A stretch of 64,000 nt of DNA from Candidatus Ozemobacter sibiricus (lineage in GTDB: Bacteria > Muiribacteriota > Ozemobacteria > Ozemobacterales > Ozemobacteraceae): the NCBI GenBank assembly GCA_003327425.1, contig QOQW01000007.1:71901-135900 (forward strand), in the 5' to 3' direction. Position 1 is the stretch's first letter; every line of letters begins with the position of its first letter. Shown in pieces: positions 1-64,000 of the stretch. The position numbers were made by a program, and so were the translations under genes. Under the pieces are notes generated by a model that did no database searches, was not told where the DNA came from, and saw only the letters and a program-made list of their open reading frames with translations.

Positions 1-33
1 CGATGTCCGCATCCTCGAACGGACCCAGCAGCG

Positions 34-1092
34 GTGAAGCGCGATCGGGTTGCCATGCGACGGTCGGTCAAGGTCTTCTGGCTGGGAGCGGTCCTGGGCC
101 TGCTGGTCTGGGGGACAGGCTCGCTCAGCGTAGCCGCGTCGCAACCACTGGTCGGCACGGTCGATGTCCGGCTCTTGATGGTCCTCCACCCGCGGATGGC
201 CACCTTCGACTACATCCAGGGGCGGTTCTTCCGGCCCCAGTCGCCCGGGCGTCCCCGGCCCTCCATGGCCCAGGCCCTGGAGGCCGCCGGGGCCGGCATC
301 GAAAAGGAGCTGGGGCGGCTGACCAGCGAGGTCAGGCGGTTGCGGCGAGTCCAGGAGGATCTCATCCGCCGACGGGAAACCACGCTGAACAGCCTGCAGG
401 AGAGCGCTCAGCAGGGCGGAGGTGGGCGTGACTACCCGGCCCGGTACAAAGAATATGTCGATCGCTATCAGCGACTGCTGGGCGAGAATGCTCGCCAGCT
501 CGCCGAGGCCGAGGCGGCGGTGGCCCGTCTCCAGGAGAAGGCCTTTTCCCCTCTGTATCTTGATGAAGGCGAGACCGTGGCGCTCTTGCGCCAGATCCAT
601 GGGGAGATCCTCCAGATGGTGACCGCCGTGGCGCAGGAGATGGGCTTGGCAGCCGTGTTCGATCCGACGCTCCATCAGGTGCGGCCTGCCGTTCCGCCTC
701 ACCGTGAGATTCCCGCCGTTCCGCCGCCTCCGTTCGATCTGGGTCCCCGTTCGCTGCGCTCGCTGCAGACCTTCGAGGCGCCCTACCACCAGGCGATGAT
801 CCCCGGCCCGGATGGCCAGCTCATCAATGCCGCGGCGCATGTCGCGCTGGCGCGCGGCCAGAGCCTGATTCGAACCGCCCGTAAATATCTGAACCTGGCG
901 GCCTATCTTACCCTGGCCCGCCGTGATCTTCCGCTGCCTCCGGCCCTCGTTTTGCTCGGAGGGACCGACCTCACGCCCGTGGTCGGGCAGCGCCTGCTGC
1001 AGACCCACCGGATTCCCCCAGCGCAGCAGACCCGGATTCTGAAACTGCTGTCCGCCTTTCTCGAGGCGGCACAGAAACGTCAGGTGTGGTAA
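34..1092 (+). CDS. Secreted OmpH/Skp-like coiled-coil protein (hypothetical)
   Basis: N-terminal signal-like hydrophobic segment (VFWLGAVLGLLVWGTGSLSVAA) followed by a VGTVDVRLLMVLHP motif and long coiled-coil stretch resembling Skp/OmpH chaperones; high GC3 in frame. Alternative start codons possible. Confidence 0.45.
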   Translation: MKRDRVAMRRSVKVFWLGAVLGLLVWGTGSLSVAASQPLVGTVDVRLLMVLHPRMATFDYIQGRFFRPQSPGRPRPSMAQALEAAGAGIEKELGRLTSEVRRLRRVQEDLIRRRETTLNSLQESAQQGGGGRDYPARYKEYVDRYQRLLGENARQLAEAEAAVARLQEKAFSPLYLDEGETVALLRQIHGEILQMVTAVAQEMGLAAVFDPTLHQVRPAVPPHREIPAVPPPPFDLGPRSLRSLQTFEAPYHQAMIPGPDGQLINAAAHVALARGQSLIRTARKYLNLAAYLTLARRDLPLPPALVLLGGTDLTPVVGQRLLQTHRIPPAQQTRILKLLSAFLEAAQKRQVW

Positions 1093-1103
1093 GGTGGGAG
1101 AGG

Positions 1104-1703
1104 ATGGCGACTTCCCGTGATCCGCGGCCCAGGCGCGCACGTGGGGTGACCCTGACCGAGATCATGTTCTCGTTCCTGATCCTGGTTCTGGCCACCCTGG
1201 CGGCCTCAGGGCTGCTCAGCTATGGCCACCGTGGCACCGCCAAGGATTTCCGCATGGTGGCGGCCACGCAGATCCTGACCGATCGCATGAATCGCCTGCT
1301 GAAGCTCCCCTATGCCAGCCATTCCGCCGAGATCGAGCCGCCTGAGAACCCCCGAAATTTCGGCCCGACCACCGATGGCACCTATCATGACATCCCCTAT
1401 GGGGTGGCCACCTTCACCATGGCCGGCAATTTCCAGGTGGGATTCACGCTCGAGCATCTTCCGGTGACGTTTGCGGTCCAGCCCTTCCTGCTGAGCAACG
1501 ACTACGATCCCGGCATCGCCAGCTCCTATCGGTTCGCCGCCACCATCGATCCCTCCTTGGGCCAGTTCAACAGTGCCGATCGCGCCAGTCGCAATTTCTA
1601 CCGGGTGATCCGCATCACGGTTCGCGTCACCTGGACCGAACCGAACGGCGTCGCCCGTTCGGTGGAGGCGGTCAGCTTCAAAGCCGATCTGCAGGGAGCA
1701 TGA
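1104..1703 (+). CDS. Prepilin-type N-terminal cleavage/methylation domain protein (minor pilin/pseudopilin)
   Basis: RARG|VTLTEIMFSFLILVLATLAASGLL: class III signal with Gly-1 and Glu+5 plus hydrophobic helix; start taken at internal ATG of ORF 1086..1703. Confidence 0.6.
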   Translation: MATSRDPRPRRARGVTLTEIMFSFLILVLATLAASGLLSYGHRGTAKDFRMVAATQILTDRMNRLLKLPYASHSAEIEPPENPRNFGPTTDGTYHDIPYGVATFTMAGNFQVGFTLEHLPVTFAVQPFLLSNDYDPGIASSYRFAATIDPSLGQFNSADRASRNFYRVIRITVRVTWTEPNGVARSVEAVSFKADLQGA

Positions 1704-2239
1704 TGATGGCGGAGCGGCGGGTCCGGCAGGGGATGGCCCTGGTTATCGTTCTGGTGCTGACTCTGGCGTTGCTGGTGCTGGGCGGGGCCTACCTGAAGAC
1801 GGTTTCGCAGTCGACGGTGGTCAACCCTCTCCAATTGAAGAAGCTGCAGGCCGATTTCCTGGCCCAGGGCATCGCCGAGATCGCCCTGCTCAAATACAAG
1901 AAATTTCCCTCCGATTTCTACCATGCGTATGTGGCCTATCTTGCCGGTCCGCCAGCCAATACCGCCCCTTACACCGTCTTCCGGGAACAGGGGGCCGGTC
2001 CGAGTGCCAATACGCCGCTGCGGAACCTGCAGTACAACGGCAAATCGATCGGCCACCCGGTCAAAGTGCTCGATTATACGGTCGATTATCGTCTGGTCAG
2101 CTACAAGGGCTATGACAAAGATGGCTTGCAGATCAACGTGGCGGTCACCCTCGATGGCGAGGGGTTGGCTTCGGGCAGCACCATGACCTTCGTCAGTTCG
2201 TTCACCTTCGATGTCACGCGGCGTTTGCTGCGACCCTGA
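1700..2239 (+). CDS. GspK/PilX-like minor pilin (pseudopilin)
   Basis: N-terminus RQGMALVIVLVLTLALLVLGGAYL resembles GspK/PilX-type pseudopilins lacking Glu+5; 4-nt overlap with upstream pilin gene. Confidence 0.5.
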   Translation: MMMAERRVRQGMALVIVLVLTLALLVLGGAYLKTVSQSTVVNPLQLKKLQADFLAQGIAEIALLKYKKFPSDFYHAYVAYLAGPPANTAPYTVFREQGAGPSANTPLRNLQYNGKSIGHPVKVLDYTVDYRLVSYKGYDKDGLQINVAVTLDGEGLASGSTMTFVSSFTFDVTRRLLRP

Positions 2240-2255
2240 GGCGGAGCGGGAAACG

Positions 2256-2996
2256 ATGGCTGGTCGACGCGGTTTCACCCTGGTCGAGATCCTGATCGCG
2301 GCTGGCCTGCTGTCGGCGCTGCTGCTGACCTTCTTCGGCATGTTCCGCAGTTCCACCGGACAATTCCAGGCCGGCTCCTGGCGCCATGTCACGCAGAAGG
2401 ACGCCCAGGTCTTCCTCAATCACCTGCGCAGCCTCATCGAGAAGGCCAACCACCCCTATGTTCTGGAATCCGGGAATCAGCGACCGATCGAAAACCAACC
2501 GATCATGCTTCATACGGCCTTCAGCGGCAATGCCCCGGTCACGCTCTCCGGCACCGGGGGCATCCTGTATTTCTCCGTCAATACCCCGGCCGAGCGAGCT
2601 CCACCAGCCGGTTCCGGCATGGCTTCGCTGCTCCAGACCTCCAATCGCCCCGGCATCTGGAGCGGGGTCGCCCTGTCATACCAACCCATGCCAACGGGGG
2701 GGCAGCGGTTGGTGTTGATCCACTCCGGGGAAAGCGCCGATCTCAATACCAACCTGGCCGCTCCCTACGACTGTCCGCCGGGCGGAGATTTCCAACGCCT
2801 GCCGACCTCCGCCCGCTCCCGATTCCAGCTCGATGATGTGGAGGCGGTGCGGATCATCCGCTCGCCCATCGCGACGGGCCCGCTGGAGATCTCGGTCACG
2901 CTCGCCAAGACCGTCCAGGGCCGCAAGGTCAGTTTTGTCGAGACGGTTCTGGCCAAGCCCATCCACGACGCCGGCGTCACCGTCAGCTCGTTCTGA
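2256..2996 (+). CDS. Prepilin-type N-terminal cleavage/methylation domain protein (minor pilin)
   Basis: GRRG|FTLVEILIAAGLLSALLL: canonical type IV pilin N-terminus (Phe1, Glu5); internal ATG of ORF 2211..2996. Confidence 0.6.
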   Translation: MAGRRGFTLVEILIAAGLLSALLLTFFGMFRSSTGQFQAGSWRHVTQKDAQVFLNHLRSLIEKANHPYVLESGNQRPIENQPIMLHTAFSGNAPVTLSGTGGILYFSVNTPAERAPPAGSGMASLLQTSNRPGIWSGVALSYQPMPTGGQRLVLIHSGESADLNTNLAAPYDCPPGGDFQRLPTSARSRFQLDDVEAVRIIRSPIATGPLEISVTLAKTVQGRKVSFVETVLAKPIHDAGVTVSSF

Positions 2997-3009
2997 GGCT
3001 GATCGCCAG

Positions 3010-3029
3010 CCGCCGGGCTGCCCCGGCGG
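3010..3029. terminator. GC-rich hairpin (8-bp stem CCGCCGGG/CCCGGCGG, 4-nt loop) between convergent genes
   Basis: Perfect inverted repeat read directly from sequence 14 nt after the pilin-gene stop; no U-tract, so terminator function is tentative. Confidence 0.3.
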
Positions 3030-3104
3030 GCCGGTTCACCGGGGAGGTCGTGGCGCTCGCCGTGCGGGGCCGTCGGCCCGGGCCAGGTGATGCCGGGGCG
3101 CGGG

Positions 3105-4001
3105 TCATTCGGAGGGCGGTACGGATCGGGGCGTGGTAGCGCGCGGTGGTGGCATGGGCTGACTGGTCGGCAGATCGGGCTGGCGCAAGTCGGCCGGGCG
3201 CAGATCGTAGGCGCCGGACGCGACATCCTGGAAGAGTTCGCCGATATCCAGCAGCATGGGCCGGTGATCGTGCTTTTCGAGGTAGGTGAGCAAGCAGCCG
3301 CCCAGCCCCATCATGGTGTCGACCAGGATCGTCGGGGAAACGCTGATCTCTCGCACATCGAGTACTTGCCCGTCCCGTCCGACGGCGCGCACGATGAGGT
3401 GGGTTTCCTCGCGCAGGACGGTCCGGACCAGGGCGCCACCGAAGAAGATGATGTCCAGCATGGTGAGACCGTGCTGGTCGTTGCGCTTGACATAGATATC
3501 GAGAAAAACCGTCTCGGTCCAGTCGGGATGAGCCGGCAGGATGAGGGCAGGGTCGTTGGCCGAGGGCAGGTCGGCGAGGGGAATGGTCAGACTGGCCGTG
3601 GGAAAGACGGCGGCCAGGGCTGCAGCGACCTGCTGTCGCAGGGATGCCGCCGCCGGGGTCGGCATGGAGAGATCGCCCTGCCAGACCCGCAGCAGGCGGA
3701 GCCGTCCGAGATCGAGCGGGGGTGATGCCGCCAGCATCTCTTCGCGCCAGGCGTAGAGAGCATCGGTCAGTCCGAAGTAGCCGGGGGTGGGGGTGGGCGG
3801 TTCGTGATCCAGCGTGGTCCATTCATGGGGGAGACGAAGGCAGGCCCAGACAGCGGTCGGGGCCTGTCCGACGAGCAGCAGGAGGAAGAGAAGGACGGCG
3901 GCCGCGGGGCTGACCGGCTGGCGAACGTTCGAGGAGAGGCCGGGCGAGCGAGGGGCGGCGGCCGGGATGGTGGTCGAAGACAGCAGCGAAGCGGGCATCA
4001 T
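3105..4001 (-). CDS. Hypothetical membrane-anchored protein
   Basis: 298-aa ORF with strong GC3 bias in frame and an N-terminal hydrophobic segment (AAAVLLFLLLLVGQAPTAVWA); no recognisable catalytic motifs. Confidence 0.45.
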   Translation of the reverse strand: MMPASLLSSTTIPAAAPRSPGLSSNVRQPVSPAAAVLLFLLLLVGQAPTAVWACLRLPHEWTTLDHEPPTPTPGYFGLTDALYAWREEMLAASPPLDLGRLRLLRVWQGDLSMPTPAAASLRQQVAAALAAVFPTASLTIPLADLPSANDPALILPAHPDWTETVFLDIYVKRNDQHGLTMLDIIFFGGALVRTVLREETHLIVRAVGRDGQVLDVREISVSPTILVDTMMGLGGCLLTYLEKHDHRPMLLDIGELFQDVASGAYDLRPADLRQPDLPTSQPMPPPRATTPRSVPPSE

Positions 4002-4022
4002 GTAGCTGGGGTGGCCGGGTGA

Positions 4023-5018
4023 TCAGACTAGCCGGGAGCGCAGGATGTCGTGCAGGTGCAGGAATCCGATCACGGTGTCGGCCGGGTCGACCACGACCAG
4101 CGAGGTGATCGCTTTCTCTTCCATCAGTTTCAGCGCCTCCATGGCGAGACGGTCGGGGCCGATCCGACGCGGGTTGGGAGTCATCACCGTACGGAGCGGT
4201 CGGTGGAGGTCGGCTTCTTGACGTTCGAACAGGCGGCGCAGGTCGCCATCGGTGAAGATGCCGAGCAGACGCGAGCCGGGGTCGGTGATGACGAGGGTGC
4301 CGAAGCCGCCGCGCGACATGTGGATGATGCCGTCTTTCAGCGTCATCTCGGGCGGCGCGGCGGGAATGCGGTCGCCGGTATGCATGAGATCGCGCACGGT
4401 GAGGAAGCGCCGGCCCAGGCTGCCGGAGGGGTGAAGGCGCGCGAAATCCTTTTCTTTGAAACCGCGGGCCTCGAGGAGGGCGACGGCCAGCGCATCGCCC
4501 ATGGCCATGGTCACGGTGGTCGAGCTGGTCGGCGCGAGGTTGAGAGGGCAGGCTTCGCGCTCGACCGAGGTGTCGAGTGCGACGTCGGCCATGCGAGCGA
4601 TGGTCGAGCCGGGGGTACCCACCAAGGCGATGATGCGGGCGCCGAGGCGTCGCAGGAAGGGGATGAGCCGGACGATCTCTTCGGTTTCGCCTGAATTGGA
4701 CAGGACGAGAACGACATCCTGCTCGGTGACCATGCCTAAATCGCCGTGCAGAGCTTCCGTCGGATGGAGGAAGAAGCTCGGGGTGCCGGTGCTGGACAGG
4801 GTGGCCGAGATCTTGCGGCCCACCAGACCGGACTTGCCGATCCCCGAGACGATCAGGCGCCCGCGGGCGGAGAGCACCAGATCGACGGCGGCGATCAAGC
4901 GTTCGTCGAGCCGCCGGGCGGCTTCGAGGATGGCCTGGGCCTCGCGCTCGAGCACTTCACGGAAGATGGCGGGCAGGCTCTCGGGGGGGCGGGCCGGCGC
5001 ATCAGGCATGGGGATCAC
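4023..5018 (-). CDS. kdsD: Arabinose-5-phosphate isomerase (KdsD/KpsF/GutQ family; SIS + tandem CBS)
   Basis: SIS motif GIGKSGLVGRKISATLSSTGTPSFFLHPTEALHGDLGMV and C-terminal CBS pair; 331 aa typical length. Confidence 0.85.
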   Translation of the reverse strand: MIPMPDAPARPPESLPAIFREVLEREAQAILEAARRLDERLIAAVDLVLSARGRLIVSGIGKSGLVGRKISATLSSTGTPSFFLHPTEALHGDLGMVTEQDVVLVLSNSGETEEIVRLIPFLRRLGARIIALVGTPGSTIARMADVALDTSVEREACPLNLAPTSSTTVTMAMGDALAVALLEARGFKEKDFARLHPSGSLGRRFLTVRDLMHTGDRIPAAPPEMTLKDGIIHMSRGGFGTLVITDPGSRLLGIFTDGDLRRLFERQEADLHRPLRTVMTPNPRRIGPDRLAMEALKLMEEKAITSLVVVDPADTVIGFLHLHDILRSRLV

Positions 5019-5197
5019 CTCCGGGCATCACCATAGCAGGCGGGAACCACGCTTGGCAAGGGCCTGCTCAGAAGCCCTCTCTTGCGGGTTCACGCGACCG
5101 GGGGAGGTGGTCGACGCTTCCTTGAGTCGCAAGAGGTCGAGCCTGGCGGTGTGCGGTGGGAGGCGACCTGGCCGGAGGCTGGGAGCGGAGCCGGGGG

Positions 5198-5239
5198 GAG
5201 AAAAGCACGACGCCGGAACACGGGATGCCGTGTTCCGGC
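5198..5239 (-). terminator. Putative intrinsic terminator of the C25 peptidase gene
   Basis: 12-bp perfect stem GCCGGAACACGG/CCGTGTTCCGGC with 4-nt loop (5212..5239), followed on the minus strand by GTCGTGCTTTTCTCC (T-run) about 30 nt after the stop codon. Confidence 0.5.
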
Positions 5240-5266
5240 GCCGGAAAAGGACCGCGGACGGAAGGA

Positions 5267-7459
5267 TCAGAAGGAGATCGGTTCGTCGACCTGAGGCACC
5301 AGGAGCGAGCCGATGACCGTGTAGTATCCCTTGGTGCCCTTGGGGGCCGGGATTTTGAGCGTGACCTGACCGGTGTCGCTGGTGCGGCCGGTGACCCACA
5401 GCTCGAACTTCTCGGTGTAGAAGGTCACGTGGGCGTCGGCGACGGGTTTGCCGTCGGCGGTCAGGACGGTGAAGGCGGCCTGGCACTCGGTCTCGTTGCT
5501 GGAGGGCTGGACGTCGATCTTCGCGGAGATCGGAGGCCGGGTGCGGATCAGCGTGGTGGCATCACCGAACCAGTGCCACTGCTCGGCCATCTTGACCCCG
5601 GGGCTCTTGACCTCGGTGCCATACTGTTCGAGCCCTTTCATGATCCCGTTCATGACCAGGGCACCGGCCGTCTTGTAGGTGTCGTTCATCAAATACTCAA
5701 GGTTGATTTCTTTCTGGACAGTGATGGGAGGCACCCAATCCTGGTTGGTGGTGGACCCGAAGAACCCAACAGCTCCCGCCGGATTCTCGATGTTGCCGGC
5801 TTTCAACCAGGCCTCGGCGAAGCAGTCGGCGCCATTGACGAAGTTCCCGTTGACGCAGGCCACGCTGATGATCAGGGGCAGCTTCCAGCCATTGGTCAGC
5901 GCGCGGCAATCAGCCGTGGCGAACCCGGAGGTGACCCAGGCATCCTTGCTGCCGTGACCGAGGTAATTGATCAGACAGCGACCTTCGTTAACTCCCTTGG
6001 CGACGTCGGCTTTGTTCGCTTTGGGCTTGGGAGGAGGAGCAGTGACAGAAGCAGAGGCCGGGGCAGGAGTGGCGGTCGCGGTCGCTTCGGTTTCGGAGCG
6101 TCGATCGGCGGCCATGATCATCGGGGGCAGGTGCGGCAGGCCGCCGCCCCAGGGACCCCAACCACCGCCCCAGGGGCCGAAGGGACCGCCGGGGTACGGA
6201 GGATAGTCGCCGCCACCGCCACCGAACCCGCCGCCGTTGTGGGTGACCTTGGGATCATAGATCTCATCGATGGCGGTGAACCGGGCGGCTTTCAGCAGGG
6301 TGCTGCGCAGATCGCTCATGATCTCGAAGTCGGCCGGATTGCCTTCGCCGCTGGCGATGCCCATGGCTCGCAGATACCAGGCGGTGTCCTCGCCCTCGGA
6401 GGGGAAGCGTTCGTAATTGATGAACTTGGCGACCTGGTAGGCGACTTCTTCGGGAGTGGTGGCCGAAATCCGGCTGATGATGGCGTCAGGAACATGGTCG
6501 TCGCCCGCCAGCTTGACATAGCACGGATCGGAATCGGCGCGTTCGTTGGCGCCCTTGTTGGTGGGGACCTGGGCGGCATCGCCGACGAGGATCACATGGG
6601 TGAACCCGCGCCCATCGTACTCGGCCTGGAGGAACGCTTTGATGGCCTCGGGGGTGGCGCCGCCGATGTCCGACAGCCGGACGGTCTTGGTTTCGATGCC
6701 GCATTTCAGCTTCCAGATGTGGAGGGGCAGGACGGCTTCATACAGCTCATCGGCCGCGATGATCAGCAGGCGGCCATTCTCGCCGAGCCGGGGCAGTCGC
6801 TGCGCCATCGGTTGGAAGTTCCGGAAGAAGCGGCGGTAGGACGGTTCGAAGACCCGGGTGACCATCGGGCGGCCGCGATGGGGATTGGGGCCGGTGCCGG
6901 ACGACGACAGCTTGGCCCGCAGGGACTTGTAGACCCGCAACTGGTTGGTGACCGGATTGTACTGGACGGCCGAGACGGTCAGACGGACGCCGCGCACGTC
7001 GCGGTAGATGAAGGGAGCGCTGATGCACGCCACTTCGGCATCGGAAGGAATCCAGGCATTGACCCCATAAGCCTTGCCGAATTCATACGGAACCTGCTGC
7101 GGATCGACGGCGCGACTCAAAGGCCCTTTGCTGGGACGCACGCGAGCGTCGAGATCGATGACCTCGAATTTGCGATCGAGGATCTCCAGGGTAGGCTTCC
7201 CGGTGGGGGATACCATCATGAACCCGGCTTGATAGGGCAGTTCGGGGGCGCCTTTGTTCTGCGTGAGGGAGCTTCCCTCGGCGGCCAGGGCATAGGCCGG
7301 CTTGCCGTCGATGGTCAGCCGGGCGAACAGCAGCGTGGGGAAGGTGACCGAGATCTCGGTCACCGAGCTGCGATCGACCCGGACCGAGAACTCGGCCCAG
7401 GCTCCCATCGCCACTTGAACAAGCAACACACAGATGAGGGCCACATTCCAGCGCTTCAT
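5267..7459 (-). CDS. Peptidase C25 (gingipain-like) secreted cysteine protease with propeptide and C-terminal Ig-like/carboxypeptidase-regulatory-like domain
   Basis: Signal peptide MKRWNVALICVLLVQVAMGAWA; catalytic His in NYLGHGS and catalytic Cys in IISVACVNGNF as in gingipain RgpB; GGAGG RBS 8 nt upstream of ATG at 7459; unusual G/W/P-rich insertion before the His motif. Confidence 0.75.
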   Translation of the reverse strand: MKRWNVALICVLLVQVAMGAWAEFSVRVDRSSVTEISVTFPTLLFARLTIDGKPAYALAAEGSSLTQNKGAPELPYQAGFMMVSPTGKPTLEILDRKFEVIDLDARVRPSKGPLSRAVDPQQVPYEFGKAYGVNAWIPSDAEVACISAPFIYRDVRGVRLTVSAVQYNPVTNQLRVYKSLRAKLSSSGTGPNPHRGRPMVTRVFEPSYRRFFRNFQPMAQRLPRLGENGRLLIIAADELYEAVLPLHIWKLKCGIETKTVRLSDIGGATPEAIKAFLQAEYDGRGFTHVILVGDAAQVPTNKGANERADSDPCYVKLAGDDHVPDAIISRISATTPEEVAYQVAKFINYERFPSEGEDTAWYLRAMGIASGEGNPADFEIMSDLRSTLLKAARFTAIDEIYDPKVTHNGGGFGGGGGDYPPYPGGPFGPWGGGWGPWGGGLPHLPPMIMAADRRSETEATATATPAPASASVTAPPPKPKANKADVAKGVNEGRCLINYLGHGSKDAWVTSGFATADCRALTNGWKLPLIISVACVNGNFVNGADCFAEAWLKAGNIENPAGAVGFFGSTTNQDWVPPITVQKEINLEYLMNDTYKTAGALVMNGIMKGLEQYGTEVKSPGVKMAEQWHWFGDATTLIRTRPPISAKIDVQPSSNETECQAAFTVLTADGKPVADAHVTFYTEKFELWVTGRTSDTGQVTLKIPAPKGTKGYYTVIGSLLVPQVDEPISF

Positions 7460-7665
7460 TCCGGTTCCTCCTGGACGGGTTCGCATCTTCAGACACGAAT
7501 GTCGGGGTCGGGAAAAGCAATTCCGGTGCCAGCACGGAATTGCTGGCGGCAAGGGATTCGCGGCGATCTGGCGGCGAGAAAGTGCCGGAAATCCATCGGC
7601 GGGCGACGAAATTCCGTGCCCTTGCCCGCTGTCAGCTTGGGCGAAATTGTGCTACCCTGGCCCCC

Positions 7666-9249
7666 ATGTCATTGCCAGATCCGAATCCGGCGGCTTCGCG
7701 CTGGGGGGCCACCATTCTCGCCATCCTGACCGATGGGACGGCCGAGGAACGTCGAGCCATTCTCGAGTTTCTGGCCTGCCACGGTCGATTGTCCGAAGAG
7801 GAGGCCCGGGCGTGCCTGCCTCGGATCCAGAACCTGGTGTTCCACCCTGAAGCCGAGATTCGGTATTTCGCTCGCAAAGCGGTTCAGCGGCTGCTCGAAG
7901 AGTACAAAGAGCTGGGGTCGGAAGCGCTGGCGGACAGTGGCGAGCTGGCAATGGGGGGAGCGCTGCCGTCGCGTGAGGTCCTGCTGCGCAAGATCCGTCT
8001 GGGGAGCCGCTACGTGGTCTTCGAAGCGCTCGAGCGCTTGACCGAGAGCGGAGATCCCACCTTGTTCATGCCTCTGGTCGAATTCCTGGAGCAGGAAACC
8101 GATCTCTACAAGATCTCCTATCTGGTCCGCCGCCTCTCCCGGATTCCCGATCCCCGGGTGCCCGACATTCTGGCGAAGTATCTCGACCATCAAGATTTCC
8201 GGGTAGTGGCCAACGCTCTGGAGGGACTGGCCGAAGTGTCGACGCCGCATCTACAGGAGCGGTTCGCCGCGTTGGCCGCCTCGCCGGACCACCGGGTGCG
8301 GGCGGCGGCCATCCGAGCCTTGTTGCGATACGACCGCGCCCGGGCTCGCGCGGCCCTCGAAGGCATGCTGCGCAGCGACAGCGTCGCCTTCCAGGAAGCC
8401 GGGATGCATGTCTTGCGGCGGGCCATCGCTCCAGATCTGGAGCCGTTGCTCGATCTGGCGGTCAACTCGCGATTTCCGTCCATCCGGCTGGGAGCTTTGG
8501 AAATCTCTCGCCAGGGGGGCCGGAAGAGCGCCCGGCCAACGGACGTGCCCGGCGGGCCTCCACCGACCGAAGCCCAGCGGGAACGCGGTCTGCTCACCTC
8601 GTTCGGCTTGACCATCCTGTTGATGACGCTGAGTACCTACGTCTCGCATGGCATGCTCCTCAATATCTACCTGGGAGGTGCCAGCCTGTTCGTGCTGATG
8701 CATCGGCGGCACGAGGCGACCTTCGCGCGGGCGGTGGCCTCGGCGGCCTTCATCGCCTGTCTGGTCTGGGGCGATGTCCGCTACCTGCCGGCGCTTGGTC
8801 TGCTCGCCATCTGGCTGCCCCTGACCGGCACCCGGGAACGCCCCTGGCGAACCCGGCTGGCCGCCTGGATGTTCGCCGCCCTGGCGGTGGGGCTGACCCA
8901 TCTGTTCCGCGACGAGAACCTCCATACCCTCGATCTGGTGTGGGCCATGATCACTCCCACCCGGCAGCCTGACGCCGCCCTGGAGGGGATCCTGGTCCAG
9001 GTGGTGAGGTTCCGCTGGATCCTGTTCGCCGTCATCGCCGTCGGCGTCACCCTGTTGTTGAAGCTCGATCGGTGGTTCCCCATCGAAGCCCAGCCCCAGA
9101 CCGCCCGGCGGCGTCTGTTGATCGCTTTCCTGGCCGCGTTGCTGGTGCTGCTGGCGTTGCTGATCGTACAGCGCGTGGGCATGAAGATGCTGCTGTCCAT
9201 GCATGGGATGGGAACGCCCACCCTCATCCTCAAGCATTTCGGAGATTGA
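7666..9249 (+). CDS. HEAT/PBS-lyase repeat protein fused to a C-terminal polytopic membrane domain
   Basis: Repeated HEAT-like segments (…ARKAVQRLLEE…, …VRAAAIRALLRYD…, …AFQEAGMHVLRRA…) followed by ~6 predicted TM helices; start at internal ATG 7666 of ORF 7540..9249. Confidence 0.55.
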   Translation: MSLPDPNPAASRWGATILAILTDGTAEERRAILEFLACHGRLSEEEARACLPRIQNLVFHPEAEIRYFARKAVQRLLEEYKELGSEALADSGELAMGGALPSREVLLRKIRLGSRYVVFEALERLTESGDPTLFMPLVEFLEQETDLYKISYLVRRLSRIPDPRVPDILAKYLDHQDFRVVANALEGLAEVSTPHLQERFAALAASPDHRVRAAAIRALLRYDRARARAALEGMLRSDSVAFQEAGMHVLRRAIAPDLEPLLDLAVNSRFPSIRLGALEISRQGGRKSARPTDVPGGPPPTEAQRERGLLTSFGLTILLMTLSTYVSHGMLLNIYLGGASLFVLMHRRHEATFARAVASAAFIACLVWGDVRYLPALGLLAIWLPLTGTRERPWRTRLAAWMFAALAVGLTHLFRDENLHTLDLVWAMITPTRQPDAALEGILVQVVRFRWILFAVIAVGVTLLLKLDRWFPIEAQPQTARRRLLIAFLAALLVLLALLIVQRVGMKMLLSMHGMGTPTLILKHFGD

Positions 9250-9472
9250 GGGGCCGCCCGAACCTACGCCCCCCTTGCAGGCAGGCTTGCCACCCAGACC
9301 GGTTTCGGAAAAGAGGGAAAGCTTCGCCCGTGGCGCAGCCGAGCCGCCGCTCCTGACGACGGCGTTCAGGTCGGCGTTGGCTCAGCCGACGAACCCGCTT
9401 CGTGAGCCTGATCGTTCACGCCCGGCGAGGAAGAGGAACGCCCGGATTGGACGGGGGCGCGCGGGTGGACGA

Positions 9473-10843
9473 TCAGCGCGCGCGGCGGGGGGCCGGTCGT
9501 CGTGGCGTCGTGGTGGCGGCGGGCGCGGGGGAGCGCGGCGCCGCGGCCGGCGGGTTGCCCTTGCCCCAGACGGCATACTGGTGGCCGGAGGTGAGCAGGG
9601 TGAAGGATGGATCGGGCGACCAGTCGGCGGCACCCAGCTTCATCGCGACTTTCCCGTCGATGATCGCGGCGTAGAGATTCTGTTCGGCCTTCACGATCTG
9701 GACCTTGCTGGCCCGATGCAGGCCGAACTGCTTGCGGATGTCGACCAGCTTCTTGATCGGGCCCCGCAGGTGCCAGTCGTAGATGTGTTCCCAGAACAGG
9801 CAGGGGGTGCCGGGGTGGGTCAGGATGTAGGCGTAGCCGAGCATGATCTTCTCGCCCGGGAAGGGCCAGTGGCTCTGTTGCGATCCGGTGTCGTGGTTGT
9901 CGAGGAAGGTGACGGCCCGTTCGGGCCACCAGCCGATCAGGCCGGCCGGCTTGCCCTGGCTATCGCGCAGGCGCCAGAACTCGCCGTGCGCCGCCACCTG
10001 CAGGATGCCTTTGGTGGTGAAATCGAAGGCGCACGCGGTCTTGCCGGCGCGATCGAGCCAATCGCAGAGAGCCTGGCGATGGGCATCCTGGTTGGGGTTG
10101 AGGTAGGACCCGCTGAACGACATGTCGGTCCAGATCTCGCCGACCGAGAAGCAGGGGGCGGTGGCGCGGTCGTAGAGGTCGACGAAGGCGGCCCCATACC
10201 CTTTCGAGTAATCGTATCGCCAGCCGTCGAACCCCAGTTTTTTCAGCCATTTCATCCATTCGATGATGTCGGCCTGCACGGTGGGGTTGGTGTGGTCGAG
10301 GTCGGGCGCCGGCGGGAAATTCTCGCCGGTATCGGGATTGCCGGTCCCGCCGTATTCCCCGCGGCAGATGGCCCACTGCTCCCACCGGGCCTTGCCCGAG
10401 GGGAAATGGAAGATGTTCCAGATGCCGTTCTGGTCCTGCTGTCCGGCGCAGCGATGGTTGATGACGATGTCGGCCAGGGCCAGCACCCCGACCGCCTCGA
10501 GCTGGCGCAGGGCCGTCACAAGCTGTTCGTAATCGCCGTAGAAGGTCGGGCTGCCATGGGTGCCGACATCGTAGTAGTCGCCGGGGAGGTAGCCCTGGGG
10601 GCTCACCGAGCGCGACACGGGCGGAAACCAGACCATCGTCACCCCGAGGTCGGCGATATCCTTCGCGCGGTCGCCGATCAGCTTGTACCATTTGCCGGGG
10701 ACGCCGTTGTTCGTCGAATTCCAGCCGAACCCCTGGAGCATGATCTCGTGGTCGCCGGTCGCCCGCGGCACCGCGTCGGCCGTCCCGCCCAGAATCACCA
10801 TGCCCAGGACGGCCATCAGGACCATCCGGAGATGCCGCACCAT
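9473..10843 (-). CDS. Secreted alpha-amylase, glycoside hydrolase family 13
   Basis: Signal peptide; GH13 conserved regions (GVTMVWFPP, GFDGWRYDYSKG, EIW, FLDNHD). Confidence 0.85.
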   Translation of the reverse strand: MVRHLRMVLMAVLGMVILGGTADAVPRATGDHEIMLQGFGWNSTNNGVPGKWYKLIGDRAKDIADLGVTMVWFPPVSRSVSPQGYLPGDYYDVGTHGSPTFYGDYEQLVTALRQLEAVGVLALADIVINHRCAGQQDQNGIWNIFHFPSGKARWEQWAICRGEYGGTGNPDTGENFPPAPDLDHTNPTVQADIIEWMKWLKKLGFDGWRYDYSKGYGAAFVDLYDRATAPCFSVGEIWTDMSFSGSYLNPNQDAHRQALCDWLDRAGKTACAFDFTTKGILQVAAHGEFWRLRDSQGKPAGLIGWWPERAVTFLDNHDTGSQQSHWPFPGEKIMLGYAYILTHPGTPCLFWEHIYDWHLRGPIKKLVDIRKQFGLHRASKVQIVKAEQNLYAAIIDGKVAMKLGAADWSPDPSFTLLTSGHQYAVWGKGNPPAAAPRSPAPAATTTPRRPAPRRAR

Positions 10844-10871
10844 AGCTGTGCCCCCCTACAGTATTTTCCTC

Positions 10872-10877
10872 ATTATA
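10872..10877 (-). promoter_or_regulatory. Perfect TATAAT -10 hexamer upstream of amylase gene
   Basis: Minus-strand reading GCTATAATG 29 nt upstream of the amylase ATG in an otherwise GC-rich divergent intergenic region; -35 is weak (TGGATG at 18 nt). Confidence 0.3.
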
Positions 10878-10918
10878 GCTGAATCTCACCTGGCTCATCC
10901 AGGGTCCTGAAAAGAAAA

Positions 10919-12627
10919 TTGGGCGCCTTGTTCCGCGGCGCCCGCGTGGGCTATCATGCCGTCATGGGGCTGCCTGGCGCGCGGTGGTCGCACCTGATTC
11001 CCCGCACCTTGTTCGGGCGGGCGTTCCTGTCGGTGTTCGGGCTGTCGTTGCTGCTGGTCACCGTGGTCGGGGCCTGGTTCCATCACCGTACCTTCACCCG
11101 GCTCGACGCCGAAGCCTCGCATCGGCTCCTGCTCGGGGCCCGTCTGCTGGCCGGCGAGCTGGCTGCCTTCCGTTCGCCCGAGAGCCAAGAGGGCCAGCCA
11201 CCGGCCAGCGGGAGCGCCGGGGCCGGGCCCGATCCCGAGACGGTGAACGCCTGGCTGGCCCGGCGGTTCGAGGTCGGGCAGAGCATGGGCTGGATCCAGA
11301 ACGTCTACTGGGTCGATCTGCGGGAAGGGCGGGCCCGGTTCCTGGCATCCTATTCGGTGGCGGCGGCCGGTCGGGCCACCCTGCTGCCACCCACCCTCGA
11401 CGAGATCGAAGACCTGATCGACCAGGGGCTGAACGCCCTCGATGCTGGCCAGCCGGCATTTCCGGACCCATTCACCCAGGCGTCGAGCCGGCGGTTCAAG
11501 ATCGTGCTGTGGCCGCTGTTGGATGACGACGGCTTCCTCGATTCGGTGATCGGTCTCGAAGCCGATCTGGACTACCTCGATCTGGCCGTGGCGACCCGCC
11601 AGACGACCGCCTGGGCGGTGCTGCTGGCCGTGCCCCTCTGCGCGCTGACCTCCTATTGGTGGGCGCGCGGCGCCAGCCGACGGATCGATCGGCTGCTGGC
11701 CGATCTCGAGCGACTGGCCCGGCGCGACCCGGTGGTCGCCGAGGAGCTGGGCATTCGCGAGCTGGACGCTTTGCGGCGAGGGTTGGTCGACCTTGGCCGG
11801 CAGGTCGAGGCGCGCGATCGTCACCTGCAGATGGTCCATGCCGAAAAGCTGCAGGAGCTGGCCCTGCTGGGCGGGGCGATCGCGCATGAGATCCGCAATC
11901 CGCTGTCGGCCATCGATCTGCACCTGGGGTTGCTGCGGCGCGCCGCGGCGGGGGCGGATGGCGCGCTGGCCGACGCCTGCCGCGAGATCCAGGACCAGGT
12001 GGCCCGCCTGCAATCGCTCGTCGAGCGCTTCCTGGCCTATACGCGTCGCGTCGAACCGCGGCTCGAACCGCTCGACCTGGTGACCGTGGTGGCAGAGGCC
12101 ATGGGGCGGGCGGCCCGGCTGCCGCCCGCGTTCGTCTGGCGGTGGCAGGGCACGGACGAGATGGCCGCACCGCTGGCGCCCGAGACAGTGGACCCTGCCG
12201 CCGTCGCTCCGGCCACCCCGGGCGGCAACCAGGCGAGGGCCTCGGGGAGCGAGGCGATGGCGGGGCCGGGCCGGCCGTGCGGGCCGGGGTGGCGTGTTCG
12301 GGGCGACCCGGCCATGCTGGCCCAGGTGCTCGACAATCTCATCGCCAACGCCCGCGCGGCCCGACCGGAGGGATTGGTGATCGAACTGGCGCTGGAGCGG
12401 GCGGACGGCCGGGTCGCCCTGAGCCTGTGCGACAATGGGCCGGGCCTGCCGCCGTCGGTCGCCGAGCGGCTGTTCACGCCGTTCGTTACCGGCCGTCCCG
12501 ACGGACACGGGATCGGCCTGGCCCTGTCGCGCAAGCTGATCGAGGCGCAGGGAGGGCGGCTGAGCTGGCGTCCCGTGCCGCCGCCGGGGCAGGGCGCCTG
12601 TTTCTGCATCGAACTGCCGGAGGTGCC

Positions 12628-12631
<4 letters not shown>
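10919..12631 (+). CDS. Sensor histidine kinase (membrane-bound, HisKA + HATPase_c)
   Basis: N-terminal TM segments; H-box AHEIRNPLSAI; N/G boxes (DNLIANA, DNGPGLPP, GHGIGLAL). Confidence 0.8.
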
Positions 12632-14103
<1,472 letters not shown>

Positions 14104-14247
14104 TCCGGTTCCGCCCCGCTTCCCGCCGCTCCTCGCCGCCTCCCCCGTCGCGGCCGCCACTGGCCGACCGTGGGGTCTGTTCCGCCCTCGGGCGATGAGA
14201 ACACCCTCCCCGACCCCAGGCAGAGGCCATGGTCGGGACCGAGGCCA

Positions 14248-14287
14248 GGCAGGCTCACGGCGGCTTCAGGCCGGGCGTGAGCCTGCC
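14248..14287. terminator. Hairpin between convergent genes (12-bp stem GGCAGGCTCACG/CGTGAGCCTGCC, 16-nt loop)
   Basis: Perfect inverted repeat read from sequence between the response-regulator stop (14103) and the stop of the minus-strand gene (14303); possible bidirectional terminator. Confidence 0.35.
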
Positions 14288-14302
14288 CGGGCCGGGGATC
14301 GG

Positions 14303-14914
14303 TCATTGGAACCTGGACAGGATCTTCTGGTAGGACGCTTCGAGCTTTTTGGTGGCCTCGGCGACCATCTTGTCGATCTCGGCCAGGATTTCCTTCTGCG
14401 TGGCTTCGAGTTCGGCCTTCACGCGGGCCTGATCTTCAGGCTTCAGTCGGGCGAGGCGGGCTTCGACGCGGGCCTGGCGATCGCTGGCCCGCTTCTGGAA
14501 CATCTCCTTGCGTTCGGCGATGCGGGCCTTCATCTGTTCGAACCGGGCCGTGATCCGCTTCTTCATCTCTTCGCTCTGGCCAGCGGCCGCTCCCGGAGCA
14601 TCCTGACCGGACTGGCCGGCCGGGCGGTCCCGGAGGCGCCCGCCCCGCTGGGCCATCCGTTCTTCCAGCCGGTCGAGCCGTTCGACCATGCGGTCGAACC
14701 GTTGCTTGATCCGCTCCAGGATCTTGCCTTTGCGGGTGCGGATCCGTTCGATGATCTGATCGACCGACAGATTCTGCAGGCAGGTGCGCGGGCCGGGACC
14801 GTCGGGGCCCAGCAGGTCGCCGCTCGCCTCTTCCGTCGCCGGTTTCTGGGCCCAGGCGGGCTGCCAGAAGGCCACCATCAGGATGCCCAACAATAGGATC
14901 AGAGAGGTACGCAT
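14303..14914 (-). CDS. Secreted coiled-coil protein (hypothetical; Spy/CpxP- or OmpH-like periplasmic helical protein)
   Basis: Signal peptide MRTSLILLLGILMVAFWQPAWA then ~170 aa of charged heptad-like helices (…KKRITARFEQMKARIAERKEMFQKR…). Confidence 0.5.
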   Translation of the reverse strand: MRTSLILLLGILMVAFWQPAWAQKPATEEASGDLLGPDGPGPRTCLQNLSVDQIIERIRTRKGKILERIKQRFDRMVERLDRLEERMAQRGGRLRDRPAGQSGQDAPGAAAGQSEEMKKRITARFEQMKARIAERKEMFQKRASDRQARVEARLARLKPEDQARVKAELEATQKEILAEIDKMVAEATKKLEASYQKILSRFQ

Positions 14915-15229
14915 GTCGTCGTCTCCTTGCGTGAGGTTGGCCGGTCAGGCCGTTGCCTCATACTGTGGAGCAAACGACATACCAGGCGCGCGCTCGTGCG
15001 AAACCTCTGATCAGGTCAAGGATTTCGATGACATTAGGGGAGCGCCTGTCCAGGGCTGGACACTCATGATTCTGGCTGGCGTGTCCGGATCTGGACAGCC
15101 AAGGCCGGGACCGTCCCGATTTTTTCCTGCTGGTTCGGCAGGGGGCCGGGCGGTCGCCCGTGCGGACCTCAACCCCGATGGACGAATTGCCGATAGATTG
15201 CAAGACCCTATCCAGGTCAGGAAAGGGCC

Positions 15230-16870
15230 ATGTCAATCAAGGACTCGCTGAAACAATTCGTGGGGCTGCTCCTGCTGGGGCAGATCTTCCTGGTCGGCGC
15301 CATCATCCAGGAACAGCCGGTCTTGCCCAGGAGCCGGGCCGATGGACCTGACCGCTATGCCATGCGGGCCGGTTCCGCAGAAGCTGGGGCGACGGGAGCC
15401 GGCGAGCGATTGGCGATGAAGATGGCGCCATCCGCTCTGGTCGCGTCCGCCGCGGTTCATGCCGGGTTGGCCCAAGGGGTTGCGATGGCTTCGGCCGCGG
15501 TTCCCACCGTGGCCTCTTCTTCCCCGATCCTCGAGGAGGTCGCCATCAAGGGCATCACCCATCGGGGTGAAGAGCCGTTCCAGATGGTGGAGTTCGATCT
15601 GGCCGCCCCGGTTCGCTATGTCAAAGTGGCTCATCGCGGGAAGCTCCTGCGGTTGCGAGTGCAGCCTCCGCTCAGCCTGCTGGCGCTGGAAACCGTCGAT
15701 GAGCTGAACACCATCTTCCGGAAGTTCTCCCAGTTCCGCGGGCCGCGGTATTCCGAATATGTGTTCTACGCCGGCGGACGGATCGGGGAGCCGTATCTGG
15801 CCACCTCCACGACGGGGCTTCCGCAACTGGTCATCCCCTTCCAGGCCAGAGATACCGAATTCCCTCTGTCGGGCGGCGAGATGCTGACCGATGGGGTGAC
15901 CTACTATCGGGATCGGGTGCCCACCGCGGCGGGGCCGGCCGATGCCTTCATCCTGCGGGTCGAGCCGTTCGAGTCGTCGGTGAGCGTCGTGCCGGTGCTG
16001 GCCAACGAAGGCATCTGCCAGAAGGAAGTGCTCAGTTCGATCGGACGGCGGTACGACGCGGTGGCGGCCATCAATGGGTGCTACTTCACGCCGCGCGGCG
16101 ATCCGATCGGAACGTTGATCATCAATCGGCGCCTGATCAGCTCGCCCCTCTATGCCCGTTCGGTGTTCGGCATTTCGACCAATGGCACGCCGCTGTTCGG
16201 CAACCCGGATTTCTCGGGTACGCTCAAGGCCGGCGCGGTCCGCATCGAGATCGATGCGGTCAATCAGCCCCGCAGCGACGACCGGCTGGTCATCTATACC
16301 CCCGAATTCGCCCGCAGCACCCGAACGACCGAGCCGGGCAAAGAACTGGTGCTCGTCCAGGGGCGGGTGGTCGGCATCCATGACCGCGATGCGATCATCC
16401 CGCCCGATGGCGTGGTGGTGTCGGCCGGGGGCAGGAAGGCCGACGCCCTCGCGAACGTTCGGCTGGGCGATACCGTGACCCTCGACTACCGGATCAATCC
16501 CCCCTGGAATACTGTCCAGCACGCCGTCTGCGGCGGGCCCCGCCTGTTATCCGAAGGGCGGATCGATATCAACGGTCAGGAAGAGAAGTTCGACGTTTCG
16601 ATCGTCAGAGGAAGGCATCCGCGGACGGCGGTGGCACAGACCTTCAATGGCGATCTGTTGTTCGTGGTGGTGGATGGACGCTCCCCTCGCAGTGCCGGCA
16701 TGACCCTGGCCGAACTGGCGGCCTACCTGAAGAAACTGGGAGGGCGGTCCGCGATCAATCTCGACGGCGGTGGCTCCTCGACCATGCTGGTCAAGGGACG
16801 GGTGGTCAATCGCCCATCGGATGGAAGGGAAAGGCCGATTTCCAATGGCATCGTCATCACGCGCAATTGA
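15230..16870 (+). CDS. Phosphodiester glycosidase family protein (NAGPA-like domain)
   Basis: C-terminal region with AINLDGGGSSTMLVKGRVVNRPSDGRERPISNGIVI typical of phosphodiester glycosidase domain; N-terminal hydrophobic anchor. Confidence 0.65.
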   Translation: MSIKDSLKQFVGLLLLGQIFLVGAIIQEQPVLPRSRADGPDRYAMRAGSAEAGATGAGERLAMKMAPSALVASAAVHAGLAQGVAMASAAVPTVASSSPILEEVAIKGITHRGEEPFQMVEFDLAAPVRYVKVAHRGKLLRLRVQPPLSLLALETVDELNTIFRKFSQFRGPRYSEYVFYAGGRIGEPYLATSTTGLPQLVIPFQARDTEFPLSGGEMLTDGVTYYRDRVPTAAGPADAFILRVEPFESSVSVVPVLANEGICQKEVLSSIGRRYDAVAAINGCYFTPRGDPIGTLIINRRLISSPLYARSVFGISTNGTPLFGNPDFSGTLKAGAVRIEIDAVNQPRSDDRLVIYTPEFARSTRTTEPGKELVLVQGRVVGIHDRDAIIPPDGVVVSAGGRKADALANVRLGDTVTLDYRINPPWNTVQHAVCGGPRLLSEGRIDINGQEEKFDVSIVRGRHPRTAVAQTFNGDLLFVVVDGRSPRSAGMTLAELAAYLKKLGGRSAINLDGGGSSTMLVKGRVVNRPSDGRERPISNGIVITRN

Positions 16871-18743
16871 ATGGCGGCGCCGGAGCGCTGTCCTGTTGCT
16901 CTTTTTGTGGTCGGGGATGGCTGTCTGGGCCCGTCCTGACATCATGCCGCTGAAAGATGTCAAGGTCGGCATGAAAGGCATCGGCAAGACGGTCATCCGC
17001 GGGCGCGATATCGAGACCTTCACTGTCGAAGTGATGGGGATCTTGTCGAACAACAAGCTCAACGAAAACATCCTGATCTCCGGGCAATCCATTCTGGTCA
17101 AGGTCGGGGGCAAGGTGATCGAAGAGGCGGGCGGCATTGCCGCCGGCATGAGCGGCAGCCCGGTCTTCATCAACAACAAGCTGGTGGGCGGCCTGAGTTC
17201 GGGATGGGTGATGACCGATCACACTGTGGGCCTGGTCACGCCCATCGAAGAGATGCTCAGCATCTGGGATTACCCTTCGACGGCCGCGCTTCGCAAAAGC
17301 GATCTCGGGCAGCCGGTCCGGTGGGTCAGCACCACTCCGCTGCGTCTGGGGAATGTCACCTCCCGTCACCTGTGGGAAGTGGATGACCCCGCTGACCTGG
17401 CCAAGGCGGGCCTGCCGGCCGATGCGCCAGTGTTCGTGCGCGCCCGCACTCCGGTGATGGTGCAGGGCCTTTCGGAGAAGTATCTACGGCGACTGAACGA
17501 ACGCTTTCGGGGCATCCGGTTGCAGGCGGCGCCGACGCCCCCCGCTCCACCCTCGGCGGGGCCTTCCGCCCTCCCCGGCACGGTGCCGAACGGCCCCGCC
17601 TCGTCCGGGCGTCCGGCGACGGTTCCGACCGCCACCGACTCCTTCGAGCCAGGATCGGCCCTCGGCGTGCAACTGGCCCGGGGCGACATCAATCTGACCA
17701 CCATCGGCACGCTGACCTACCGTGACGGGAAGCGGATCCTCGGGTTCGCCCACCCCTTCCTGAAAAAAGGGAATGTGTCGTTCCTGATGACGGCCACCCA
17801 TATCTACCACTGCTTCTCCAGTGTGCAGATGCCGTTCAAGATCGGGGCTCCCACCGAGATGCTGGGCGTGATCACCCAGGACCGCGAGAAGGGCATCGCT
17901 GGCGAGATCGGTCGCTTTCCCGCCCTGGTACCGGTGCAGCTCGAGGTCACCGACAAAGACCTGAAACGGTCGCGCAGCATCAGCTACCAGGTCGTGCGCG
18001 ATCCGACGGTGTTCATCTCGGTCATCGAATCGACCCTCAGCCAGGCCATCGAGGAGGTCTGCGACCGGGAAGGCGGCGGGACCGCCCTGCTGGGAATCGC
18101 CCTCGAGTGCGCCAATGCCAGCGGCAAGCAGTACCAGTTCCGTCGCGAGAACCTCTTCTATTCCAAGAATGACATTGTGGGGACTCTGATCGGCGAGGTG
18201 ACCAGCCTGCTGGAATCGGTCATCGAGAGCGAGCTGGAAGAGGTCTATCCCGTTCGCCTCATGCTGAAGATCGAGATGGAGAAGGCCCGGCGCACGCTCA
18301 CCATCGAAAAGGTGGAGGTCAAGAATACCTCGATCACGCCGGGCGGCATGCTCGAGGCCTGGGTCACCATCCGGCCCTTCCGGGAGAAGAGCCTGGTGCG
18401 CAAGGCCCGGCTGCCCATTCCTTCCGACCTCGGCAAGGAGACGCTGGTGCTGTCGGTCTACGGGCTGAATTCCCGGGTCGACGAGGGCGAGTCGGGCGGG
18501 GATGGCAAGGAGGGCGGCAAGGGAGGGCGCGACCAGAAGGTCGAAGAGGGCAATGAGACGTTCGAAGGCGCCATGTCGGCCTGGGTCAATTCCCCGAAGA
18601 ATTCCGACCTCATCTTCCATCTGGCGGCGGAAGGGGAGGAAATGAAGAAGAACCGGACCGGCTCCCGCGACCTGGAGATCCAGCCCACCAACCTGGTCGT
18701 CCTGGGGCGGGTCGAGACCACGATCACCTTGTCCGAGGAATGA
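16845..18743 (+). CDS. Peptidase S55 (SpoIVB-like) domain protein with long C-terminal extension
   Basis: Signal-like segment then catalytic-serine motif GIAAGMSGSPVF characteristic of SpoIVB/S55 peptidases; start chosen at internal ATG (ORF 16770..18743 overlaps upstream gene). Confidence 0.6.
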   Translation: MASSSRAIEWRRRSAVLLLFLWSGMAVWARPDIMPLKDVKVGMKGIGKTVIRGRDIETFTVEVMGILSNNKLNENILISGQSILVKVGGKVIEEAGGIAAGMSGSPVFINNKLVGGLSSGWVMTDHTVGLVTPIEEMLSIWDYPSTAALRKSDLGQPVRWVSTTPLRLGNVTSRHLWEVDDPADLAKAGLPADAPVFVRARTPVMVQGLSEKYLRRLNERFRGIRLQAAPTPPAPPSAGPSALPGTVPNGPASSGRPATVPTATDSFEPGSALGVQLARGDINLTTIGTLTYRDGKRILGFAHPFLKKGNVSFLMTATHIYHCFSSVQMPFKIGAPTEMLGVITQDREKGIAGEIGRFPALVPVQLEVTDKDLKRSRSISYQVVRDPTVFISVIESTLSQAIEEVCDREGGGTALLGIALECANASGKQYQFRRENLFYSKNDIVGTLIGEVTSLLESVIESELEEVYPVRLMLKIEMEKARRTLTIEKVEVKNTSITPGGMLEAWVTIRPFREKSLVRKARLPIPSDLGKETLVLSVYGLNSRVDEGESGGDGKEGGKGGRDQKVEEGNETFEGAMSAWVNSPKNSDLIFHLAAEGEEMKKNRTGSRDLEIQPTNLVVLGRVETTITLSEE

Positions 18744-18747
18744 TCTG

Positions 18748-19539
18748 ATGATCCTCCTTGACCTCATCCGGGATTTCGTCCTGCTGTTCGGCAGTCTGGC
18801 CATTCTCTTCCTGCAGTCGATCTACTGGACCATCCACGGTCTTCGCACCGGGCGACTGGGCTGGAAGAACCTGATGGACCAGATGTCCCGCATCGGCGTC
18901 GATTCCTTCCCGATGGTGGCCATCACGGGATTCTCGACCGGCGCCGTGCTGGTCGTGCAGATCGGCTATCAGTTCGCCCAACTGGGAGCCCAGCGCTACG
19001 TCGGCGGCGTGGTCAGCATGGCCATGGCCCGCGAACTGGCGCCCATCCTGACCGGCATCGTCGTGGCCGGCCGCATTGGCAGCTCGATCGCCGCCGAGCT
19101 GGGCACGATGAAGATCACCGAGCAGATCGATGCCCTCGAGACGATGGCCACCAACCCGGTCGACGAACTGGTGGTGCCCCGCTTCTGGGGTTGCACCATC
19201 ATGCTGGTGGTCCTGACCATCTTCACCAACGTGATCGGCATGATCGGCGGCTCGATCGTCGCCGTCAATCAGATCGGGCTGACCATGACCACCTTCGTCG
19301 ATTCCATCCTGCAGAACCTCAAGATCCAGGATCTGATGGGCGGGCTGTTCAAAGCCATGGTCTTCGGGGCGTTGATCGGTGTCATCGGCTGCTACAAAGG
19401 CTTCACCACCGAAGGCGGCGCCGAGGGGGTCGGCAAGAGCACGACCGGCGCCGTCGTGCTGGCCATCATGTTCATCCTGGCGGTCAACTATTTCCTGACC
19501 GTCGGCATCAACAATTTCAACACGGCCTATCTCTCATGA
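18748..19539 (+). CDS. mlaE: Phospholipid ABC transporter permease MlaE
   Basis: 263-aa polytopic protein with conserved MlaE core (…RELAPILTGIVVAGRIGSSIAAELGTMKITEQIDALETMATNPV…). Confidence 0.85.
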   Translation: MILLDLIRDFVLLFGSLAILFLQSIYWTIHGLRTGRLGWKNLMDQMSRIGVDSFPMVAITGFSTGAVLVVQIGYQFAQLGAQRYVGGVVSMAMARELAPILTGIVVAGRIGSSIAAELGTMKITEQIDALETMATNPVDELVVPRFWGCTIMLVVLTIFTNVIGMIGGSIVAVNQIGLTMTTFVDSILQNLKIQDLMGGLFKAMVFGALIGVIGCYKGFTTEGGAEGVGKSTTGAVVLAIMFILAVNYFLTVGINNFNTAYLS

Positions 19540-20282
19540 TCATCATCTCGAACCTCTGCAAGCGATTCGGTCCCAAGGAGGTGCTGCGCGGGATCAACCT
19601 CAAGATCTACGATGGGGAATCGCTGGTCATCCTGGGGCCCTCGGGCTGCGGCAAGAGCGTCCTGCTCAAGCACATCATCGGGCTTCTCAAACCCGACGAG
19701 GGGCAGGTGCTGATCGATGGCGAGGACATCACCAAGTTCGATCAGAAACGGCTCGATGCTCTGCGCATGCGCATGGGGATGCTGTTCCAGTCGGCGGCGC
19801 TCTTCGACTCGCTGACGGTCGAGGAGAACATCGCCTTCGGCCTGCGCAAGCACACCAATCTGTCCGATCTGGCCATCCACCACATCGTCTCGGAGAAACT
19901 CGAAATGGTCGGCCTGCCTGGCGCGAACCACCTGATGCCTTCCGAGCTGTCAGGCGGCATGCGCAAACGGGTGGGGCTGGCGCGGGCCATCGCCATGGAG
20001 CCCGAAATCATCCTCTACGATGAACCGACCACCGGGCTCGATCCGATCATGACCTGCGCCATCGACGAACTGCATCTGAGCCTCAAAGAACGGCTCGGGG
20101 TGACTTCGATCGTCGTCACCCACGATCTCAATTCGGCCTATCGCATCGGTGACCGCCTGGCCCTGCACTATGGGGGCCGCATCGTGGCCATCGGCACCAA
20201 GGATGAAATCATCAACTCGCCCGACCCCCTCGTCCAGCAGTTCATCCGGGGCGAAGCCAAGGGGCCCATGACACTTCTGTAA
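19536..20282 (+). CDS. mlaF: Phospholipid ABC transporter ATP-binding protein MlaF
   Basis: Walker A GPSGCGKS, ABC signature LSGGMRKRVGLARA, Walker B ILYDEPTTGLD; ATGA overlap with mlaE stop. Confidence 0.9.
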   Translation: MIIISNLCKRFGPKEVLRGINLKIYDGESLVILGPSGCGKSVLLKHIIGLLKPDEGQVLIDGEDITKFDQKRLDALRMRMGMLFQSAALFDSLTVEENIAFGLRKHTNLSDLAIHHIVSEKLEMVGLPGANHLMPSELSGGMRKRVGLARAIAMEPEIILYDEPTTGLDPIMTCAIDELHLSLKERLGVTSIVVTHDLNSAYRIGDRLALHYGGRIVAIGTKDEIINSPDPLVQQFIRGEAKGPMTLL

Positions 20283-20299
20283 AGCTCCAGGAGCAGCAC

Positions 20300-21682
20300 A
20301 TGAACTCGACGCTCAAGGTTGGAATACTCACGCTGGCCGCCTGCGCCCTCCTCATCTACATGGTGTTCGTCATCGGAGATCTGCGCCTCACCGAGAAGGG
20401 CTACCGGTTCGTCATCAGTTTCTACGCCGTCAACAGCTTGAGCGTGGGGTCGACGGTCTCGATGGCGGGCGTCAAGATCGGCAAGGTCGAACGCATCGAG
20501 ATCGACGATGACCAGGTGCTCGTGCATGTCTATATCCGAGACCAGAAGCATCGCATCCGTCGGCGCAGCACCTTCACGATCGGCACGGCCGGTCTGATGG
20601 GCGAGAAGTTCGTCGAGATCATTCCCACGCGCGACCAGACCTCCCCCTACGTCGCCGAAAACTCGGTGGTCGAGGGGACCGATCCGACCCGTATGGAAGA
20701 GCTGTTCGAGCAGGGCAACGAACTGCTCAAGAAACTGCAGGGGCTGGCGGTCTCGGCCAAGGACATCATCGGCGATCCGGAGCTGAAGGCCAGTACCAAG
20801 GCCATCTTCAAGAACGCGGAGTCGGCATCCGAGCGGGTGAAAGAGATGCTCGCCTCGGTGCAGCAGCGGGCCGACAGCATCGTGAGCAATCTCGACGACA
20901 TTCTCAAGCAGGCCCGCGACGAGGTGGAACTCAATCGGGAGAACATCCGCCGCATGATTACCAATCTGCGCGACTTCAGCCAGCGGCTCAACGACATTAC
21001 CGATGACAACCGCGCCAACCTGCGGGAGATCGTCGAGAACATCAAGGACGTCTCGGAACGGCTCGATCAGATGATTCTCGATCTGAACAAGGATCGCAAG
21101 ATGACCACCGAGCTGCGCGCGACCGTGGAGTCGCTGCGCAAGGCGTCCGACAACGCCAAGGAGATCACCCGCGAGGTCAAGGAGATCATCACCGAGAAGG
21201 ATATCCGCACCAAGATCAAGACCGGGCTCGACGATGCCCACAAGATCGCCCAGGCGGTCGACAAGGTCTTCCTCAACATCAAGCAGACCCGCATCGACTT
21301 CAAATACCTGCTGCGCTACCACAAAGAGAGCGACACCTTCTTCTCCGACATGATGGTCGACCTCTACCCCAACGAGAACAGCTTCTACCGCATCGGGGTC
21401 GAAGACATCGGCGGCGATCCGCTGTTCAACCTGATGCTGGCGCGCGATGCCCAGCAGCGGCTGATCAAGCGCGCCGGCGTCATCAGCTCGAAGGTCGGCC
21501 TCGGGTTCGACTACCAGTGGGCGCAGGACATCACCTACAGCCTCGACTTCATCGACACCCGCGATCCGACCGTGCGCTTCACCAGCGGCTATGCGCTCAA
21601 GCCGGGGCTCAAGTTCCAGTTGCGGGTCGATGACATCGCCGACAAGAAGGATATCAACTTCGCCATCGAGTACAAGTTCTGA
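20300..21682 (+). CDS. mlaD: MCE-domain protein MlaD with extended C-terminal helical region
   Basis: N-terminal TM anchor + MCE domain (…SVGSTVSMAGVKIGKVERIEID…) followed by ~300 aa of coiled-coil-rich sequence; position after mlaE-mlaF. Confidence 0.75.
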   Translation: MNSTLKVGILTLAACALLIYMVFVIGDLRLTEKGYRFVISFYAVNSLSVGSTVSMAGVKIGKVERIEIDDDQVLVHVYIRDQKHRIRRRSTFTIGTAGLMGEKFVEIIPTRDQTSPYVAENSVVEGTDPTRMEELFEQGNELLKKLQGLAVSAKDIIGDPELKASTKAIFKNAESASERVKEMLASVQQRADSIVSNLDDILKQARDEVELNRENIRRMITNLRDFSQRLNDITDDNRANLREIVENIKDVSERLDQMILDLNKDRKMTTELRATVESLRKASDNAKEITREVKEIITEKDIRTKIKTGLDDAHKIAQAVDKVFLNIKQTRIDFKYLLRYHKESDTFFSDMMVDLYPNENSFYRIGVEDIGGDPLFNLMLARDAQQRLIKRAGVISSKVGLGFDYQWAQDITYSLDFIDTRDPTVRFTSGYALKPGLKFQLRVDDIADKKDINFAIEYKF

Positions 21683-21701
21683 ACGGAAGGGACGGACCGA
21701 C

Positions 21702-22715
21702 ATGACGCCTGCGGGATTGCCGCGGATTCTTCTGGTGTCGACCGGCGGGACCATCACCATGGTCCATGATCCGGTGAAGGGATTGGCGCCATGTCAGGAC
21801 GCCTCCTTGTTGCTGGAACGGGTGCCCGAGCTGCGCGCGCTGGCCCAGGTCGACCTCCTGCCGCTGGCCGACATCGACTCGTCGAATCTGCAGCCCGACC
21901 TGTGGTTGCGGCTGGCGCGCGCCATCCATGAGCGGATGCCGTTCTATGACGGCTTCGTGGTCACCCATGGCACCGACACCATGGCCTACACCGGCGCCGC
22001 GCTGGCCTTCATGCTGCAGGAGCTGCCCAAGCCGGTGGTGCTGACCGGCTCCCAGGTGCCGCTCGAGGACATCGGCTCGGACGGCCGGACCAACCTGATC
22101 AACGCCTTCCGGGTGGCCATCCTCGATCTGGCCGAGGTGGTCATCGTGTTCGGGGCGCAGATCATCCGGGGAACGCGGGCCAAGAAGACCTCGGCCTTCG
22201 ACATGCAGGCCTTCACCACCGTCAACGAGGTGCCGCTGGGGACGATCGGGTTGACCATCCGGCTGCATGGGCCCTGCCATCGCCGCAGCAAGCGCAAGCC
22301 CCTGCTGCGCCCGTTTCTCGATCCCGATGTAGCGATGATGCCGGTGTACCCCGGCATCAAGCCGGCGGTGGTCGCGCACCTGGCCGCCACCCACCATGGG
22401 CTGGTGCTGGAAGGCTACGGCGCCGGGAACCTGCCGACCGAAGGCGACGCCTCGCTCTGCCCGGCCATCGCCGCCGCCACCGCCGCCGGCACGCCGGTCG
22501 TGGTCTGCACGCAATGCCTGGTCGGATCGACCGAGATGGAATTGTACCAGGTCGGGCGGGCGGCGTTGCAGGCCGGAGCGATTCCCGCCATGGACATGAC
22601 CCCCGAGACGACCCTGGTCAAGCTGATGTGGGTGCTGGGCCAGGGCCGCGACCTGGCGACCGTCGAATCGATGATGCAGAAATCGTTCGTCGGGGAGGTG
22701 CACGAGGTCGGATGA
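21702..22715 (+). CDS. ansA: L-asparaginase (type I)
   Basis: ILLVSTGGTITMV threonine-containing active-site motif; 337 aa. Confidence 0.8.
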   Translation: MTPAGLPRILLVSTGGTITMVHDPVKGLAPCQDASLLLERVPELRALAQVDLLPLADIDSSNLQPDLWLRLARAIHERMPFYDGFVVTHGTDTMAYTGAALAFMLQELPKPVVLTGSQVPLEDIGSDGRTNLINAFRVAILDLAEVVIVFGAQIIRGTRAKKTSAFDMQAFTTVNEVPLGTIGLTIRLHGPCHRRSKRKPLLRPFLDPDVAMMPVYPGIKPAVVAHLAATHHGLVLEGYGAGNLPTEGDASLCPAIAAATAAGTPVVVCTQCLVGSTEMELYQVGRAALQAGAIPAMDMTPETTLVKLMWVLGQGRDLATVESMMQKSFVGEVHEVG

Positions 22716-24367
22716 ACGGACCGCGCTGTCCTTCCTGCGGGGGGGAGAACCGCCCCGAGGCCGCCTACTGCACGATGTGCGGCGGGGATCTGACCTCGCC
22801 GGGGCTGGACGCCCGCGGCCGGGTGCTGTTCTTCTCGACCCCGTTCGTGTTCCTGCTGGTCGGGATCATGGTCGCCGTCGATCTGGGGCTCGACAACCCC
22901 GTCGAAGCGGGAGCGACGATCGGTCTCTCGTTCCTATCGATGGTCTACCTGGTCCTGGGGGGGAGCGCCTGGATTCTCTGCCGCAGTTTCGGCATCCCCT
23001 TCCGGCCGACCATGCCCTGGCGCGCCGGGGTGTTCGGCACCTTCCAGCTCATCGCCTGCGTGCTGCTCGCCCTGCCTCTCCAGGAATACCTGATGCCGGG
23101 CGGAATGCCGTCGCTGACCTTCCATGACGAAGAACGGCTCAAGCTGGGGTTGATCTTCGCCGTCTTCCTGCCGCTGGGCCTGCTGGGCCTGTCCCTGCTG
23201 ATCGGCCGCGATCAGGCGTCGGTGGGCCCGAACGCGGCGGAGCTGTCGAGCTGGGGAAGGCGTTGGCGGGCGCTCAGCCGGTTCGGGGCCGTTCCCGTGT
23301 TCCTGGGAACGTTGCTGGGGTCGGTGGCCTTGGTGCTCGGACTGCCGGTCCATCAGCGGGAGTTCCTGTTCGCTCGGGTGGCGGCCGACTTCCAGCTGGT
23401 GGGGACGGCGCTGGCCAACCTCGATCGGGCTCTGGCCGAGCAGCCGGAATATGCGCCGGCCCTGCATCTGCGCGGTTTGCTGCGTGTGGCCGGGCCCGAC
23501 CGCGAGCGGGCCGGCGACGGCCTGCGGGACCTGCAGGAAGCGGTCCGGCTGGCCCCGACCCAGGCTCGCTATCGGCTGGGCCTGGCGATCGGTCTCGACC
23601 AGCTGGGGCGGACCAAGGAAGCCTTGGATACTGCCTCGGCGGCCGTCGATCTGAAGCCGTTCGATCCCGCCCTGTGGGTCGCCCTCGCCGATCTGCGGCT
23701 GAAGGCCCAGGATCGCCCGGGAGCGGTGGCCGCCTATCGCGAGGCCCTGCGCCGCGATCCGGACGATGCCCGCACCCTCAACAACCTCGCCTACACCCTG
23801 CTCGAACTGAACCAGGACCTGGGCACCGCCCTCGAGCTGGCCCGGGCCTCGGTCGCCCGGTTGCCCAACCATGTCTTCAATCTCGATACCCTGGCCTGGG
23901 CCCTGTACAAGAACGGGCAGGTCGGGGAAGCCTACCAGGTCATGCTCGAGATCCGCGAGGCGGTCGCCACTCCGTCGGCCGAGATCGAGTTCCATCATGC
24001 CGTCATCAGCCATGCGCTCGGACTGCTCGGCGAACCGCGGAAGACCTTCGAAGCCCTGTGGGAACGCCCCGATGTGCAGGGCGATCCCATGCTGCGGCAG
24101 GAGATCACCCAGTACATCGCATCGCTGGGGGTGGCCATCCGTCGCATCGAGGATGACGCCGCCTCACGGCCGACGGCGCTGGGGTCGCCGGCCGAGCGGC
24201 CTCCGGTCATCGGGCCGGCTTCGGCTGCCCTGGACGGCTCGGCCGAGGAGGCGGTCCCCGCCCCGGCGGCCGATCCTGCGTCGGCCGGGGCTCCGATGAC
24301 CCCGGAGGGCGGGCAAGAAGAGCTGCTCGGGGCTGGACCCAGCGGCGGGAAGGATGGCGGGCCATGA
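22712..24367 (+). CDS. Zinc-ribbon / multi-TM / TPR-repeat protein
   Basis: N-terminal CPSCGG…CTMCGG zinc ribbon, 4-6 hydrophobic helices, then TPR repeats (…AYREALRRDPDDARTLNNLAYTLL…); ATGA overlap with ansA stop. Confidence 0.6.
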   Translation: MNGPRCPSCGGENRPEAAYCTMCGGDLTSPGLDARGRVLFFSTPFVFLLVGIMVAVDLGLDNPVEAGATIGLSFLSMVYLVLGGSAWILCRSFGIPFRPTMPWRAGVFGTFQLIACVLLALPLQEYLMPGGMPSLTFHDEERLKLGLIFAVFLPLGLLGLSLLIGRDQASVGPNAAELSSWGRRWRALSRFGAVPVFLGTLLGSVALVLGLPVHQREFLFARVAADFQLVGTALANLDRALAEQPEYAPALHLRGLLRVAGPDRERAGDGLRDLQEAVRLAPTQARYRLGLAIGLDQLGRTKEALDTASAAVDLKPFDPALWVALADLRLKAQDRPGAVAAYREALRRDPDDARTLNNLAYTLLELNQDLGTALELARASVARLPNHVFNLDTLAWALYKNGQVGEAYQVMLEIREAVATPSAEIEFHHAVISHALGLLGEPRKTFEALWERPDVQGDPMLRQEITQYIASLGVAIRRIEDDAASRPTALGSPAERPPVIGPASAALDGSAEEAVPAPAADPASAGAPMTPEGGQEELLGAGPSGGKDGGP

Positions 24368-25635
24368 AGCGGGGCTGGCGTCTCTGCCTGCTCATCGCCT
24401 GGTGGTCGAGCCTGTGGCTGGCGGCGTCGGCCCGGGCCGCCCTGCATGTCGACACCAGCTATGCCGGCCGTTACCGGGGCCACCCCGAATATGCCCGTTT
24501 CCTGGCCGACCTGCCCTTCGTCTATCAGGAAGCGCTGCAGCGGATCAACCACTCGCTGGGCATCCCGATCATCGAGGACCTGCAGGTGATCGTGGTCTTC
24601 TCCGACCATCTGACCCACAATGGCATGCGCCTGCGGGGCAAACGACGGTCGGTCATCGGCTCGGAAGGCCGGATTCTGCATTACATCTACCTCGATCTCC
24701 AATTCTTGATGGAGGGGCAGGCCACTCTGATCGAAGAGATGACCCATGAATTGACCCATGCGGTGATGGCCCAGATCATGGGGCTCGACCGCTATGACGC
24801 CTTGCCGATGTGGGTCAAGGAAGGCACAGCGGTGCATGCGGCCGATCAGGGCCTTGCTCGCATCAAAGCCCTGATGCGGCGGGGGTTCGACCTGTCGTTC
24901 CTCGCCAACGAAGACGAAAGCGATGATGGCAACCCCATCTCTCTCGAGAAATACGTCGCCAACTACCTGAAAGTGCAGTTCCTGCTGAAGACCTACGGGA
25001 TGCCAGCCTTCCATCGCTTCATCCAGGAGCTGCTCAAGAGTGGAGATGTGCGGCGCGAGCTGCGTCTGTGCTTCAACGGCCTGACCGAGGACGTGATGAC
25101 GCGCTATGCCAACGACTATGTGGCCCGCACGCTGATCGCCAATGCGCAGCCCGTCCATGCCCGGGAACAACTGGCCAGGGGCATGCGATTCTTCGAGGAG
25201 AAGGAATACCTGTCGGCGCGGCTGGCGCTGACTGACGCGCTCTATGGCGGGCTGACCGACAAGGAGTTCCAGAAAGCCGCCTACCTGCTGGCCGAATGCT
25301 ACATTCAAGAACGCAATCCGCAGTCGGCGTTCTCTTTTCTGCAACGCATCAAGCCCGACCCCAGGTCCATCCCCATCGACCGTTACAAATTCTTGAGCGC
25401 CTATACCCAGTATGCCATGGGGCTGTCTTCCGAAGCCTACCTGGGATTCCGAGAGGCCTATGCGACCTCGCGATCGCTGGCGGTGCGGGAAGGAGCTCTC
25501 TATTACATCATCCGCATCCTGGTCGAGGTGGGCAATTTCGAAGAGGCCGCCCGGGTGCTGAACTTCTTGCGCACACAATTCCCGACCAGCACCTACATCC
25601 CGCTGGCGACGAGGGTCTACGCCGCCCGACGGTAG
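24364..25635 (+). CDS. Putative secreted zinc metallopeptidase (HEXXH) with C-terminal TPR-like repeats
   Basis: Signal peptide; MTHELTHAV HEXXH motif; C-terminal helical repeats; ATGA overlap with upstream gene. Confidence 0.5.
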   Translation: MKRGWRLCLLIAWWSSLWLAASARAALHVDTSYAGRYRGHPEYARFLADLPFVYQEALQRINHSLGIPIIEDLQVIVVFSDHLTHNGMRLRGKRRSVIGSEGRILHYIYLDLQFLMEGQATLIEEMTHELTHAVMAQIMGLDRYDALPMWVKEGTAVHAADQGLARIKALMRRGFDLSFLANEDESDDGNPISLEKYVANYLKVQFLLKTYGMPAFHRFIQELLKSGDVRRELRLCFNGLTEDVMTRYANDYVARTLIANAQPVHAREQLARGMRFFEEKEYLSARLALTDALYGGLTDKEFQKAAYLLAECYIQERNPQSAFSFLQRIKPDPRSIPIDRYKFLSAYTQYAMGLSSEAYLGFREAYATSRSLAVREGALYYIIRILVEVGNFEEAARVLNFLRTQFPTSTYIPLATRVYAARR

Positions 25636-25746
25636 ACCCGAACCGTCGTTGCGCCTACGCCCCCGGAGACGCGGAGTTCGAAGAACCCGCCGCGAGGATC
25701 TTCTTCCAAGCCGTGGTGAGAGAAATTTGTATCCGGCTGGCGCCGT

Positions 25747-25775
25747 TTGACAGGGACGGATGGGCGTGGTACCCT
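25747..25775 (+). promoter_or_regulatory. Sigma70-like promoter upstream of punA (TTGACA-17-TACCCT)
   Basis: Consensus -35 TTGACA (25747..25752), 17-nt spacer, weak -10 TACCCT; about 60 nt upstream of punA ATG. Confidence 0.35.
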
Positions 25776-25837
25776 GCGATTCCCCGCTGGCCGCCGCCAG
25801 CGAGGAGGATGTTCCATTCCACCCGGAGAGGCCCTCC

Positions 25838-26653
25838 ATGAAACAGAAGATTGCCGAGGCCGTCCAATACCTGAAGAATCGGGTCTTTCGCACGCCCACC
25901 ATCGCGGTGGTGCTGGGATCGGGGCTGGGCAGCTTCGCCGACCATCTCGAGACGAAGACGGCGGTCCCCTACCACGACATTCCGCACTTCCCGGTGTCGA
26001 CGGTGAAAGGACATGCCGGGCAGCTCGTCTTCGGCACCTGGGCTGGCAAGGAACTCGTCGTGATGCAGGGGCGGTTCCACTGCTACGAAGGCTATGCCAT
26101 GTCCGAAGTGACGTTCCCGATCCGGGTCATGCATGCCCTGGGAGCCCATGACCTGATCATCACCAACGCCTCGGGCGGGTTGAATCGGAATTTCCAGGTC
26201 GGCGACCTGATGGTGATGACCGATCACATCAATTTCATGGGGCAGAATCCGCTGATCGGGCCCAACGACGACTCCCTCGGACCTCGTTTCCCGCCGATGC
26301 AGGGCGTCTATACCCCCGAACTGGTCGATCTCGCCATGAAGATCGGCCGCGAGATCGGCGCCCCGATGCAGAAGGGCGTGTATCTGGCGGTCACTGGCCC
26401 CACCTATGAGACGGCCGCCGAGCTGCGGGCCTTTCGGCTGCTGGGCGCCGATGCGGTGGGCATGTCGACGGTGCCCGAGGTGATCGTCGCCGTCCATGCT
26501 GGCATGAAGCGGATTCTCGGCATCAGTTGCGTGACCGACATGGCCACCGGCGAAGGGCATGAAGCGGTCGACCACGAGCTGGTGGTCAAGGCCGCCGCCG
26601 CCGCGCAGCCCTACTTCCTGAAGCTTCTCCAGAACGTGATCGCCTCGTTGTGA
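25838..26653 (+). CDS. punA: Purine nucleoside phosphorylase (PunA/PNP-I family)
   Basis: VVLGSGLG phosphate-binding start, GRFHCYEGY and MSTVPE motifs typical of trimeric PNP. Confidence 0.85.
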
Positions 26654-26657
26654 TCCC

Positions 26658-27737
26658 ATGTTCGACAAGCTCGCCGCCCTCTGCGCCCTGTACGACGATC
26701 TGACGACGAAACTGTCCGATCCCGCGGTGCTCGGCAACCCTGCCGAGCTCCAGAAGATCGCCAAGAAACGGGCCGAACTCGAACCGATCAAGACCGCCTA
26801 TTCGGAGTTCGCCGCCGTGCGGCGCCAGCTCGAAGAAGCTGAACAGCTGCTGGGCACCGAGACCGACCCCGAGATGCGCGCCATGGCCGAAGAAGAGACG
26901 GTCGCGTTGCGGAAGCGGCTGGCCGCGCTCGGGCAGGAGCTGAAGCTCTTGCTGATCCCCAAAGACGAGGATGACGGCAAGAACACCATCATCGAGATCC
27001 GGGCGGGTACTGGCGGCGAAGAGGCGGCCTTGTTCGCCGCCGACCTCTACCGCATGTACAGCCGCTATGCCGATCGGCAGGGCTGGAAGTGCGAGGTGAT
27101 GAGCCTCAGCGAGACCGGCCTGGGCGGCATCAAAGAGGTCATCTTCGGCATCCAGGGCCAGGGGGTCTATGGCAAGCTGAAGTTCGAGAGCGGGGTTCAC
27201 CGTGTGCAGCGGGTGCCGGAGACCGAAGCCTCCGGACGGATCCACACCTCGGCGGCGACCGTCGCCGTGCTGCCCGAGGCCGAGGAGGTCGATGTGCAGA
27301 TCGATGAGAAGGACCTGCGCATCGACGTCTTCCGGTCATCGGGGCCGGGGGGGCAGAGCGTCAATACCACCGATTCGGCGGTGCGGGTGACCCATCTGCC
27401 GACCGGCATCGTCGTCAGCTGCCAGGACGAGAAGAGCCAGCACAAGAACAAGGCCAAGGCCCTGCGGATCCTGCGGGCGCGCCTGCTCGACAACGCCCGG
27501 GCCGAGCAGGACAAGAACCGGGCCGAGAACCGCCGGATGCAGATCGGCACGGGCGATCGCTCCGAGCGCATCCGGACCTACAACTTCCCGCAGCAGCGCA
27601 TGACCGACCATCGCATCGGGCTGACCTTGTACAAGCTGCCCGAGATCCTGGACGGCGATCTCGACGAGACGATCCGCAGCCTGATCGAGGCCGACAACCT
27701 GAAGAAGCTGGCGGCGACGGCCGCCGAACCTGAATGA
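26658..27737 (+). CDS. prfA: Peptide chain release factor 1
   Basis: GGQ motif ([17 protein letters not shown]), RF1-type codon-recognition region ([14 protein letters not shown]). Confidence 0.9.
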
Positions 27738-27765
27738 ATCCTGGAAGGATGGAAGGACCTCGACC

Positions 27766-28560
27766 ATGACATTGGAACATGCTCTGGCCAGCCATGATCT
27801 CTGGGTGATCCTGGGGACCGCCGCCTTCCTCGGCTGCCTGCATACCTTGATGGGGCCTGACCACTACGTGCCGTTCATCATGATGTCCCGGGCCGAGCGC
27901 TGGTCCTGGCCGCGCACCATGTGGATCACCTTCCTGTGCGGCCTGGGACATGTCGGCAGCTCGTTCGTCGTCGGGTTGGGCCTGGGGCTGGTCGGCATGG
28001 CTGCCTCCAGTTGGGAAGACAGCGTCTGGGCCGGCTGGCACGAATGGCGAGGCGCGGGCAGTGCCTGGCTGTTGATCGGGGTCGGGGCCGCGATGACGGT
28101 GCATGCGCTCGTCCAGCACTGGCGCGGGAAGGTCCATACCCATGTCCATCGGCACGCCGACGGCCGTCTGCACGTTCACGCGCATGCCCATGACCCCGCA
28201 GCAGAACACGCCCACGTCCATCTGGCGGAGGGGCCTCACTCGCAGGACGAGCCGTCGGATGCTCCTCCGACCGGGTCGCGGTTGACCCCCTGGATCCTGT
28301 TCACCATCTTCGTGTTCGGGCCGTGCGAGTCGCTGATTCCCCTCATGCTGGCCGCTACCGCGGTGGCCGGCATTCCCGGCAGCCTGCTGACCGCCCTGGC
28401 CTTCTCGGTGACGACGGTCGCCACCATCCTGGCGGTGGTCGGGGTGCTGCTGTATGGCGTCGAACGCCTGTCCCTCGGGTTCCTGGAGCGGCATGCCCAG
28501 GCGCTGGCCGGTGTTTCTCTGGTCCTGTGCGGGGTCGCCATCCGCTTCCTGGGCTTGTGA
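27766..28560 (+). CDS. Nickel/cobalt efflux transporter-like protein (NicO/RcnA family)
   Basis: GCLHTLMGPDHYVP and GLGHVGSSF signature motifs; His-rich loop HTHVHRHADGRLHVHAHAHDPAAEHAHVH; 6 TM helices. Confidence 0.55.
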   Translation: MTLEHALASHDLWVILGTAAFLGCLHTLMGPDHYVPFIMMSRAERWSWPRTMWITFLCGLGHVGSSFVVGLGLGLVGMAASSWEDSVWAGWHEWRGAGSAWLLIGVGAAMTVHALVQHWRGKVHTHVHRHADGRLHVHAHAHDPAAEHAHVHLAEGPHSQDEPSDAPPTGSRLTPWILFTIFVFGPCESLIPLMLAATAVAGIPGSLLTALAFSVTTVATILAVVGVLLYGVERLSLGFLERHAQALAGVSLVLCGVAIRFLGL

Positions 28561-28585
28561 GCGAGTCCGCCGGCTGGCGTCGTCC

Positions 28586-29464
28586 ATGACCGCGCGCGAG
28601 TGGCTGCAGACCACCGCCGCCGCCTTCCAGCGAGCCGGGCTGGCGGAGGGCGAAGGGGCGGCCGCCGAAGCCGGCCTTCTGCTCGAAGCGGTGCTGGGAG
28701 AGCCTCGCTTGCAGGTGATGGCCGGAGGCGCGCGGCGCACCCTGTCGGAGGCCGAGGAGGCGGCCCTGGGTCGGCTGGCTGCCCGCCGGTTGAGTCGGGA
28801 ACCGCTGCAATTCATTCTGGGGCGATGGGCCTTTCTCGATCTGACCCTCGAGGTCGGTCCGGGTGTGCTGATTCCCCGCCCCGAGACCGAAGACTGGGTC
28901 GACCGATTGCTGGGCAGCCCTCTGGTCGAGCGCTTCGGTGCTGATCCTGCCCTAGTCTTCGCCGATCTCGGCACTGGCACTGGCGCCATCGGATTGACCC
29001 TGGCCCGCCGCTGGCCGCGGTCGCGCGGGATCCTGGTCGATATCTCGGCTGCCGCCCTGGAGTTCACGCGGCGGAATCTGGCCCGCCATCCTGCTGAAGC
29101 CGACCGGCTCGCCATGGTGCGTGGCGATCTCTGCGGCTGCCTGCGGACGGGGGCGTTCGACCTCGTGGTGGGCAATCTGCCCTATATCGATCCCGTCGAC
29201 CTGCCTGGCCTGGAACCGGAAGTGCGGGATCACGAGCCACGGGTGGCCCTCGACGGCGGGCCTGGCGGGGTCGACCTGATCCGTCGGGTGCTGGCCGAGG
29301 TCGGTCGGGTCGTGCGGCCGGGCGGGCTGGTGGCCCTCGAGCATGGGCATGGCCAGCGGGCGGTGCTGCAGCGCCTGCCGGCTCCCGATCTCGCGCTGCG
29401 GGCGGCCTTCGATGATGCCGCCGGGCGTGAACGCTGTCTGGTCTGGGAGCGCCGACCATCATGA
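28586..29464 (+). CDS. prmC: Release factor glutamine methyltransferase PrmC (HemK)
   Basis: SAM-binding DLGTGTGAIG and catalytic VGNLPYI (NPPY-type) motif. Confidence 0.8.
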   Translation: MTAREWLQTTAAAFQRAGLAEGEGAAAEAGLLLEAVLGEPRLQVMAGGARRTLSEAEEAALGRLAARRLSREPLQFILGRWAFLDLTLEVGPGVLIPRPETEDWVDRLLGSPLVERFGADPALVFADLGTGTGAIGLTLARRWPRSRGILVDISAAALEFTRRNLARHPAEADRLAMVRGDLCGCLRTGAFDLVVGNLPYIDPVDLPGLEPEVRDHEPRVALDGGPGGVDLIRRVLAEVGRVVRPGGLVALEHGHGQRAVLQRLPAPDLALRAAFDDAAGRERCLVWERRPS

Positions 29465-30096
29465 GACGTATCACCATTCCCGCGTTGCTGGCCGACCGCC
29501 CCCAGTGGGAGGCCTTCGTTCAGGATCTGCGACAGGGCGGCGTGGCCGCGCTGCCCACCGACACGGTGTATGGCCTGGCCGCGGATGCTACCTCCAGCCA
29601 GGGCGTACAAGCGATCTACGAGATGAAAGGACGGGAGGAAGGCAAGCCGTTGATTCTGTTCCTGGCCGAAACCGATCAACTGGGCGAGCTGGGCATCCGA
29701 CCCGATGCCGTGCAGGCGAAGCTGCTGTCGACCTTCTGGCCGGGGCCGTTGACCGCCGTCTTTCCGACCCCGGCTGAATGGCAGGTGCGGTTCCCATTCC
29801 CCTCGCTTGGTATCAGGGTGCCCGATCATCCCGAGGTACGGACCTTGCTAGCGGCGTATCCCGGCTTTCTGTTGACGACCAGCTGCAACAAATCGGGGCA
29901 GCCGCCCTTGATGGATCCTGATGCCATCGCCGGGGAATTCGCTGGCTCACTGGCCTGGTTGCTGGACGGTGGCCCGCTGGTTCCTTCGCCGCCGTCGACC
30001 GTGCTCGATCTGACCGCTTCCCCGCCCCGCATCCTGCGGGAAGGCTGTTTGACCCGGGCGATGCTGGCCGCCAGCGGCATCTTCGGCAACGCGTAG
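29461..30096 (+). CDS. tsaC: L-threonylcarbamoyladenylate synthase (YrdC/TsaC type)
   Basis: ALPTDTVYGLAAD motif; 211 aa; ATGA overlap with prmC. Confidence 0.8.
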   Translation: MRRITIPALLADRPQWEAFVQDLRQGGVAALPTDTVYGLAADATSSQGVQAIYEMKGREEGKPLILFLAETDQLGELGIRPDAVQAKLLSTFWPGPLTAVFPTPAEWQVRFPFPSLGIRVPDHPEVRTLLAAYPGFLLTTSCNKSGQPPLMDPDAIAGEFAGSLAWLLDGGPLVPSPPSTVLDLTASPPRILREGCLTRAMLAASGIFGNA

Positions 30097-30167
30097 GAGG
30101 GGGCGGGCCGCCCGGCGGTCGAAGGGAAAGCGGCGGAGAAAAGGCGTTCCCTGCCGACAGGACAGGG

Positions 30168-30178
30168 TGTGGTAGAAT
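30168..30178 (+). promoter_or_regulatory. Extended -10 element (TGgTAGAAT) upstream of MCP gene
   Basis: TG-n-TAGAAT at 30170..30178, about 45 nt upstream of MCP ATG with GAGGAA RBS; -35 weak. Confidence 0.3.
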
Positions 30179-30223
30179 GTCGACGCTGCCCACCCGAATG
30201 AGGAACAACCGCCAGCGACCACC

Positions 30224-31606
30224 ATGCCGAAACATCTGACCACTCAAGCCAAGCTGATCGGCTTTTTGATCGTGGCCTTGCTCATCCCCGTTGGCGCGGC
30301 CAACTACATTCTGTACCGGGCGAAAGGGGCGACGGCGCAGGTGCCGGTCGTGCTCGGCGTGCGAGCCCTTCCCACCCAGGCGGAAACCAACCTCGATTTC
30401 GTGGAATACGTCAACTCCATGGGGGATCGGCTGGACAAGCTGGCCAACACCTTGCGCGACCTCGAGGCCTATGCGCGCTTCTTCCTGGTGGGATCGTTGC
30501 TGTTCATTCCGCTGGCCACCGTAGGATTCTGGGCCTTGCTGGAGGCTCTCAACGCCCCGATGCGGGAGGCTCTGAAAAAACTGGCCTATTTCCTGAACGA
30601 GGAACGAGGCGACGAGGACGGCGATGTGCAGACTGCCGCCGCCGAGTTCGAGAAATTCCTCATGACCGCTCGCAATATCCTGTCCGAGACCCGCTCCATC
30701 TCTCAGGAGCTGGTGAAGAAGATCGAGCCGCTGACCACCACCTCGGTCTTCTCCGACGAGAATGTCGGGCAGTTCTTCACCGATGTGCAGGAGATCTCCC
30801 GCAGTTCGAACTACATCGCCAATACCGTCGAAATGACCACGGCCAGCATCCAGGAGGTGTCGACCTCGGCCCAGACCATCGCCGAGCGATCCCAGGCCGC
30901 GGCGAGCGACAGCGCCGGGGCCGCCAAGGTGGCGGCCGAGGGACGCCGGGCCGTCACCGAGACGATCGGCACCATGGAGGCCATCAAAGACGAGGTCATG
31001 GCCCTGGAAGACCTGATCGAAAGTCTCAATTCGGCCAGCAAGCAGATCGGCGAGATCGTCAACACCATCACCGGCATCGCGCATCAGACCAACCTGCTGG
31101 CGCTCAACGCCGCCATCGAAGCTGCCCGCGCCGGAGAACACGGGCAGGGCTTCACCGTGGTCGCCGAAGAGGTGCGCAAGCTGGCCGAGGAGTCCGGAGA
31201 GGCCGCCGAAGACATCGGCAAGAAGATCAAGGGCATGCTCGAGAAGACCGGCAATGCCGTGCAGACCATCAGCAAGGGCACCGCCAAGGTCATCGAAGGG
31301 GTCAATGTGGCCAATGTTGCTGGCACCAACCTGACCCTGATCGTCAACTCGGTCACCAGCGTCAACAAGATGATCCAGGACATCAGCAACGCCAGCCGCG
31401 AGCAGTCGACCAACATCGAATCGCTGCGACAGAGCATCGAGAGCATCTCGGGCGCCACCAAGATCACTTCGGAAGGCACCAAGCGGGTGGCCAACGCGGT
31501 CAATGAGCAATTGAACTACATTCGTCAGTACATCGGCGTGTTGAAGGAGATCCTGACCCTCGTGCAGCTCATGGGCGACATGCTCGACAAATACAACTTC
31601 CGCTGA
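30224..31606 (+). CDS. Methyl-accepting chemotaxis protein
   Basis: N-terminal TM, conserved MCP signalling domain (…[36 protein letters not shown]…). Confidence 0.8.
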
Positions 31607-31801
31607 TCCGGCCCGCCTGTCGCTCGTCCTTCTCGCCGCCTTCGGCCGTCGTCCCTGCTTCCTCCTACCATAAACCGGCGCCGGTGCCGACCTGGTGGCG
31701 CCCCGGTCAAGGGCGGGGCGTGGGGGCGAACCTTCATGCAATGTCAACGACGAGGGTTATCTCCGAGGCCGGAAATGCCGATGTTCTGACTGGAGGAGAC
31801 C

Positions 31802-32824
31802 ATGTCCCCTGCATCATCCCTGTTGCCCATGGCGTTCGAAGAGTTCCAGAAGGCCGTGATCGGCCTGGGCCTGGAGAAGTTCCGGGCCCGGCAGGTCTGG
31901 GAATGGCTGTTCGGCAAGCTCGTCTTCGACTTCGCCGCCATGACCGACCTGCCGGTCGCGGCTCGACAGAAGCTGGCCGAGGCTTTCCCCGCCATCCTGC
32001 CCACCGACTACCAGACCTGGTGCGGGGCCGACGGGACGGTCAAGCTGGCCTTGCCGCTGGCCGATGGCGAAACCGTCGAAGCGGTCGGCCTGCCCGACGA
32101 CCAGACCTTGACCTTCTGCCTGTCGAGCCAGGTGGGCTGCCCGGTCGGTTGCGCCTTCTGCCGGACCGGGGCGCGCGGGTTCACGCGCAACCTCACCACC
32201 GAAGAGATCGCTCTCCAACTGATGCTGCTGGTCAAGGTCCTGCGGGCTCGGCCGACCAACATCGTGTTCATGGGCATGGGCGAGCCGTTCCTCAACCGGC
32301 CGGCAGTGTTCGGGGCGATCGATCTGTTCACCGATCCCCGCCAGCTCGGGTTGGCGACCCGGCGCCTCACCATCTCGACGGCCGGGGTGGTCGAGGGCAT
32401 CCAGGAGCTGGCCGAGCGCCCAGGGGAGGTCAACCTCGCCGTCTCCCTGCATTCCGTCGATGATTGGGTCCGCTCCCTGCTCGTGCCCCTCAACCGGCGC
32501 TACCCGCTCGCCCGGTTGCGGGCGGCCCTCGTCGACTACCTCGCCCGCACCAATCGCCGGGTCAGTTTCGAGATGACCCTGCTGAAGGGTGTCAACGACA
32601 GCCTCGCCGACGCCCTCAATCTCGTGCAGTTCTGCGAGGGACTCCTGTGCCACATCAATCTCGTCCGCTTCAATCCCTTCCCAGGGTGTGCCTACAAACC
32701 AGCCCCCGAAGCCGCCGAGAAGGAGTTCCGCAAGGTGCTGAAGAAGGCGGGGCTGCCCGTCACCGTCCGGCGGTCCCGGGGGGCCGACATCCTGGCGGCA
32801 TGCGGACAGCTCGCCGGAAAGTGA
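31802..32824 (+). CDS. rlmN: 23S rRNA (adenine2503-C2)-methyltransferase RlmN (radical SAM)
   Basis: CLSSQVGCPVGCAFCRTG radical-SAM cluster motif and overall RlmN/Cfr collinearity. Confidence 0.9.
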   Translation: MSPASSLLPMAFEEFQKAVIGLGLEKFRARQVWEWLFGKLVFDFAAMTDLPVAARQKLAEAFPAILPTDYQTWCGADGTVKLALPLADGETVEAVGLPDDQTLTFCLSSQVGCPVGCAFCRTGARGFTRNLTTEEIALQLMLLVKVLRARPTNIVFMGMGEPFLNRPAVFGAIDLFTDPRQLGLATRRLTISTAGVVEGIQELAERPGEVNLAVSLHSVDDWVRSLLVPLNRRYPLARLRAALVDYLARTNRRVSFEMTLLKGVNDSLADALNLVQFCEGLLCHINLVRFNPFPGCAYKPAPEAAEKEFRKVLKKAGLPVTVRRSRGADILAACGQLAGK

Positions 32825-32828
32825 AGCC

Positions 32829-34016
32829 ATGGCCAAGAAAGAATCCTGTCTGTTGATCCTGGTCAAGATGCTGATCTTGATCTCGCTGCTGATCGCCGGC
32901 GTCGTGGCCGCCTTTTTCTACCTGCGGGGGCAGCTCAACGAGTATTTCAACCGGGGCGAGACCATCGAAGTGCCTGATTTCAAGGGCAAGCACCTGGTCC
33001 AGGTCTTCAAGGAAAAGCCGGCCGACCTCGTGATCGAGAAAGCCGACGAGAAGTTCGATCCGCGCTATCCCAAGGATTTCGTCATCGCGCAGTATCCCGA
33101 GGCCGGAACGCGGGTCAAGCCCAACAAGAAAGTCCTGCTGACCATTTCCCTGGGCAGCAAGCAGGTCAATGTCCCCGACCTCTTCCAGCGCAACCTGCGC
33201 GAATCGCGGCTGGCGCTGCTGAATGCCCAGCTCCTCGAAGGGAACCTGGCCTACATCCGTTCGGGCAAGGTCGATCGTGATCGGGTCATTACCCAGTCGC
33301 CCCTGCCGGCCATGGGCCAGGCGGTGCAGGGCAAGGTCGATCTGCTGGTCAGCCTGGGGCGCGGCCCGGTCCGGATGCCCCTGCCCAACCTGACGGGCAA
33401 GACCCTCAACGAGGCCCAGACCAGCCTGACCGCCTGGGGCCTCAAGCCCGGCCGGGTCATCACCCGCAAAGATCCTTCCCGGCCCTCGCAAACGGTCATT
33501 TCGACGGTCCCCGCGCCGTTCGAGCCGGTCGGGGAAGGAACGACCGTCGATCTGCTGGTCTCTTCCGGCAACGAACCAGGTACCGCCAAAGCCGGAGACC
33601 TCGAACGCTTCGAGTTCACGGCCGGGGCGGCGGCCGAGGTCACGGCCGCGCCGGCCAAACCGCGCGATGAACCCAAGCCCGCCGCGGCCGCGGCCACCCC
33701 CGCTGCCCCTGCCGCCCCCGCGGCGCCGCAGATCTTCCTCGCCGATGATCCCGCCCCGCCGCAGGTGGTGCCCCCGCCGCCGGTGACGCCGCCCGCGCCC
33801 GGTGCCGAGACCAGTCAGATCTCGTTCGTCATGCCCGACGGCTTCATGCCCAAGGAGGTCAAGTTCTTCCAGGTGTCGCGGGAAGGCCGCACCCAGGTCT
33901 ACACGGGCACCCATAAACCCCTCGACCTGATCAAGGTGACGGTGCCCCGTATCCCGTCCAGCAAGATCCAGATCTACATCAACGATGTTCCCATCGAGGA
34001 ACGTCCGGTGCAATAG
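32829..34016 (+). CDS. Membrane-anchored PASTA-domain protein (three PASTA repeats, Pro/Ala-rich linker, C-terminal domain)
   Basis: N-terminal TM (LILVKMLILISLLIAGVVAAFFY), three PASTA-like units (VPDFKG…, VPDLFQRN…, MPLPNLTGKTLNEAQ…), low-complexity PA-rich segment. Confidence 0.7.
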   Translation: MAKKESCLLILVKMLILISLLIAGVVAAFFYLRGQLNEYFNRGETIEVPDFKGKHLVQVFKEKPADLVIEKADEKFDPRYPKDFVIAQYPEAGTRVKPNKKVLLTISLGSKQVNVPDLFQRNLRESRLALLNAQLLEGNLAYIRSGKVDRDRVITQSPLPAMGQAVQGKVDLLVSLGRGPVRMPLPNLTGKTLNEAQTSLTAWGLKPGRVITRKDPSRPSQTVISTVPAPFEPVGEGTTVDLLVSSGNEPGTAKAGDLERFEFTAGAAAEVTAAPAKPRDEPKPAAAAATPAAPAAPAAPQIFLADDPAPPQVVPPPPVTPPAPGAETSQISFVMPDGFMPKEVKFFQVSREGRTQVYTGTHKPLDLIKVTVPRIPSSKIQIYINDVPIEERPVQ

Positions 34017-34051
34017 ATTCCCCGCACCAGAGACCAGCGGAGGCTGCAGGA

Positions 34052-35338
34052 ATGATTGGCACGATCATCAATGGCAGATATGAGCTGCTCCAGACGCTCT
34101 CGGAAAGCCATCAGTTCGAAGTATTCACCGCCCTCGAGCGCGAGACGGGCGCCACCGTCGTCGTCAAGCTTCTGCGCGAAGAGCTGTGCGACAACCAGGA
34201 GCGGGTCCGGATCTTCTGCGAAGAGGTCAAGGCCTTCGCCGCCCTTTCCCACCCTGGCATCGTCCACATCCTCGATATGGATCAGTTCGGTCGCCGTCCC
34301 TTCGTCGTCACCGAGCTGGTCGAGGGAGTCGACCTGAAAACCTGGATGCAGAGCGGAACTGCTTCCTTCAAAGACGTTGGCCGGGTCGTGCAGGAGCTGG
34401 CCACTGTTCTGCAATACGCTTGCGACCAGAAAGTGACGCGCCGTTCGATCAAGGTCTCCAATGTCTTTCGGCGGCGGGACGGGTCGATCAAGGTGCTCAC
34501 CTTTTCCCACCCTCGTCTCAAGCTGGTCGGCGCCGAGTCGCGCAGCTATGATGAAGCGGCCGGGGTGCAGTCCGACCTGTTCTTCCTGGGCACGACCATG
34601 TTCGAACTGCTGACCGGAGAATCGCCCATCCGCAAGCGAGGGGGCCTGCACGAACTGTGGGAGTCCCGCTTGCGACAGGCTCTGCGGGTGCGGCACGCCC
34701 ACCTGACGCCTGACGATATCGATCGCGTGGTCGATTTCCTCGATCGCACTCTGACCCGGAATGTGCAGCGGCGCTTCGAGTCGCATGCCGCGTTCCTGAT
34801 GGGGTTGTCCGACCTCTTGCACGCCTCGGAAGGCGCTCTGCGCAAGGAACGGGGGCCGGCCGCCCGCGTCGCCCTGGCCACCGCCGCCGAGGTCGTCGAT
34901 GCCATCCATGGTCGCCTGCCCGGTCCGTCGGTCGGTTCGGTCGGCTCTGCCCGTTCTGCCGCGGCGGACGTGGCGCCCCTGGCCATCGGTCGCCAGGCTC
35001 GTCAGGCGGTCAGCCCCGCCCGCCTCGGGTCGGAGGCTGCCGCCTCGCTCGGAGCGGGCGCGGCCATGCTCGCTGTCTCCGCCGACTCCGGGGGAGCCGC
35101 CCTGGCCATCTCGGCCGAGGCCGAACCTCTGCCCGCCGAGCCGTCGCCTGACCTGGAGGAAGACGTGCCCCCCGCTTCTTCCTCGCCGCGCCTGACCGTG
35201 GTGTCCCGCTCGGGGCGGACGGCAGCGACCAGCCAGATCTGGCGCAAAGCCGAGGAACAGACCCGTTGGTGGCGCAATCCTCTGTTCCTGATGGGCGGGC
35301 TGCTGCTGCTCATGATCATCCTGATCCTGTTCTGGTGA
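34052..35338 (+). CDS. Ser/Thr protein kinase-like protein with degenerate catalytic motifs (probable pseudokinase), C-terminal TM anchor
   Basis: Kinase fold recognisable (VVVKLL lysine, …KVSNVF…, …TFS…, APE-like GTTMFELLTGESP). The Gly-rich loop is absent. HRD is replaced by RRS and DFG by TFS. C-terminal TM LFLMGGLLLLMIILILFW. Confidence 0.65.
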   Translation: MIGTIINGRYELLQTLSESHQFEVFTALERETGATVVVKLLREELCDNQERVRIFCEEVKAFAALSHPGIVHILDMDQFGRRPFVVTELVEGVDLKTWMQSGTASFKDVGRVVQELATVLQYACDQKVTRRSIKVSNVFRRRDGSIKVLTFSHPRLKLVGAESRSYDEAAGVQSDLFFLGTTMFELLTGESPIRKRGGLHELWESRLRQALRVRHAHLTPDDIDRVVDFLDRTLTRNVQRRFESHAAFLMGLSDLLHASEGALRKERGPAARVALATAAEVVDAIHGRLPGPSVGSVGSARSAAADVAPLAIGRQARQAVSPARLGSEAAASLGAGAAMLAVSADSGGAALAISAEAEPLPAEPSPDLEEDVPPASSSPRLTVVSRSGRTAATSQIWRKAEEQTRWWRNPLFLMGGLLLLMIILILFW

Positions 35339-35343
35339 GGGGT

Positions 35344-36051
35344 ATGAACCGGCCGCTGCTCGCCCCTTCCATCCTCTCCGCCGATTTCGCGCGTCTCGGC
35401 GAGGAACTCGCCGTCGTCACCGCCAGCGGTGCCGACTGGGTCCACCTCGATGTCATGGACGGCCATTTCGTGCCGAACCTGACGTTCGGGCCGCCGGTCA
35501 TCGCCCACCTCAGACGTCATTCCCAGTTGCCGTTCGACGTCCACCTGATGATCGAACAGCCGCAGCAGTGGCTGAAGATCTATCGCGAGGCCGGCGCCGA
35601 TCGGCTGACCATCCACCTCGAGGCGTGCCGGCATGTGCAACGGCATCTGGTCGAGATCCGGCAGTTGGGCGCGGCCGCCGGACTGTGCCTCAATCCGCAG
35701 ACCTCCCTGGCTGGGCTCGAGTACCTCCTGCCCGATTGCGACCAGGTGCTGATCATGACCGTCAACCCCGGCTTCGGCGGACAGTCGCTGCTCGAACCGG
35801 TGGTCGGCAAGATCGCCGATCTGCGTCGGCTCATCGACCGGATGGGTCTGCCGACCCTCATCGAGGTCGATGGCGGCATCGATGCCACCAATGCGCAAAG
35901 GATCCTGGCCGCTGGTGCCGATGTATTGGTTATGGGCTCGGCCTTCTTCCGGACGGAAGAGAAGCCAGCCCTGGTTGCCCGGATCCATGGGATGACCACG
36001 CGCGCACGACGAGGCAAACGACATCATGGAAGGTCCACGCCATCTGCATGA
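35344..36051 (+). CDS. rpe: Ribulose-phosphate 3-epimerase
   Basis: HLDVMDGHFVPN, DVHLM, MTVNPGFGGQ, VDGGI motifs. Confidence 0.85.
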   Translation: MNRPLLAPSILSADFARLGEELAVVTASGADWVHLDVMDGHFVPNLTFGPPVIAHLRRHSQLPFDVHLMIEQPQQWLKIYREAGADRLTIHLEACRHVQRHLVEIRQLGAAAGLCLNPQTSLAGLEYLLPDCDQVLIMTVNPGFGGQSLLEPVVGKIADLRRLIDRMGLPTLIEVDGGIDATNAQRILAAGADVLVMGSAFFRTEEKPALVARIHGMTTRARRGKRHHGRSTPSA

Positions 36052-37372
36052 GCTGCTGTCACAGCTCGAGGAGCAAAGCCAGGAAACCCCGAACGATCTG
36101 AATCTCTTGCGCAAGCTGGGCCGCCTGTACCTGCGCAACGGCTCGGTGGCGGCCGCGGTGCGCGTCTTCCAACGCCTCCTGGCCCAGGCGCCCGACGATC
36201 TGGCCGCGTCGGTCGACCTGGCCCTCAGCCAAGCTCGGCTCGGCCAGATCGAAGAAGCGCGGTTCCTGCTCGAACGTGCCCTGGAAGTGGCGCCTCGATC
36301 GGCCACCGTGCTGGTCGCCATGTCGCAGGTCTGCGAGATGGCCAAAAACACCGAAGGGCAGGTCACCTTCCTCATGCGCGCGGCCAATGCCGCTCCTCAG
36401 CGTCCCGAGATCCGGCTCGCGCTGGGAGAGATCCTACGGCGGCATGGCGATTTCGCGGGGGCGATCCGGCAGTATGAGGCCGTCCTGGCCGTCCACCCCC
36501 ATCTCGAGGCGGCCCGCTTCGCGCTCGCGGCGCTCCTGATCCGGCAGAACCGGCTCAACGAGGCCATGGACCACCTGCGGGCCATCATCCGGCTGAACCC
36601 CAGCGCCCACGATGCCCATTATAACCTCGGTCACTGTCTCTTCCGTCAGAAGAAATGGGAACTGGCGACCGCCTCGTTCATGGCGGCCATGAAAGGGATG
36701 AAAGACCATCCCCAGCTGCATTACCAGCTCGCCATCTGCCAGTTCCACCTCAAAGACTGGGACCGGGCCATCGTCCACATGGAGCGGTATGCCGCTCTGC
36801 TGCCCGGGTCGTTCGAGGCCCAGCTCGCCTTGGGCGACCTCTACCAGCAGGCGGGAGAGCCCGACCTCGCGCGCGAGGTGTTCGCCGGGCTGGCCGATGC
36901 CTTCCCGCAGCGACCCGAGTCCTTCATCCGCCTGGCGAGCATCTGCCGCGACCTGCAGCGGTTCGACGAGGCGGAGCAGGCGCTGCGCCGCCTCTTCCAC
37001 CATCATCCTGGTCATATCGAGGGGCATCGTCTGCAGGCCGATCTGCATTTCGCCAGGGGCCAGTGGAAAGCCGCCCTCGACGAGTACCGCAACACCTTGT
37101 TGATGAACGAGAACTATCTGCCGGGGCGTCGAGGCGTGGCGGCGGTCTTCCGGCAGACCGGTCAGACCGCTGAAGAATTCGCCGCCCTGCAGAAGGTGGC
37201 CGCCCTGGCCCCCGATGATGTCGACGTGCTGCTGCGCCTGGGCGAACTCGAGAAGATCCTGGGCATGCCCAGCTGCCTGGACCGGTTCCGCAAGATCACC
37301 CAGTTGGCGCCTGATTCCTTGCAGGCCAAGGAGGCGAGCTACTACCTCCGCCACCTCGCCAAGGCTGGCTGA
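36026..37372 (+). CDS. TPR-repeat protein
   Basis: Multiple TPR units (…AHYNLGHCLFRQKKWELA…, …LQLAICQFHLKDWDRAI…). Confidence 0.6.
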   Translation: MEGPRHLHELLSQLEEQSQETPNDLNLLRKLGRLYLRNGSVAAAVRVFQRLLAQAPDDLAASVDLALSQARLGQIEEARFLLERALEVAPRSATVLVAMSQVCEMAKNTEGQVTFLMRAANAAPQRPEIRLALGEILRRHGDFAGAIRQYEAVLAVHPHLEAARFALAALLIRQNRLNEAMDHLRAIIRLNPSAHDAHYNLGHCLFRQKKWELATASFMAAMKGMKDHPQLHYQLAICQFHLKDWDRAIVHMERYAALLPGSFEAQLALGDLYQQAGEPDLAREVFAGLADAFPQRPESFIRLASICRDLQRFDEAEQALRRLFHHHPGHIEGHRLQADLHFARGQWKAALDEYRNTLLMNENYLPGRRGVAAVFRQTGQTAEEFAALQKVAALAPDDVDVLLRLGELEKILGMPSCLDRFRKITQLAPDSLQAKEASYYLRHLAKAG

Positions 37373-37498
37373 TGCCTGCCGGCCGGTCGCTCGCGCTGGT
37401 CGCGAGGCGGTGGCGAGGGTCGGGACTTTTCTTCCTGTGTCTGTGAACCGAGATCGTTCGGTGACGGCTCGGCGCCAAGGAAACTCGCCGATCTGCCG

Positions 37499-38788
37499 AT
37501 GAGTCTGGCCATGGATCGCCTGCTGGCTTCGCTGCTTCTGCTCGATCTCGTGGCCTGGCTGCTCTGGGAACTGGTCGGTTGGGGGCTTGATGGAGCGCGG
37601 GGCCGGACGGAGGACGGGGAACCGCGGTCCCCGCGTCTGGCCCCGACCCGGCCGGCCGCCGTGCTTTATCCGGCCCCTCCCCGGGCGTCACCGCCGCCGG
37701 GAGCGGAGGCCGAACCGGCGCTGGCCGACTGCGATCGCCGCTTCCTGGCCCGGGTCGGGCGAGAACGCCGCTTGACCGCGGCCGAAAAGGGCAAGCTGGT
37801 GGAATTGGCCAGGCACGCCGCACCCGAGCTGCAGTGGGAAGCCGTTTCGATTCTCGTCGACGATCCCGATCAGCACCCGTTCATCTGGCGATGGCTCGAG
37901 GAGCAGGATCGCCGTCTGCTCGAACTCGTCCGGCGGTTGATGGAGACGGGGGAGATCACCCTTTCCCCGGAGCTGGTCGCCATGTTGGAAGGGTTGAGCG
38001 CAAGCCCGGATGCTTCGCCCTCGACTTTCCCTTCCCAGGCTCCTGTCGCGCTTCCCCCTGCCGATTCAACGCCGGTCGGCCCCAGCGAGGTCATTCCCGA
38101 ATACGCCGGGGCTCACGAACTGTTCCTCGCCCTGCAGCATTTTCAGGATCTGCCAGCGGATATTCGCACGGAACAGGCGACGGCGCTCATCCAGAACGGT
38201 CTGCTGGCCTCCGACCCCTATGTGCGAGGCGCGGCCGTGGCGGCCATGGGGCGCTGCTCGATTCAAGATGCCTCGCTGCATCTCCGTCGCCTGCTTGGGG
38301 ACGAATCGTCGTATGTGCGAGGGTGCGCGGTCGATGCTTTGTGCGAACTGGAAAAAGCCGGGGCGCTTTCGGCGTTGGAGCAGGTCTTGCAAGACGAAGA
38401 CACCCTGGAGGTCCTGGAAATCGTTCTGGTCAACCTCTCTCAAATGAACGTGCCGGAAGCCCTCCAGACGCTCGATCGTCACCTCGATCATCTGCCTGAA
38501 CCCATCCTGCCCATGGCGCGCCGGGTGCGACAAAGCCTGGCCAGAAAGGTGGCGCCCTCCCGGCCGTGCTCTTCACGACCAGAGGCCGAACCGGATGGCC
38601 AGGGCCAGCCCGGCCGCCAGGTGCAGGAGCAACGCCCCTTTGAGGGCTTTTCTGGCGAGGGAGGTGGGGCCATGCGGGAAGATGCCGGCCAGGCCCAGCA
38701 GCACGAGGGGGCCGGCCCATCCCCAGGCCGGAATGGCCAGCGCGGCGGCCGTTCCGACGCCGAACCAGGGGAAGAACCGCCCCGGTGA
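37499..38788 (+). CDS. Membrane-anchored HEAT-repeat protein
   Basis: N-terminal TM; HEAT/PBS-lyase repeats (DPYVRGAAVAAMGRC…, SSYVRGCAVDALCEL…). The low-complexity C-terminal ~70 aa overlap pilD on the opposite strand, so the 3' end is uncertain. Confidence 0.5.
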   Translation: MSLAMDRLLASLLLLDLVAWLLWELVGWGLDGARGRTEDGEPRSPRLAPTRPAAVLYPAPPRASPPPGAEAEPALADCDRRFLARVGRERRLTAAEKGKLVELARHAAPELQWEAVSILVDDPDQHPFIWRWLEEQDRRLLELVRRLMETGEITLSPELVAMLEGLSASPDASPSTFPSQAPVALPPADSTPVGPSEVIPEYAGAHELFLALQHFQDLPADIRTEQATALIQNGLLASDPYVRGAAVAAMGRCSIQDASLHLRRLLGDESSYVRGCAVDALCELEKAGALSALEQVLQDEDTLEVLEIVLVNLSQMNVPEALQTLDRHLDHLPEPILPMARRVRQSLARKVAPSRPCSSRPEAEPDGQGQPGRQVQEQRPFEGFSGEGGGAMREDAGQAQQHEGAGPSPGRNGQRGGRSDAEPGEEPPR

Positions 38789-39343
38789 GGGCCCGCGCGT
38801 GGCGAGCCATCCGGCGATGGTGCCCAGCACCGGAGCCAGAGCCCAGACGGCCAGCCAGGGGCCACCTGCCACCCAGGTCAGAACCGCGAAAGCCAGCAAC
38901 GGCCAGAGAAAAGGGCCGGGCGCGGCCACTTCTTCCCGGATCAACAGCATGGTCTGGATCAGCCAGATGATGGCCCAGGCGGCGGTCGGCACCAGCTGGC
39001 GGCTTGCCCCCCAGAACCAGAACGAGGAGGCAAGAATGAGGGCGGCGGCCAGCTCGACCAAGGGATACTGGATGGAGATGGGCGCCTGACAATATCGGCA
39101 GCGGCCTCGCAGCATCACCCATCCGAAGATCGGGACGAGATCGAGGGCGGACAGACGGTGGTGGCAATGGGGGCAGGCCGACGGCGGGAAGACCACCGAT
39201 CGTCCTTCCGCCATACGCAGGATGACGACGTTGGTAAAGCTGCCCAACAGGCTGCCGAAGATGCCGAACAACATCGCCCCGGCGGCCAGGGGCAGCCCCG
39301 GGGAACCGCCCAGAGGATCAGGAATGTCGGACCAGAACCCCAT
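38573..39343 (-). CDS. pilD: Prepilin peptidase / N-methyltransferase PilD (A24 family)
   Basis: Tetra-Cys zinc motif CPHCHH…CRYC, conserved A24 helices; start at internal ATG (MGFWSD) of the long ORF 38573..40054. Confidence 0.85.
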   Translation of the reverse strand: MGFWSDIPDPLGGSPGLPLAAGAMLFGIFGSLLGSFTNVVILRMAEGRSVVFPPSACPHCHHRLSALDLVPIFGWVMLRGRCRYCQAPISIQYPLVELAAALILASSFWFWGASRQLVPTAAWAIIWLIQTMLLIREEVAAPGPFLWPLLAFAVLTWVAGGPWLAVWALAPVLGTIAGWLATRGPSPGRFFPWFGVGTAAALAIPAWGWAGPLVLLGLAGIFPHGPTSLARKALKGALLLHLAAGLALAIRFGLWS

Positions 39344-39351
39344 GATCGACC

Positions 39352-41217
39352 TCACGCTGAGGGGTAGGATGGAGATGGTGACGGTAGGATATCCGAGCCC
39401 GCTTTCCAGTACAACCGAATCACGATGCCGACAGCCAGCAGAGCGAGGACCATGCCCACGGTACGGCGCGGAGAATGAACGCGGAAGAGGCGAAAGGTGC
39501 CGCCGCCTCCGGGGAGTTCGGCTCGGAGCTGTCCGCAGGGCCCGTACGGCGACAGGGAAATGCGCTGGCCCGTTTCCGCATGTTCGAGGGCCCACCCCTG
39601 ATCGTAGTGCGTCCAGCCGATCAGGATTCCTCCCGAGGCGGGAAGGTCTGCGTGAAATATGGCCTCGTGACGGCTGTTGTGCCGGAGTTCGAGGCGGGCT
39701 TCCCCGCTGGCCAGCACCTGGAGCTGATGATAAGGTCCTGCTCGGGCCGAGATCGGTCTGGGCAGACGACAATCGGCCAGGTGACAGGTGGCCGGCACGT
39801 ATTCGCAGGGATAATGGAAATCGCCAACCAGAAAGCGTTCCATCAAGTCCGTCGACAAGGGAATCGCCGTGCCTTGGACCCACAGAGCCGTAAACACCCA
39901 CATGGCGAAGCTGCTCCAGCCCGTCAAGGTGATGAGCCGGTTCAGCTGGCCTGAGCCGGCACCTGTCGCCGGCACCCACCACCCAGTCATCGCCGGGATC
40001 AGCAGAATGGTGCCCGGCCACACCCATCGCCATGGATATTGCAACGAGGCCCAACCTGGCATCCAGTGCCAGAGAGGCAGACTGATTCGGGAACTCAGCC
40101 CCAGGCCAACCATCCCGCAGATCATGGCCAGCAGGACCGGATGATCGCAGCCGAGCCGGCCGCTGGCCAAGGCGAGCAACGCCAGGCCCACGGCCAGGGC
40201 GACCGCCACGCGCATGGCCAGCCGGAAATTGGGTCGCTCGAGTCCCAGAAAAGAGGGAGGAGGCGTGTCGAGCTGTGGCGGCAGTGCGGCTGGCCCAAGA
40301 GGGTCATCCAGGAAGCTCTGGTGCGCCCAGGGTTGCTGCTTCTCGAGATGCGAGGAGAAATGCAATGAATCCAGCTCAGGGAGGGCCTCCAGAAGATAGG
40401 GGGCGGTCAACGCGGCCGCCAGCAGCGGCATCAGGAGCACGTTCCGCCAGGCAAGCCGCCCTGTCTTTCCCCAGAGCCAGGCCAGGAGCACCCACCCGGC
40501 CGCGAGGTAGCCCATCATCAGGGCGGCGGGCAGGTGCGTCCAGGCGATCAGGCTGCCCACCAAAGCCCCCTGCGCCAGAGCGGCCTGGTCACCTTCACGG
40601 CCCAGGCGGGTCAACGCCTCGAGCACCCAGGGAAAGAGCGCCATGGCACAGATGTTCTGGAACAGGAACACCCGGAACAAATGAATACTGACCACGGGAT
40701 TGGCCAGGAACAGCACCACCGCCAGCGGGGCGCGGTCTGCCAGCCCCAGGCAGGCCATCCATCGCACCAATCCCCATGTACCTGCGAGAAGGAAGACGAT
40801 CACCGTGGCCCGCAAGGCCGTGGCCGCCGACCAGCCGAGATACTGGAACCCGCTGGCCACGAGGTAGGCGCCTGGCGCATAGAAGCGGAAAGCGGCGGTT
40901 CCTCTTCCCTCGTAGATGGCGGCATCCCAATCGGGCCGGGTTCCCTCTTCCGCCAGAGTCAGGGCGAATTCTTGACTGAAGTACAGGTGGAAAGGAACAT
41001 CCCACGCGTCGGCCAGGGGACTCAGCCACAGGAACCATCCCTGTCCCAGGATCAGGCCAGCCAGGGTCCACATCGCCAGCGGGAAGAACCCAGAAAGGGC
41101 CCATTGTCCAGGCCTCTCGGCGAGTGAGCCGGCGTCTGGAGAGGCCTGTTGCGGGAGCCCGCCGAACAGGGTGGGGGGGGAAGGAGACATTGAGCCGGGA
41201 TTCCTTGGCAAGAGCAA
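39352..41217 (-). CDS. Large polytopic membrane protein, possible GT-C-type glycosyltransferase (pilin-modification candidate)
   Basis: 621 aa, >10 predicted TM helices with an extracytoplasmic-loop acidic motif (…RPDWDAAIYEGRG…); lies between pilA and pilD like TfpW/TfpO-type pilin glycosyltransferases. Confidence 0.5.
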   Translation of the reverse strand: MLLPRNPGSMSPSPPTLFGGLPQQASPDAGSLAERPGQWALSGFFPLAMWTLAGLILGQGWFLWLSPLADAWDVPFHLYFSQEFALTLAEEGTRPDWDAAIYEGRGTAAFRFYAPGAYLVASGFQYLGWSAATALRATVIVFLLAGTWGLVRWMACLGLADRAPLAVVLFLANPVVSIHLFRVFLFQNICAMALFPWVLEALTRLGREGDQAALAQGALVGSLIAWTHLPAALMMGYLAAGWVLLAWLWGKTGRLAWRNVLLMPLLAAALTAPYLLEALPELDSLHFSSHLEKQQPWAHQSFLDDPLGPAALPPQLDTPPPSFLGLERPNFRLAMRVAVALAVGLALLALASGRLGCDHPVLLAMICGMVGLGLSSRISLPLWHWMPGWASLQYPWRWVWPGTILLIPAMTGWWVPATGAGSGQLNRLITLTGWSSFAMWVFTALWVQGTAIPLSTDLMERFLVGDFHYPCEYVPATCHLADCRLPRPISARAGPYHQLQVLASGEARLELRHNSRHEAIFHADLPASGGILIGWTHYDQGWALEHAETGQRISLSPYGPCGQLRAELPGGGGTFRLFRVHSPRRTVGMVLALLAVGIVIRLYWKAGSDILPSPSPSYPSA

Positions 41218-41274
41218 CCAGGGGAGAAAATGAAAAAGGGGCGGAAAACCGCCCCTCAGACCAGCGATCGATGG

Positions 41275-41613
41275 TTATTCCACGCCACCGTGCCAAGCAC
41301 AGGTAACGCGGCCCGAACCGGTCAGGTCGCCGTCAGCGGCGTACGTGCAGCCGGTCTCGGGGTAGGAGATCTCGCTCTTGAGATACTGGCCCGACTTCAG
41401 GGTGGACAGGTCAACGGTGGACATCATCGAGGAGTGATCCATGTTGTACATCTCGATGGCACCCAGGATGACGCGCATGTTGGCGTAGCAGGCCTTCTCA
41501 CGAGCTTGCTCACGGGCTTTCCGGAAGTTGGGGATGGCGATGGCAGCCAGAATACCGATAATGGCGATAACGATCATCAGTTCGATCAGGGTGAACCCAC
41601 GGCGCTTGTTCAT
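41275..41613 (-). CDS. pilA: Type IV major pilin PilA (short pilin, 6-aa leader)
   Basis: MNKRRG|[22 protein letters not shown] with Phe1/Glu5; C-terminal Cys pair ([20 protein letters not shown]) forming the D-region loop; strong RBS AAGGAAAGGAGGTG. Confidence 0.8.
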
Positions 41614-41649
41614 TCGTTTTCACCTCCTTTCCTTTCAAGCTCCATTTTC

Positions 41650-41678
41650 ATCGTAAGAAAAAACCGACCACGTGTCAA
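41650..41678 (-). promoter_or_regulatory. Near-consensus sigma70-type promoter of pilA (TTGACA-17-TACGAT)
   Basis: Minus-strand reading TTGACAcgtggtcggttttttctTACGAT located 37-65 nt upstream of the pilA ATG; no sigma54 GG-N10-GC element seen. Confidence 0.55.
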
Positions 41679-41719
41679 GAATGTCCGGTACATTCTTCGG
41701 GTGACAAGGATTCGGCTGG

Positions 41720-42781
41720 TCAGCCCCCCTTCAACATGCGTTCCAGCTCCTTCGGATGGAGGGTATGCATGATCGCTTCTTCGAGGGTGATGTCGCCGCG
41801 CAGATACAGGTCTTTGAGGGATTGCTCGAAGGTCATCATGCCCTCGTTCTGGCTGGTCTGCATGATGGTATAGAGGCCGGAGATCTTCTGTTCGCGAATG
41901 CAGTTGGCGACGGCAGGGTTGCCGATCAGGATTTCCGTGGCCACCACGCGCCCCTTGCCGCTGGCCATGGGGAGCAGTTGCTGGGCGACGACCGCCCGCA
42001 GGACGAACGAGAGCTGTGAGCGGATCTGCGGCTGCTGGTGGGGCGGGAAGATATCGATGATGCGGTTGATGGTCTGGGCGGCATCGGTGGTATGCAGGGT
42101 GCCGAAGACCAGGTGGCCGGTTTCCGCCATGGTCAAGGCCGCGCTGACCGTTTCGAAGTCGCGCATCTCGCCCACCAGGATGACATCGGGGTCCTGGCGC
42201 AGGATGTGCCGCAGCGCTTCGGCGAACGAGGTGGTGTCGATGTGGAGTTCTCGTTGGTTGACGATCGATTTCTTATGGTAATGCAGATATTCGATCGGGT
42301 CTTCGACGGTGATGATGTGGCAGCGTTGTTCCTCGTTGATGATGTTGATCAATGAGGCCAGGGAGGTCGACTTGCCTGACCCCGTGGGGCCGGTGAACAA
42401 AACCAAGCCCTTGTTCCATTTGGTGAAATCACGCAATTTTGGCGGAAGCCGAAGATCTTCCAGGGATGGGATCTTAGTCGGGATGACCCGGAAGGCGGCA
42501 CCGATGCAGCCACGTTGCTTGTACACATTGACGCGGAAGCGGCCGAAGCCATGGACCGAATAGGAGATGTCCAGTTCGAGGTTCTCCTCGAACTCCTTCT
42601 GTTGCTCGGCCGTCAGCATGTTGTAGACCAGCGATCGGGTATCCATGGGCGTGAGGACATCAAGGTCGGTAGGGATCAATTCCCCGTCGACCCGGATGAC
42701 CGGAGGGCTGCCCACGGTGATGTGCAGGTCCGAGGCCTCGTTCTCGATGACGATGTTCAGCAGGTCGTTGAGGACGAACAT
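41720..42781 (-). CDS. pilT: Twitching-motility ATPase PilT
   Basis: Collinear with PilT (N-terminus MFVLNDLL…ASDLHITVG), Walker A GPTGSGKST, Walker B ILVGEMRD, His box GHLVFGTLHT. Confidence 0.9.
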   Translation of the reverse strand: MFVLNDLLNIVIENEASDLHITVGSPPVIRVDGELIPTDLDVLTPMDTRSLVYNMLTAEQQKEFEENLELDISYSVHGFGRFRVNVYKQRGCIGAAFRVIPTKIPSLEDLRLPPKLRDFTKWNKGLVLFTGPTGSGKSTSLASLINIINEEQRCHIITVEDPIEYLHYHKKSIVNQRELHIDTTSFAEALRHILRQDPDVILVGEMRDFETVSAALTMAETGHLVFGTLHTTDAAQTINRIIDIFPPHQQPQIRSQLSFVLRAVVAQQLLPMASGKGRVVATEILIGNPAVANCIREQKISGLYTIMQTSQNEGMMTFEQSLKDLYLRGDITLEEAIMHTLHPKELERMLKGG

Positions 42782-42836
42782 TTCCCAGCTCCTTGCGGCG
42801 TGATCGCCGTGTTTCTGTCGCTCTTCGGGTACTGTA

Positions 42837-44579
42837 TCAATGCTCACCCATGGTGACGCGGACGACTTCTTCCAGGGAGGTGATGCCTGTCAGTGCCTTG
42901 CGGAGGGCCGATTCGCGCAGGGACAGCATCCCTTCTTCGATGGCCTGCCGGCGGATGTCATCGGTGGAGCCGCCGTTGAGGATGATTTCGCGCAGGCGTT
43001 CCGACATCACCATGACCTCGTACACCCCGATGCGGCCCTTGGTGCCCGAGTTGTTGCAGGTCTCGCAGCCTTTGCCCTTGTAGAAGAGCATGTTCTTCTC
43101 GTTGATGTGCGGCAATTCGAGCCGGCGCAGCAGTTCGGGCGTGATGCCGAACTGGGCGATCTGCTCGGCGCGCGGTTTGATCTCGAATTTGCAGTCCTTG
43201 CAGATCTTGCGCACCAAGCGCTGCGCCTGCACCAGCAGGACCGACGTGGTGACCATGAACGGTTCGATCCCCATGTTGACGATACGGCCGATCGTGCCGG
43301 GGGCGTCGTTGGTGTGCAGAGTGGACAGCACCAGGTGACCGGTCATCGACGCCTTGATGGCGATTTCGGCGGTTTCGAAATCGCGGATCTCGCCGACCAT
43401 GATGATGTTCGGGTCCTGGCGGAGGAAGGCGCGCAGCGCCGCCGCGAAGGTCAGGCCGATTTCGGGCTTGCAATGGACCTGATTGATGCCCTGGAGCATG
43501 TATTCGACCGGATCTTCCGCCGTCATGCAGTTGACTTCGATGCGGTTGAGACTGGTCAAGGCCGAATACAGCGTGGTGGTCTTGCCTGATCCGGTGGGGC
43601 CGGTGACCAGGATGATCCCGTAGGGGGAGGAAATGCCGTTCTTGAAGCGTTTCAGGGTTTCCGGCTCGAATCCCAGATCTTCCAGGTTGACGCGGAGGGC
43701 GCTCTGGTCCAGGATGCGCATGACGATCTTCTCGCCCCAGATGACCGGCAGGACGCTGACACGCAGGTCGATCATACGGTTGGCGACCTTGATTTTGATG
43801 CGGCCGTCTTGCGGCAGGCGTTTCTCGGCGATGTTCAGGGACGACATGATCTTGATGCGGGAGGTGATGGCCGCCGTGGCCTTCTTGGGCGGGGTCATGG
43901 CGGTGAACAACATGCCGTCCTGGCGATAGCGAATGCGCAGTTCTTTCTCGAAAGGTTCGATGTGGATGTCGGACACCCCGTTCTGGACTGCCTGGGAAAT
44001 GACCAGGTTGCAGAGGCGGATGATCGGGGCGTCGTTTTCGCCCAGTTCGCCGAGCTGATCGAGGTCATCCGGTCCTGCTTCTTCCTTGCCGATGTCGTCG
44101 AGTTCGCCCATCAGTTTGTCTTGCTGGGCGACCGCGCCGTAGGCGTCTTGCAACGCTTTGTTGATGTCGGTCTGCGTGGCCACGACCGGTTTGACCATCA
44201 GTCCGGTCAGCAACTGGATGTCATCGATGGCGATGATGTTCAAGGGATCGACCATGGCCACCGTCAGCTTGTTGCCGACCTTATTGATCGGGATCAGCAT
44301 GTGCCGCTTGGCCAGATGCTCGGGGACCAGTTTGGCGATGACCGGGTCGATCAGGTAGTTGGACAGGTCGATGAAGGGGATCTTGAGCTGCTTGGACAGG
44401 ATCTGGACGATGTCGTGCTCGGTGACGAGGTGCATCTCGACGAGGACGGCACCCAGGCGTTTGCCGCTCTTCTTCTGCAGAGCGAGCGCCTGCTGCAGCT
44501 GCTCTTCATTGATGAGACCTTCGGCGATGAGGGCATCGCCCAGACGCATCTTTTTGGCAGCCTGTTGAATATCCGTCAT
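42837..44579 (-). CDS. pilB: Type IV pilus assembly ATPase PilB (GspE family)
   Basis: 580 aa, N-terminal GspII_E domain, Walker A GPTGSGKT, tetracysteine CKDC…CETC motif. Confidence 0.9.
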   Translation of the reverse strand: MTDIQQAAKKMRLGDALIAEGLINEEQLQQALALQKKSGKRLGAVLVEMHLVTEHDIVQILSKQLKIPFIDLSNYLIDPVIAKLVPEHLAKRHMLIPINKVGNKLTVAMVDPLNIIAIDDIQLLTGLMVKPVVATQTDINKALQDAYGAVAQQDKLMGELDDIGKEEAGPDDLDQLGELGENDAPIIRLCNLVISQAVQNGVSDIHIEPFEKELRIRYRQDGMLFTAMTPPKKATAAITSRIKIMSSLNIAEKRLPQDGRIKIKVANRMIDLRVSVLPVIWGEKIVMRILDQSALRVNLEDLGFEPETLKRFKNGISSPYGIILVTGPTGSGKTTTLYSALTSLNRIEVNCMTAEDPVEYMLQGINQVHCKPEIGLTFAAALRAFLRQDPNIIMVGEIRDFETAEIAIKASMTGHLVLSTLHTNDAPGTIGRIVNMGIEPFMVTTSVLLVQAQRLVRKICKDCKFEIKPRAEQIAQFGITPELLRRLELPHINEKNMLFYKGKGCETCNNSGTKGRIGVYEVMVMSERLREIILNGGSTDDIRRQAIEEGMLSLRESALRKALTGITSLEEVVRVTMGEH

Positions 44580-44618
44580 CGTGCGATCCTTTCTTGCATG
44601 AGGAAGTTTCTCACCTTT

Positions 44619-45551
44619 CTATTGTCGACGCCGAGGCGATGGGGCCGAAGCACCCTGGGACCGCGGGGACGCCTCTGAATCTGTGGCCTGAACTCCCAGG
44701 TGGCGTCGGAGGGCGCGGCGCATGACGGACAGGGGAGCTGGCATTCCGGTCAACAAGGTGAAGGCTGCGGCTCCCTGGCGGACCAGCAGAGCGAGCCCGT
44801 CGATCACGCGAGCGCCGTTGGCACGGGCATCCAGAAGCAAGCGGGAAGAAGGATGGTAATTGAGATCGAGGTAGGTGCTGCGAGGGCTCAAGGTCTGGCC
44901 CAGCCAGGGGAGCCGATCCTCCGCCCGCCAGCCGAGGGAAGTGGCATTGATGATCAGGGTCGAATCGACCATGGCGTCCTTCAGGGACTCGCTAGCCCAG
45001 GGCACCGGCTGCACTCGGGTGCGGTCGGAACCCCAGGGAGATACCAGACGGGACCCCGTCCGGTTCGACCAGTATACCACGGTTGCCCCGGCTTGGAAAA
45101 GACTCCACAAAACGGCCTTGGCTGCCCCGCCCGCTCCGAGCAGAACCACTTTGTCGGGCGGGCGGTCGAAGGTGGCCAGCAGATCGATCATCCCCAGGGC
45201 GTCGGTATTGTAGCCATGCATGGTCCCGTCGGCCGCGAACCGCACGGTGTTGACGGCGCCGATCTGATCGGCCGGGGCTTCGAGCGCGGTACACGCCGCC
45301 GCTGCCGCTTCCTTGTGCGGCAGCGTGACATTGACGCCCCGTACTCCCGATGCCTGCAAACCGGCCAGCGCGGTCGACAGCCGGCCGGCGGGCACGGGAA
45401 AAGGCACGTAGACAGCGTCCAGCCCCACCGCCCGCAGAGCGGCGTTCCAGAAAACCGGGCTCAGAGAATGGGAAACGGGGTCTCCCAGGACCCCGTAGAC
45501 ATGCGTGCGACCGGTGATGACAAATGAGCGAGCCGAGACGCGGACGGGCAT
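44619..45551 (-). CDS. aroE: Shikimate dehydrogenase
   Basis: YGVLGDPVSHSLSPVFWNAALRAVGL substrate-binding start and LLGAGGAAKAV Rossmann motif. Confidence 0.75.
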   Translation of the reverse strand: MPVRVSARSFVITGRTHVYGVLGDPVSHSLSPVFWNAALRAVGLDAVYVPFPVPAGRLSTALAGLQASGVRGVNVTLPHKEAAAAACTALEAPADQIGAVNTVRFAADGTMHGYNTDALGMIDLLATFDRPPDKVVLLGAGGAAKAVLWSLFQAGATVVYWSNRTGSRLVSPWGSDRTRVQPVPWASESLKDAMVDSTLIINATSLGWRAEDRLPWLGQTLSPRSTYLDLNYHPSSRLLLDARANGARVIDGLALLVRQGAAAFTLLTGMPAPLSVMRRALRRHLGVQATDSEASPRSQGASAPSPRRRQ

Positions 45552-45569
45552 GGCGAGCCCTGATCGGGC

Positions 45570-45920
45570 TCAGCCGCCCTTGAAGCTCGCGACGGCGGCC
45601 TCCAGGCTTTCGCAGATCTCGAACACCTTGGTCAGCCGGGTCAGCTCGAACAATTCGGCCACGGCGGGCGAGAGGTTGATCAGTTTCAGATCGCCCTTGG
45701 CTTTTTTGACTTTCTTGAGAGTGGCGGCGACCACTCCCAGTCCCATGCTGTTGAGGTAGTTCACTTCGTTGAAATCCATGATCAGCTTGGTCTGGCCGTC
45801 GTTGACGATCTGGTCGATCCGGTCCTTGAATTGGTTGACCGTCTCGGTCCCGATCTCCCCGCGCAGAACGATCAGGGTGATGCCTTCGGCGGCCTGTCGG
45901 ACTTCAATCTTCAGTTCCAT
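45570..45920 (-). CDS. STAS-domain anti-sigma-factor antagonist (SpoIIAA-like)
   Basis: 116 aa; conserved phosphorylatable Ser context FNEVNYLNSMGLGVV; GGAGG RBS. Confidence 0.8.
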   Translation of the reverse strand: MELKIEVRQAAEGITLIVLRGEIGTETVNQFKDRIDQIVNDGQTKLIMDFNEVNYLNSMGLGVVAATLKKVKKAKGDLKLINLSPAVAELFELTRLTKVFEICESLEAAVASFKGG

Positions 45921-45963
45921 CGGTTCCTCCCATGGGACGCTCGCGTGTCGCGAGGTTTCCCTA

Positions 45964-45992
45964 CTATTACCCTACCCTCTCGGGAATTGCAA
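45964..45992 (-). promoter_or_regulatory. Sigma70-like promoter upstream of STAS gene (TTGCAA-17-TAATAG)
   Basis: Minus-strand TTGCAAttcccgagagggtagggTAATAG about 45 nt upstream of the STAS ATG. Confidence 0.35.
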
Positions 45993-46045
45993 GGGGCCAC
46001 GTCCTGGCGTGCGGGGCGAGCATGGCGTCTACCCTCCAGACAGGC

Positions 46046-47032
46046 TCAGAACTGCTTGGAAGCGGAGATCCGGTGCGCTTCCCCGAGGGTTTCATCGACG
46101 TACGAGTAGTCGAATCGCCAGGTTTCCACCTTGAAGCTGGCGCCCAGGGTCAGGTCTCCAGCCTGGGAACCCAACCGCAGGGCTGCGAAATCTTTCATCC
46201 ACCACTCGGCGCCGAGTCGGAATTTGGCGTTCATGTCCTGGACCTTGTTGATGTCGGCCGCCAGCGTGAGCCGGTCGTTGGGTTTGTGGGAAAGGCCGAC
46301 GGTGGTGGTGACAGGGATGCGGTCCGAGTGCCCGGATGGGGTGTCCCAGGTCAGCTTTTCGCCCAAATCGCGCAGGGACAGGCCGGCCATGGTGCGATCG
46401 GAGACCTTGTACAGGAACCCCAGATCGAGACCCCAGGAATCGGCGGAGTTGGTGAACAGGTCCTGGCGCAGCGACTTGATGTTGAGGCCGCCGTACCATC
46501 GGTCGCTCAGTTGTTTGGCGTAGGTGCCGAAAGTCGACGTCTCGGTGTCGTCAAAGTAGCTGAAGATATAGACGTTGCGGCCAGGCGTGTAGGTGCCGCC
46601 GGGGTCGGTCGCGGGCAGGTTGTCCGCCGGATCGAACGGCACGCCGTCGGTGCGGCCGGTGGCCAGCCGGGTCTCGGGAATGCCGTCGATGCCGAACCGG
46701 ATATGCGATAGGGCGACGACGGCCTTCGTCTTTCCCTGCTTATCCTTCAACAGGTGGGCGTAGTTGAAGAAGTTGTACTTGCGGTCGAGGGTCAGGTTGG
46801 CATGCATGAAGGAGGCTTCATGCTTCTTCAGCAAGGCCAGGCCCGCGGGGTTCCAGAAGGCCGCCGTGGCGTCGTCGGCCACCGCCGTGAAGGCGCTGCC
46901 CATGCCCAGGGCGCGGGCGCCCACGCCCATCTTCAGGTAGGCGCCCGCTCGCCCGGCCGAGTCGGCTTGGATCGGGGTCGCCACCAGCCCGCACAGGATG
47001 ATGGGGAGCAGGAGTTTGAGTGTGGTCTTCAT
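46046..47032 (-). CDS. PorV/UPF0164-like outer-membrane beta-barrel protein
   Basis: Signal peptide MKTTLKLLLPIILCGLVATPIQA; N-terminal signature GVGARALGMGSAFTAVADDATAAFWNPAGLA; alternating amphipathic strands; C-terminal Phe. Confidence 0.55.
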   Translation of the reverse strand: MKTTLKLLLPIILCGLVATPIQADSAGRAGAYLKMGVGARALGMGSAFTAVADDATAAFWNPAGLALLKKHEASFMHANLTLDRKYNFFNYAHLLKDKQGKTKAVVALSHIRFGIDGIPETRLATGRTDGVPFDPADNLPATDPGGTYTPGRNVYIFSYFDDTETSTFGTYAKQLSDRWYGGLNIKSLRQDLFTNSADSWGLDLGFLYKVSDRTMAGLSLRDLGEKLTWDTPSGHSDRIPVTTTVGLSHKPNDRLTLAADINKVQDMNAKFRLGAEWWMKDFAALRLGSQAGDLTLGASFKVETWRFDYSYVDETLGEAHRISASKQF

Positions 47033-47188
47033 GGGTATCCCCCTTCGACGATCGATACGCTTGGTCATCTCCAGTTGTCGGCGGCCGTCGCCGCTTTGTT
47101 GAGTACTTTTCTTCATCTGCTTCGCAGGCTCCTTCACGGGTGATGCTCGGAGCGGACCTGATGGGCGTCCCGCGGAGTGGTCGGAGCC

Positions 47189-47887
47189 TCAAATCCCTGT
47201 CAGGCCCAGGTCTTTGAGGGTTTTGTAGATGTGCGCCACCGCGCTGTCGTTCGAGCCATCCTCGGTGCGTGCAATGTTGATCTGGGCGCGGGCTTTGTCG
47301 TGGTCGCCCGGATTGTTCCGCCAGAAGTAGCAGAAGGCCAGCATGGCATGCGCTTCGGCATTGCTGACCCCGATCGGATGGGTCGCCTGGAACTTGAACG
47401 CCGGGTTACCCAGGCCGACGGCTTCGAGATGCGAGATGGCCATGCTGAACCCTGACTGCTGGCCCCTCTGGATCAGGGCGGCCGCCAAACCGATGCGGGC
47501 TTCGTTGTTGGTGCTGGCGGCCTGCGTGAAGGCGCTGTAGCCGGCCTCGACCCCGGCCGATTTGGTCTGGGACCAGCCGATGCCGTTGTAGGCCTCCGTC
47601 CGATGGGTGTCGGTGATGTTGGGGATGCTCAGCACCTGGTTGAACTTGCTGATGGCGCTGCTGTAGGCCCCGAACTTGAAGTCTTCCCAGGCCGACAACA
47701 GCAGGGCATCGGGATCGGTCTCGCCGCCGCCACCCGTGCCGGTGCCCGTACCGCCGCCGCCCCCGCTCCCTCCGGGGATCTCCCCGGGGAGCGTGTAGCG
47801 GCCCGTGCCGCCTCCGCCCCCGCCGCAGCCGCTGGCGAGGAGGATGATCAGGCCGATGGTCAGCAGGATGGAGGTGGATCGGTTCAT
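47189..47887 (-). CDS. TPR-like lipoprotein with Gly-rich linker (paralog of 57908..58678)
   Basis: Lipobox LLASGC, then GGGGGTG…GGSGGGGGTGTGTGGGG linker, then helical TPR-like domain (…TEAYNGIGWSQTK…). Confidence 0.6.
   Translation of the reverse strand: MNRSTSILLTIGLIILLASGCGGGGGGTGRYTLPGEIPGGSGGGGGTGTGTGGGGETDPDALLLSAWEDFKFGAYSSAISKFNQVLSIPNITDTHRTEAYNGIGWSQTKSAGVEAGYSAFTQAASTNNEARIGLAAALIQRGQQSGFSMAISHLEAVGLGNPAFKFQATHPIGVSNAEAHAMLAFCYFWRNNPGDHDKARAQINIARTEDGSNDSAVAHIYKTLKDLGLTGI
47711..47830 (-). repeat. Coding low-complexity Gly/Gly-Thr tract in lipoprotein gene
   Basis: Encodes CGGGGGGTGRYTLPGEIPGGSGGGGGTGTGTGGGGE. Confidence 0.6.
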
Positions 47888-47933
47888 GGTTCGGCTCCGT
47901 TCTCTGGTGTTCCGAAGCGGGAAGGGTCTCGCC

Positions 47934-50900
47934 TCAGCGCAGGACGGCGAGCTTGTGGGTGACCTTCACCTTGCGTTCTCCATTGTCAGGGTCGCGGACG
48001 GTGATGCGGGCCAGGTAGAGGCCGTTGGCCACGGTCTTGCCATCTTTGTTGCGGAGATCCCAGACGAGGTCCTGCACCAGTCGCCCGCCGATCAAGCGGC
48101 TGCTGATGGCCAGCTGCTCGGTGCCGGCCACCCGGTGGCCGGCCACGTCGTAGATGCCGACCTCGAAGGCCTCGGGATCGAGCCGCCGGTTGGTGCTCAC
48201 GCGCAGGGTCGTGCGCTGGACGGCCGGGTTCGGGAACTGGACGATCTCGTGGATGGCCAGCGGGGGCAGCACCTGGAACCGGAGGGCGGGCGTGACGGTC
48301 ACGTTGCCGGCCCGGTCGCTCGCCTTCAGACGGATCGTATGGTCGCCGCCGACCAGCGGAACGAGCGGGACGAAGGAGAACCGGGTGCCATCGGCGCTGA
48401 GGGTGCCGTCCTGTTCGACCTCGTCGAGGACCGCTTTGAGGCTCTCGGGAGCGAGACCCGAGCCCAGCTCGACCAGTTTCCATTCGAAGGTGGGGCGATC
48501 TTCCCGAAGGGGTCGATCGGTCGGAATCGTGGTGAGCAGCGAGGCGCGCGGGGCGAGCCGGTCGCGCAGCAGGGCGAAGGTGCCGCCGTCGGCGACGCGA
48601 GCCCGCAATCGGTCGCCGGTGCGGCTGGTGGGTACCAGTTGCCAGCCGCCGTCCGGGACCAGGCGGTAGAGGGCGGTGTCGGCGGGCAGGCTGCCGGTGC
48701 CGACCTGCAGGTCGATCTCGATCGGGCCGGCCAGGCGGCCGGCCGGGATGGCCAGAGCATAGCCGAGGTCGACGGGGGCCAGCTCCTCGTTGAGGATCTC
48801 GCCGGCGGCGAGCCGGATCGCCAGGGCGCGGGCTGCCTCGAGCGGGGCCAGGGAACCGCTCCGGAGCGCAGCGGCCAGGCCATCGCCACCCATGCCGGTC
48901 GATCCGATGGCCACGGGGGAGACGGTGACCAGCGAATCCTGTTTCAGCGTGCCGGGCTCGAAGGTCGCCGCGAACTTCTCATCGGGTGAGCGGACCTGGG
49001 CCCGGATCGACGCATTGACCACGGCGATCGAGAAGGTCAGCGTCGTGGTCGTCGTATTGCCTTTGACATCCCGGGCGACCACCTGGATGGTGGCGACTCC
49101 CTGCTTGTTGCGATCAAGGTGGGTGCCGCCGAGGTAGAGATACGGAGTGGGGCCGCCGTTGAGGGTGATGGCGACGGCGGTACCGCCGCTCTGGGTGATG
49201 GTGGCGGTGGGAGCGGCACCGAGAGGTTCGTTGACCAGCACGGCGACCGAGATGTCATACTCGTTGGCGGGGTTGCTGAAGACTGAAACCTTGACCTGGG
49301 GCGGGGTGACGTCCTGGCCCTGGAAGGTGAGGCGGGTGGTGGCGCCGTCGCTGCGGTTCTTGAACAGGTCTTCCACGCCGCTGGCGCTGATCGTGTAGTT
49401 CACACCCTCGCGGAGGTCTTCGAGCGCGGTGATCCGCACCGACTTGTTGTCGGAGCGCATGGTGATGGCGCTGATGGTGATGGTGCCGGTGCTCGACTGC
49501 AGGATGTAATTGCCGATGTTGGTGGCCGAAGAGGCGGTCACCTGTTCGTCATAGACAATGTTCACCTGCTTCTGGCTGGTAATGCCGTCGAACGTGAAGT
49601 TGACCATCAGGGGGGCCTGGGTGTCGGCGGTGAACTGGGCTCGATCGTAGCCGCTCTGGATGGTGGCGCCATCCGCGCTCAGCATGCCGGCGAGCGCCTG
49701 GATGGTGTACAGGGTGTTGTGGGTGAAGGCCTCGCCGAAGGTCAGGGTCACCTCCTTGCCGTCGACGGTTGTTGAATTCGGTTTGACCGCCGTGGGGAGG
49801 ACCGAGCTGGTCAGGTCGAAGTTGCCGGGAAGGGCGGAGGTGGGGTTGACATCGTGGGAGAAGCTCACGCGGACCGAGGTCTTGTCGATCTGTGTGGCGC
49901 CGGTGACCCGGAAAGGCGAGGTGACGACCGTGATGTCTTTGAAGACATCGGACTGGTTCTCCGCCAGATCCAGGACGTGAATGCGGTAGACGCCGTCAGG
50001 AACCAGGATGCCCTTGTTGTCTTTGCCATCCCACTCGGCGATCAAGCGTGGCAGCGTGCCGCGAGTCTGGATGTCCCGGATGATCGAGCCTCCAGAGAGG
50101 ATCCGGATCAAGGCGCCGCCATCGCCGAGCGAGGCATCGGTGGTCGACACCTGGATGGTCAAAGAGCTGACATTGGGATTGAACCGATCGGCCGGGGCGC
50201 CGCGAGCGAAGGTGTCGATGGCGATATCTTCAGGCTTGCGGGTGTCGATGACCAGCGTCGCTGAACTGGGAGCGCCGGCCATGGGCACGCCGACGTTGCC
50301 GGCCGCATCGACGACGTAGAGGGCGTATTCGTCATCCGGAATGAGCGAGTTGTTGGGTGGCGGCAGCCGGCCGTCCCAGCTGATCGTATAGCCGGAACCG
50401 GCGATGGGGGCCAGGTAGAGGGCGGTCGTGGCGAGGGGCGGGTTGATCCTGGCGACGGCCAGGCGCAGGGTCTGGTTGGCCAGCGGGCCGAACACGTCGA
50501 TCTTGGCGAAGCCCTTGACCACCGGGCTGAAGTAGGCCTTGCCGCCATAAACGTTGATGTTGCCGAAGCGCCAGAACTGCACCGTCGGGTATTCGCCATC
50601 GTAGATCACCGTGGCGCGGCGGGAACCCTCGTTCCCTTGGACGTCGTAGAAGCGCAGTTCATAGGTTTTGGTGCGGCGGCTGATGGGCAGCACATCGAGG
50701 TTGCCATCCCACAGGGCGACGTATTCCCCTGAGATCAGGTCGAGGCGCATCGGCACCGATCCGAGGTTGGTGCTGCCTTCGAAGAAGTTGACCCGTGAGG
50801 GAGTGGCGAGACCCGAACCGTCGAGGGTGACGGCGATGGTGGCGAGGGAGGGCGAGACATATGGGCTGAACGGCTGGTTCAGCAAGATCTGGTTGGGATC

Positions 50901-53900
50901 GACGGTTTCCTGGATGGTGCGGATGTTGATCGCATTGATGACCGGGCCTTTCGACCGGATGTCGACGCTGCCGATGGTCGTGCGGTCATGCGGGTTGGTG
51001 GCCTCGTCGCGGCCGCCGGTCACCTCATACTGAGCCGGTCCTTGCGGGGTGTATTCGTTGAAGGGCTGGTTGTTCTTGAACCAGGCCTTGCGCGGATCGG
51101 CATCCCATTGCACGAACGTGAAGGTCATCACGGCGATGCCGCCCTGCTTGAGTACCAGAACGGGTTGAACGCCGGCGGTGCGGTCCATCGGCTCGTCGAA
51201 CGTCACGCAGAAGGTGGCGACATTCGCTGGCATGATCGGAATGATGCCTTCCGGCGAGACGCTGGCGACCTGCGGGCGACGATTGTCGATGTAGGGGCGC
51301 CGGGGGTCGTTCTTGAACCCTCGGATGTTGGTTTCATCCTTGTCGAGCAGGTTGTAGGTCAGGGTGGCGGCTTCCGAACCGAGGCTGCCGTCCCAGAAGA
51401 TGTGTCGGAAGTTGTTGACCTGGACGTAGGTCGGCACCCGTTGCAAGGTGCCATTGCTGAACGAGGAATCGTTGAGGAAGCGGGCCCCGGTGTAGGTGTA
51501 GGCGCCCATTCTCTGGTCGAACCAGCCCAGGAATTGCACCGGGGCGTCGATGGGCGTGCCGTCATCCGTGTAGAATCGCAGTTCGGGCGTCGTGCTGCGA
51601 TCGATCGGGATGAACACGTTGCCGGAGATGGTCGCGGTGTCGAAGGTCACCTCGAAGGTGAGCAGGCCAGGCTCGAACCCCTTGAGGAGATGGGCATTGG
51701 CCCCGAGCGTGTGTTTGGCCGGGTCGATCAACGGACTCATGGCCAGGGTGCGGATGGTGGCCGGGCCGTAGCCGATGGGCAGGTTGATCGTCGTGATCTC
51801 CACCGCCGTGTTGCCGGCGGCCGGGTAGCGCAGCGAGTCGTTGCCCCACAGATCCTTGAAGGCCCCGCCTTCGCAGGCGATATGGAACCGTCGGGTGGCC
51901 CAGCTCAGCATGATGTCGAGCGCTGCCGGTTTGAGCGGGATCTGCACCGCGGTCGAGGCGTAACTGGTGTTGAGGATTTTATAGGCCGCGTAGTCGACCA
52001 TGGTGTCGTTGAGGGGGAAATACCCGCCGGTGCCATCGGCGTTCTTGTACAAATAGACCTTCGAGAGATTGATGGGCAGATCGCGGCTCAGTTCGATCAC
52101 TTCTTTGAGCGCTTTGTAGCCATCGTTGTAGAGCCGGGCCCGGCGCGTATCCGGCGTGCTCTGGAACTCGATGGTCAACAAGGGAGTGGGCCCCGACAGG
52201 TCGAGAGCGGTGCGCTGGATGGAAAAGCCGGTGCGCAGGGGAATGAGCTGACCGGCGGTGGCATTCTGATAGGTCAGGGGAACCACGCGGTTGCCCTGGA
52301 AGTCGCGGATCAACGGCGGGTTGTTGTCGTCGATCTGCATATGGAACACGGTGCCGTTGCGCCCATAGTTCAGGGCGATCCAGTCCTGCGCTTCCTGCGA
52401 CAGGCGCAGTTTGATCCGACGCGAGGTGTCGAGCCCTTCGACCGTATCCTGGGCGGCGGTCCAGTAGAAACGATACCGGTTGGCGTAGGTATCGTCGGGG
52501 TTGCCGCGGTTCCGCCAGATGGCGAGGGCTTTCAAAGTGTCCGTCCCGATGGTGGTCAGGTCCATGTCTTTATCGAAATCGAGATAGAGGAACTGGGCAT
52601 CGGTCGGGTTGTCGGCGCGGTAGAACCCATTGATCAGGAGGGGGCGGGAGGCGTAGTCCTGGGTGATGATGATGCTGGTGGTGGCCACCGGATGGGGCAG
52701 CGGGCGCAGCCAGTTGCCGGCCACATCCGAAGCGATGGCCCGGTTGCCGGCCGGCGGCGGGGCGGACGGGGCTTCCCCATCGACGGTGTTGAAGCCCATC
52801 GAGAGGTAGAGGTTGGTGCGGCCCCAGTCGGCGATCAGCCCCTTCGATTCCGAGCCGAGCTGGATGTTGACCACCGCCGAGTCTTCCGTTTCCAGGACGA
52901 AGTCGTTGGGGTTGAGGGCGATCGTGCGGTCAGGCAACAACAGAGAATTGCTGGGGCGGTTGCCGATCCGGATGAGGGTCTGGTCGAGGCCCCGACCGCT
53001 GCCTTCCCAGGTCGGTTCGAGATCGAGGGGTTCGCTGAACCGCAGGGTCAGGACGGAGCCATCATACGCGGCGTTCTGCAAGAAGGGGCGGGTGGTATCC
53101 ACCGCCAGGTCGACATCGGCGAAGGCGCGGTTGCCAGAGGGATCGCGCACCCAGAGCCGGAAGGTGTAGGTGCCCAGCTCGATGGTCGGGGTGGCGAGCA
53201 AGAAGGGCAGAGACGTGCGGGTCCAGGATTGACCCACGGGGGTCTGGGTCAGAAGGTAGGTGGTGCTGCCCAGCACCGGCGACAGGTCGACCCAGGCGCG
53301 GCCCTGGCCGGTGAAATCGGTGAAGGTCGCGATGGTGAGCGAGGCGATGATCGAGTCGTTGGGCTGGCCATCGCCACGAGTGGGCGGGAAGCCATCGGCG
53401 ATGTTGGCCACCCAGTTCTGCAGGTTCTGCGGGGTGGCGATGAGCATCTGGGCAGCGGTGATGACCGGCGGGTTGGTGTCGATGGTCAGGGTGGCCGGGT
53501 TCAAGCTCGCCATGGCGCCGAAGTTGTCGGCATCATCCGAGACATGGAAGTCGATCCGCAGATTGCCGGCGGCTCGATCGATCCGCGGCCAGATCGATTC
53601 CCCGCCGGTAGCGATCGTGAAGGTGGCTTCCCAGTCCTTGGTGATGTCATACTTCGACAGGAACGTCCGATAGAGCTCACGGCCGCTCGGCCTCTCATAG
53701 AGGATGGCGGTGACCGACCCCGGATCGGAGAAGTCTTCGATGGTGGCCACGACCCGAATGGTGTCGCCGATGTTCAGGGCATCGGAAGCGACATTGTCGC
53801 CGCCGTCATCCACCAGGTGAAGGGCCACTTTCGAGAAATACGGCACCTGCGTGTCGATCCCGAATGGATTGCTGGGATCGCAGACGACGGTCGAGGTGGC

Positions 53901-56900
53901 CAGGGCGATGGCGAAGGTGTCGGGGTGGCAGACCTTGACGGCGAAACTGGCGACCGGGGTATCCGTTCTGCTCTTCTCGACGATGAAGGTGCGGGAATAG
54001 AGGAAGGGGCCACCGCTGCCGATGGCCGCCTGGTACTGCAACGCGGCCCAATAGGTGTTGAAATTGCCATCGAAATAGGCCGAGATCTCGTCATCGCTGG
54101 GGTTGTTGACGATGCTGCGCACATCGACCAGCACGGGGGCCGGCGGGGCGTTAGCGGCGTTGAAGGCCGAGTTCAGCATGACCGTGATCTTGACGGCATC
54201 GCGGTTGCCGGCCGCGTCGGGGGCATTGGCGATGCGGTTGGGCAGCCCGATCGGCACGTTGTCGGAGGCCAGATCGCACCGGGATTCAGGGAATCCCATG
54301 ATGCTAGGTTTCTTCGACAGGAAGCGGATGGTGTTGGTATAGCCGACCGCCTGGTTGCCCGATTGGTCGTAGATCAGGATGGGCAGGGAAGATAGCGTGC
54401 CCAGACCAGCGGGAACGGTCCAGTCGAGGGTGTACTCGTTGGGGCCGCCCGGCGGGAAGAAGATCGGCGAGGGAGGCGGCAGGCCATTGTCCAGGTAGAG
54501 CGTGGTCAGATCGAGCTGCGGCAGGATGCCGTCGTGATTGCTGCACCGGACCTTGATCCGGATGACGTCGAGTTCGTTGGCCTCGTTCTGCCGGCCGTTG
54601 TCGACCACCCACGAGATCGGATAGACCTGGATGGTCGGCGGGAAGTTGTCGATCAGCAACGCCGGCGTGCTGGTGGCCGTGGTGACGTTGCCATTGACGT
54701 CGGTGAGGGTCGCCTGGAAGTAGATGTATTCACGATTGGTCGAGCCTACGATCGGAGAGAAGGAGGCAACGGCCGTCCAGCCACCCGGAATGGCGGTGAC
54801 CGGCATGACGCGAGCTGTATCGCTGTAGCCGAGCGGGCGCAGATCGACGGTCAGTTGCCCAAAATCGGTGGGGTTGCCGCTCATCTGCACGCTCAAGCGC
54901 ACGACATCGGTCGCATACTGGGGGTAGGTGGTGAAATAGCCATCGAGGTCGACCACCGTGTTGCCGTTGTTGTCGAAGGTCTGGGCCGCCTGGAAGCCCG
55001 TGATGACCAAGGGCTTGTTGTCGATGAACAGAGCTTCGGTGTTGCGCCAGACACGATTGCCGGCATTGTCGGTGATCTGGACGACGAAGGAGGTCATGAC
55101 GCCGTCCGTGTTCCCTGTCAGCACGGTCTGGGTGAACCCGTACAGGCCATCGCCCGGGGCACCGTCGTCATGAGCGCCGTCATCGTACAAGATCTGCAGG
55201 GCGCTGCCGCCAAGGGCGCTCAGGTTGACCACCGGGGTCCCGCCATCGAGGCGGGTGATCTCCACGGCCGCGGTGATAGTCACTTTGTCGCCGACATTGA
55301 CCACCGTCGAGCTGCCCACCAGGTTCTGGAAGGTGGCCGAGGCGTAGTGCAACACGGGCGGGAGACAGTCGACCTCGAACGTCCCCGACAGGGAATTCAT
55401 GGTATTGCCCGCTTTATCGGAGACCACCGCGCGGAAGACGTAGGAAGGATTTTCCACTGTGGCACTGGCGCAGTCGTGGATCAGATAATAGCGTCCGAGA
55501 GTGATGTCGTAGTTCATCAGGGTGGCACTGGATCCACCCACCAGCGACAGATCGATGGTGCAGGTGCCCATGTCGGGGTCGGCCACCGGGACGATGAACT
55601 CGAGGCGGTCGCCGATGTTCACGGCGCCTGATTTGGTCAGATCGGTCAAGAAATTGACCGTCATGGGGCCGGCCACGGGCCGGAAATTGTCGATCGGTAC
55701 AAGGATGCCCCGACTGTCCGTATTGCCGGCATTGTCTCGGGCGATCGCGACGAACGTCGTGTCGATATTGTGCGACCCTGCTCCGACGACGATGGTGTGG
55801 GTGAAAGTGCCCACCCCGTCGTAGGTGAGCGCTTGATTGCTGTTTCCACCGATCCCTGAGAGGTTCATGGTGACGGTGGTCCCATCGTAGGGGACGGCTC
55901 CTGAGCTGGCGATGCCGACGTGGAAGGTGAGCGTGTCGCCGATGCGCACATAGGGATGCGCCGGCGAGAGGGGGGGGCTCACGGTAAAGGTCGCCGCGAG
56001 AATGACGGGCGGCTCGTTATCGATGGCCAGGAAGTTGGTATCGGTGAAGGCGGTGTTGCCAGCATCATCGGAGACGTAGATGCGGTAGGATTTCGAGGTG
56101 TCGATGGCCGAGCACAGGCCGCCGGGGGGGGCGATGGTGTGCTCGATACGGTAGGTGGAGCCGCCCGCTGGCGACAACGTGGCGCTGGCCGCGCCGCCGA
56201 CCTGGCAGAGATCGGTCCAGACCGTCCCGCCGTCGAGATTGGCGACGCTGGCCTGGATGCCGATGATGTCGCCGAGCTTGGCGGCGCCACCGCCGGTCGT
56301 CACCTTCTGCAACTGCCCTCCCGAAATGGTGGGAGGCAGGTTATCCACATAGATGACGGGCAAGGTATACGTGTAGACAGTGTTGTTGGCCTTGTCGGTG
56401 GCCTTGAGGGTGAACGCGCGCGGGATGTTGTTCTCGGAGGTGTATTGGAAGACATCGAAGTAGAGTTCGAAGGTGGTCGACCCGGGCCGGATCGGCACGA
56501 TCTGATTGGTGACGCCCCCGATGCCTGAAAAGTCGATGGTGAGGGTCACATCATCGAAGAGCTGGGACAGATTGCCATAGATATGGAGCGTATCGCCGAT
56601 GATGGCGGTGATGCCGTCGAGCACCCCGCCGCGCTCGATGATCCGGATGTTCGCTTCGGCGAACCCCGGCGGAATGGTATCGAAGGCGAGCGCGTTCGAA
56701 TACCGGGTGAATTCGTTGCCGGCATCATCGCGGGCCCGCACCGAGAACCGCACGAAGTTGCTGTCGAGGTTGGTGCCAGAGGCCACAACCAGCTCGAATT
56801 CGTAGGTGGCCGTCGTTCCGTTGACGGACACGCGCGTCATTTCTTCCTCCCCGCCGGGGAGGAGGATCGAATGAGAGGCATACAGCCGATCGTTGTCGTA

Positions 56901-57722
56901 ATTCCGAATGATGGCCACCAGGCGCAAGCGATCGCCGGCTCGCACATACGGTGTGCCGCTGAGATTGGTCAGGGTGCAGGACTGGAATTCCGGCAGGCGG
57001 GTGTCGTAGCTGATGGCGGCGGCGTAGGTGGAGCGGTTGCCCGCGTCGTCGATGGCCAGCACCGAGAAGGTATCGCCGTTCCGCTCCCGATTGGCGGGAA
57101 TCACCTGATCGAAGGAGAAGGCGCCAGCCAGACCGCGGGTCAGCGGAACGTTGGTTCCCAGGCCCAGGTTGGTGAGGTCGGCATAGACTTTGAGGCGGCT
57201 GACATCGCCCGACAGCGCGTCGATGTCGGTGAACTGCATGGTGAATCGCAGTCGATCGCCGTTCTTGTAGATTCCGGCATCACCGGTGGGAGCGGTCGGA
57301 TCGAGCACGATTCCCAGGTCGCATTGGGGGCGTTGCAGGTCGACCACGATCGAGTTGCCGGCGATGACGCGACCATCGTCATCCCAGAAGTAGGGCTGGA
57401 GCACGCTGTCGAAGGCGCGGGCGACGTTGGCGGAAAAGATGGCGCTGTAGTAGTTCGAGACGATGTTCGGCAGGTAGAACCGCGAATTCCCCAACGCCGA
57501 GAGATCGACATACGGGGTGAATCCGGCGGTGACATTGGTCGCCCGGCACGAGAAGGTCATCGAATCCCCGATGCCGACGATCCCGTCACCATTGGCATCG
57601 TAGGTGTGATCGATGGTAGGATTGAGGATGGCGGCCCAGCTGGGAATGCTGACCAGAAGCCACCAAAGCAAGATCCCCGCCAGCCGGCAACTGCTCCGAG
57701 GTCGGATCGTCGGTCTGCTCAT
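47934..57722 (-). CDS. Giant secreted surface protein (~3260 aa) with many Big_5/Ig-like repeats and a T9SS type-A C-terminal sorting domain
   Basis: Signal peptide MSRPTIRPRSSCRLAGILLWWLLVSIPSWAA. Dozens of ~100-aa repeats carrying (D/N)LSxxGG and FSEP(L/M)D / D.AGN motifs. C-terminal 90 aa (FPNPAVQRTTLRV…IYDVAGHRV…WDLRNKDGKTVANGLYLARI…KLAVLR) matches the Por secretion-tail consensus. Confidence 0.8.
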   Translation of the reverse strand: MSRPTIRPRSSCRLAGILLWWLLVSIPSWAAILNPTIDHTYDANGDGIVGIGDSMTFSCRATNVTAGFTPYVDLSALGNSRFYLPNIVSNYYSAIFSANVARAFDSVLQPYFWDDDGRVIAGNSIVVDLQRPQCDLGIVLDPTAPTGDAGIYKNGDRLRFTMQFTDIDALSGDVSRLKVYADLTNLGLGTNVPLTRGLAGAFSFDQVIPANRERNGDTFSVLAIDDAGNRSTYAAAISYDTRLPEFQSCTLTNLSGTPYVRAGDRLRLVAIIRNYDNDRLYASHSILLPGGEEEMTRVSVNGTTATYEFELVVASGTNLDSNFVRFSVRARDDAGNEFTRYSNALAFDTIPPGFAEANIRIIERGGVLDGITAIIGDTLHIYGNLSQLFDDVTLTIDFSGIGGVTNQIVPIRPGSTTFELYFDVFQYTSENNIPRAFTLKATDKANNTVYTYTLPVIYVDNLPPTISGGQLQKVTTGGGAAKLGDIIGIQASVANLDGGTVWTDLCQVGGAASATLSPAGGSTYRIEHTIAPPGGLCSAIDTSKSYRIYVSDDAGNTAFTDTNFLAIDNEPPVILAATFTVSPPLSPAHPYVRIGDTLTFHVGIASSGAVPYDGTTVTMNLSGIGGNSNQALTYDGVGTFTHTIVVGAGSHNIDTTFVAIARDNAGNTDSRGILVPIDNFRPVAGPMTVNFLTDLTKSGAVNIGDRLEFIVPVADPDMGTCTIDLSLVGGSSATLMNYDITLGRYYLIHDCASATVENPSYVFRAVVSDKAGNTMNSLSGTFEVDCLPPVLHYASATFQNLVGSSTVVNVGDKVTITAAVEITRLDGGTPVVNLSALGGSALQILYDDGAHDDGAPGDGLYGFTQTVLTGNTDGVMTSFVVQITDNAGNRVWRNTEALFIDNKPLVITGFQAAQTFDNNGNTVVDLDGYFTTYPQYATDVVRLSVQMSGNPTDFGQLTVDLRPLGYSDTARVMPVTAIPGGWTAVASFSPIVGSTNREYIYFQATLTDVNGNVTTATSTPALLIDNFPPTIQVYPISWVVDNGRQNEANELDVIRIKVRCSNHDGILPQLDLTTLYLDNGLPPPSPIFFPPGGPNEYTLDWTVPAGLGTLSSLPILIYDQSGNQAVGYTNTIRFLSKKPSIMGFPESRCDLASDNVPIGLPNRIANAPDAAGNRDAVKITVMLNSAFNAANAPPAPVLVDVRSIVNNPSDDEISAYFDGNFNTYWAALQYQAAIGSGGPFLYSRTFIVEKSRTDTPVASFAVKVCHPDTFAIALATSTVVCDPSNPFGIDTQVPYFSKVALHLVDDGGDNVASDALNIGDTIRVVATIEDFSDPGSVTAILYERPSGRELYRTFLSKYDITKDWEATFTIATGGESIWPRIDRAAGNLRIDFHVSDDADNFGAMASLNPATLTIDTNPPVITAAQMLIATPQNLQNWVANIADGFPPTRGDGQPNDSIIASLTIATFTDFTGQGRAWVDLSPVLGSTTYLLTQTPVGQSWTRTSLPFLLATPTIELGTYTFRLWVRDPSGNRAFADVDLAVDTTRPFLQNAAYDGSVLTLRFSEPLDLEPTWEGSGRGLDQTLIRIGNRPSNSLLLPDRTIALNPNDFVLETEDSAVVNIQLGSESKGLIADWGRTNLYLSMGFNTVDGEAPSAPPPAGNRAIASDVAGNWLRPLPHPVATTSIIITQDYASRPLLINGFYRADNPTDAQFLYLDFDKDMDLTTIGTDTLKALAIWRNRGNPDDTYANRYRFYWTAAQDTVEGLDTSRRIKLRLSQEAQDWIALNYGRNGTVFHMQIDDNNPPLIRDFQGNRVVPLTYQNATAGQLIPLRTGFSIQRTALDLSGPTPLLTIEFQSTPDTRRARLYNDGYKALKEVIELSRDLPINLSKVYLYKNADGTGGYFPLNDTMVDYAAYKILNTSYASTAVQIPLKPAALDIMLSWATRRFHIACEGGAFKDLWGNDSLRYPAAGNTAVEITTINLPIGYGPATIRTLAMSPLIDPAKHTLGANAHLLKGFEPGLLTFEVTFDTATISGNVFIPIDRSTTPELRFYTDDGTPIDAPVQFLGWFDQRMGAYTYTGARFLNDSSFSNGTLQRVPTYVQVNNFRHIFWDGSLGSEAATLTYNLLDKDETNIRGFKNDPRRPYIDNRRPQVASVSPEGIIPIMPANVATFCVTFDEPMDRTAGVQPVLVLKQGGIAVMTFTFVQWDADPRKAWFKNNQPFNEYTPQGPAQYEVTGGRDEATNPHDRTTIGSVDIRSKGPVINAINIRTIQETVDPNQILLNQPFSPYVSPSLATIAVTLDGSGLATPSRVNFFEGSTNLGSVPMRLDLISGEYVALWDGNLDVLPISRRTKTYELRFYDVQGNEGSRRATVIYDGEYPTVQFWRFGNINVYGGKAYFSPVVKGFAKIDVFGPLANQTLRLAVARINPPLATTALYLAPIAGSGYTISWDGRLPPPNNSLIPDDEYALYVVDAAGNVGVPMAGAPSSATLVIDTRKPEDIAIDTFARGAPADRFNPNVSSLTIQVSTTDASLGDGGALIRILSGGSIIRDIQTRGTLPRLIAEWDGKDNKGILVPDGVYRIHVLDLAENQSDVFKDITVVTSPFRVTGATQIDKTSVRVSFSHDVNPTSALPGNFDLTSSVLPTAVKPNSTTVDGKEVTLTFGEAFTHNTLYTIQALAGMLSADGATIQSGYDRAQFTADTQAPLMVNFTFDGITSQKQVNIVYDEQVTASSATNIGNYILQSSTGTITISAITMRSDNKSVRITALEDLREGVNYTISASGVEDLFKNRSDGATTRLTFQGQDVTPPQVKVSVFSNPANEYDISVAVLVNEPLGAAPTATITQSGGTAVAITLNGGPTPYLYLGGTHLDRNKQGVATIQVVARDVKGNTTTTTLTFSIAVVNASIRAQVRSPDEKFAATFEPGTLKQDSLVTVSPVAIGSTGMGGDGLAAALRSGSLAPLEAARALAIRLAAGEILNEELAPVDLGYALAIPAGRLAGPIEIDLQVGTGSLPADTALYRLVPDGGWQLVPTSRTGDRLRARVADGGTFALLRDRLAPRASLLTTIPTDRPLREDRPTFEWKLVELGSGLAPESLKAVLDEVEQDGTLSADGTRFSFVPLVPLVGGDHTIRLKASDRAGNVTVTPALRFQVLPPLAIHEIVQFPNPAVQRTTLRVSTNRRLDPEAFEVGIYDVAGHRVAGTEQLAISSRLIGGRLVQDLVWDLRNKDGKTVANGLYLARITVRDPDNGERKVKVTHKLAVLR

Positions 57723-57816
57723 ACAACCGTCCTCCACGGCCAAAAAGCCATGAAAATAGAATGCTCCAGGTCAAACCATCGGCACCTCTGGGGAAAACCC
57801 ATAGGGAGAAGAATCG

Positions 57817-57862
57817 AAAAACCCTTAAAATCGACCGCCCGGGTCGTCTGACCCGGGCGGTC
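57817..57862 (-). terminator. Intrinsic terminator after lipoprotein gene (13-bp stem GACCGCCCGGGTC/GACCCGGGCGGTC, loop GTCT, then T-tract)
   Basis: On the minus strand the hairpin (57833..57862) is followed by GATTTTAAGGGTTTTTCG; lies between lipoprotein-2 stop (57908) and giant-1 start (57722). Confidence 0.6.
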
Positions 57863-57907
57863 CTCCCTAACTCCCTTTCCCTGACTCCCTTTCCTTGTGC
57901 CGCCTTC

Positions 57908-58674
<767 letters not shown>

Positions 58675-58678
<4 letters not shown>

Positions 58679-61600
58679 CTCAGTACCGCGATCTTGTGGG
58701 TCTGCCGGATCCGGCGTTCCGGGTTGTCAGGATCGGTCAGGACCACCTTGGCGATGTAGAGACCGTTGGCGACGGGATCGCCTTCTTCATTGGTCAAATC
58801 CCACGGGATGTCGTAGAGGAACCGACGAGAGGTGCCCCAGGTCTCGCGGACCGGGCGAACTCCGGTCAGGGTCCTGACCTTGTGCCCGGCAGCGTCATAC
58901 AGCTTCACCTCGACCAGGCCCTCGGCGAGGTCGTCGCGGTTGGCGCTGATCCGTAGAACCGCCCGGCGGTTGGCCGGATTGGGGTAGGCCGAGATCTCGC
59001 CGATGGCGAGGGGCACCGCCACGGCGAATCGGATGCCGGCAAGCTGGCCGAGGTTGCCGACGCGGTCGCGGGCTTCGAGGGTCAAGGTGTGCCGGCCGCC
59101 GGTCAGGTCGGTTACCGGGGTGAATCGGAAGGTGCCATCGGGCAGGACGGTCACCGGCTGAGGTGGTCCATCGTCCAGGCGGGCCAGCAAGCCCGTGGCA
59201 TCGAGACCAGAACCTGCTTCTTCGAGGCGTCCCGCGAACTCCGGTCGGGTGGTGCGGAACGGCTGGTCGGGGTCGACCTTCGTGGACAAGGTGAGGCGCG
59301 GGGCCAGCTGGTCGCACAGGACAGCATACAGACCGCCCTGGGTGATCGAAGCATGAAGGCCATCTTCCTGACGAGCATTGGAGAGGAAGACCCAACCCCG
59401 CTCGTCATCGTAGCGGAAGATGCCGGCTCGGGCACTGTCGCTGGCGAGGGCTGCGCCTCGGAACCTCAGAGCAGCCTTGCCCGTGAGTCGACCGGCCGGC
59501 AGCCCCAGTTCGAATCCGCCGCCCGCCGGCGACAGTTCCTGAGCTTGCTGTTCGAGGGTCCGCGCGTCGGTCTGGGCGGCCAATACCTTATTTTTGGCGA
59601 GGGCCATCCCGCCACCTTTCGGTCGCAGACTGGCCAGGCGGGGTCGGAGAGCGGCGCGGGTCGTCGATCCCACCGCTGTCAGTTCGATGGTCTGGGGCAG
59701 GATGGTGACCAGCGAGTCCTTGCGCAGGCTGCCGGCCGGGAAGTCCACGGCGAGTCGCTGATCGGGGGAGTGGATCAGGGTGCGGACGCTGGCGCTGACG
59801 TAGGCGATGGTGAAGACCTCGGAGCGGCTGCCGGTGTTGCCGGCCAGGTCGGTGCCTGACACCACGAGCGTGCCGTTGCCCGGATAGCCTTGATTCAGAT
59901 GGATCCCGGCCATCCAGGTCAGGGAAGCTCCGGTCGGCGTTATCACAAGGGCCACTTCCGACAGGTTGCTCTGGGTGTAGCGCAGCGTTGGCGCTCCCTG
60001 CAGCGCCTCGTTGGCGCGAGCCACGACGATCAGGTCATACTCATTGGCGGGATTCGAGAAGGCGGCCACCTCGAGGACGGGCGGTGTGAGGTCGCGCCCC
60101 TGGAAGGTGACCGTGTTGCCGGTACTCAGATTTTGGTAGCGGTCCCGCACCGCGATCGCTCGCACGGAATAGGTGACGCCCTGCAGAAGGTCGGTCGACG
60201 CCGACAGGATGACCGAAGTCTGGTCGGCGCGCAGGATGGCAGAGGTCAAGGCGATGGGGGTGCCGGCGCGCTCGAGCAGATAACTGGCCGTGGCCTGGGC
60301 GCTGGCCAGGGTGACCGCCTCGTCGAACTGGACGATGACCTCGCGTTGGCCGGTCAAGCCCTGGAAGGAAGTGCCAGTCAGCACTGGCCCGCGGGCATCG
60401 GCCAGCAAGGAGATCTTGTTGTTCGGGTCCACCGCGGCCGCCCCATCGGTGCTCCGGAGCGCGCTGCTGACGGTGATGGTATGAGTCACGTTGTGGATCA
60501 GGCCTGGGGTCAGGGTGAGGCGCACCACGGTTGGTGCCGTCAGCGAAGCGATGATGCCGGTCTGGCCGGTGACGTTGAAGGCGGTGCCAACGACGGTGGC
60601 GGGGTTGATGTCGTGGTTGAAGGTCAGGTCGACCACGGTGCTGGAGATCTGGGTGGCGTTCTGGATGCGGAAGGGCGAGGAGATGACGAAGATGCTGCCG
60701 CGATTGGAGGCGACATTGCGGGTGTAGTCGGTGGCATGGAAATGGTACAGGCCGTCGATGACCAGCTGCCCATTCTCGCGGGTCCCATTCCATTGGGCGA
60801 TCACGTAGGCACCAGAAGCGGTCACCGGCAAGCGGTTCACATAGGTATTCGCATCGGTCCGGACTTCCACCCACCACACGCCGGTGGCTACGATGGGTTC
60901 TGTGGTGGTCAACTGGATGGTCAAGGTCGCGGCGGTCGGCGAGAAGCGGCTGCGCGGCTGACCATCGACCAGCAGGGTGTACGTGGAGATGACCGGGGCG
61001 ACGGTGTCGAGAACGGCGGTGGCCACCGCCGAAAACGCCCCGGAGGGCAGGCCGACGTTGCCGGCCGCATCGACGATATCGACGTAGTAGATTCCGTCGG
61101 GAGCGGTAGGTTTGGGAACGCCGCCCCGGCTGTATTGGCCGTAGAAGGTGCCGCTCCATTGATTGACGCCGGCGCCGGTCATCGGGAAGGTATCGGTCGA
61201 GACCTGGCCGCGCACGCGCAGGCGAGGTGCGACCGTTTCGGCGGCGCTGAAGTAGCAGGTCAAGCCACCGCCCAGGGCCGGGTTGAAGTAATAGGCGCCC
61301 GTCCCGAGGATGCCTCCGGTCAGATTGGGAGCCGCCAGCACCAGAGGTTCGCTGGCGTCCATGGTCCAGGAGTAGGTTTCGCGGCTGGCATTGCCGAGCG
61401 CATCGATCAGTTTGACGACATAAGTGGTCGGCGCGGCCGGCCAGGGCCCCGAGGTCATGTTCCAGGCGTAGGTCGCCATGGTGCCGCCGCTGAACGCGAT
61501 GGGGCTGGAGGCGACTGGCGAGCCCGCTTGCAGGAAGACGATCGACACCGGCTCGACCGGCGGTTGGCTGACCTGGATGGTCAGGCTGGCCTCGCCCGGC

Positions 61601-64000
61601 GGGACGTTGAAGCTGAACGGCTGGTTGAGCAGGATTTCGCTGGCGTCGCTGGCGGTGGTCGACTGGAACGAACGGGCGGTGAAGGCGGTGACGATGGGGC
61701 CGCGGCTCTGGATGACGATGGCCGGGAACGGTCCGGCGACCGGGTTGCGGGCCAGATCGGTGCCGGTGAACACGGTGTTCCAGGGGCCTTGCGGGTGCAT
61801 CTCGTTGATCGGCTGGGTGTTGACGAACTGGGCCTGCGCGGGCCCGACCCACCCGACGAACCGGCAGGGGATGCTGTAGCCCGTGGTGGCGATCGTCATG
61901 GTCGGAGTCGCGGTGCGCTGGTTCATCGGCTCGCTGAAGGTCACGGTGAAGGTGGCCGCCCCCGAAGCCATGGTATAGAGCGGTGCGGCCGGCAGGCTCG
62001 TCAGCGAGAGCACGGTCGGCGCCGTGCGGTCGATCACCAGGCCGACGGCGCTGGCCACGCCGGTGGCGAAGTTGCCGGCCAGGTCGACGATCGTCAGGCC
62101 GTACAGCCCTTCCCCGAATCCGGCCGCCTGGGTGAGCGCTCGGGTCAACGTATGCCCGGTCGCGGTGGGGGTCAGGCGGATGGTCGTGGTGGCGGTGCCC
62201 GAGGCGATGAGCAGGCGCTGCGGGTCAGTGGCGGTGGTGGTGACCGTGAAGGTGATGGCGCCCGAGATGGCATCGTTGTAGTAGTAGAGGCCCGGGGTGG
62301 TGGTGGCGTCCGACACGCCGGTCAGGATGAAGCTGGTGACATCCGCGGGCAGATTGTCGAACACCAGAGATTTCGCGGTGGCGCTGATGTTGCCATGGAT
62401 ATCCTGGATGCGGGCGGTATAGGTAGTGAGGTTCAGGAAGGCCGGTGATCCGAAGACGCTGCCATCCAGCGTGGCGCTGCCCAGAACCCCAGCCATGGCC
62501 ACCGGCGCCGTGCCGACGTTGGTGCCGCTCGGATCATAGATCAGCACCTGATGCGGCGGACCGAACGGACCGCCCAGCGTATAGGTGATGCTCAAGGTGG
62601 CCACGTTGGGCGGCGCCAGGTCGCTGAAGGGTTGATCGAGCAAGGGGGTGAAGGTCGAGATCAGGTGCTGCTGCGTGAGCAGGGCGGCCAGGTAGGTCGG
62701 CCCGACCGACCGGATCTGGATGGTGAAGGAGGTCGGGCCCGGCGGGATGAGCCGGTTGCCAGCCAGATCGTCGGCGCCTCCGATGGTGATGGTATAGGTG
62801 CCCTGCGGAACGGTGGTGTCGATGACCGCGGCATTGCGGAACTGGGCCGAGGTCGAGCTGATCCACCCCACCAGCTCGAGCGGGATGCTGGCGGTCGGGG
62901 TGGTGCGATGGATCAACCGTCCGAAGGGGATTTCCGAGGTATCCATCGGTTCGCTGAAATCGACGGTGAAGATCCGGCCGCCCACGGGGGCCGGACCGAT
63001 GTCGAGCACGCCGGCCTGCAGCGAAGGATTGATCATGGTCACGGTCGGCGAGGCCCGGTCGACTCGCAGCATCAAGGTGCCGGTGGCGCCGCAGGAGTTG
63101 CCGGCGAGGTCGTAGAAAGAGAGCTGGTACAGACCGTCGGTCAACGTGGTTCCGGTCGACAAAGCATACGGCGGCGTCAAGATGGTGCCATTGCTGAGGA
63201 TGGTGCCGCCGCTGCTGGCGACCAGGCGCAGCGGTTCGGTCGCGGTCGGATTGGTCGTGAGCGAGAGGGTGAACGGCCCGAACCGCGGGGAATAGTACTG
63301 GACCCCGCCGGTGGCGATGCCATGGCCGGCCGTGGTGAAGACGATCTGGCTGATGGTGGCCGGGCGGCTGTCGTAGGTCAGGGTGCCGCGGGAGGTATCG
63401 GAAAGATTTCCATACTGGTCGCGGATCCAGATGGTGAATGTCGCCGGTCCGGCGTTGGGGGGGATGATGGCGAGCCAGTTGGCGCTATCGGTCGAGACCT
63501 CGACCGTGGCCGGTCCGGCGGGGCAATCATAGAGGAAGGTGGCGACCGGAATCGATCCGTTGAACAAGAGCAAGGAGTGGGTGCCCACGGCTTGCGAGGT
63601 CGTGTAGGTGATGACGAAGGTGGCCACCCCGGGCGGCTGGACGAGCGGACTGAAGGGATCGGTCGAGCGCAGGGCGCTGCCGAACACCAGCGGCTGGTTG
63701 GTCAACGTCACCACCGTGGGGGTCGGGCCGGCCGTCTGGATATAGAGCTGCCCAGGGGCGGGGATGGTGGTATTGAGCGGGTTGCCTGCCAGGTCGCGAC
63801 CGCCGGTCAAGCGGTAGGTATAGGTTCCCGTCGGAATGGTCGGTCGGACGATCGGGGTCAGGTTGAGGAAGCGGGCGGTGGTGGCGATATTGGGATCGGC
63901 CCAGGTGGGCGAGGCCATGGCCACGACGGTCGCGCCAGCGAACAATTCAAGGGTGGGAGGAGCGGCGCGATCCAGGGGTTCGCTGAAGATGACGGTGAAC
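58675..64000 (-). CDS. Second giant Big_5/Ig-repeat surface protein with T9SS type-A C-terminal domain (5' end beyond window)
   Basis: The reading frame stays open up to the window edge. It has repeated FSEPM(D/N), D.AGN and Ig-like modules. Its last ~700 aa are collinear with giant-1 (FSNPANEYD…). The CTD (YPNPANRRAVLRIS…KLYDAAGHKVRTL…WDLTNEEGDPVANGLYIAKV…KIAVLR) matches the Por secretion-tail consensus. Confidence 0.8.

Follow-up and report, generated by a model that had tools for sequence, protein, structure and literature searches.

PASTA kinases such as PrkC, Stk1, StkP and PknB combine a kinase domain, a transmembrane (TM) helix and PASTA repeats in a single polypeptide. The gene order published for B. 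subtilis is yloN prpC prkC cpgA rpe (PMC8359813), and the one locus in our comparison that encodes a fused PASTA kinase (L053) is ordered rlmN-PP2C-PASTA kinase-RsgA-rpe; both agree with the canonical order, rlmN-prpC-prkC-rsgA-rpe, that the original prediction for the present locus had taken as its reference. The hosts of these kinases are monoderm Firmicutes or Actinobacteria, whereas the hosts of the locus described here are diderm candidate phyla.

Other systems also invite comparison. The single-pass membrane Hanks kinase PknI of M. tuberculosis reportedly adopts a pseudokinase-like state, and the pseudokinase of mycobacterial MviN (MurJ) is said to be a scaffold rather than an enzyme, tied to peptidoglycan synthesis and recruiting FhaA once it has been phosphorylated by PknB. 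The bacterial STK atlas distinguishes seven pseudokinase families (CP1, DYD, ActPs1-3, DLHK and GLW), all of which show substitution of the VAIK Lys; those atlas families that are 100% without the HRD-Asp and the DFG-Asp have also lost the VAIK Lys in 100% of cases (10.1101/2025.01.12.632604). In Pseudomonas, a CHH (Cache_heme-HAMP) receptor and a separately encoded PknB-like kinase are operon partners and bind each other (10.64898/2026.05.25.727664).

The window we analysed, a stretch of 64,000 nt from Candidatus Ozemobacter sibiricus, carries between positions 31802 and 36051 four genes on the + strand (rlmN, a PASTA gene, a kinase-like gene and rpe) that are separated by gaps of 4, 35 and 5 nt, with a TPR gene adjoining. 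The features are as follows:

31802..32824, + strand: rlmN, radical-SAM 23S rRNA/tRNA A-C2 methyltransferase; upstream synteny anchor
32829..34016, + strand: PASTA membrane protein, stand-alone, 395 aa (PF03793, E = 1.7e-23)
32847..32921, + strand: TM anchor of the PASTA protein (aa 7-31), its sole Kyte-Doolittle segment above 1.6
32964..33572, + strand: three PASTA repeats (aa 46-110, 112-178 and 183-248), three alpha+beta units in the AF2 model
33573..33803, + strand: Pro/Ala-rich disordered linker of the PASTA protein (aa 249-325; pLDDT <50 for aa 264-324)
33804..34013, + strand: Ig-like beta domain of six strands (aa 326-395; pLDDT ~90)
34039..34043, + strand: GGAGG ribosome-binding site, read from the sequence, 8 nt before the pseudokinase ATG and inside the 35-nt spacer
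34052..35338, + strand: PknB-like pseudokinase, tail-anchored, 428 aa (Pkinase, E = 1.7e-18)
34052..34915, + strand: kinase-fold domain with degenerate active site (aa 1-288; AF2 pLDDT ~90)
34916..35236, + strand: disordered juxtamembrane linker (aa 289-395; pLDDT <50 for aa 289-404)
35237..35335, + strand: juxtamembrane motif IWxxxEExxWx(R/K)NP and C-terminal TM helix (alignment, hydropathy, AF2)
35344..36051, + strand: rpe, ribulose-phosphate 3-epimerase (TIGR01163, 273 bits, cut-off 212.6); downstream synteny anchor
36026..37372, + strand: TPR protein, cytoplasmic (multiple TPR families), overlapping the 3' end of rpe by 26 nt

The PASTA and kinase-like genes therefore occupy the same slot between rlmN and rpe as the PrkC/PknB loci do, and every element, down to the end at 36051, lies where the original prediction had placed it. 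The rlmN product scores 331 bits against TIGR00048 (cut-off 290) and also matches RlmN_N and Radical_SAM; the start of rpe, from the sequence and the gene calls, is the ATG at 35344 and not the TTG at 35266 that begins the longest ORF. We found no terminator-like site on the + strand between rlmN and the TPR gene. In contrast with PrkC/PknB loci, PP2C and RsgA genes are absent here: no PP2C, rsgA or second kinase was present in the Pfam tables for the locus or for the whole 64-kb window, in line with the predicted lack of a phosphatase and of rsgA, and no PP2C gene was found in any related split-pair locus examined. The window also carries Mla, FadL-like and secretin-type genes.

The main departure from the PrkC/PknB arrangement is the distribution of its parts over two polypeptides, each with its own TM helix and with the PASTA gene placed first, an inversion of the order within the fused kinases. 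The anticipated separate kinase-like gene downstream of the PASTA gene was found as an ORF of its own, in a different reading frame from the PASTA ORF. Both products match NF033483 (PknB_PASTA_kin) best, in complementary parts of the model, with the PASTA protein covering only model positions 333-563 (108.3 bits) and the kinase-like protein only positions 1-151 (105.3 bits; next family 68 bits), and both scores fall below the cut-off of 450 bits. Measured against that family, the locus has the Hanks bilobal fold and, on a separate protein, extracytoplasmic PASTA repeats in tandem behind one TM helix; it does not have the three parts in one polypeptide, the catalytic motif set (of which just the Lys and the alphaC Glu remain) or the PP2C operon partner.

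The PASTA protein begins with a membrane anchor at its N-terminus, continues with three PASTA repeats and a disordered Pro/Ala linker, and ends in an Ig-like beta domain. That this is a stand-alone membrane protein with three PASTA repeats had been proposed at the outset, and PF03793, the single hydrophobic segment, the AF2 model (pLDDT 78 overall) and the alignment of aa 46-249 to the PknB PASTA domains (PASTA1-3) of 2kui (E = 9.4e-10, phmmer) all agree on it. The anchor, modelled as a helix over aa 4-40, is preceded by a basic cytoplasmic N-terminus (MAKKES), as in an N-in signal anchor, and its residues K13, M14 and L21 are near-invariant in the family alignment. PASTA is the sole Pfam domain in all of more than 120 orthologues, and the repeats have a dN/dS of 0.07 when compared with an 88%-identical orthologue. 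The linker that follows is variable in length, forms gappy alignment columns and is missing from the Muiribacteria orthologues (L050-L052). The Ig-like domain is the best-conserved part of the protein (FVMPDGFMPKEVKF ... QIYINDVPIEER; invariant columns from M335 to N385) and has neither a Pfam match nor a PDB sequence match. Foldseek matched the PASTA protein best to the entire PrkC ectodomain of S. aureus, 3py9 (E = 1.3e-15, 363 columns), which likewise has three PASTA repeats with an Ig-like domain at the end, and in this alignment the Ig-like domain sits where that of PrkC does. By analogy with such ectodomains, the PASTA array would bind peptidoglycan precursors or fragments in the periplasm.

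For the kinase-like protein, AF2 predicted a complete PknB-like bilobal Hanks fold, and the Pkinase profile matched at profile positions 14-142 only. Its N-terminus (MIGxxIxGRYEL) aligns from NF033483 model position 1, as in PASTA kinases; its top PDB sequence matches were PknA, StkP and PknB, and Foldseek paired the kinase-fold domain with the kinase domains of PknB, PknA and Stk1 (E = 4e-16, target-normalised TM-score ~0.76). The degeneracy of the kinase, part of the original prediction, is extensive: alignment to PknA and the family alignments place LSESHQFEV (L16-V24) at the G-loop, RRS in place of HRD, within the catalytic loop R130-R131-S132-I-K134-V-S136-N137, and TFS (T150-F151-S152) in place of DFG. 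The activation segment is shortened, with aa 156-162 short and modelled at low confidence, and a basic RKRGG loop occupies aa 194-198. Compared with PrkC/PknB, the protein has thus lost both the catalytic and the DFG Asp, together with the Gly-rich and activation loops. About 34 kinase-like orthologues had E <= 1e-70, an exhaustive search gave ~15 clusters at the 50% identity level, and in a motif table of more than 40 orthologues the Gly-loop glycine, the HRD-Asp and the DFG-Asp were absent from all. By contrast, the beta3 Lys39 is kept in every orthologue, the alphaC Glu58 in 21/21 aligned family members, and the catalytic-loop residues Lys134 and Asn137 are retained beside an invariant Arg131 and Ser136; K134 is replaced by Asn in several species. 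The relatives from Muiribacteria are degenerate too, and the P0312 lineage even more so (FRHVEMDN and KFT). Three comparisons of the kinase domain gave dN/dS values of 0.10, 0.19 and 0.08, and the general marks of a Hanks-type pseudokinase, a fold without HRD-Asp and DFG-Asp across orthologues that is under purifying selection, are all found. Judged from these motifs, the protein is probably catalytically dead with its kinase fold intact, and any signalling through it would proceed without phosphorylation.

Like the PASTA kinases, the pseudokinase has a disordered juxtamembrane linker between kinase domain and TM helix. This linker evolves with a dN/dS of 0.35-0.9 and contains short islands of conservation, namely G(G/N)xALA around aa 346-351, in which A350 is invariant, and (R/K)PxLx(L/V) around aa 377-383. 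It also contains many Ser/Thr residues. The sole hydrophobic segment of the protein is aa 410-428 of 428, of which AF2 modelled aa 410-427 as a helix with pLDDT >90, and in nearly all orthologues the chain ends in LILFW at its very C-terminus; with one TM helix at the extreme C-terminus and no N-terminal signal, it has the makeup of a tail-anchored protein. Across the family W397 and W428 are invariant, and conservation reaches 90% or more at E402, W406, P410, G415, M421, L424, I425 and F427. In both proteins of the pair, the TM and juxtamembrane residues are conserved unusually well for simple anchors.

This combination of features sets the protein apart from the other systems introduced above. 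PknI gave the lowest rmsd among the Foldseek matches (3.4-3.6 A, target-normalised TM-score 0.78-0.80); unlike the protein here, it keeps its catalytic Asp residues, is fused to its own extracytoplasmic domain and has no PASTA partner. The MviN pseudokinase (ActPs3) is likewise a bacterial pseudokinase of the Hanks type that is attached to the membrane and has an attenuated activation loop (10.1101/2025.01.12.632604), but it is joined to a flippase with 14 TM helices and has no VAIK Lys, whereas the protein here is stand-alone, tail-anchored, keeps the Lys and is paired with a PASTA protein, with no FHA gene nearby. With the seven atlas families it shares a conserved Hanks-type fold and substituted catalytic-triad residues, and it differs from them, by their published motif descriptions, in having the Lys in all members and both Asp in none. 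As in the CHH system, a membrane sensor and a PknB-like domain are encoded separately by adjacent genes, an arrangement seen here at the level of the genes; the CHH kinase, however, is soluble and competent (VALK, HRD and DFG intact) and docks on the HAMP domain via C-terminal helical bundles, while here the sensor is a PASTA array and its partner a tail-anchored pseudokinase.

The split is conserved among related genomes. Riflebacteria are diderm Terrabacteria, and in all 39 of their species-representative loci (39/39) the two genes are adjacent, with intact ORFs and 37-77% identity, as they are in further metagenome contigs; the PASTA sensor and the kinase lie on separate chains in every one, which upholds the prediction of an unusual split arrangement. 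The PASTA gene directly follows rlmN in every Riflebacteria locus that reaches that far, and rpe lies directly 3' of the pseudokinase gene in both Riflebacteria and Muiribacteria. A diverged PASTA-pseudokinase-rpe module is present in Candidatus Muiribacteriota, so the pair stays co-oriented and adjacent in two candidate phyla even where DUF116 takes the place of rlmN upstream; most orthologous loci have a spacer of 17-50 nt between the two genes, which gives way to a 4-nt overlap in Muiribacteria. The pair is thus kept in both phyla with both genes under purifying selection. The phylum-wide distribution of the pseudokinase, its own TM tail anchor, the conserved Ig-like end and the presence of the module in Candidatus Muiribacteriota all go beyond what had been predicted.

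Taking these observations together, we consider it somewhat probable that this is a remodelled PrkC/PknB-type locus of diderm Terrabacteria, whose products would be a PASTA receptor and a pseudokinase scaffold, on two chains and without catalytic activity. In place of the single kinase-TM-PASTA chain there would now be two single-pass membrane proteins made from one transcript: a type-II anchored ectodomain (TM helix, three PASTA repeats, Ig-like domain) that corresponds to the outer half of PrkC, and a tail-anchored cytoplasmic protein (kinase domain and juxtamembrane linker) that corresponds to its inner half. Each protein has one TM segment, in orientations that fit a parallel pair, and association of the two is predicted on this model, with the parallel TM helices and neighbouring juxtamembrane segments coming together to re-create a transmembrane assembly like that of PknB. 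Localisation or clustering that depends on ligand could then be relayed from the PASTA chain to the pseudokinase. Rather than transferring phosphate, the pseudokinase would scaffold, or allosterically regulate, cytoplasmic partners with roles in making the cell wall or in division, possibly including the TPR protein. Since the PASTA gene comes first and both products have a TM helix, the simplest origin would be that a prkC-like gene was duplicated in tandem and the copies were then truncated reciprocally, copy 1 losing the kinase domain and copy 2 the PASTA region; this origin is tentative, because the NF033483 match of the pseudokinase ends at model position 151 and no alignment is detectable between its TM helix and that of PknB.

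An alternative that we regard as unlikely is that the two genes are remnants of a broken prkC that now function independently, with the PASTA protein acting alone (for example in peptidoglycan binding or hydrolase recruitment in the periplasm), the pseudokinase being an unrelated scaffold and their adjacency merely inherited. PASTA-only proteins are routinely annotated without comment, PASTA is the sole Pfam domain of this family, and rlmN and rpe are conserved neighbours as well, with no known functional link. Yet the pair remains closely spaced or overlapping, and co-oriented, in two phyla despite the upstream change from rlmN to DUF116, and the strong conservation of the TM and juxtamembrane segments in both proteins also argues against independent fates. 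In addition, the distance matrices of the two proteins co-vary beyond those of rlmN and rpe: pairwise distances correlate with r = 0.97, and with a partial r of 0.72 when neighbouring genes are controlled for, while the partial correlation of the pair with rlmN or rpe distances is ~0, values that possibly reflect just similar evolutionary rates, as fast-evolving proteins, the TPR protein included, correlate mutually. The TPR gene is syntenic across Riflebacteria and is not in the Muiribacteria loci, and its pairwise distances follow those of the PASTA protein (partial r of 0.54) and of the pseudokinase (partial r of 0.67) and not those of rlmN or rpe, a weak hint that its product is possibly a third partner of the pair.

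It is similarly improbable that the pseudokinase serves an active Hanks kinase encoded elsewhere, as an allosteric N-lobe dimer partner or as a phospho-acceptor that recruits an FHA protein, with the PASTA protein targeting that kinase to sites of wall synthesis. The well-conserved, PknB-like N-lobe would suit the first role and the long disordered linker, with its conserved short motifs and many Ser/Thr residues, the second, for which PknB-MviN-FhaA reportedly offers a precedent of a pseudokinase as phospho-acceptor platform recruiting an FHA protein; what speaks against it is limited to the regions covered, the 64-kb window and the related loci of ~13 kb, which encode neither an active kinase nor an FHA protein nor a PP2C.

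Some proteins classed as pseudokinases have turned out to be active, among them CASK, WNK and SelO. With these as precedents, the retained Lys39, Glu58, Lys134 and Asn137, and invariant neighbours including Arg131 and Ser136, may leave room for nucleotide binding or atypical catalysis (phosphotransfer, ATPase or NMPylation) in a live but unconventional split PASTA kinase. We think this quite unlikely, given that no orthologue has the HRD-Asp, the DFG-Asp or any of the G-loop glycines, that the activation and P+1 segments are deleted, that K134 is Asn in several species, that the P0312 lineage is still more degenerate and that the PP2C partner is absent from the locus.

The possibility that the split is an artefact of assembly or frameshift, or that an ordinary fused PknB has recently decayed into a pseudogene, is refuted by the identical protein and locus in three independent assemblies (JGI, NCBI and Logan), by intact ORFs in 39 species, by a dN/dS of ~0.1, by the lack of a fused PknB at this locus in any related genome, and by ORFs that lie in different frames and in the reverse of the fused-kinase order, such that joining them as they stand would put the kinase domain behind an N-in anchor and an extracytoplasmic PASTA array, a topologically meaningless product.

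The two-chain receptor and pseudokinase scaffold is thus the reading we prefer. More tentatively, the PASTA-Ig protein and the tail-anchored pseudokinase could form an obligate two-chain transmembrane receptor that signals wall status without phosphorylation, having arisen by duplication and reciprocal truncation of a prkC-like gene with loss of the phosphatase, and with the TPR protein possibly its output partner in Riflebacteria. If this is true, Riflebacteria and Muiribacteriota would be at least two diderm candidate phyla in which a kinase-independent PASTA pathway has become fixed.

The locus consists of four plus-strand genes, tightly spaced over positions 31802-36051 of the window with gaps of 4, 35 and 5 nt:

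31802-32824, plus strand, rlmN (TIGR00048, 331 bits against a cut-off of 290)
32829-34016, plus strand, PASTA protein, 395 aa
34052-35338, plus strand, kinase-like protein, 428 aa, with a GGAGG 8 nt 5' of its ATG
ATG start at 35344, plus strand, rpe (TIGR01163, 273 bits against a cut-off of 212.6)

The ATG at 35344 is the real start of rpe, the TTG at 35266 being only the start of the longest ORF, and a scan of the plus strand across 30-38 kb found no terminator-like sites. The whole 64 kb is devoid of genes for a PP2C phosphatase, an RsgA GTPase or a second Hanks kinase, as judged by the Pfam tables of public gene calls and by both-strand scans of the uncovered ends, antisense ORF alternatives included. 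The original prediction of rlmN, a stand-alone PASTA protein, a separate kinase-like gene and rpe was thus confirmed in every particular, and the lack of PP2C and rsgA that it claimed extends to the entire window.

Directly upstream of rlmN lies the gene for an MCPsignal-domain chemotaxis-type protein without a recognised sensor domain (30224-31606, plus strand), which recurs in the same place in most Riflebacteria loci, with 56-89% identity. On the other side, a cytoplasmic multi-TPR gene (36026-37372, plus strand) overlaps the 3' end of rpe by 26 nt; it is found downstream of rpe in all Riflebacteria loci and is absent from the Muiribacteria loci. Further along, a HEAT-repeat ORF (37499-38788, plus strand) that is called in the JGI annotation and absent from the NCBI annotation of the same sequence overlaps a convergent prepilin-peptidase gene (A24_N_bact; 38573-39343, minus strand) by about 216 nt, and a conserved protein of 573-612 aa without a Pfam match adjoins the prepilin peptidase. 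A possible metal transporter, a polytopic membrane protein of 264 aa (27766-28560, plus strand), is encoded between prfA and prmC; it has no Pfam family on record, and one of its loops is rich in histidine, HTHVHRHADGRLHVHAHAHDPAAEHAHVH. Two giant ORFs on the minus strand (47934-57743 and 58675-63945; 3269 and 1756 aa), with Ig-like repeats of the Big_13, Big_5 and FlgD_ig families, coincide with strongly positive GC skew at 48-64 kb. A gingipain-type Peptidase_C25 with its propeptide occupies 5267-7552 (minus strand), and the long plus-strand ORF over this region (5156-7729) has no family match and is probably spurious.

In the PASTA protein, a single hydrophobic segment (aa 7-31) follows a basic MAKKES N-terminus. 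In its AF2 model (pLDDT 78), a long helix at the N-terminus is followed by three PASTA units of alpha+beta type (aa 46-110, 112-178 and 183-248), a disordered Pro/Ala linker (aa 264-324) and, in the C-terminal part, a confidently modelled six-strand beta domain (aa 326-393). A sequence search of the PDB aligned aa 46-249 to the PASTA domains of PknB, and NF033483, the NCBIfam model for Stk1/PknB family PASTA-domain kinases, matched the protein over model positions 333-563 only, spanning the TM helix and the PASTA half. The top Foldseek match was 3py9, the entire ectodomain of S. aureus PrkC (E = 1.3e-15, 363 columns), whose three PASTA repeats and Ig-like domain outscored the three-PASTA fragment 3m9g (E = 7.8e-11); weaker matches of the C-terminal domain were Ig or FN3 folds. 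This domain, the most conserved part of the PASTA protein family, had no Pfam match at E <= 10, and a 17-sequence profile of it returned only a chance match from the PDB (E = 1.7), so that its likeness to the Ig-like domain of PrkC is one of fold and position only. The dN/dS of the PASTA repeats was 0.07-0.23.

The best family for the kinase-like protein was likewise NF033483 (105 bits versus 68 for the next), over model positions 1-151 only, and its top PDB sequence matches were PknA, StkP and PknB. AF2 predicted a complete bilobal kinase fold (aa 1-288, pLDDT ~90), followed by a linker (aa 289-404) that is disordered and by a confidently modelled terminal helix (aa 410-427), the sole hydrophobic segment, which runs to the last residue. 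Foldseek ranked the kinase domains of PknB, PknA and Stk1 first (E = 4e-16, TM-score ~0.76 normalised to the target), and the C-terminal half had no Pfam match. As read from alignment to PknA and from family alignments, the Gly-rich loop (LSESHQFEV) is without glycine, the HRD position is occupied by R130-R131-S132 and the DFG position by T150-F151-S152, followed by an invariant PR(L/S), and the activation and P+1 segments are ~18 residues shorter than those of PknA; beta3 Lys39, alphaC Glu58 and the catalytic-loop Lys134 and Asn137 are kept. Not one of more than 40 orthologues carries the HRD-Asp, the DFG-Asp or a G-loop glycine, which bears out the degenerate kinase predicted here, and dN/dS of the kinase domain was 0.10, 0.19 and 0.08 in three comparisons. 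Judged from its sequence, the protein is a conserved pseudokinase rather than a decaying gene. A juxtamembrane motif, IWxxxEExxWx(R/K)NP, and a TM helix ending in LILFW are highly conserved in the family.

The pair comprises two single-pass proteins with soluble domains on opposite sides of the membrane; their genes show operon-like coupling, TM and juxtamembrane residues are conserved in both, and the catalytic residues, as well as the phosphatase of the locus, have been lost. Anatomy and evolutionary context are well supported; as to mechanism, we infer that the PASTA array would read peptidoglycan precursors or fragments in the periplasm, that two parallel TM helices, perhaps together with the acidic EE cluster of the pseudokinase and the basic N-terminus of the PASTA protein, would hold the chains together, and that the pseudokinase, as a scaffold or an allosteric regulator, would relay localisation or clustering to partners in the cytoplasm. 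The conserved EE cluster (IWxxxEExxWxRNP, pseudokinase aa 396-410, 35237-35280) lies just inside the membrane, where it would face the conserved basic MAKK of the PASTA protein (aa 1-6, 32829-32846) at a possible contact site; Muiribacteria pairs show similar acidic/basic pairs.

In a mirror-tree comparison, PASTA and pseudokinase distances correlated with r = 0.97 (partial r = 0.72 controlling for neighbouring genes; ~0 with rlmN or rpe), a pattern that we take as no more than suggestive, given that similar rates of evolution could give rise to it. Distances of the TPR protein also tracked those of the PASTA protein and pseudokinase (partial r = 0.54 and 0.67), not those of rlmN or rpe, and this cytoplasmic protein may be a third partner. 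Independent function of the two genes is unlikely when set against their operon-like coupling. We give no better chance to a role of the pseudokinase as partner to, or substrate of, an active kinase from outside the 64 kb searched, and a slightly poorer one to residual atypical catalysis through the kept Lys, Glu, Lys and Asn, both Asp residues being gone throughout the family.

The proteins of the locus belong to Candidatus Riflebacteria (Ozemobacteraceae), and an entry bearing the name Candidatus Ozemobacter matches the PASTA protein with 100% identity. Three assemblies made independently of one another, from JGI (a metagenome), NCBI (GCA_020725785.1) and Logan, each contain the identical kinase-like protein together with the same neighbours. 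When each GTDB species was represented by one genome, 39 loci were recovered, nearly all labelled Riflebacteria. The order MCP-rlmN-PASTA-kinase-like-rpe-TPR occurred in every one of these with enough flank, and the more distant members, individually inspected, had the same gene order. At two Riflebacteria loci (L030 and L033) the PASTA-pseudokinase gap is 316 and 422 nt, compared with 17-50 nt in most others, which could reflect wrong calling of a start or the insertion of a small ORF. The PASTA and kinase-like ORFs lie in different frames, and a read-through fusion makes no topological sense, since the kinase domain would come after an anchor of N-in topology and a PASTA array outside the cytoplasm. 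The predicted split also withstood comparison with relatives, as an ordinary fused PknB was not observed at the Riflebacteria loci. A frameshift or assembly artefact, to which we leave practically no probability, was rejected on the three assemblies, the 39 loci, the low dN/dS and the different frames.

When 1.84 billion representatives were searched exhaustively with a profile, about 15 clusters of full-length pseudokinases (50% identity level, E <= 1e-87) came out on top, and below these ranked shorter, likewise tail-anchored relatives from Candidatus Muiribacteriota (E = 1e-45 to 1e-56). These are pseudokinases too, with the catalytic loop YRTxKxSN and SFN or KFT instead of DFG, and their next-best relatives are fused PASTA kinases. 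Muiribacteria loci have the order STAS-DUF116-PASTA protein (320-322 aa)-pseudokinase-rpe, with a 4-nt overlap of the PASTA and pseudokinase genes, and the module still adjoins rpe where rlmN is no longer upstream; their PASTA proteins have the TM helix, three PASTA repeats and C-terminal beta domain in common with ours, without the Pro/Ala linker. In a third lineage (L052, a Logan SRR22388293 contig of 2980 nt), a PASTA protein (315 aa) precedes a pseudokinase (376 aa) whose active site has degenerated further still (FRHVEMDN as the catalytic loop, KFT instead of DFG). The occurrence of the module in Riflebacteria and Muiribacteria implies that it is older than, or was exchanged between, the two candidate phyla.

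The canonical rlmN-PP2C-kinase-rsgA-rpe order invoked by the original prediction was seen at a related locus with a fused PASTA kinase, P0371 (L053: def-fmt-DUF116-Zn peptidase-rsmB-rlmN-PP2C-PASTA kinase-RsgA-rpe), which shows the presumed ancestral state. From this order it follows that the Riflebacteria slot (rlmN...rpe) and the Muiribacteria slot (DUF116...rpe) are the same neighbourhood, and both hold a TM-PASTA-Ig protein followed by a pseudokinase-TM protein in place of PP2C, fused kinase and RsgA. Because both products keep a TM helix and their order is inverted, the simplest origin is duplication-truncation, in which a prkC-like gene would have been duplicated in tandem, copy 1 losing the kinase domain and copy 2 the PASTA region; an alignment of the pseudokinase TM helix to the PknB model was not detectable. 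The system probably descends from PASTA kinases of the PrkC/PknB type and would work like them. Riflebacteria have been placed among the diderm Terrabacteria, with OmpM (10.1101/2021.05.31.446380), and Mla, FadL-like and secretin genes are present in the window and related loci. Regions at ~18748-21682 (plus strand), 41720-44579 (minus strand) and 39352-41217 (minus strand) encode MlaE, an ABC ATPase and MlaD, type IV pilus or T2SS ATPases, a ComGC-like pilin and a FadL-like protein; the Mla, pilus/T2SS and FadL-like genes agree with a diderm envelope.

Compared with the PASTA kinases of NF033483, the system here has two polypeptides rather than one, both below the curated cut-off, lacks the catalytic motifs and is missing the PP2C partner from locus and 64-kb window. 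The closest functional analogy is the mycobacterial MviN pseudokinase and FhaA module, and where a sensor and a PknB-like kinase occupy separate chains, the nearest precedent is the CHH receptor with its partner kinase (10.64898/2026.05.25.727664), which is active. The seven pseudokinase families of the bacterial STK atlas all have substitutions of the VAIK Lys (10.1101/2025.01.12.632604), whereas here this Lys is kept in all members and both Asp are lost; the motif pattern matches none of the seven as they have been described. Within an incomplete coverage of the literature, we found no paper on stand-alone PASTA proteins or on PASTA with a pseudokinase in such an arrangement, and the locus is a variant of the PASTA-kinase system that is real and conserved and apparently undescribed. 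Database names mislead in this respect, the PASTA-only protein being called 'Ser/Thr protein kinase PrkC' and the pseudokinase 'protein kinase', and our result corrects them.

PASTA kinases are central cell-wall-sensing regulators in Gram-positive bacteria and antibiotic-adjuvant targets, and it is debated how much of their function requires catalysis as opposed to PASTA-mediated localisation and scaffolding alone. The locus looks like a natural experiment on this question, since sensor and kinase fold have persisted across whole phyla of diderm Terrabacteria, on two separate chains, with the catalytic residues removed and the phosphatase no longer part of the locus. Should the two proteins prove to interact, the pair would offer a clean system for kinase-independent PASTA signalling, add a bacterial pseudokinase family that, unlike those catalogued, keeps the Lys and has lost both Asp, and document an operon-level 'permutation' of a receptor kinase.

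Follow-up and report, generated by a model that had tools for sequence, protein, structure and literature searches.

The gene at positions 34052–35338 (+ strand) of the window, that is, of the whole 64,000-nucleotide stretch of Candidatus Ozemobacter sibiricus DNA analysed here, probably encodes the cytoplasmic half of a PrkC/PknB-type PASTA receptor kinase split into two polypeptides, a half that appears to be non-catalytic and possibly nucleotide-binding. The presence of a sensor half directly upstream, in combination with the location of the pair in the prkC slot between rlmN and rpe, suggests one half of a split PrkC rather than a stand-alone orphan pseudokinase. The first gene of the pair (32829–34016) would have retained the TM helix and the ectodomain with its three PASTA repeats and Ig-like domain, and the second the kinase fold, the juxtamembrane linker and a TM helix of its own serving as C-terminal tail anchor.

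The second gene, an open reading frame with an ATG start, encodes a protein of 428 amino acids (RCK80272.1; UniRef100_A0A367ZSB7). The original prediction of a Ser/Thr-kinase homologue is borne out by a match of the 428-aa protein to Pfam Pkinase (PF00069; 67.4 bits against a cut-off of 31.7, E 1.7e-18), which places it in the Hanks-type superfamily, and by its phmmer alignment to PknA/PknB. It also matches positions 1–151 of the NCBIfam equivalog model PknB_PASTA_kin (NF033483), and both it (105.3 bits) and the PASTA gene (108.3 bits) miss the model cut-off of 450, each covering one half. AF2, Foldseek and dN/dS support a kinase-like domain with a bilobal kinase fold at residues 1–265 (34052–34846, +), predicted with pLDDT of about 85–95 over the core. 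The best Foldseek matches of this domain are PknB 3ORT (1.7e-16), PknA, Stk1 4EQM and PknI, and the structural neighbours with the lowest rmsd are the PknI entries 5XKA and 5M06 (rmsd about 3.7 Å, TM about 0.77).

The motif register was taken from the phmmer alignment to M. tuberculosis PknA/PknB, which has high posterior probability across the catalytic loop, and was reproduced by a MAFFT alignment with five active kinases; conservation was assessed in 29 orthologues from Riflebacteria genomes, 33 database homologues and 5 distant relatives. The Gly-rich loop is absent as originally predicted, with GxGGMxxV replaced by L16-S-E-S-H-Q-F-E-V (LSESHQF, residues 16–22; 34097–34117, +), and no Gly occurs in the former loop in any of the 29 orthologues or 5 distant relatives, while E18 and S19 are nearly invariant there. 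The beta3 Lys is indeed retained (VAVK reads VVVK) as K39 (34166–34168, +), which is invariant in the family together with its alphaC partner E58 (34223–34225, +), and K39 and an acidic alphaC residue are kept across the three uncultured candidate phyla represented. In the degenerate catalytic loop (residues 130–137; 34439–34462, +), H-R-D-x-K-x-x-N becomes R130-R131-S132-I133-K134-V135-S136-N137; the substitution of Ser for the catalytic Asp had been read correctly, but the string TRRSIKVSN given for it is one residue too long, as the true mapping starts at R130. The catalytic Asp is likewise missing at this position from all 29 orthologues (17 Thr, 11 Ser, one Asn), and the position of the HRD-His, part of the regulatory spine, is variable among them. 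R131, S136 and N137 never vary and K134 is replaced once among the 29 (by Arg in L030), but distant relatives differ at the K134/N137 positions (E and D-N in P0316; R and S-D in P0352).

The DFG motif reads T150-F151-S152 in both alignments, matching the earlier reading, and opens the family motif TFSHPRL (residues 150–156; 34499–34519, +). The metal-binding Asp is again replaced throughout (T150 here; 26 Ser, 2 Thr and one Gly among the 29 orthologues), F151 is invariant, and P154-R155-L156 is kept in 28/29 genome orthologues. An APE-like segment had also been proposed and is weak, Y166-D-E aligning to APE with Glu alone in the majority across the family; relative to PknB, the stretch from DFG to APE is short by about 11 residues. 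Since no Asp occurs within residues 126–142 or 144–166, a small register shift cannot restore either catalytic Asp. The loss of both Asp residues from a strongly conserved protein suggests that it probably signals without phosphorylating anything, and canonical phosphotransfer is, judged from these motifs, very unlikely. Retention of the beta3 Lys, alphaC Glu, catalytic-loop Lys and Asn, DFG Phe and also the alphaF Asp points to a probably ordered, active-like fold, and the protein may bind nucleotide without catalysis.

Beyond the active site, the C-lobe carries a family-specific motif, RKRGGLHELW (residues 194–203; 34631–34660, +), in which R196, G197, G198, E201 and W203 are invariant in alignment A1 and which, lying near the alphaG region, is a candidate interaction surface. 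The kinase-like domain is followed by a helix predicted by AF2, ATAAEVVDAIHGR (residues 276–288; 34877–34915, +), with A278, V282, D283 and A284 invariant in the same alignment, and by a disordered Ala/Pro/Ser-rich linker (residues 289–402; 34916–35239, +; pLDDT <50) that aligns poorly, varies in length and sequence, and is the least conserved part of the protein, with no conserved Ser or Thr. A conserved juxtamembrane segment (W397, W406, N409-P410) then leads into the C-terminal TM tail anchor (residues 410–428, ending ...LILFW; together 35240–35335, +). The C-terminus, NPLFLMGGLLLLMIILILFW, is a confident AF2 helix at residues 410–427 of 428, and because this TM helix runs to the end of the protein there is no ectodomain. 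The single C-terminal TM helix, Ala-rich linker and lack of an ectodomain described in the original prediction therefore stand, as does its view of a probable membrane-anchored pseudokinase: the tail anchor is present and the sequence definition applies, with inactivity deduced from the sequence.

The directly upstream gene (32829–34016, +), which the original prediction missed, encodes a PrkC-type sensor of 395 amino acids without a kinase domain (Pfam PASTA, 82.7 bits). Its nearly invariant 14-aa cytoplasmic N-terminus, MAKKESCLLILVKM, precedes a TM helix, three PASTA repeats (residues 46–246; 32964–33566, +; recovered by Pfam, AF2 and Foldseek), a Pro/Ala linker and a C-terminal, all-beta Ig-like domain (residues 328–393; 33810–34007, +), which AF2 models with pLDDT of 91–96 and which is the most conserved region of the partner. 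The protein matches positions 333–563 of PknB_PASTA_kin, complementary to the half matched by the pseudokinase. Its best Foldseek match is 3PY9, the whole S. aureus PrkC ectodomain (1.2e-17 over 363 columns), in an alignment that includes the Ig-like domain; filamin Ig-like domains match as well. The best 120 of its 160 homologues are all PASTA-only proteins of 295–448 aa.

Upstream of the pair lies rlmN, encoding a radical-SAM rRNA/tRNA methyltransferase (31802–32824, +), with its stop 4 nt ahead of the PASTA gene start, and downstream lies rpe, encoding ribulose-phosphate 3-epimerase (35344–36051, +), which starts 5 nt past the pseudokinase stop; a promoter/terminator scan found no plus-strand terminator-like sites inside this cluster. 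The two genes of the pair are adjacent in 30/30 Riflebacteria loci, with a spacing of 17–50 nt in most, and in 5/5 distant relatives, of which one is named as Muiribacteriota and another as Wallbacteria. They thus remain tightly spaced across three phyla at 24–32% kinase-like domain identity, and are intact even where flanking genes differ (L038, L040). In tblastn searches a full-length PknB query picks out precisely this adjacent pair in one locus after another, one gene by its kinase half and the other by its PASTA half. One relative has the order rsmB-rlmN-PASTA-x-pseudokinase-ispH-rpe, and in B. subtilis rlmN (yloN) and rsmB (yloM) lie upstream of prpC. Two loci considered as canonical context were set aside: the Coprococcus locus L031, which encodes an active kinase, has neither rlmN nor rpe within ±10 kb, and L032 shows the actinobacterial fhaA-fhaB-PP2C-PBP-pknB layout instead of a Firmicutes one. 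The Firmicutes layout was therefore taken from the literature, where prpC-prkC-cpgA is a conserved operon with rpe neighbouring (PMC6449344). Co-location of the pair could partly be inherited synteny, a counterpoint to the split-receptor model. No PP2C, FHA protein or active kinase was detected by Pfam among 38 proteins of the window or in 667 kb of related loci by tblastn, nor was cpgA found at the locus; the search for a partner kinase or phosphatase suggested in the original prediction thus yielded none in the window or within roughly ±10 kb around 38 related loci. Riflebacteria and Wallbacteria are diderm Terrabacteria (10.1101/2021.05.31.446380), and MlaE/MlaD are encoded in the window. 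Literature on Ozemobacter, and on PASTA together with these phyla, yielded no prior description.

The gene is real and not a decaying or misread prkC. Two genes that jointly resemble one prkC, and that the public NCBI record both names "PrkC", could in principle arise from a sequencing or assembly error, from a frameshifted or split prkC pseudogene, or from misalignment of an active kinase; these data already refute all of them. The exact 428-aa protein is present in three independent assemblies (JGI 3300038964, NCBI GCA_020725785.1 and Logan SRR12784215), which also removes the sequencing error that the original prediction had allowed for. A frameshift cannot yield the pair because the order PASTA to kinase is the reverse of that in prkC and the two genes carry separate starts and TM helices, and the arrangement is kept in 35 loci. 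Three independent alignments give one register with no nearby Asp, confirming the reading of both motifs on which the original prediction depended. The motif losses and retentions hold in 29/29 Riflebacteria orthologues, the 33 database homologues and the 5 distant relatives. Both genes are under purifying selection (dN/dS 0.05–0.29), with values of 0.09–0.16 for the kinase-like domain and 0.33–0.79 for the linker, and the conservation of degenerate motifs under such selection indicates a functional protein. The plus-strand frame of the pseudokinase has a coding GC1/GC2/GC3 pattern (0.69/0.48/0.80) in addition to Pfam support and purifying selection, in contrast to the long antisense ORFs over the gene at 33974–34909 and 35002–36387 (−), which were rejected as high-GC artefacts.

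We posit that the PASTA/Ig sensor would read peptidoglycan precursors or fragments in the diderm periplasm, would associate with the pseudokinase via the two membrane helices and/or the 14-residue cytoplasmic N-terminus, and would alter how the pseudokinase oligomerises or which conformation it adopts. Of the residues in the PknB back-to-back dimer, R10 and D76 have conserved counterparts in the pseudokinase family (R/K9 and D75), while a conserved Thr (T32) at the PknB L33 equivalent indicates that the interface is not fully PknB-like. The pseudokinase could then scaffold cytoplasmic partners or switch them allosterically, using surfaces peculiar to its family; candidates are the HPRL that follows the former DFG, the C-lobe motif RKRGGxNELW and the helix with A-x-x-V-V-D-A. 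The pair may have originated when an ancestral prkC was duplicated in tandem and the copies underwent reciprocal loss, copy 1 of the kinase domain and copy 2 of the ectodomain, a scenario that fits the gene order and the TM helix in both genes. In its fullest form, which we put forward tentatively and consider possible though doubtful, the proposal describes a natural 'kinase-dead' PASTA receptor, in which the separate PASTA/Ig sensor and the tail-anchored PrkC-derived domain assemble in the membrane, the domain still binding nucleotide through K39, E58, K134 and N137 but without phosphate transfer, and signal cell-wall status by conformational or oligomeric switching alone.

The retention of four ATP/Mg-contacting residues (K39, E58, K134 and N137) is unusual for a pure scaffold and leaves room for nucleotide-dependent function or atypical chemistry. 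It is conceivable, but in our judgement improbable, that the protein has rebuilt its active site and remains an enzyme. It would then be either an atypical kinase, in which for instance E18/S19 might act with K39, K134 and N137 as ligands for metal or phosphate, or a catalyst of some other nucleotide-dependent reaction on the kinase fold. The kinase-fold 'pseudokinases' SelO (AMPylation) and SidJ (glutamylation) proved to be enzymes (PMC12599244), and the lost Asp positions here are consistently occupied by hydroxyl residues (Ser/Thr in 28/29 at each) rather than randomly replaced, but no conserved acidic residue lies at or near the catalytic-base or DFG positions. E18 and S19 are nearly invariant within a loop that has lost the Gly residues that position phosphate, and the constancy of K39, E58 and N137 (invariant) and of K134 (28/29) within Riflebacteria, with K39 and the alphaC acidic residue extending to all three phyla, is offset by the variation of K134/N137 in P0316 and P0352, which would be unexpected for essential catalytic apparatus. 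The cognate PP2C is also absent at the locus, unlike in prpC-prkC.

Alternatively, the pseudokinase might not work with the adjacent PASTA protein at all, and instead be a substrate, decoy or docking platform for an active Hanks kinase encoded elsewhere, with adjacency reflecting inherited synteny. A precedent exists in MviN/ActPs3, a membrane-linked pseudokinase in peptidoglycan control that acts via phosphorylation by another kinase, the M. tuberculosis MviN pseudokinase domain being phosphorylated by PknB and then recruiting FhaA (PMC12599244). The kinase search covered neighbourhoods, so an active kinase elsewhere in the genome is possible, but no FHA protein or kinase was found in any neighbourhood examined, and the long disordered linker, which contains Ser/Thr and could hold phospho-sites, is the least conserved region and has none of them conserved. 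Inherited synteny sits poorly with a pair that stays adjacent and tightly spaced in three phyla at such low identity despite differing flanks, and we regard this alternative as unlikely. A split, non-catalytic PrkC remains our preferred reading.

In Gram-positive bacteria, PASTA kinases (PrkC, StkP, PknB, Stk1, PrkA) play a central part in regulating cell-wall synthesis, division and beta-lactam tolerance, and it is still being established how much of their function is owed to phosphotransfer and how much to scaffolding. The pair described here amounts to a natural experiment, set in diderm relatives of Firmicutes: the catalytic residues have disappeared, as has, at the locus, the partner phosphatase, and the sensor is a separate protein, yet both halves are adjacent and strongly constrained across at least three candidate phyla. 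This offers a clean system in which to ask what the PASTA-kinase fold does without catalysis, and calls for correction of the public "PrkC" annotation of both genes. If the 'kinase-dead' receptor is true, it would constitute a bacterial receptor-pseudokinase system and add an eighth pseudokinase family to those of the published atlas, and PASTA-kinase signalling would have a phosphorylation-independent output able to stand alone.

Among known systems, the PrkC/Stk1/StkP/PknB PASTA kinases (NF033483; 'KAPD' of the bacterial kinase atlas) provide the best sequence family and structures for the kinase-like domain. Common to both are the ectodomain architecture (three PASTA repeats and one Ig-like domain, here encoded by the adjacent gene), the chromosomal slot by rlmN and rpe, and a single TM helix that comes after a long, disordered juxtamembrane linker. 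The pair differs from PrkC in that two genes, each encoding a TM helix, specify the sensor and the kinase-like half, in the opposite order; in that the pseudokinase lacks the Gly-loop, HRD-Asp and DFG-Asp and has a short activation loop without a conserved phospho-acceptor; and in that neither prpC (PP2C) nor cpgA accompanies it. It is found in diderm candidate phyla, in contrast to the description of KAPD as Gram-positive-specific. PknI of M. tuberculosis, the nearest structure by rmsd, is likewise a single-pass membrane kinase-fold protein, adopts an inactive conformation resembling that of a pseudokinase and has a degenerate active site, but shares about 20% identity, belongs to another lineage and genomic context, and has no PASTA partner.

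O'Boyle et al. (bioRxiv 10.1101/2025.01.12.632604) define pseudokinases by variation in one or more of the VAIK-Lys, HRD-Asp and DFG-Asp, and two of these three residues are replaced in every member of the present family. All seven described bacterial families lose the VAIK Lys at least in part, and the motif pattern found here, with Lys, Glu, Lys and Asn kept and both Asp and the Gly-loop lost, appears to be new to this catalogue. Parallels exist with the MviN (MurJ) domain and ActPs3, membrane-associated Hanks-fold pseudokinases of which MviN is tied to the peptidoglycan pathway; ActPs3 has a shortened activation loop and, in many members, a TM C-terminal to the domain, and the back-to-back dimer Asp is conserved in MviN (D793) as it is here (D75). 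ActPs3 is, however, actinobacterial and has all three catalytic motifs degraded, with the VAIK Lys absent in all members, the ATP pocket filled by aromatic residues and, in at least half of the members, an activation loop that has lost roughly 40 residues, whereas the present family keeps Lys, Glu, Lys and Asn, has a loop about 11 residues short and occurs in other phyla. The MviN domain is also fused to a flippase and has no paired PASTA gene. GLW, DLHK, ActPs1 and ActPs2 lack the VAIK Lys in all members, unlike the invariant K39, GLW has its GLW motif in place of HRD where the catalytic loop here reads xR[ST]xKxSN, and CP1 is cytosolic, without a TM helix and fused to a COG3899 ATPase, in contrast to a tail-anchored protein with no extra domain. 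DYD is characterised by its own DYD motif and divergent ATP/metal-binding motifs, with 60% of members lacking the Lys. The pseudokinase appears to fit none of the seven described bacterial families, six of which (all but DYD) were compared with it feature by feature.

A functional analogy, with no specific relationship, can be drawn to the eukaryotic nucleotide-binding pseudokinases ILK, MLKL, STRADalpha and HER3. These proteins keep the beta3 Lys and alphaC acidic pair, have lost the HRD and/or DFG Asp, and act as switches or scaffolds; the family described here differs from them in being bacterial, in its tail anchor, and in having its extracytoplasmic sensor encoded separately.

The ORF at 34052–35338 (+) encodes a 428-aa protein that matches the Pfam Pkinase model with 67.4 bits (threshold 31.7), the match spanning only the N-lobe to the catalytic loop, and that is closest among solved kinases to PknA (4X3F, E 5e-16), followed by StkP, PknB and Stk1. 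Alignment to solved kinases and a MAFFT alignment that included five active kinases agree on the register of its motifs. The former Gly-rich loop reads S-E-S-H-Q where active kinases have GxGGM, the catalytic loop R130-R-S-I-K-V-S-N137 occupies the H-R-D-x-K-x-x-N positions, and T150-F-S stands at the D-F-G position; K39 (the beta3 Lys) and E58 (alphaC Glu) are kept, and the stretch leading to D175, the alphaF Asp, lacks about 11 residues relative to PknB. In the aligned register no Asp lies near enough to serve either catalytic position. A disordered Ala/Pro-rich linker of about 110 residues precedes the last 19 residues, a hydrophobic helix reaching the C-terminus (AF2 helix 410–427). The ORF, the consistent register, the missing Asp residues and the C-terminal helix show that the original prediction, a membrane-anchored kinase homologue with degenerate motifs, was correct; the Asp loss survived re-alignment at both the HRD and DFG positions, and of the kinase-like features described only the 'APE-like' remnant proved weak.

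An artefact was rejected, as the exact protein is encoded in three independent assemblies; its public record for Candidatus Ozemobacter is RCK80272.1 / UniRef100_A0A367ZSB7, where it carries the annotation 'Serine/threonine protein kinase PrkC'. Searching 5.8 billion proteins recovered 34 close homologues, those with names belonging to Riflebacteria/Ozemobacteraceae, after which E falls from 6e-70 to 5e-18. Conservation was assessed in an alignment of 33 homologues and in 29 orthologues drawn independently from species-representative genomes. Neither set contains a Gly in the former Gly-loop, and across the 29 orthologues the HRD-Asp position is T, S or N (17, 11 and 1) and the DFG-Asp position S, T or G (26, 2 and 1). 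K39, E58, D75, R131, S136, N137, F151 and D175 are invariant in both sets, and K134, P154, R155 and L156 are each kept by 28 of the 29 orthologues from genomes. For the whole gene dN/dS is 0.05–0.29, against 0.09–0.16 for the kinase-like domain and 0.33–0.79 for the linker, within which the orthologue at locus L003 (7201–8871) carries a Ser/Gly-rich repetitive insertion of about 130 aa. We conclude that the pseudokinase is a constrained, functional protein.

PASTA repeats are found in the gene directly upstream (32829–34016, +), and the NCBIfam PASTA-kinase model NF033483 is divided between the two products, its positions 1–151 matching the pseudokinase and 333–563 the upstream protein. Likewise, tblastn with a full-length actinobacterial PknB hit only two places per locus, the kinase half aligning to the pseudokinase and the PASTA half to the upstream gene. 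In the AF2 model of the PASTA protein (mean pLDDT 83), a long helix at the N-terminus (TM) leads into three PASTA repeats, which a disordered Pro/Ala linker joins to a compact beta domain of six strands. Its best structural match is 3PY9 (E 1.2e-17, 363 alignment columns), the entire S. aureus PrkC extracellular region, which combines three PASTA repeats with an Ig-like domain; 3M9G, a structure of three PASTA repeats only, aligns over 208 columns, and Ig domains of filamin type are also among the matches. This C-terminal Ig-like domain (33810–34007), which Pfam does not recognize, is the most conserved region of the protein, with about 20 invariant residues. The cytoplasmic N-terminus, residues 1–14 (MAKKESCLLILVKM; codons at 32829–32870), is nearly invariant across Riflebacteria, includes a Cys and a Lys next to the membrane and exceeds the adjoining TM helix in conservation; no other cytoplasmic part of the sensor could contact the pseudokinase. 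The best 120 of 160 homologues above threshold are all PASTA-only proteins of 295–448 aa, none fused to a kinase. An identical PASTA protein (P0094) is annotated 'PrkC', and the public name of sensor gene and pseudokinase alike is 'Serine/threonine protein kinase PrkC, regulator of stationary phase'; judged by motifs, neither product is a kinase.

The pair lies between rlmN (31802–32824) and rpe (35344–36051), followed by a TPR gene, with intergenic gaps of 4, 35 and 5 nt, an rpe/TPR overlap and no plus-strand terminator-like site within the rlmN-to-TPR cluster. This order is kept in all 30 Riflebacteria genome loci, where an overlap of 8–20 nt between rlmN and the PASTA gene is frequent and most pseudokinase genes begin 17–50 nt after the PASTA gene. 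The 448-aa TPR protein, whose start overlaps the rpe end by 26 nt, is syntenic in nearly all Riflebacteria loci, precedes a HEAT-repeat protein (both within 36026–38788) and could be a partner of the pair. Upstream of rlmN, a Sua5/YrdC-family gene and a methyl-accepting chemotaxis protein (29461–31606) form a sua5-MCP-rlmN order common to most Riflebacteria loci. In B. subtilis, rsmB and rlmN lie upstream of prpC. Firmicutes have a conserved prpC-prkC-cpgA operon neighboured by rpe and thiN (PMC6449344), and a relative (locus L039) reads rsmB-rlmN-PASTA-(134 aa)-pseudokinase-ispH-rpe, its 134-aa ORF (7566–7970) having no Pfam match. The shared rlmN/rpe neighbours and the rsmB-rlmN order of this relative thus place the pair in the prkC slot. 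prpC (PP2C) and cpgA are absent from the locus, and the search for an active partner kinase or Ser/Thr phosphatase found no Pkinase, PP2C or FHA protein among 38 window proteins or in 667 kb of related loci.

An HMM search run exhaustively over 1.84 billion representatives shows the family as an island of about 15 representatives at 306 bits or more. The only short proteins among the next matches (P0243, P0316, P0330, P0344 and P0352; 321–376 aa) share only 24–32% identity with the window pseudokinase. They lack the Gly-loop, retain the Lys and a C-terminal tail anchor, and read x-R-[S/T/N/H] at HRD and [S/G/N/K]-F-[N/T/A]-x-P-R at DFG; all five have a PASTA-only gene upstream, directly or one small ORF away, and in the three loci whose flank is long enough, rpe is found downstream. 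Two are named, from Candidatus Muiribacteriota and Candidatus Wallbacteria. Because these distant relatives share both the signature and the upstream gene, the two-gene module is old and extends over three candidate phyla or more. Both Riflebacteria and Wallbacteria have been described as diderm Terrabacteria (10.1101/2021.05.31.446380), and MlaE and MlaD homologues (18748–21682) and a FadL/TodX-like outer-membrane protein (46046–47137) indicate a diderm envelope here; the PASTA repeats would therefore be periplasmic.

Elsewhere in the window, two giant ORFs, 47934–57743 (−; 3269 aa) and 58675–63945 (−; 1756 aa), probably encode huge surface or adhesin proteins; their only Pfam matches are weak (bacterial Ig-like Big_5, Big_13 and FlgD_ig), and each adjoins a small ORF with a lipoprotein-like N-terminus (47189–47887 and 57908–58678). 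A type IV pilus-like cluster (38573–44579, −) encodes two T2SSE ATPases, one of which carries an MshEN domain, alongside a pilin that has an N-methylation motif and a prepilin peptidase (A24 N-terminal domain), and a gingipain-type Peptidase_C25 with its propeptide domain is encoded at 5267–7552 (−).

Together, these analyses show that the pseudokinase represents the cytoplasmic half of a PrkC-type receptor whose sensor is encoded by a separate gene and that, by its motifs, it has lost the residues required for canonical phosphotransfer. Its retained K39, E58, K134 and N137 suggest that it binds nucleotide, or at least that its fold is active-like; the same residues are the basis of the rival reading, an atypical enzyme with catalytic function despite the lost Asp residues. 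A simple frameshift or fission as the origin of the pair is ruled out by the sensor-first order and the TM helix in both genes. We infer that this reversed order and the two TM helices fit a duplication with reciprocal loss, in which a tandem duplication would have been followed by loss of the kinase domain from copy 1 and of the ectodomain from copy 2. The signalling mode we infer for the pseudokinase may involve several candidate surfaces: the former active-site region (E18/S19 and the H-P-R-L that follows the DFG Phe), the C-lobe motif R-G-G-x-x-E-x-W, which is invariant, the A-x-x-V-V-D-A helix following the kinase-like domain, and a juxtamembrane W...W-x-R-N-P with a TM helix ending L-I-L-F-W. 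Equivalents of R10 and D76 in the PknB back-to-back dimer are conserved (K/R9 in 28 and D75 in 29 of 29), the L33 equivalent is a conserved Thr, and PDB matches include the PknB interface mutants L33D and D76A. We place high confidence in homology, motif state, conservation and gene pairing, moderate confidence in the functional coupling of sensor and pseudokinase, and low confidence in the specific output mechanism. The observation is real and the pseudokinase interpretation holds; seen more fully, the two genes form a conserved split PrkC consisting of a PASTA/Ig sensor and a tail-anchored pseudokinase.

The PASTA-kinase family, KAPD in the kinase atlas (bioRxiv 10.1101/2025.01.12.632604), is described as Gram-positive-specific, and the literature, as far as it was covered, held no paper linking PASTA with Riflebacteria, Muiribacteriota or Wallbacteria. 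The atlas and the accompanying review (PMC12599244) define seven bacterial pseudokinase families (ActPs1–3, GLW, CP1, DYD and DLHK), from actinobacterial, proteobacterial or cyanobacterial hosts, in each of which all or some members have lost the VAIK Lys. The window family fits none of the seven as described there: CP1 proteins are cytosolic and carry a COG3899 domain, GLW is marked by its GLW motif, and ActPs3/MviN has an occluded ATP pocket. A point of likeness is the MviN dimer, which uses an Asp analogous to PknB D76 and hence to D75 of the pseudokinase (PMC12599244).

Follow-up and report, generated by a model that had tools for sequence, protein, structure and literature searches.

A PorV/PorQ-family outer-membrane barrel encoded behind giant proteins with PorU-like tails in Candidatus Ozemobacter sibiricus

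At the end of an array of giant-protein genes in Candidatus Ozemobacter sibiricus lies a gene for a predicted outer-membrane barrel that we place in the PorV/PorQ family, and the two giants encoded upstream of it end in C-terminal domains (CTDs) that resemble the CTD of PorU. We consider it probable (about 0.6) that the barrel is a CTD-binding partner, which holds or carries the two giants at the cell surface via these PorU-like tails. The DNA analyzed is a stretch of 64 kb (the window), whose relevant features are as follows.

5267-7459, minus strand: Peptidase_C25 protein, 730 aa (RCK80250.1, 'arginine-specific cysteine proteinase'), with a C25 propeptide and His (LGHGS) and Cys (SVACVNG) motifs
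45570-45920, minus strand: STAS-domain gene, 125 nt downstream of the barrel gene and first gene of a STAS-aroE-pilB-pilT-pilin block
46046-47032, minus strand: PorV/PorQ-family outer-membrane barrel (OZSIB_3464), with a signal peptide, an N-terminal plug with an NPA motif, 14 predicted strands and a C-terminal Phe
47189-47887, minus strand: TPR lipoprotein 2, 232 aa (OZSIB_3465), with lipobox Cys21 (invariant), a Gly/Thr tether (~35 residues, disordered) and a TPR-like domain of nine helices
47934-57722, minus strand: giant protein 2 (RCK80284.1, database name 'Fibronectin type III domain protein'), 3262 aa, with Ig-like repeats, a signal peptide for Sec and a CTD at its C-terminal end
47937-48266, minus strand: CTD of giant 2 (last 110 aa), with FPNPA, VANGLY and a terminal K-x-AVLR; homologous to the CTD of PorU
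57908-58678, minus strand: TPR lipoprotein 1, 256 aa, paralogue of lipoprotein 2, with a (Gly-Thr)n tether
58675-64000, minus strand: giant protein 1 (partial gene), paralogue of giant 2
58678-59007, minus strand: CTD of giant 1 (last 110 aa), TIGR04183 22.2 bits vs 23

The barrel: gene, family and predicted fold

An earlier note, made from the DNA alone, had proposed a PorV/UPF0164-type barrel at exactly positions 46046-47032. The gene is real, but it lies on the minus strand, with its ATG at 47032 and its stop at 46046-46048; a plus-strand reading of the same interval yields Gly/Ala/Arg-rich nonsense and no gene. The 328-aa product is 100% identical to OZSIB_3464 of Candidatus Ozemobacter sibiricus, a member of the Riflebacteria, which NCBI taxonomy lists among the candidate phyla of uncertain position and not in the FCB group. 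A Shine-Dalgarno-like AAGGGGG is found six bases 5' of the ATG, and the third-position GC of 0.84 is the same as that of the other real genes of the window (window GC 65%). No candidates for a terminator or a σ70 promoter were found around the gene on the minus strand. The signal peptide (MKTTLKLLLPIILCGLVATPIQA), the N-terminal motif (GVGARALGMGSAFTAVADDATAAFWNPAGLA) and the C-terminal Phe (the protein ends in ...SKQF), all of which had been named before, are present in the translation.

Searches with family models, including the PorV and PorP/SprF models that had been suggested as a check, place the protein within the PorV/PorQ family at the family level. The NCBIfam model for that family (NF033709) is passed with 125.8 bits against a cut-off of 90 (E 2.7e-36), and its best stretch covers residues 161-325, the part of the barrel in which the family-specific signal sits. 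The models for individual members are all missed: PorV (NF033710) scores 40.9 bits vs 250, PorQ (NF033711) 70.9 bits vs 220, and PorV2 (NF052325, 'putative type IX sorting system protein PorV2'), which is the best specific model after the family model, 89 bits vs 325 over residues 29-127 only. The distance to these three equivalog cut-offs is so wide that the protein is judged from its sequence not to be PorV itself. There is no match at E<=1 to PorP/SprF (Pfam PF11751). Within Pfam, UPF0164 (PF03687) is just passed (24.4 bits vs a gathering threshold of 21.4; residues 34-93 only), the PorV model gives 17.6 bits vs 27, and the top score belongs to Toluene_X (FadL; PF03349), whose 26.7 bits fall under its gathering threshold of 29.7 and cover residues 40-95 only. 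Since these three Pfam models all match only ~60 N-terminal residues of the barrel, the motif GVGARALGMGSAFTAVADDATAAFWNPAGLA is the hatch motif of the whole FadL/PorV superfamily and not a marker of PorV. Thus the PorV/UPF0164 assignment made earlier stands for the family, but it does not extend to PorV proper. (It should be noted that the PorV/PorQ family label for this protein is already present in public databases.)

Homologues of the barrel number more than 100 at 54-100% identity, and many of those from Riflebacteria lie at 54-86%; relatives in Wallbacteria and Muirbacterium share about 40-47%. The wider family is very large, comprising 28,200 clusters (50% identity) at E<=1e-3 and 1,836 at E<=1e-30. 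Within an alignment of 41 barrel sequences, F328 and the motif WNPAGL are invariant. Many relatives align in two pieces, 1-120 and 155-328, which indicates that a loop of the barrel at about residues 121-157 is specific to this clade.

The AlphaFold model (mean pLDDT 88.5, pTM 0.80) predicts 14 long strands and a helical N-terminal plug, which supports the earlier claim of a beta-barrel, and the protein as modeled corresponds to a FadL-type barrel that is secreted, has 14 strands and an N-terminal plug, and ends in an aromatic residue. A fold search with this model gives PorV (6h3i_F) as the best match (E 3e-11, TM 0.69), ahead of TodX/FadL structures (TM 0.50-0.58, E 1e-7 to 1e-9) and of BamG structures, which match more weakly. 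Likewise, when a profile of 41 homologues is compared with solved structures, PorV 6h3i_F comes first (E 6.5e-8), with TodX/CymD at about 0.1. PorV (also LptO, from the Bacteroidota type IX secretion system, T9SS; 6H3I chain F) is therefore the best solved relative by both profile and fold, and the two proteins have in common a 14-strand FadL-type barrel, an N-terminal plug and an NPA motif; they differ in that identity is ~18% and in that the barrel has 328 aa vs about 400 aa for PorV.

These comparisons also bear on the idea that the barrel is a FadL-type uptake channel for hydrophobic compounds whose neighbors are irrelevant. FadL/TodX and the spirochaete UPF0164 proteins do have the fold and the N-terminal hatch motif in common with the barrel, Toluene_X is its highest-scoring Pfam model, FadL/TodX structures match significantly, and several homologues are named 'long-subunit fatty acid transport protein' by JGI. 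However, the Toluene_X match is below threshold and, like the UPF0164 match of 60 residues, is confined to the shared hatch motif; PorV leads by profile and by fold, and the family model that is passed is that of PorV/PorQ. The best hits are thus not to FadL or unrelated porins only, the outcome that the earlier note had said would speak against its proposal. An uptake channel would, moreover, leave the enrichment of CTD genes beside such barrels (see below) unexplained, and we regard this alternative as quite improbable.

Giant proteins, lipoproteins and the layout of the locus

Read 5' to 3' on the minus strand, the genes are ordered giant 1, lipoprotein 1, giant 2, lipoprotein 2, barrel. 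The previous description of the barrel gene as lying 3' of two cargo modules is correct in this direction, the modules being those of the giant proteins. Both giants are composed of Ig-like domains, and they are 34% identical to each other over the C-terminal ~1100-1450 residues. The frame of giant 1 remains open without a stop through 63946-64000 and past the edge of the window, and hence its listed 1756-aa ORF is a truncated gene.

The tails of the giants are related to that of PorU. For giant 2, the terminal ~130 residues can be aligned to Porphyromonas gingivalis PorU (residues 1019-1142, the tail in 6za2) with an E value of 2.4e-9, and the C-terminal end of the NCBIfam PorU model scores 69.6 bits on the tail of giant 2 and 52.5 bits on that of giant 1. 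Both tails have FPNPA and VANGxY motifs and, at the sixth position from the C-terminus, the Lys that is near-invariant in type A CTDs (PMC10994853). The curated models for such domains are narrowly missed: the TIGR04183 score of giant 1 is a near miss at the cut-off of 23 (giant 2 is not listed), and Pfam Por_Secre_tail (PF18962) gives 20.1 and 17.7 bits on the two giants vs 27. An iterated CTD profile, which finds the two giants at 73.5 and 72.4 bits, also recovers a Poribacteria CTD protein (locus L019) that does pass TIGR04183. By sequence, both tails are homologous to the PorU CTD while falling just under the curated type A thresholds. The domain is well conserved in Riflebacteria, with a mean column identity of 67% and an invariant K-x-AVLR end, vs a best-segment identity of only 42-72% between the rest of the giants and their Riflebacteria orthologues. 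A search for homologous proteins with the 110-aa CTD returned a single match and gave no useful information.

The CTD profile also matches internal domains of giants (for example, in a giant 2 homologue, at L095 370-585, 3340-3555 and 4096-4296), and Pfam FlgD_ig matches the middle of both giants of the window, which argues that the tail domain is related to the repeats within the passenger. With more than 3000 residues and Ig-like repeats, the giants are probably major surface structures of this uncultured lineage.

Each giant is followed by a lipoprotein gene, and the start of lipoprotein 1 overlaps the stop of giant 1 by 4 nt. The two lipoproteins are 45-48% identical. In both, the lipobox Cys is invariant, the Gly/Thr tether is disordered, and a nine-helix domain is predicted with confidence. 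The family has 83 matches, of which the named ones are all from Riflebacteria MAGs; a fold search with the TPR lipoprotein retrieved generic TPR proteins only, without a link to a known type IX component. Positions 58443-58535, which encode the (Gly-Thr)n tether of lipoprotein 1, form an imperfect hexanucleotide tandem repeat of ~15 copies, a possible site of length variation. A FecR-domain protein encoded upstream of the barrel in another locus (L002) was considered as a relative of the TPR lipoproteins and was rejected as unrelated (24% identity).

On the 3' side of the barrel gene lie genes for STAS, aroE, pilB, pilT, a pilin, a 612-aa protein and a prepilin peptidase. This type IV pilus-like block (38400-45920, minus strand) includes a pilB with an MshEN domain and a ComGC-like pilin, and no secretin gene was seen in it. 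Wherever a Riflebacteria locus extends far enough downstream, the STAS-aroE-pilB block is present 3' of the barrel; we regard the STAS gene as probably context and not part of the barrel-giant system. The constancy of this side could be taken to mean that the barrel is an accessory of some other envelope machine, either a BamG-like factor for the assembly of outer-membrane proteins or a part of the adjacent pilus system, given that the order barrel-STAS-aroE-pilB-pilT-pilin is invariant in Riflebacteria and that the fold search includes a weak match to a BamG structure (9hiv_F, E 1.4e-7). Such a role is highly improbable: the NCBIfam BamG model (NF053685) gives 15.5 bits vs 250, a housekeeping gene, aroE, stands in between, and there is no pilus linkage outside Riflebacteria. 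As the linkage is restricted to this phylum, a pilus-related role of the barrel was rejected.

Comparison of Riflebacteria loci indicates how firmly the other genes are held together. The barrel occurs without an adjacent giant in loci L002/L003, L010 and L016, and five giant-plus-lipoprotein modules (L130, L131, L132, L134 and L141) have no barrel within 5 kb; one of these modules (L134) comes from the same metagenome as a barrel that lacks an adjacent giant (L003). Because giants are missing 5' of the barrel in the former loci, strict 1:1 pairing is limited to giant and TPR lipoprotein, and the barrel is invariantly accompanied by STAS-aroE-pilB. In most cases the barrel closes a giant array, but it can be unlinked from the array. 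The barrel had previously been suggested to be the dedicated export partner of its neighbors. A link to the upstream giants is upheld by their PorU-like tails and by the recurrent order of CTD gene and barrel described below, but 'dedicated' is too strong, since barrels without adjacent giants and modules without an adjacent barrel both exist in some Riflebacteria; 'dedicated' and 'export' alike remain inferences, as a role in export would call for a translocon and the window contains no SprA or GldKLMN gene.

Individual loci show further variation. In one Riflebacteria genome, the genes for TPR lipoprotein and barrel are separated by an inserted IS110-family transposase (L006, 8801-9826). In two loci (L004, 8483-9937; L005, 8533-9969), whose barrels are Wallbacteria-like (40-42% identity, the closest relatives outside Riflebacteria), the gene upstream of the barrel relative encodes a ~480-aa lipoprotein with CarboxypepD_reg-like domains. 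These two lipoproteins have no CTD, and they may represent a different kind of partner.

Linkage of CTD genes and barrels across phyla

Two independent linkage tests, one starting from the barrels and one from the cargo, support at the level of gene order the idea that barrel and CTD proteins are partners. The barrel-side scan used one genome per species and found relatives of the barrel at 80 loci, belonging to Riflebacteria, Poribacteria, Elusimicrobia, Eisenbacteria, Coatesbacteria, Firestonebacteria, Calditrichia, Ignavibacteria, Bacteroidota and others. In these loci, 36 CTD-protein genes end no more than 1.5 kb upstream of the barrel on the same strand. This corresponds to 0.32 CTD genes per kb within 1.5 kb upstream vs 0.0125 per kb in flanks more than 3 kb away, an enrichment with a Poisson P of about 1e-37 if one overlooks that the loci are not independent. 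When barrels at least 55% identical are collapsed, 36 informative lineage clusters remain; a CTD gene stands directly upstream in 23 of them (PorU in 4, another CTD protein in 19), a CTD protein is found downstream only in 2, and there is none in 11. The upstream proteins that were scanned include BNR/Ycf48-like and glycosidase-like proteins, a MXAN_6640-type metalloprotease and C25-like proteins, and most of them pass TIGR04183. (The TolC, HlyD and sugar kinase genes that lie upstream in the Poribacteria locus L019 are unrelated.)

The cargo-side test was a metagenome scan with the Riflebacteria CTD alignment, comprising 80 loci. Here a Riflebacteria-type CTD is followed by the TPR lipoprotein wherever there is enough downstream sequence (44/44), and a barrel follows 0.8-1.4 kb after the CTD in 12 of the 30 cases with at least 2.5 kb downstream. 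Thirteen of the other 18 were inspected: eight lead on to the next giant, with a barrel-linked CTD locus ~11 kb further along the same contig in four of them, and five have neither a barrel nor a giant within 5 kb. For distant CTDs (28-37% identity, mostly from other organisms) 20 loci are informative, and in 16 of them a barrel homologue comes next, without a lipoprotein and with a gap of -6 to +812 nt, which in 15 of the 16 is within 310 nt. The order CTD gene then barrel recurs across phyla in loci L009-L088 and L142-L170, in which stop and start sometimes overlap, and it is seen also in two Ignavibacteria loci (L072 and L073). Ignavibacteria are a lineage within the FCB group with known type IX secretion. 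Taken together, the two tests suggest a wider rule, in which a type A-like CTD gene often has a PorV/PorQ-family barrel of its own behind it; no description of such a rule was found in the literature searched.

In the mechanism that we favor, the giants would cross the inner membrane via Sec, and their CTDs, which are like type A CTDs and the PorU tail, would then be bound by the extracellular loops of the barrel. The barrel would thereby carry or tether the giants at the cell surface, in the manner of PorV with PorU, PorQ with PorZ, and the SprF-type barrels with type B cargo, and the lipid-anchored TPR protein of each giant would probably be a periplasmic adaptor or chaperone. There is precedent for the separate steps: PorU and PorZ remain attached to PorV and PorQ through their CTDs (PMC10202324), and type B cargo genes are followed by their cognate porP/sprF genes (PMC12618676). 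Several observations count against this mechanism, namely the missed equivalog and type A cut-offs, the absence of type IX genes from the window, the barrels and giants that are found unlinked, and the lipoproteins of L004/L005 that lack a CTD.

The tightness of the gene pairs raises the alternative that the barrel, by itself or together with BAM, exports the neighboring CTD protein across the outer membrane, in a two-partner-like process that would not depend on type IX secretion. Gaps from CTD stop to barrel start in other phyla are -6 to +310 nt, no translocon gene is present in the window, and CTD proteins have been reported from phyla without Por structural genes (PMC3909097). However, a plugged 14-strand barrel would be a narrow channel for a 3000-residue protein, and every characterized relative is a carrier or an accessory and not a translocon (PMC10994853, PMC12611786). 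In addition, Poribacteria, the source of the report that Por genes are absent, do have PorU. We give this alternative little credence.

Type IX components and the closest known systems

T9SS is described as specific to Bacteroidota or to the FCB superphylum (PMC12611786, PMC12618676), and nothing relevant on type IX secretion in Riflebacteria or Ozemobacter was found in the literature searched. Within the 64-kb window, no genes for SprA, GldK/L/M/N, a PorU equivalog, a PorZ equivalog or PorP/SprF were seen. The C25 protein (5267-7459) matches in NCBIfam only the PorU2 (53 bits) and PorU (33.5 bits) models, in their catalytic regions and far under cut-off; it has no CTD, lies 39 kb from the barrel and adjoins a SIS/CBS gene. 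It may be a CTD-processing enzyme.

Outside Riflebacteria the picture is different. In Poribacteria and Coatesbacteria, the gene directly upstream of a barrel homologue passes the NCBIfam PorU cut-off of 420 bits (L058, 3564-9839, and L078, 5743-9984, with 442.9 and 443.4 bits), and seven further loci (L032, L062, L065, L071, L074, L077 and L084) have a homologue of this PorU in the same position. An early study of Poribacteria found no Por structural genes and left the export route of their CTD proteins open (PMC3909097). The PorU genes directly upstream of barrel homologues indicate that porU-porV pairs exist outside the FCB superphylum, and the literature picture of the range of T9SS is therefore incomplete.

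These PorU genes are also an argument for a further reading, that the barrel is the general PorV-type shuttle of a complete but unseen type IX system, serves all CTD proteins and stands next to giants through a local habit of gene order. The barrel is kept throughout Riflebacteria, including loci without adjacent giants, as a general shuttle would be. On the other hand, there is no PorU equivalog next to the barrel and there are no type IX core genes in the window. A rough neighbor-joining tree sets the Riflebacteria barrels apart from the PorU-adjacent ones, although, being crude and built without reference PorV and PorQ sequences, it offers a hint only. Finally, in the window and in the Riflebacteria loci among L001-L017, the CTD profile matched only barrel-adjacent giants (barrel-remote modules occur elsewhere). 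On balance a general shuttle is unlikely, and a CTD-binding partner of the giants remains the preferred reading.

Viewed in this way, the locus can be compared with several known systems. Like PorV, whose gene forms a pair with porU, the barrel is encoded beside a protein with a PorU-type CTD; unlike the case of PorV, its upstream neighbors are giant Ig-repeat proteins and a TPR lipoprotein instead of PorU, its host phylum is outside FCB, and SprA is missing from the window. The closest analogy for the proposed mechanism is the attachment complex, in which an uncleaved CTD stays on a PorV-family barrel (PorQ for PorZ, PorV for PorU) and thereby anchors a large protein at the surface (PMC10202324). 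Of the older equivalog models, that for PorQ gives the barrel a higher score than that for PorV, but the passengers here are adhesin-like giants and not enzymes, and neither PorZ nor PorU has an equivalog in the window. SprB-SprF of Flavobacterium johnsoniae (type B) offers a similar arrangement, in which the gene for a large surface protein is followed by that of its own carrier barrel (PMC12618676); the differences are that another barrel family is involved here, that the CTD is type A/PorU-like and that each cargo has an extra lipoprotein. On the PorV2 model, barrel relatives from Ignavibacteria and Chitinophagales reach ~212 bits, and some of the Ignavibacteria ones have type A CTD genes upstream; the barrel itself is under the PorV2 cut-off, as given above, and only its residues 29-127 align.

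A more speculative extension, which we offer tentatively and hold to be doubtful, is that Riflebacteria lack the SprA translocon and the GldKLMN motor, and that giant CTD protein, TPR lipoprotein and barrel, perhaps together with the C25 peptidase, make up a surface-display pathway of their own. If this were true, CTD-to-barrel sorting would exist apart from the Bacteroidota type IX machine and would possibly be older than it, and such a pathway could also explain the orphan CTD proteins of other phyla without type IX secretion.

What is new here is the surrounding system, in which a giant with a type A-like CTD, a phylum-specific TPR lipoprotein and a divergent PorV/PorQ barrel occur together outside FCB. 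While T9SS has been held to be confined to Bacteroidota/FCB (PMC12611786, PMC12618676), CTD-bearing proteins occur elsewhere (PMC3909097), and the locus provides a concrete three-gene unit in a phylum outside that group. The occurrence of PorU beside barrels in Poribacteria and Coatesbacteria widens the known range of sorting components, and the rule that a CTD gene is followed by a barrel would extend the cognate-carrier principle that is known for type B cargo and SprF.
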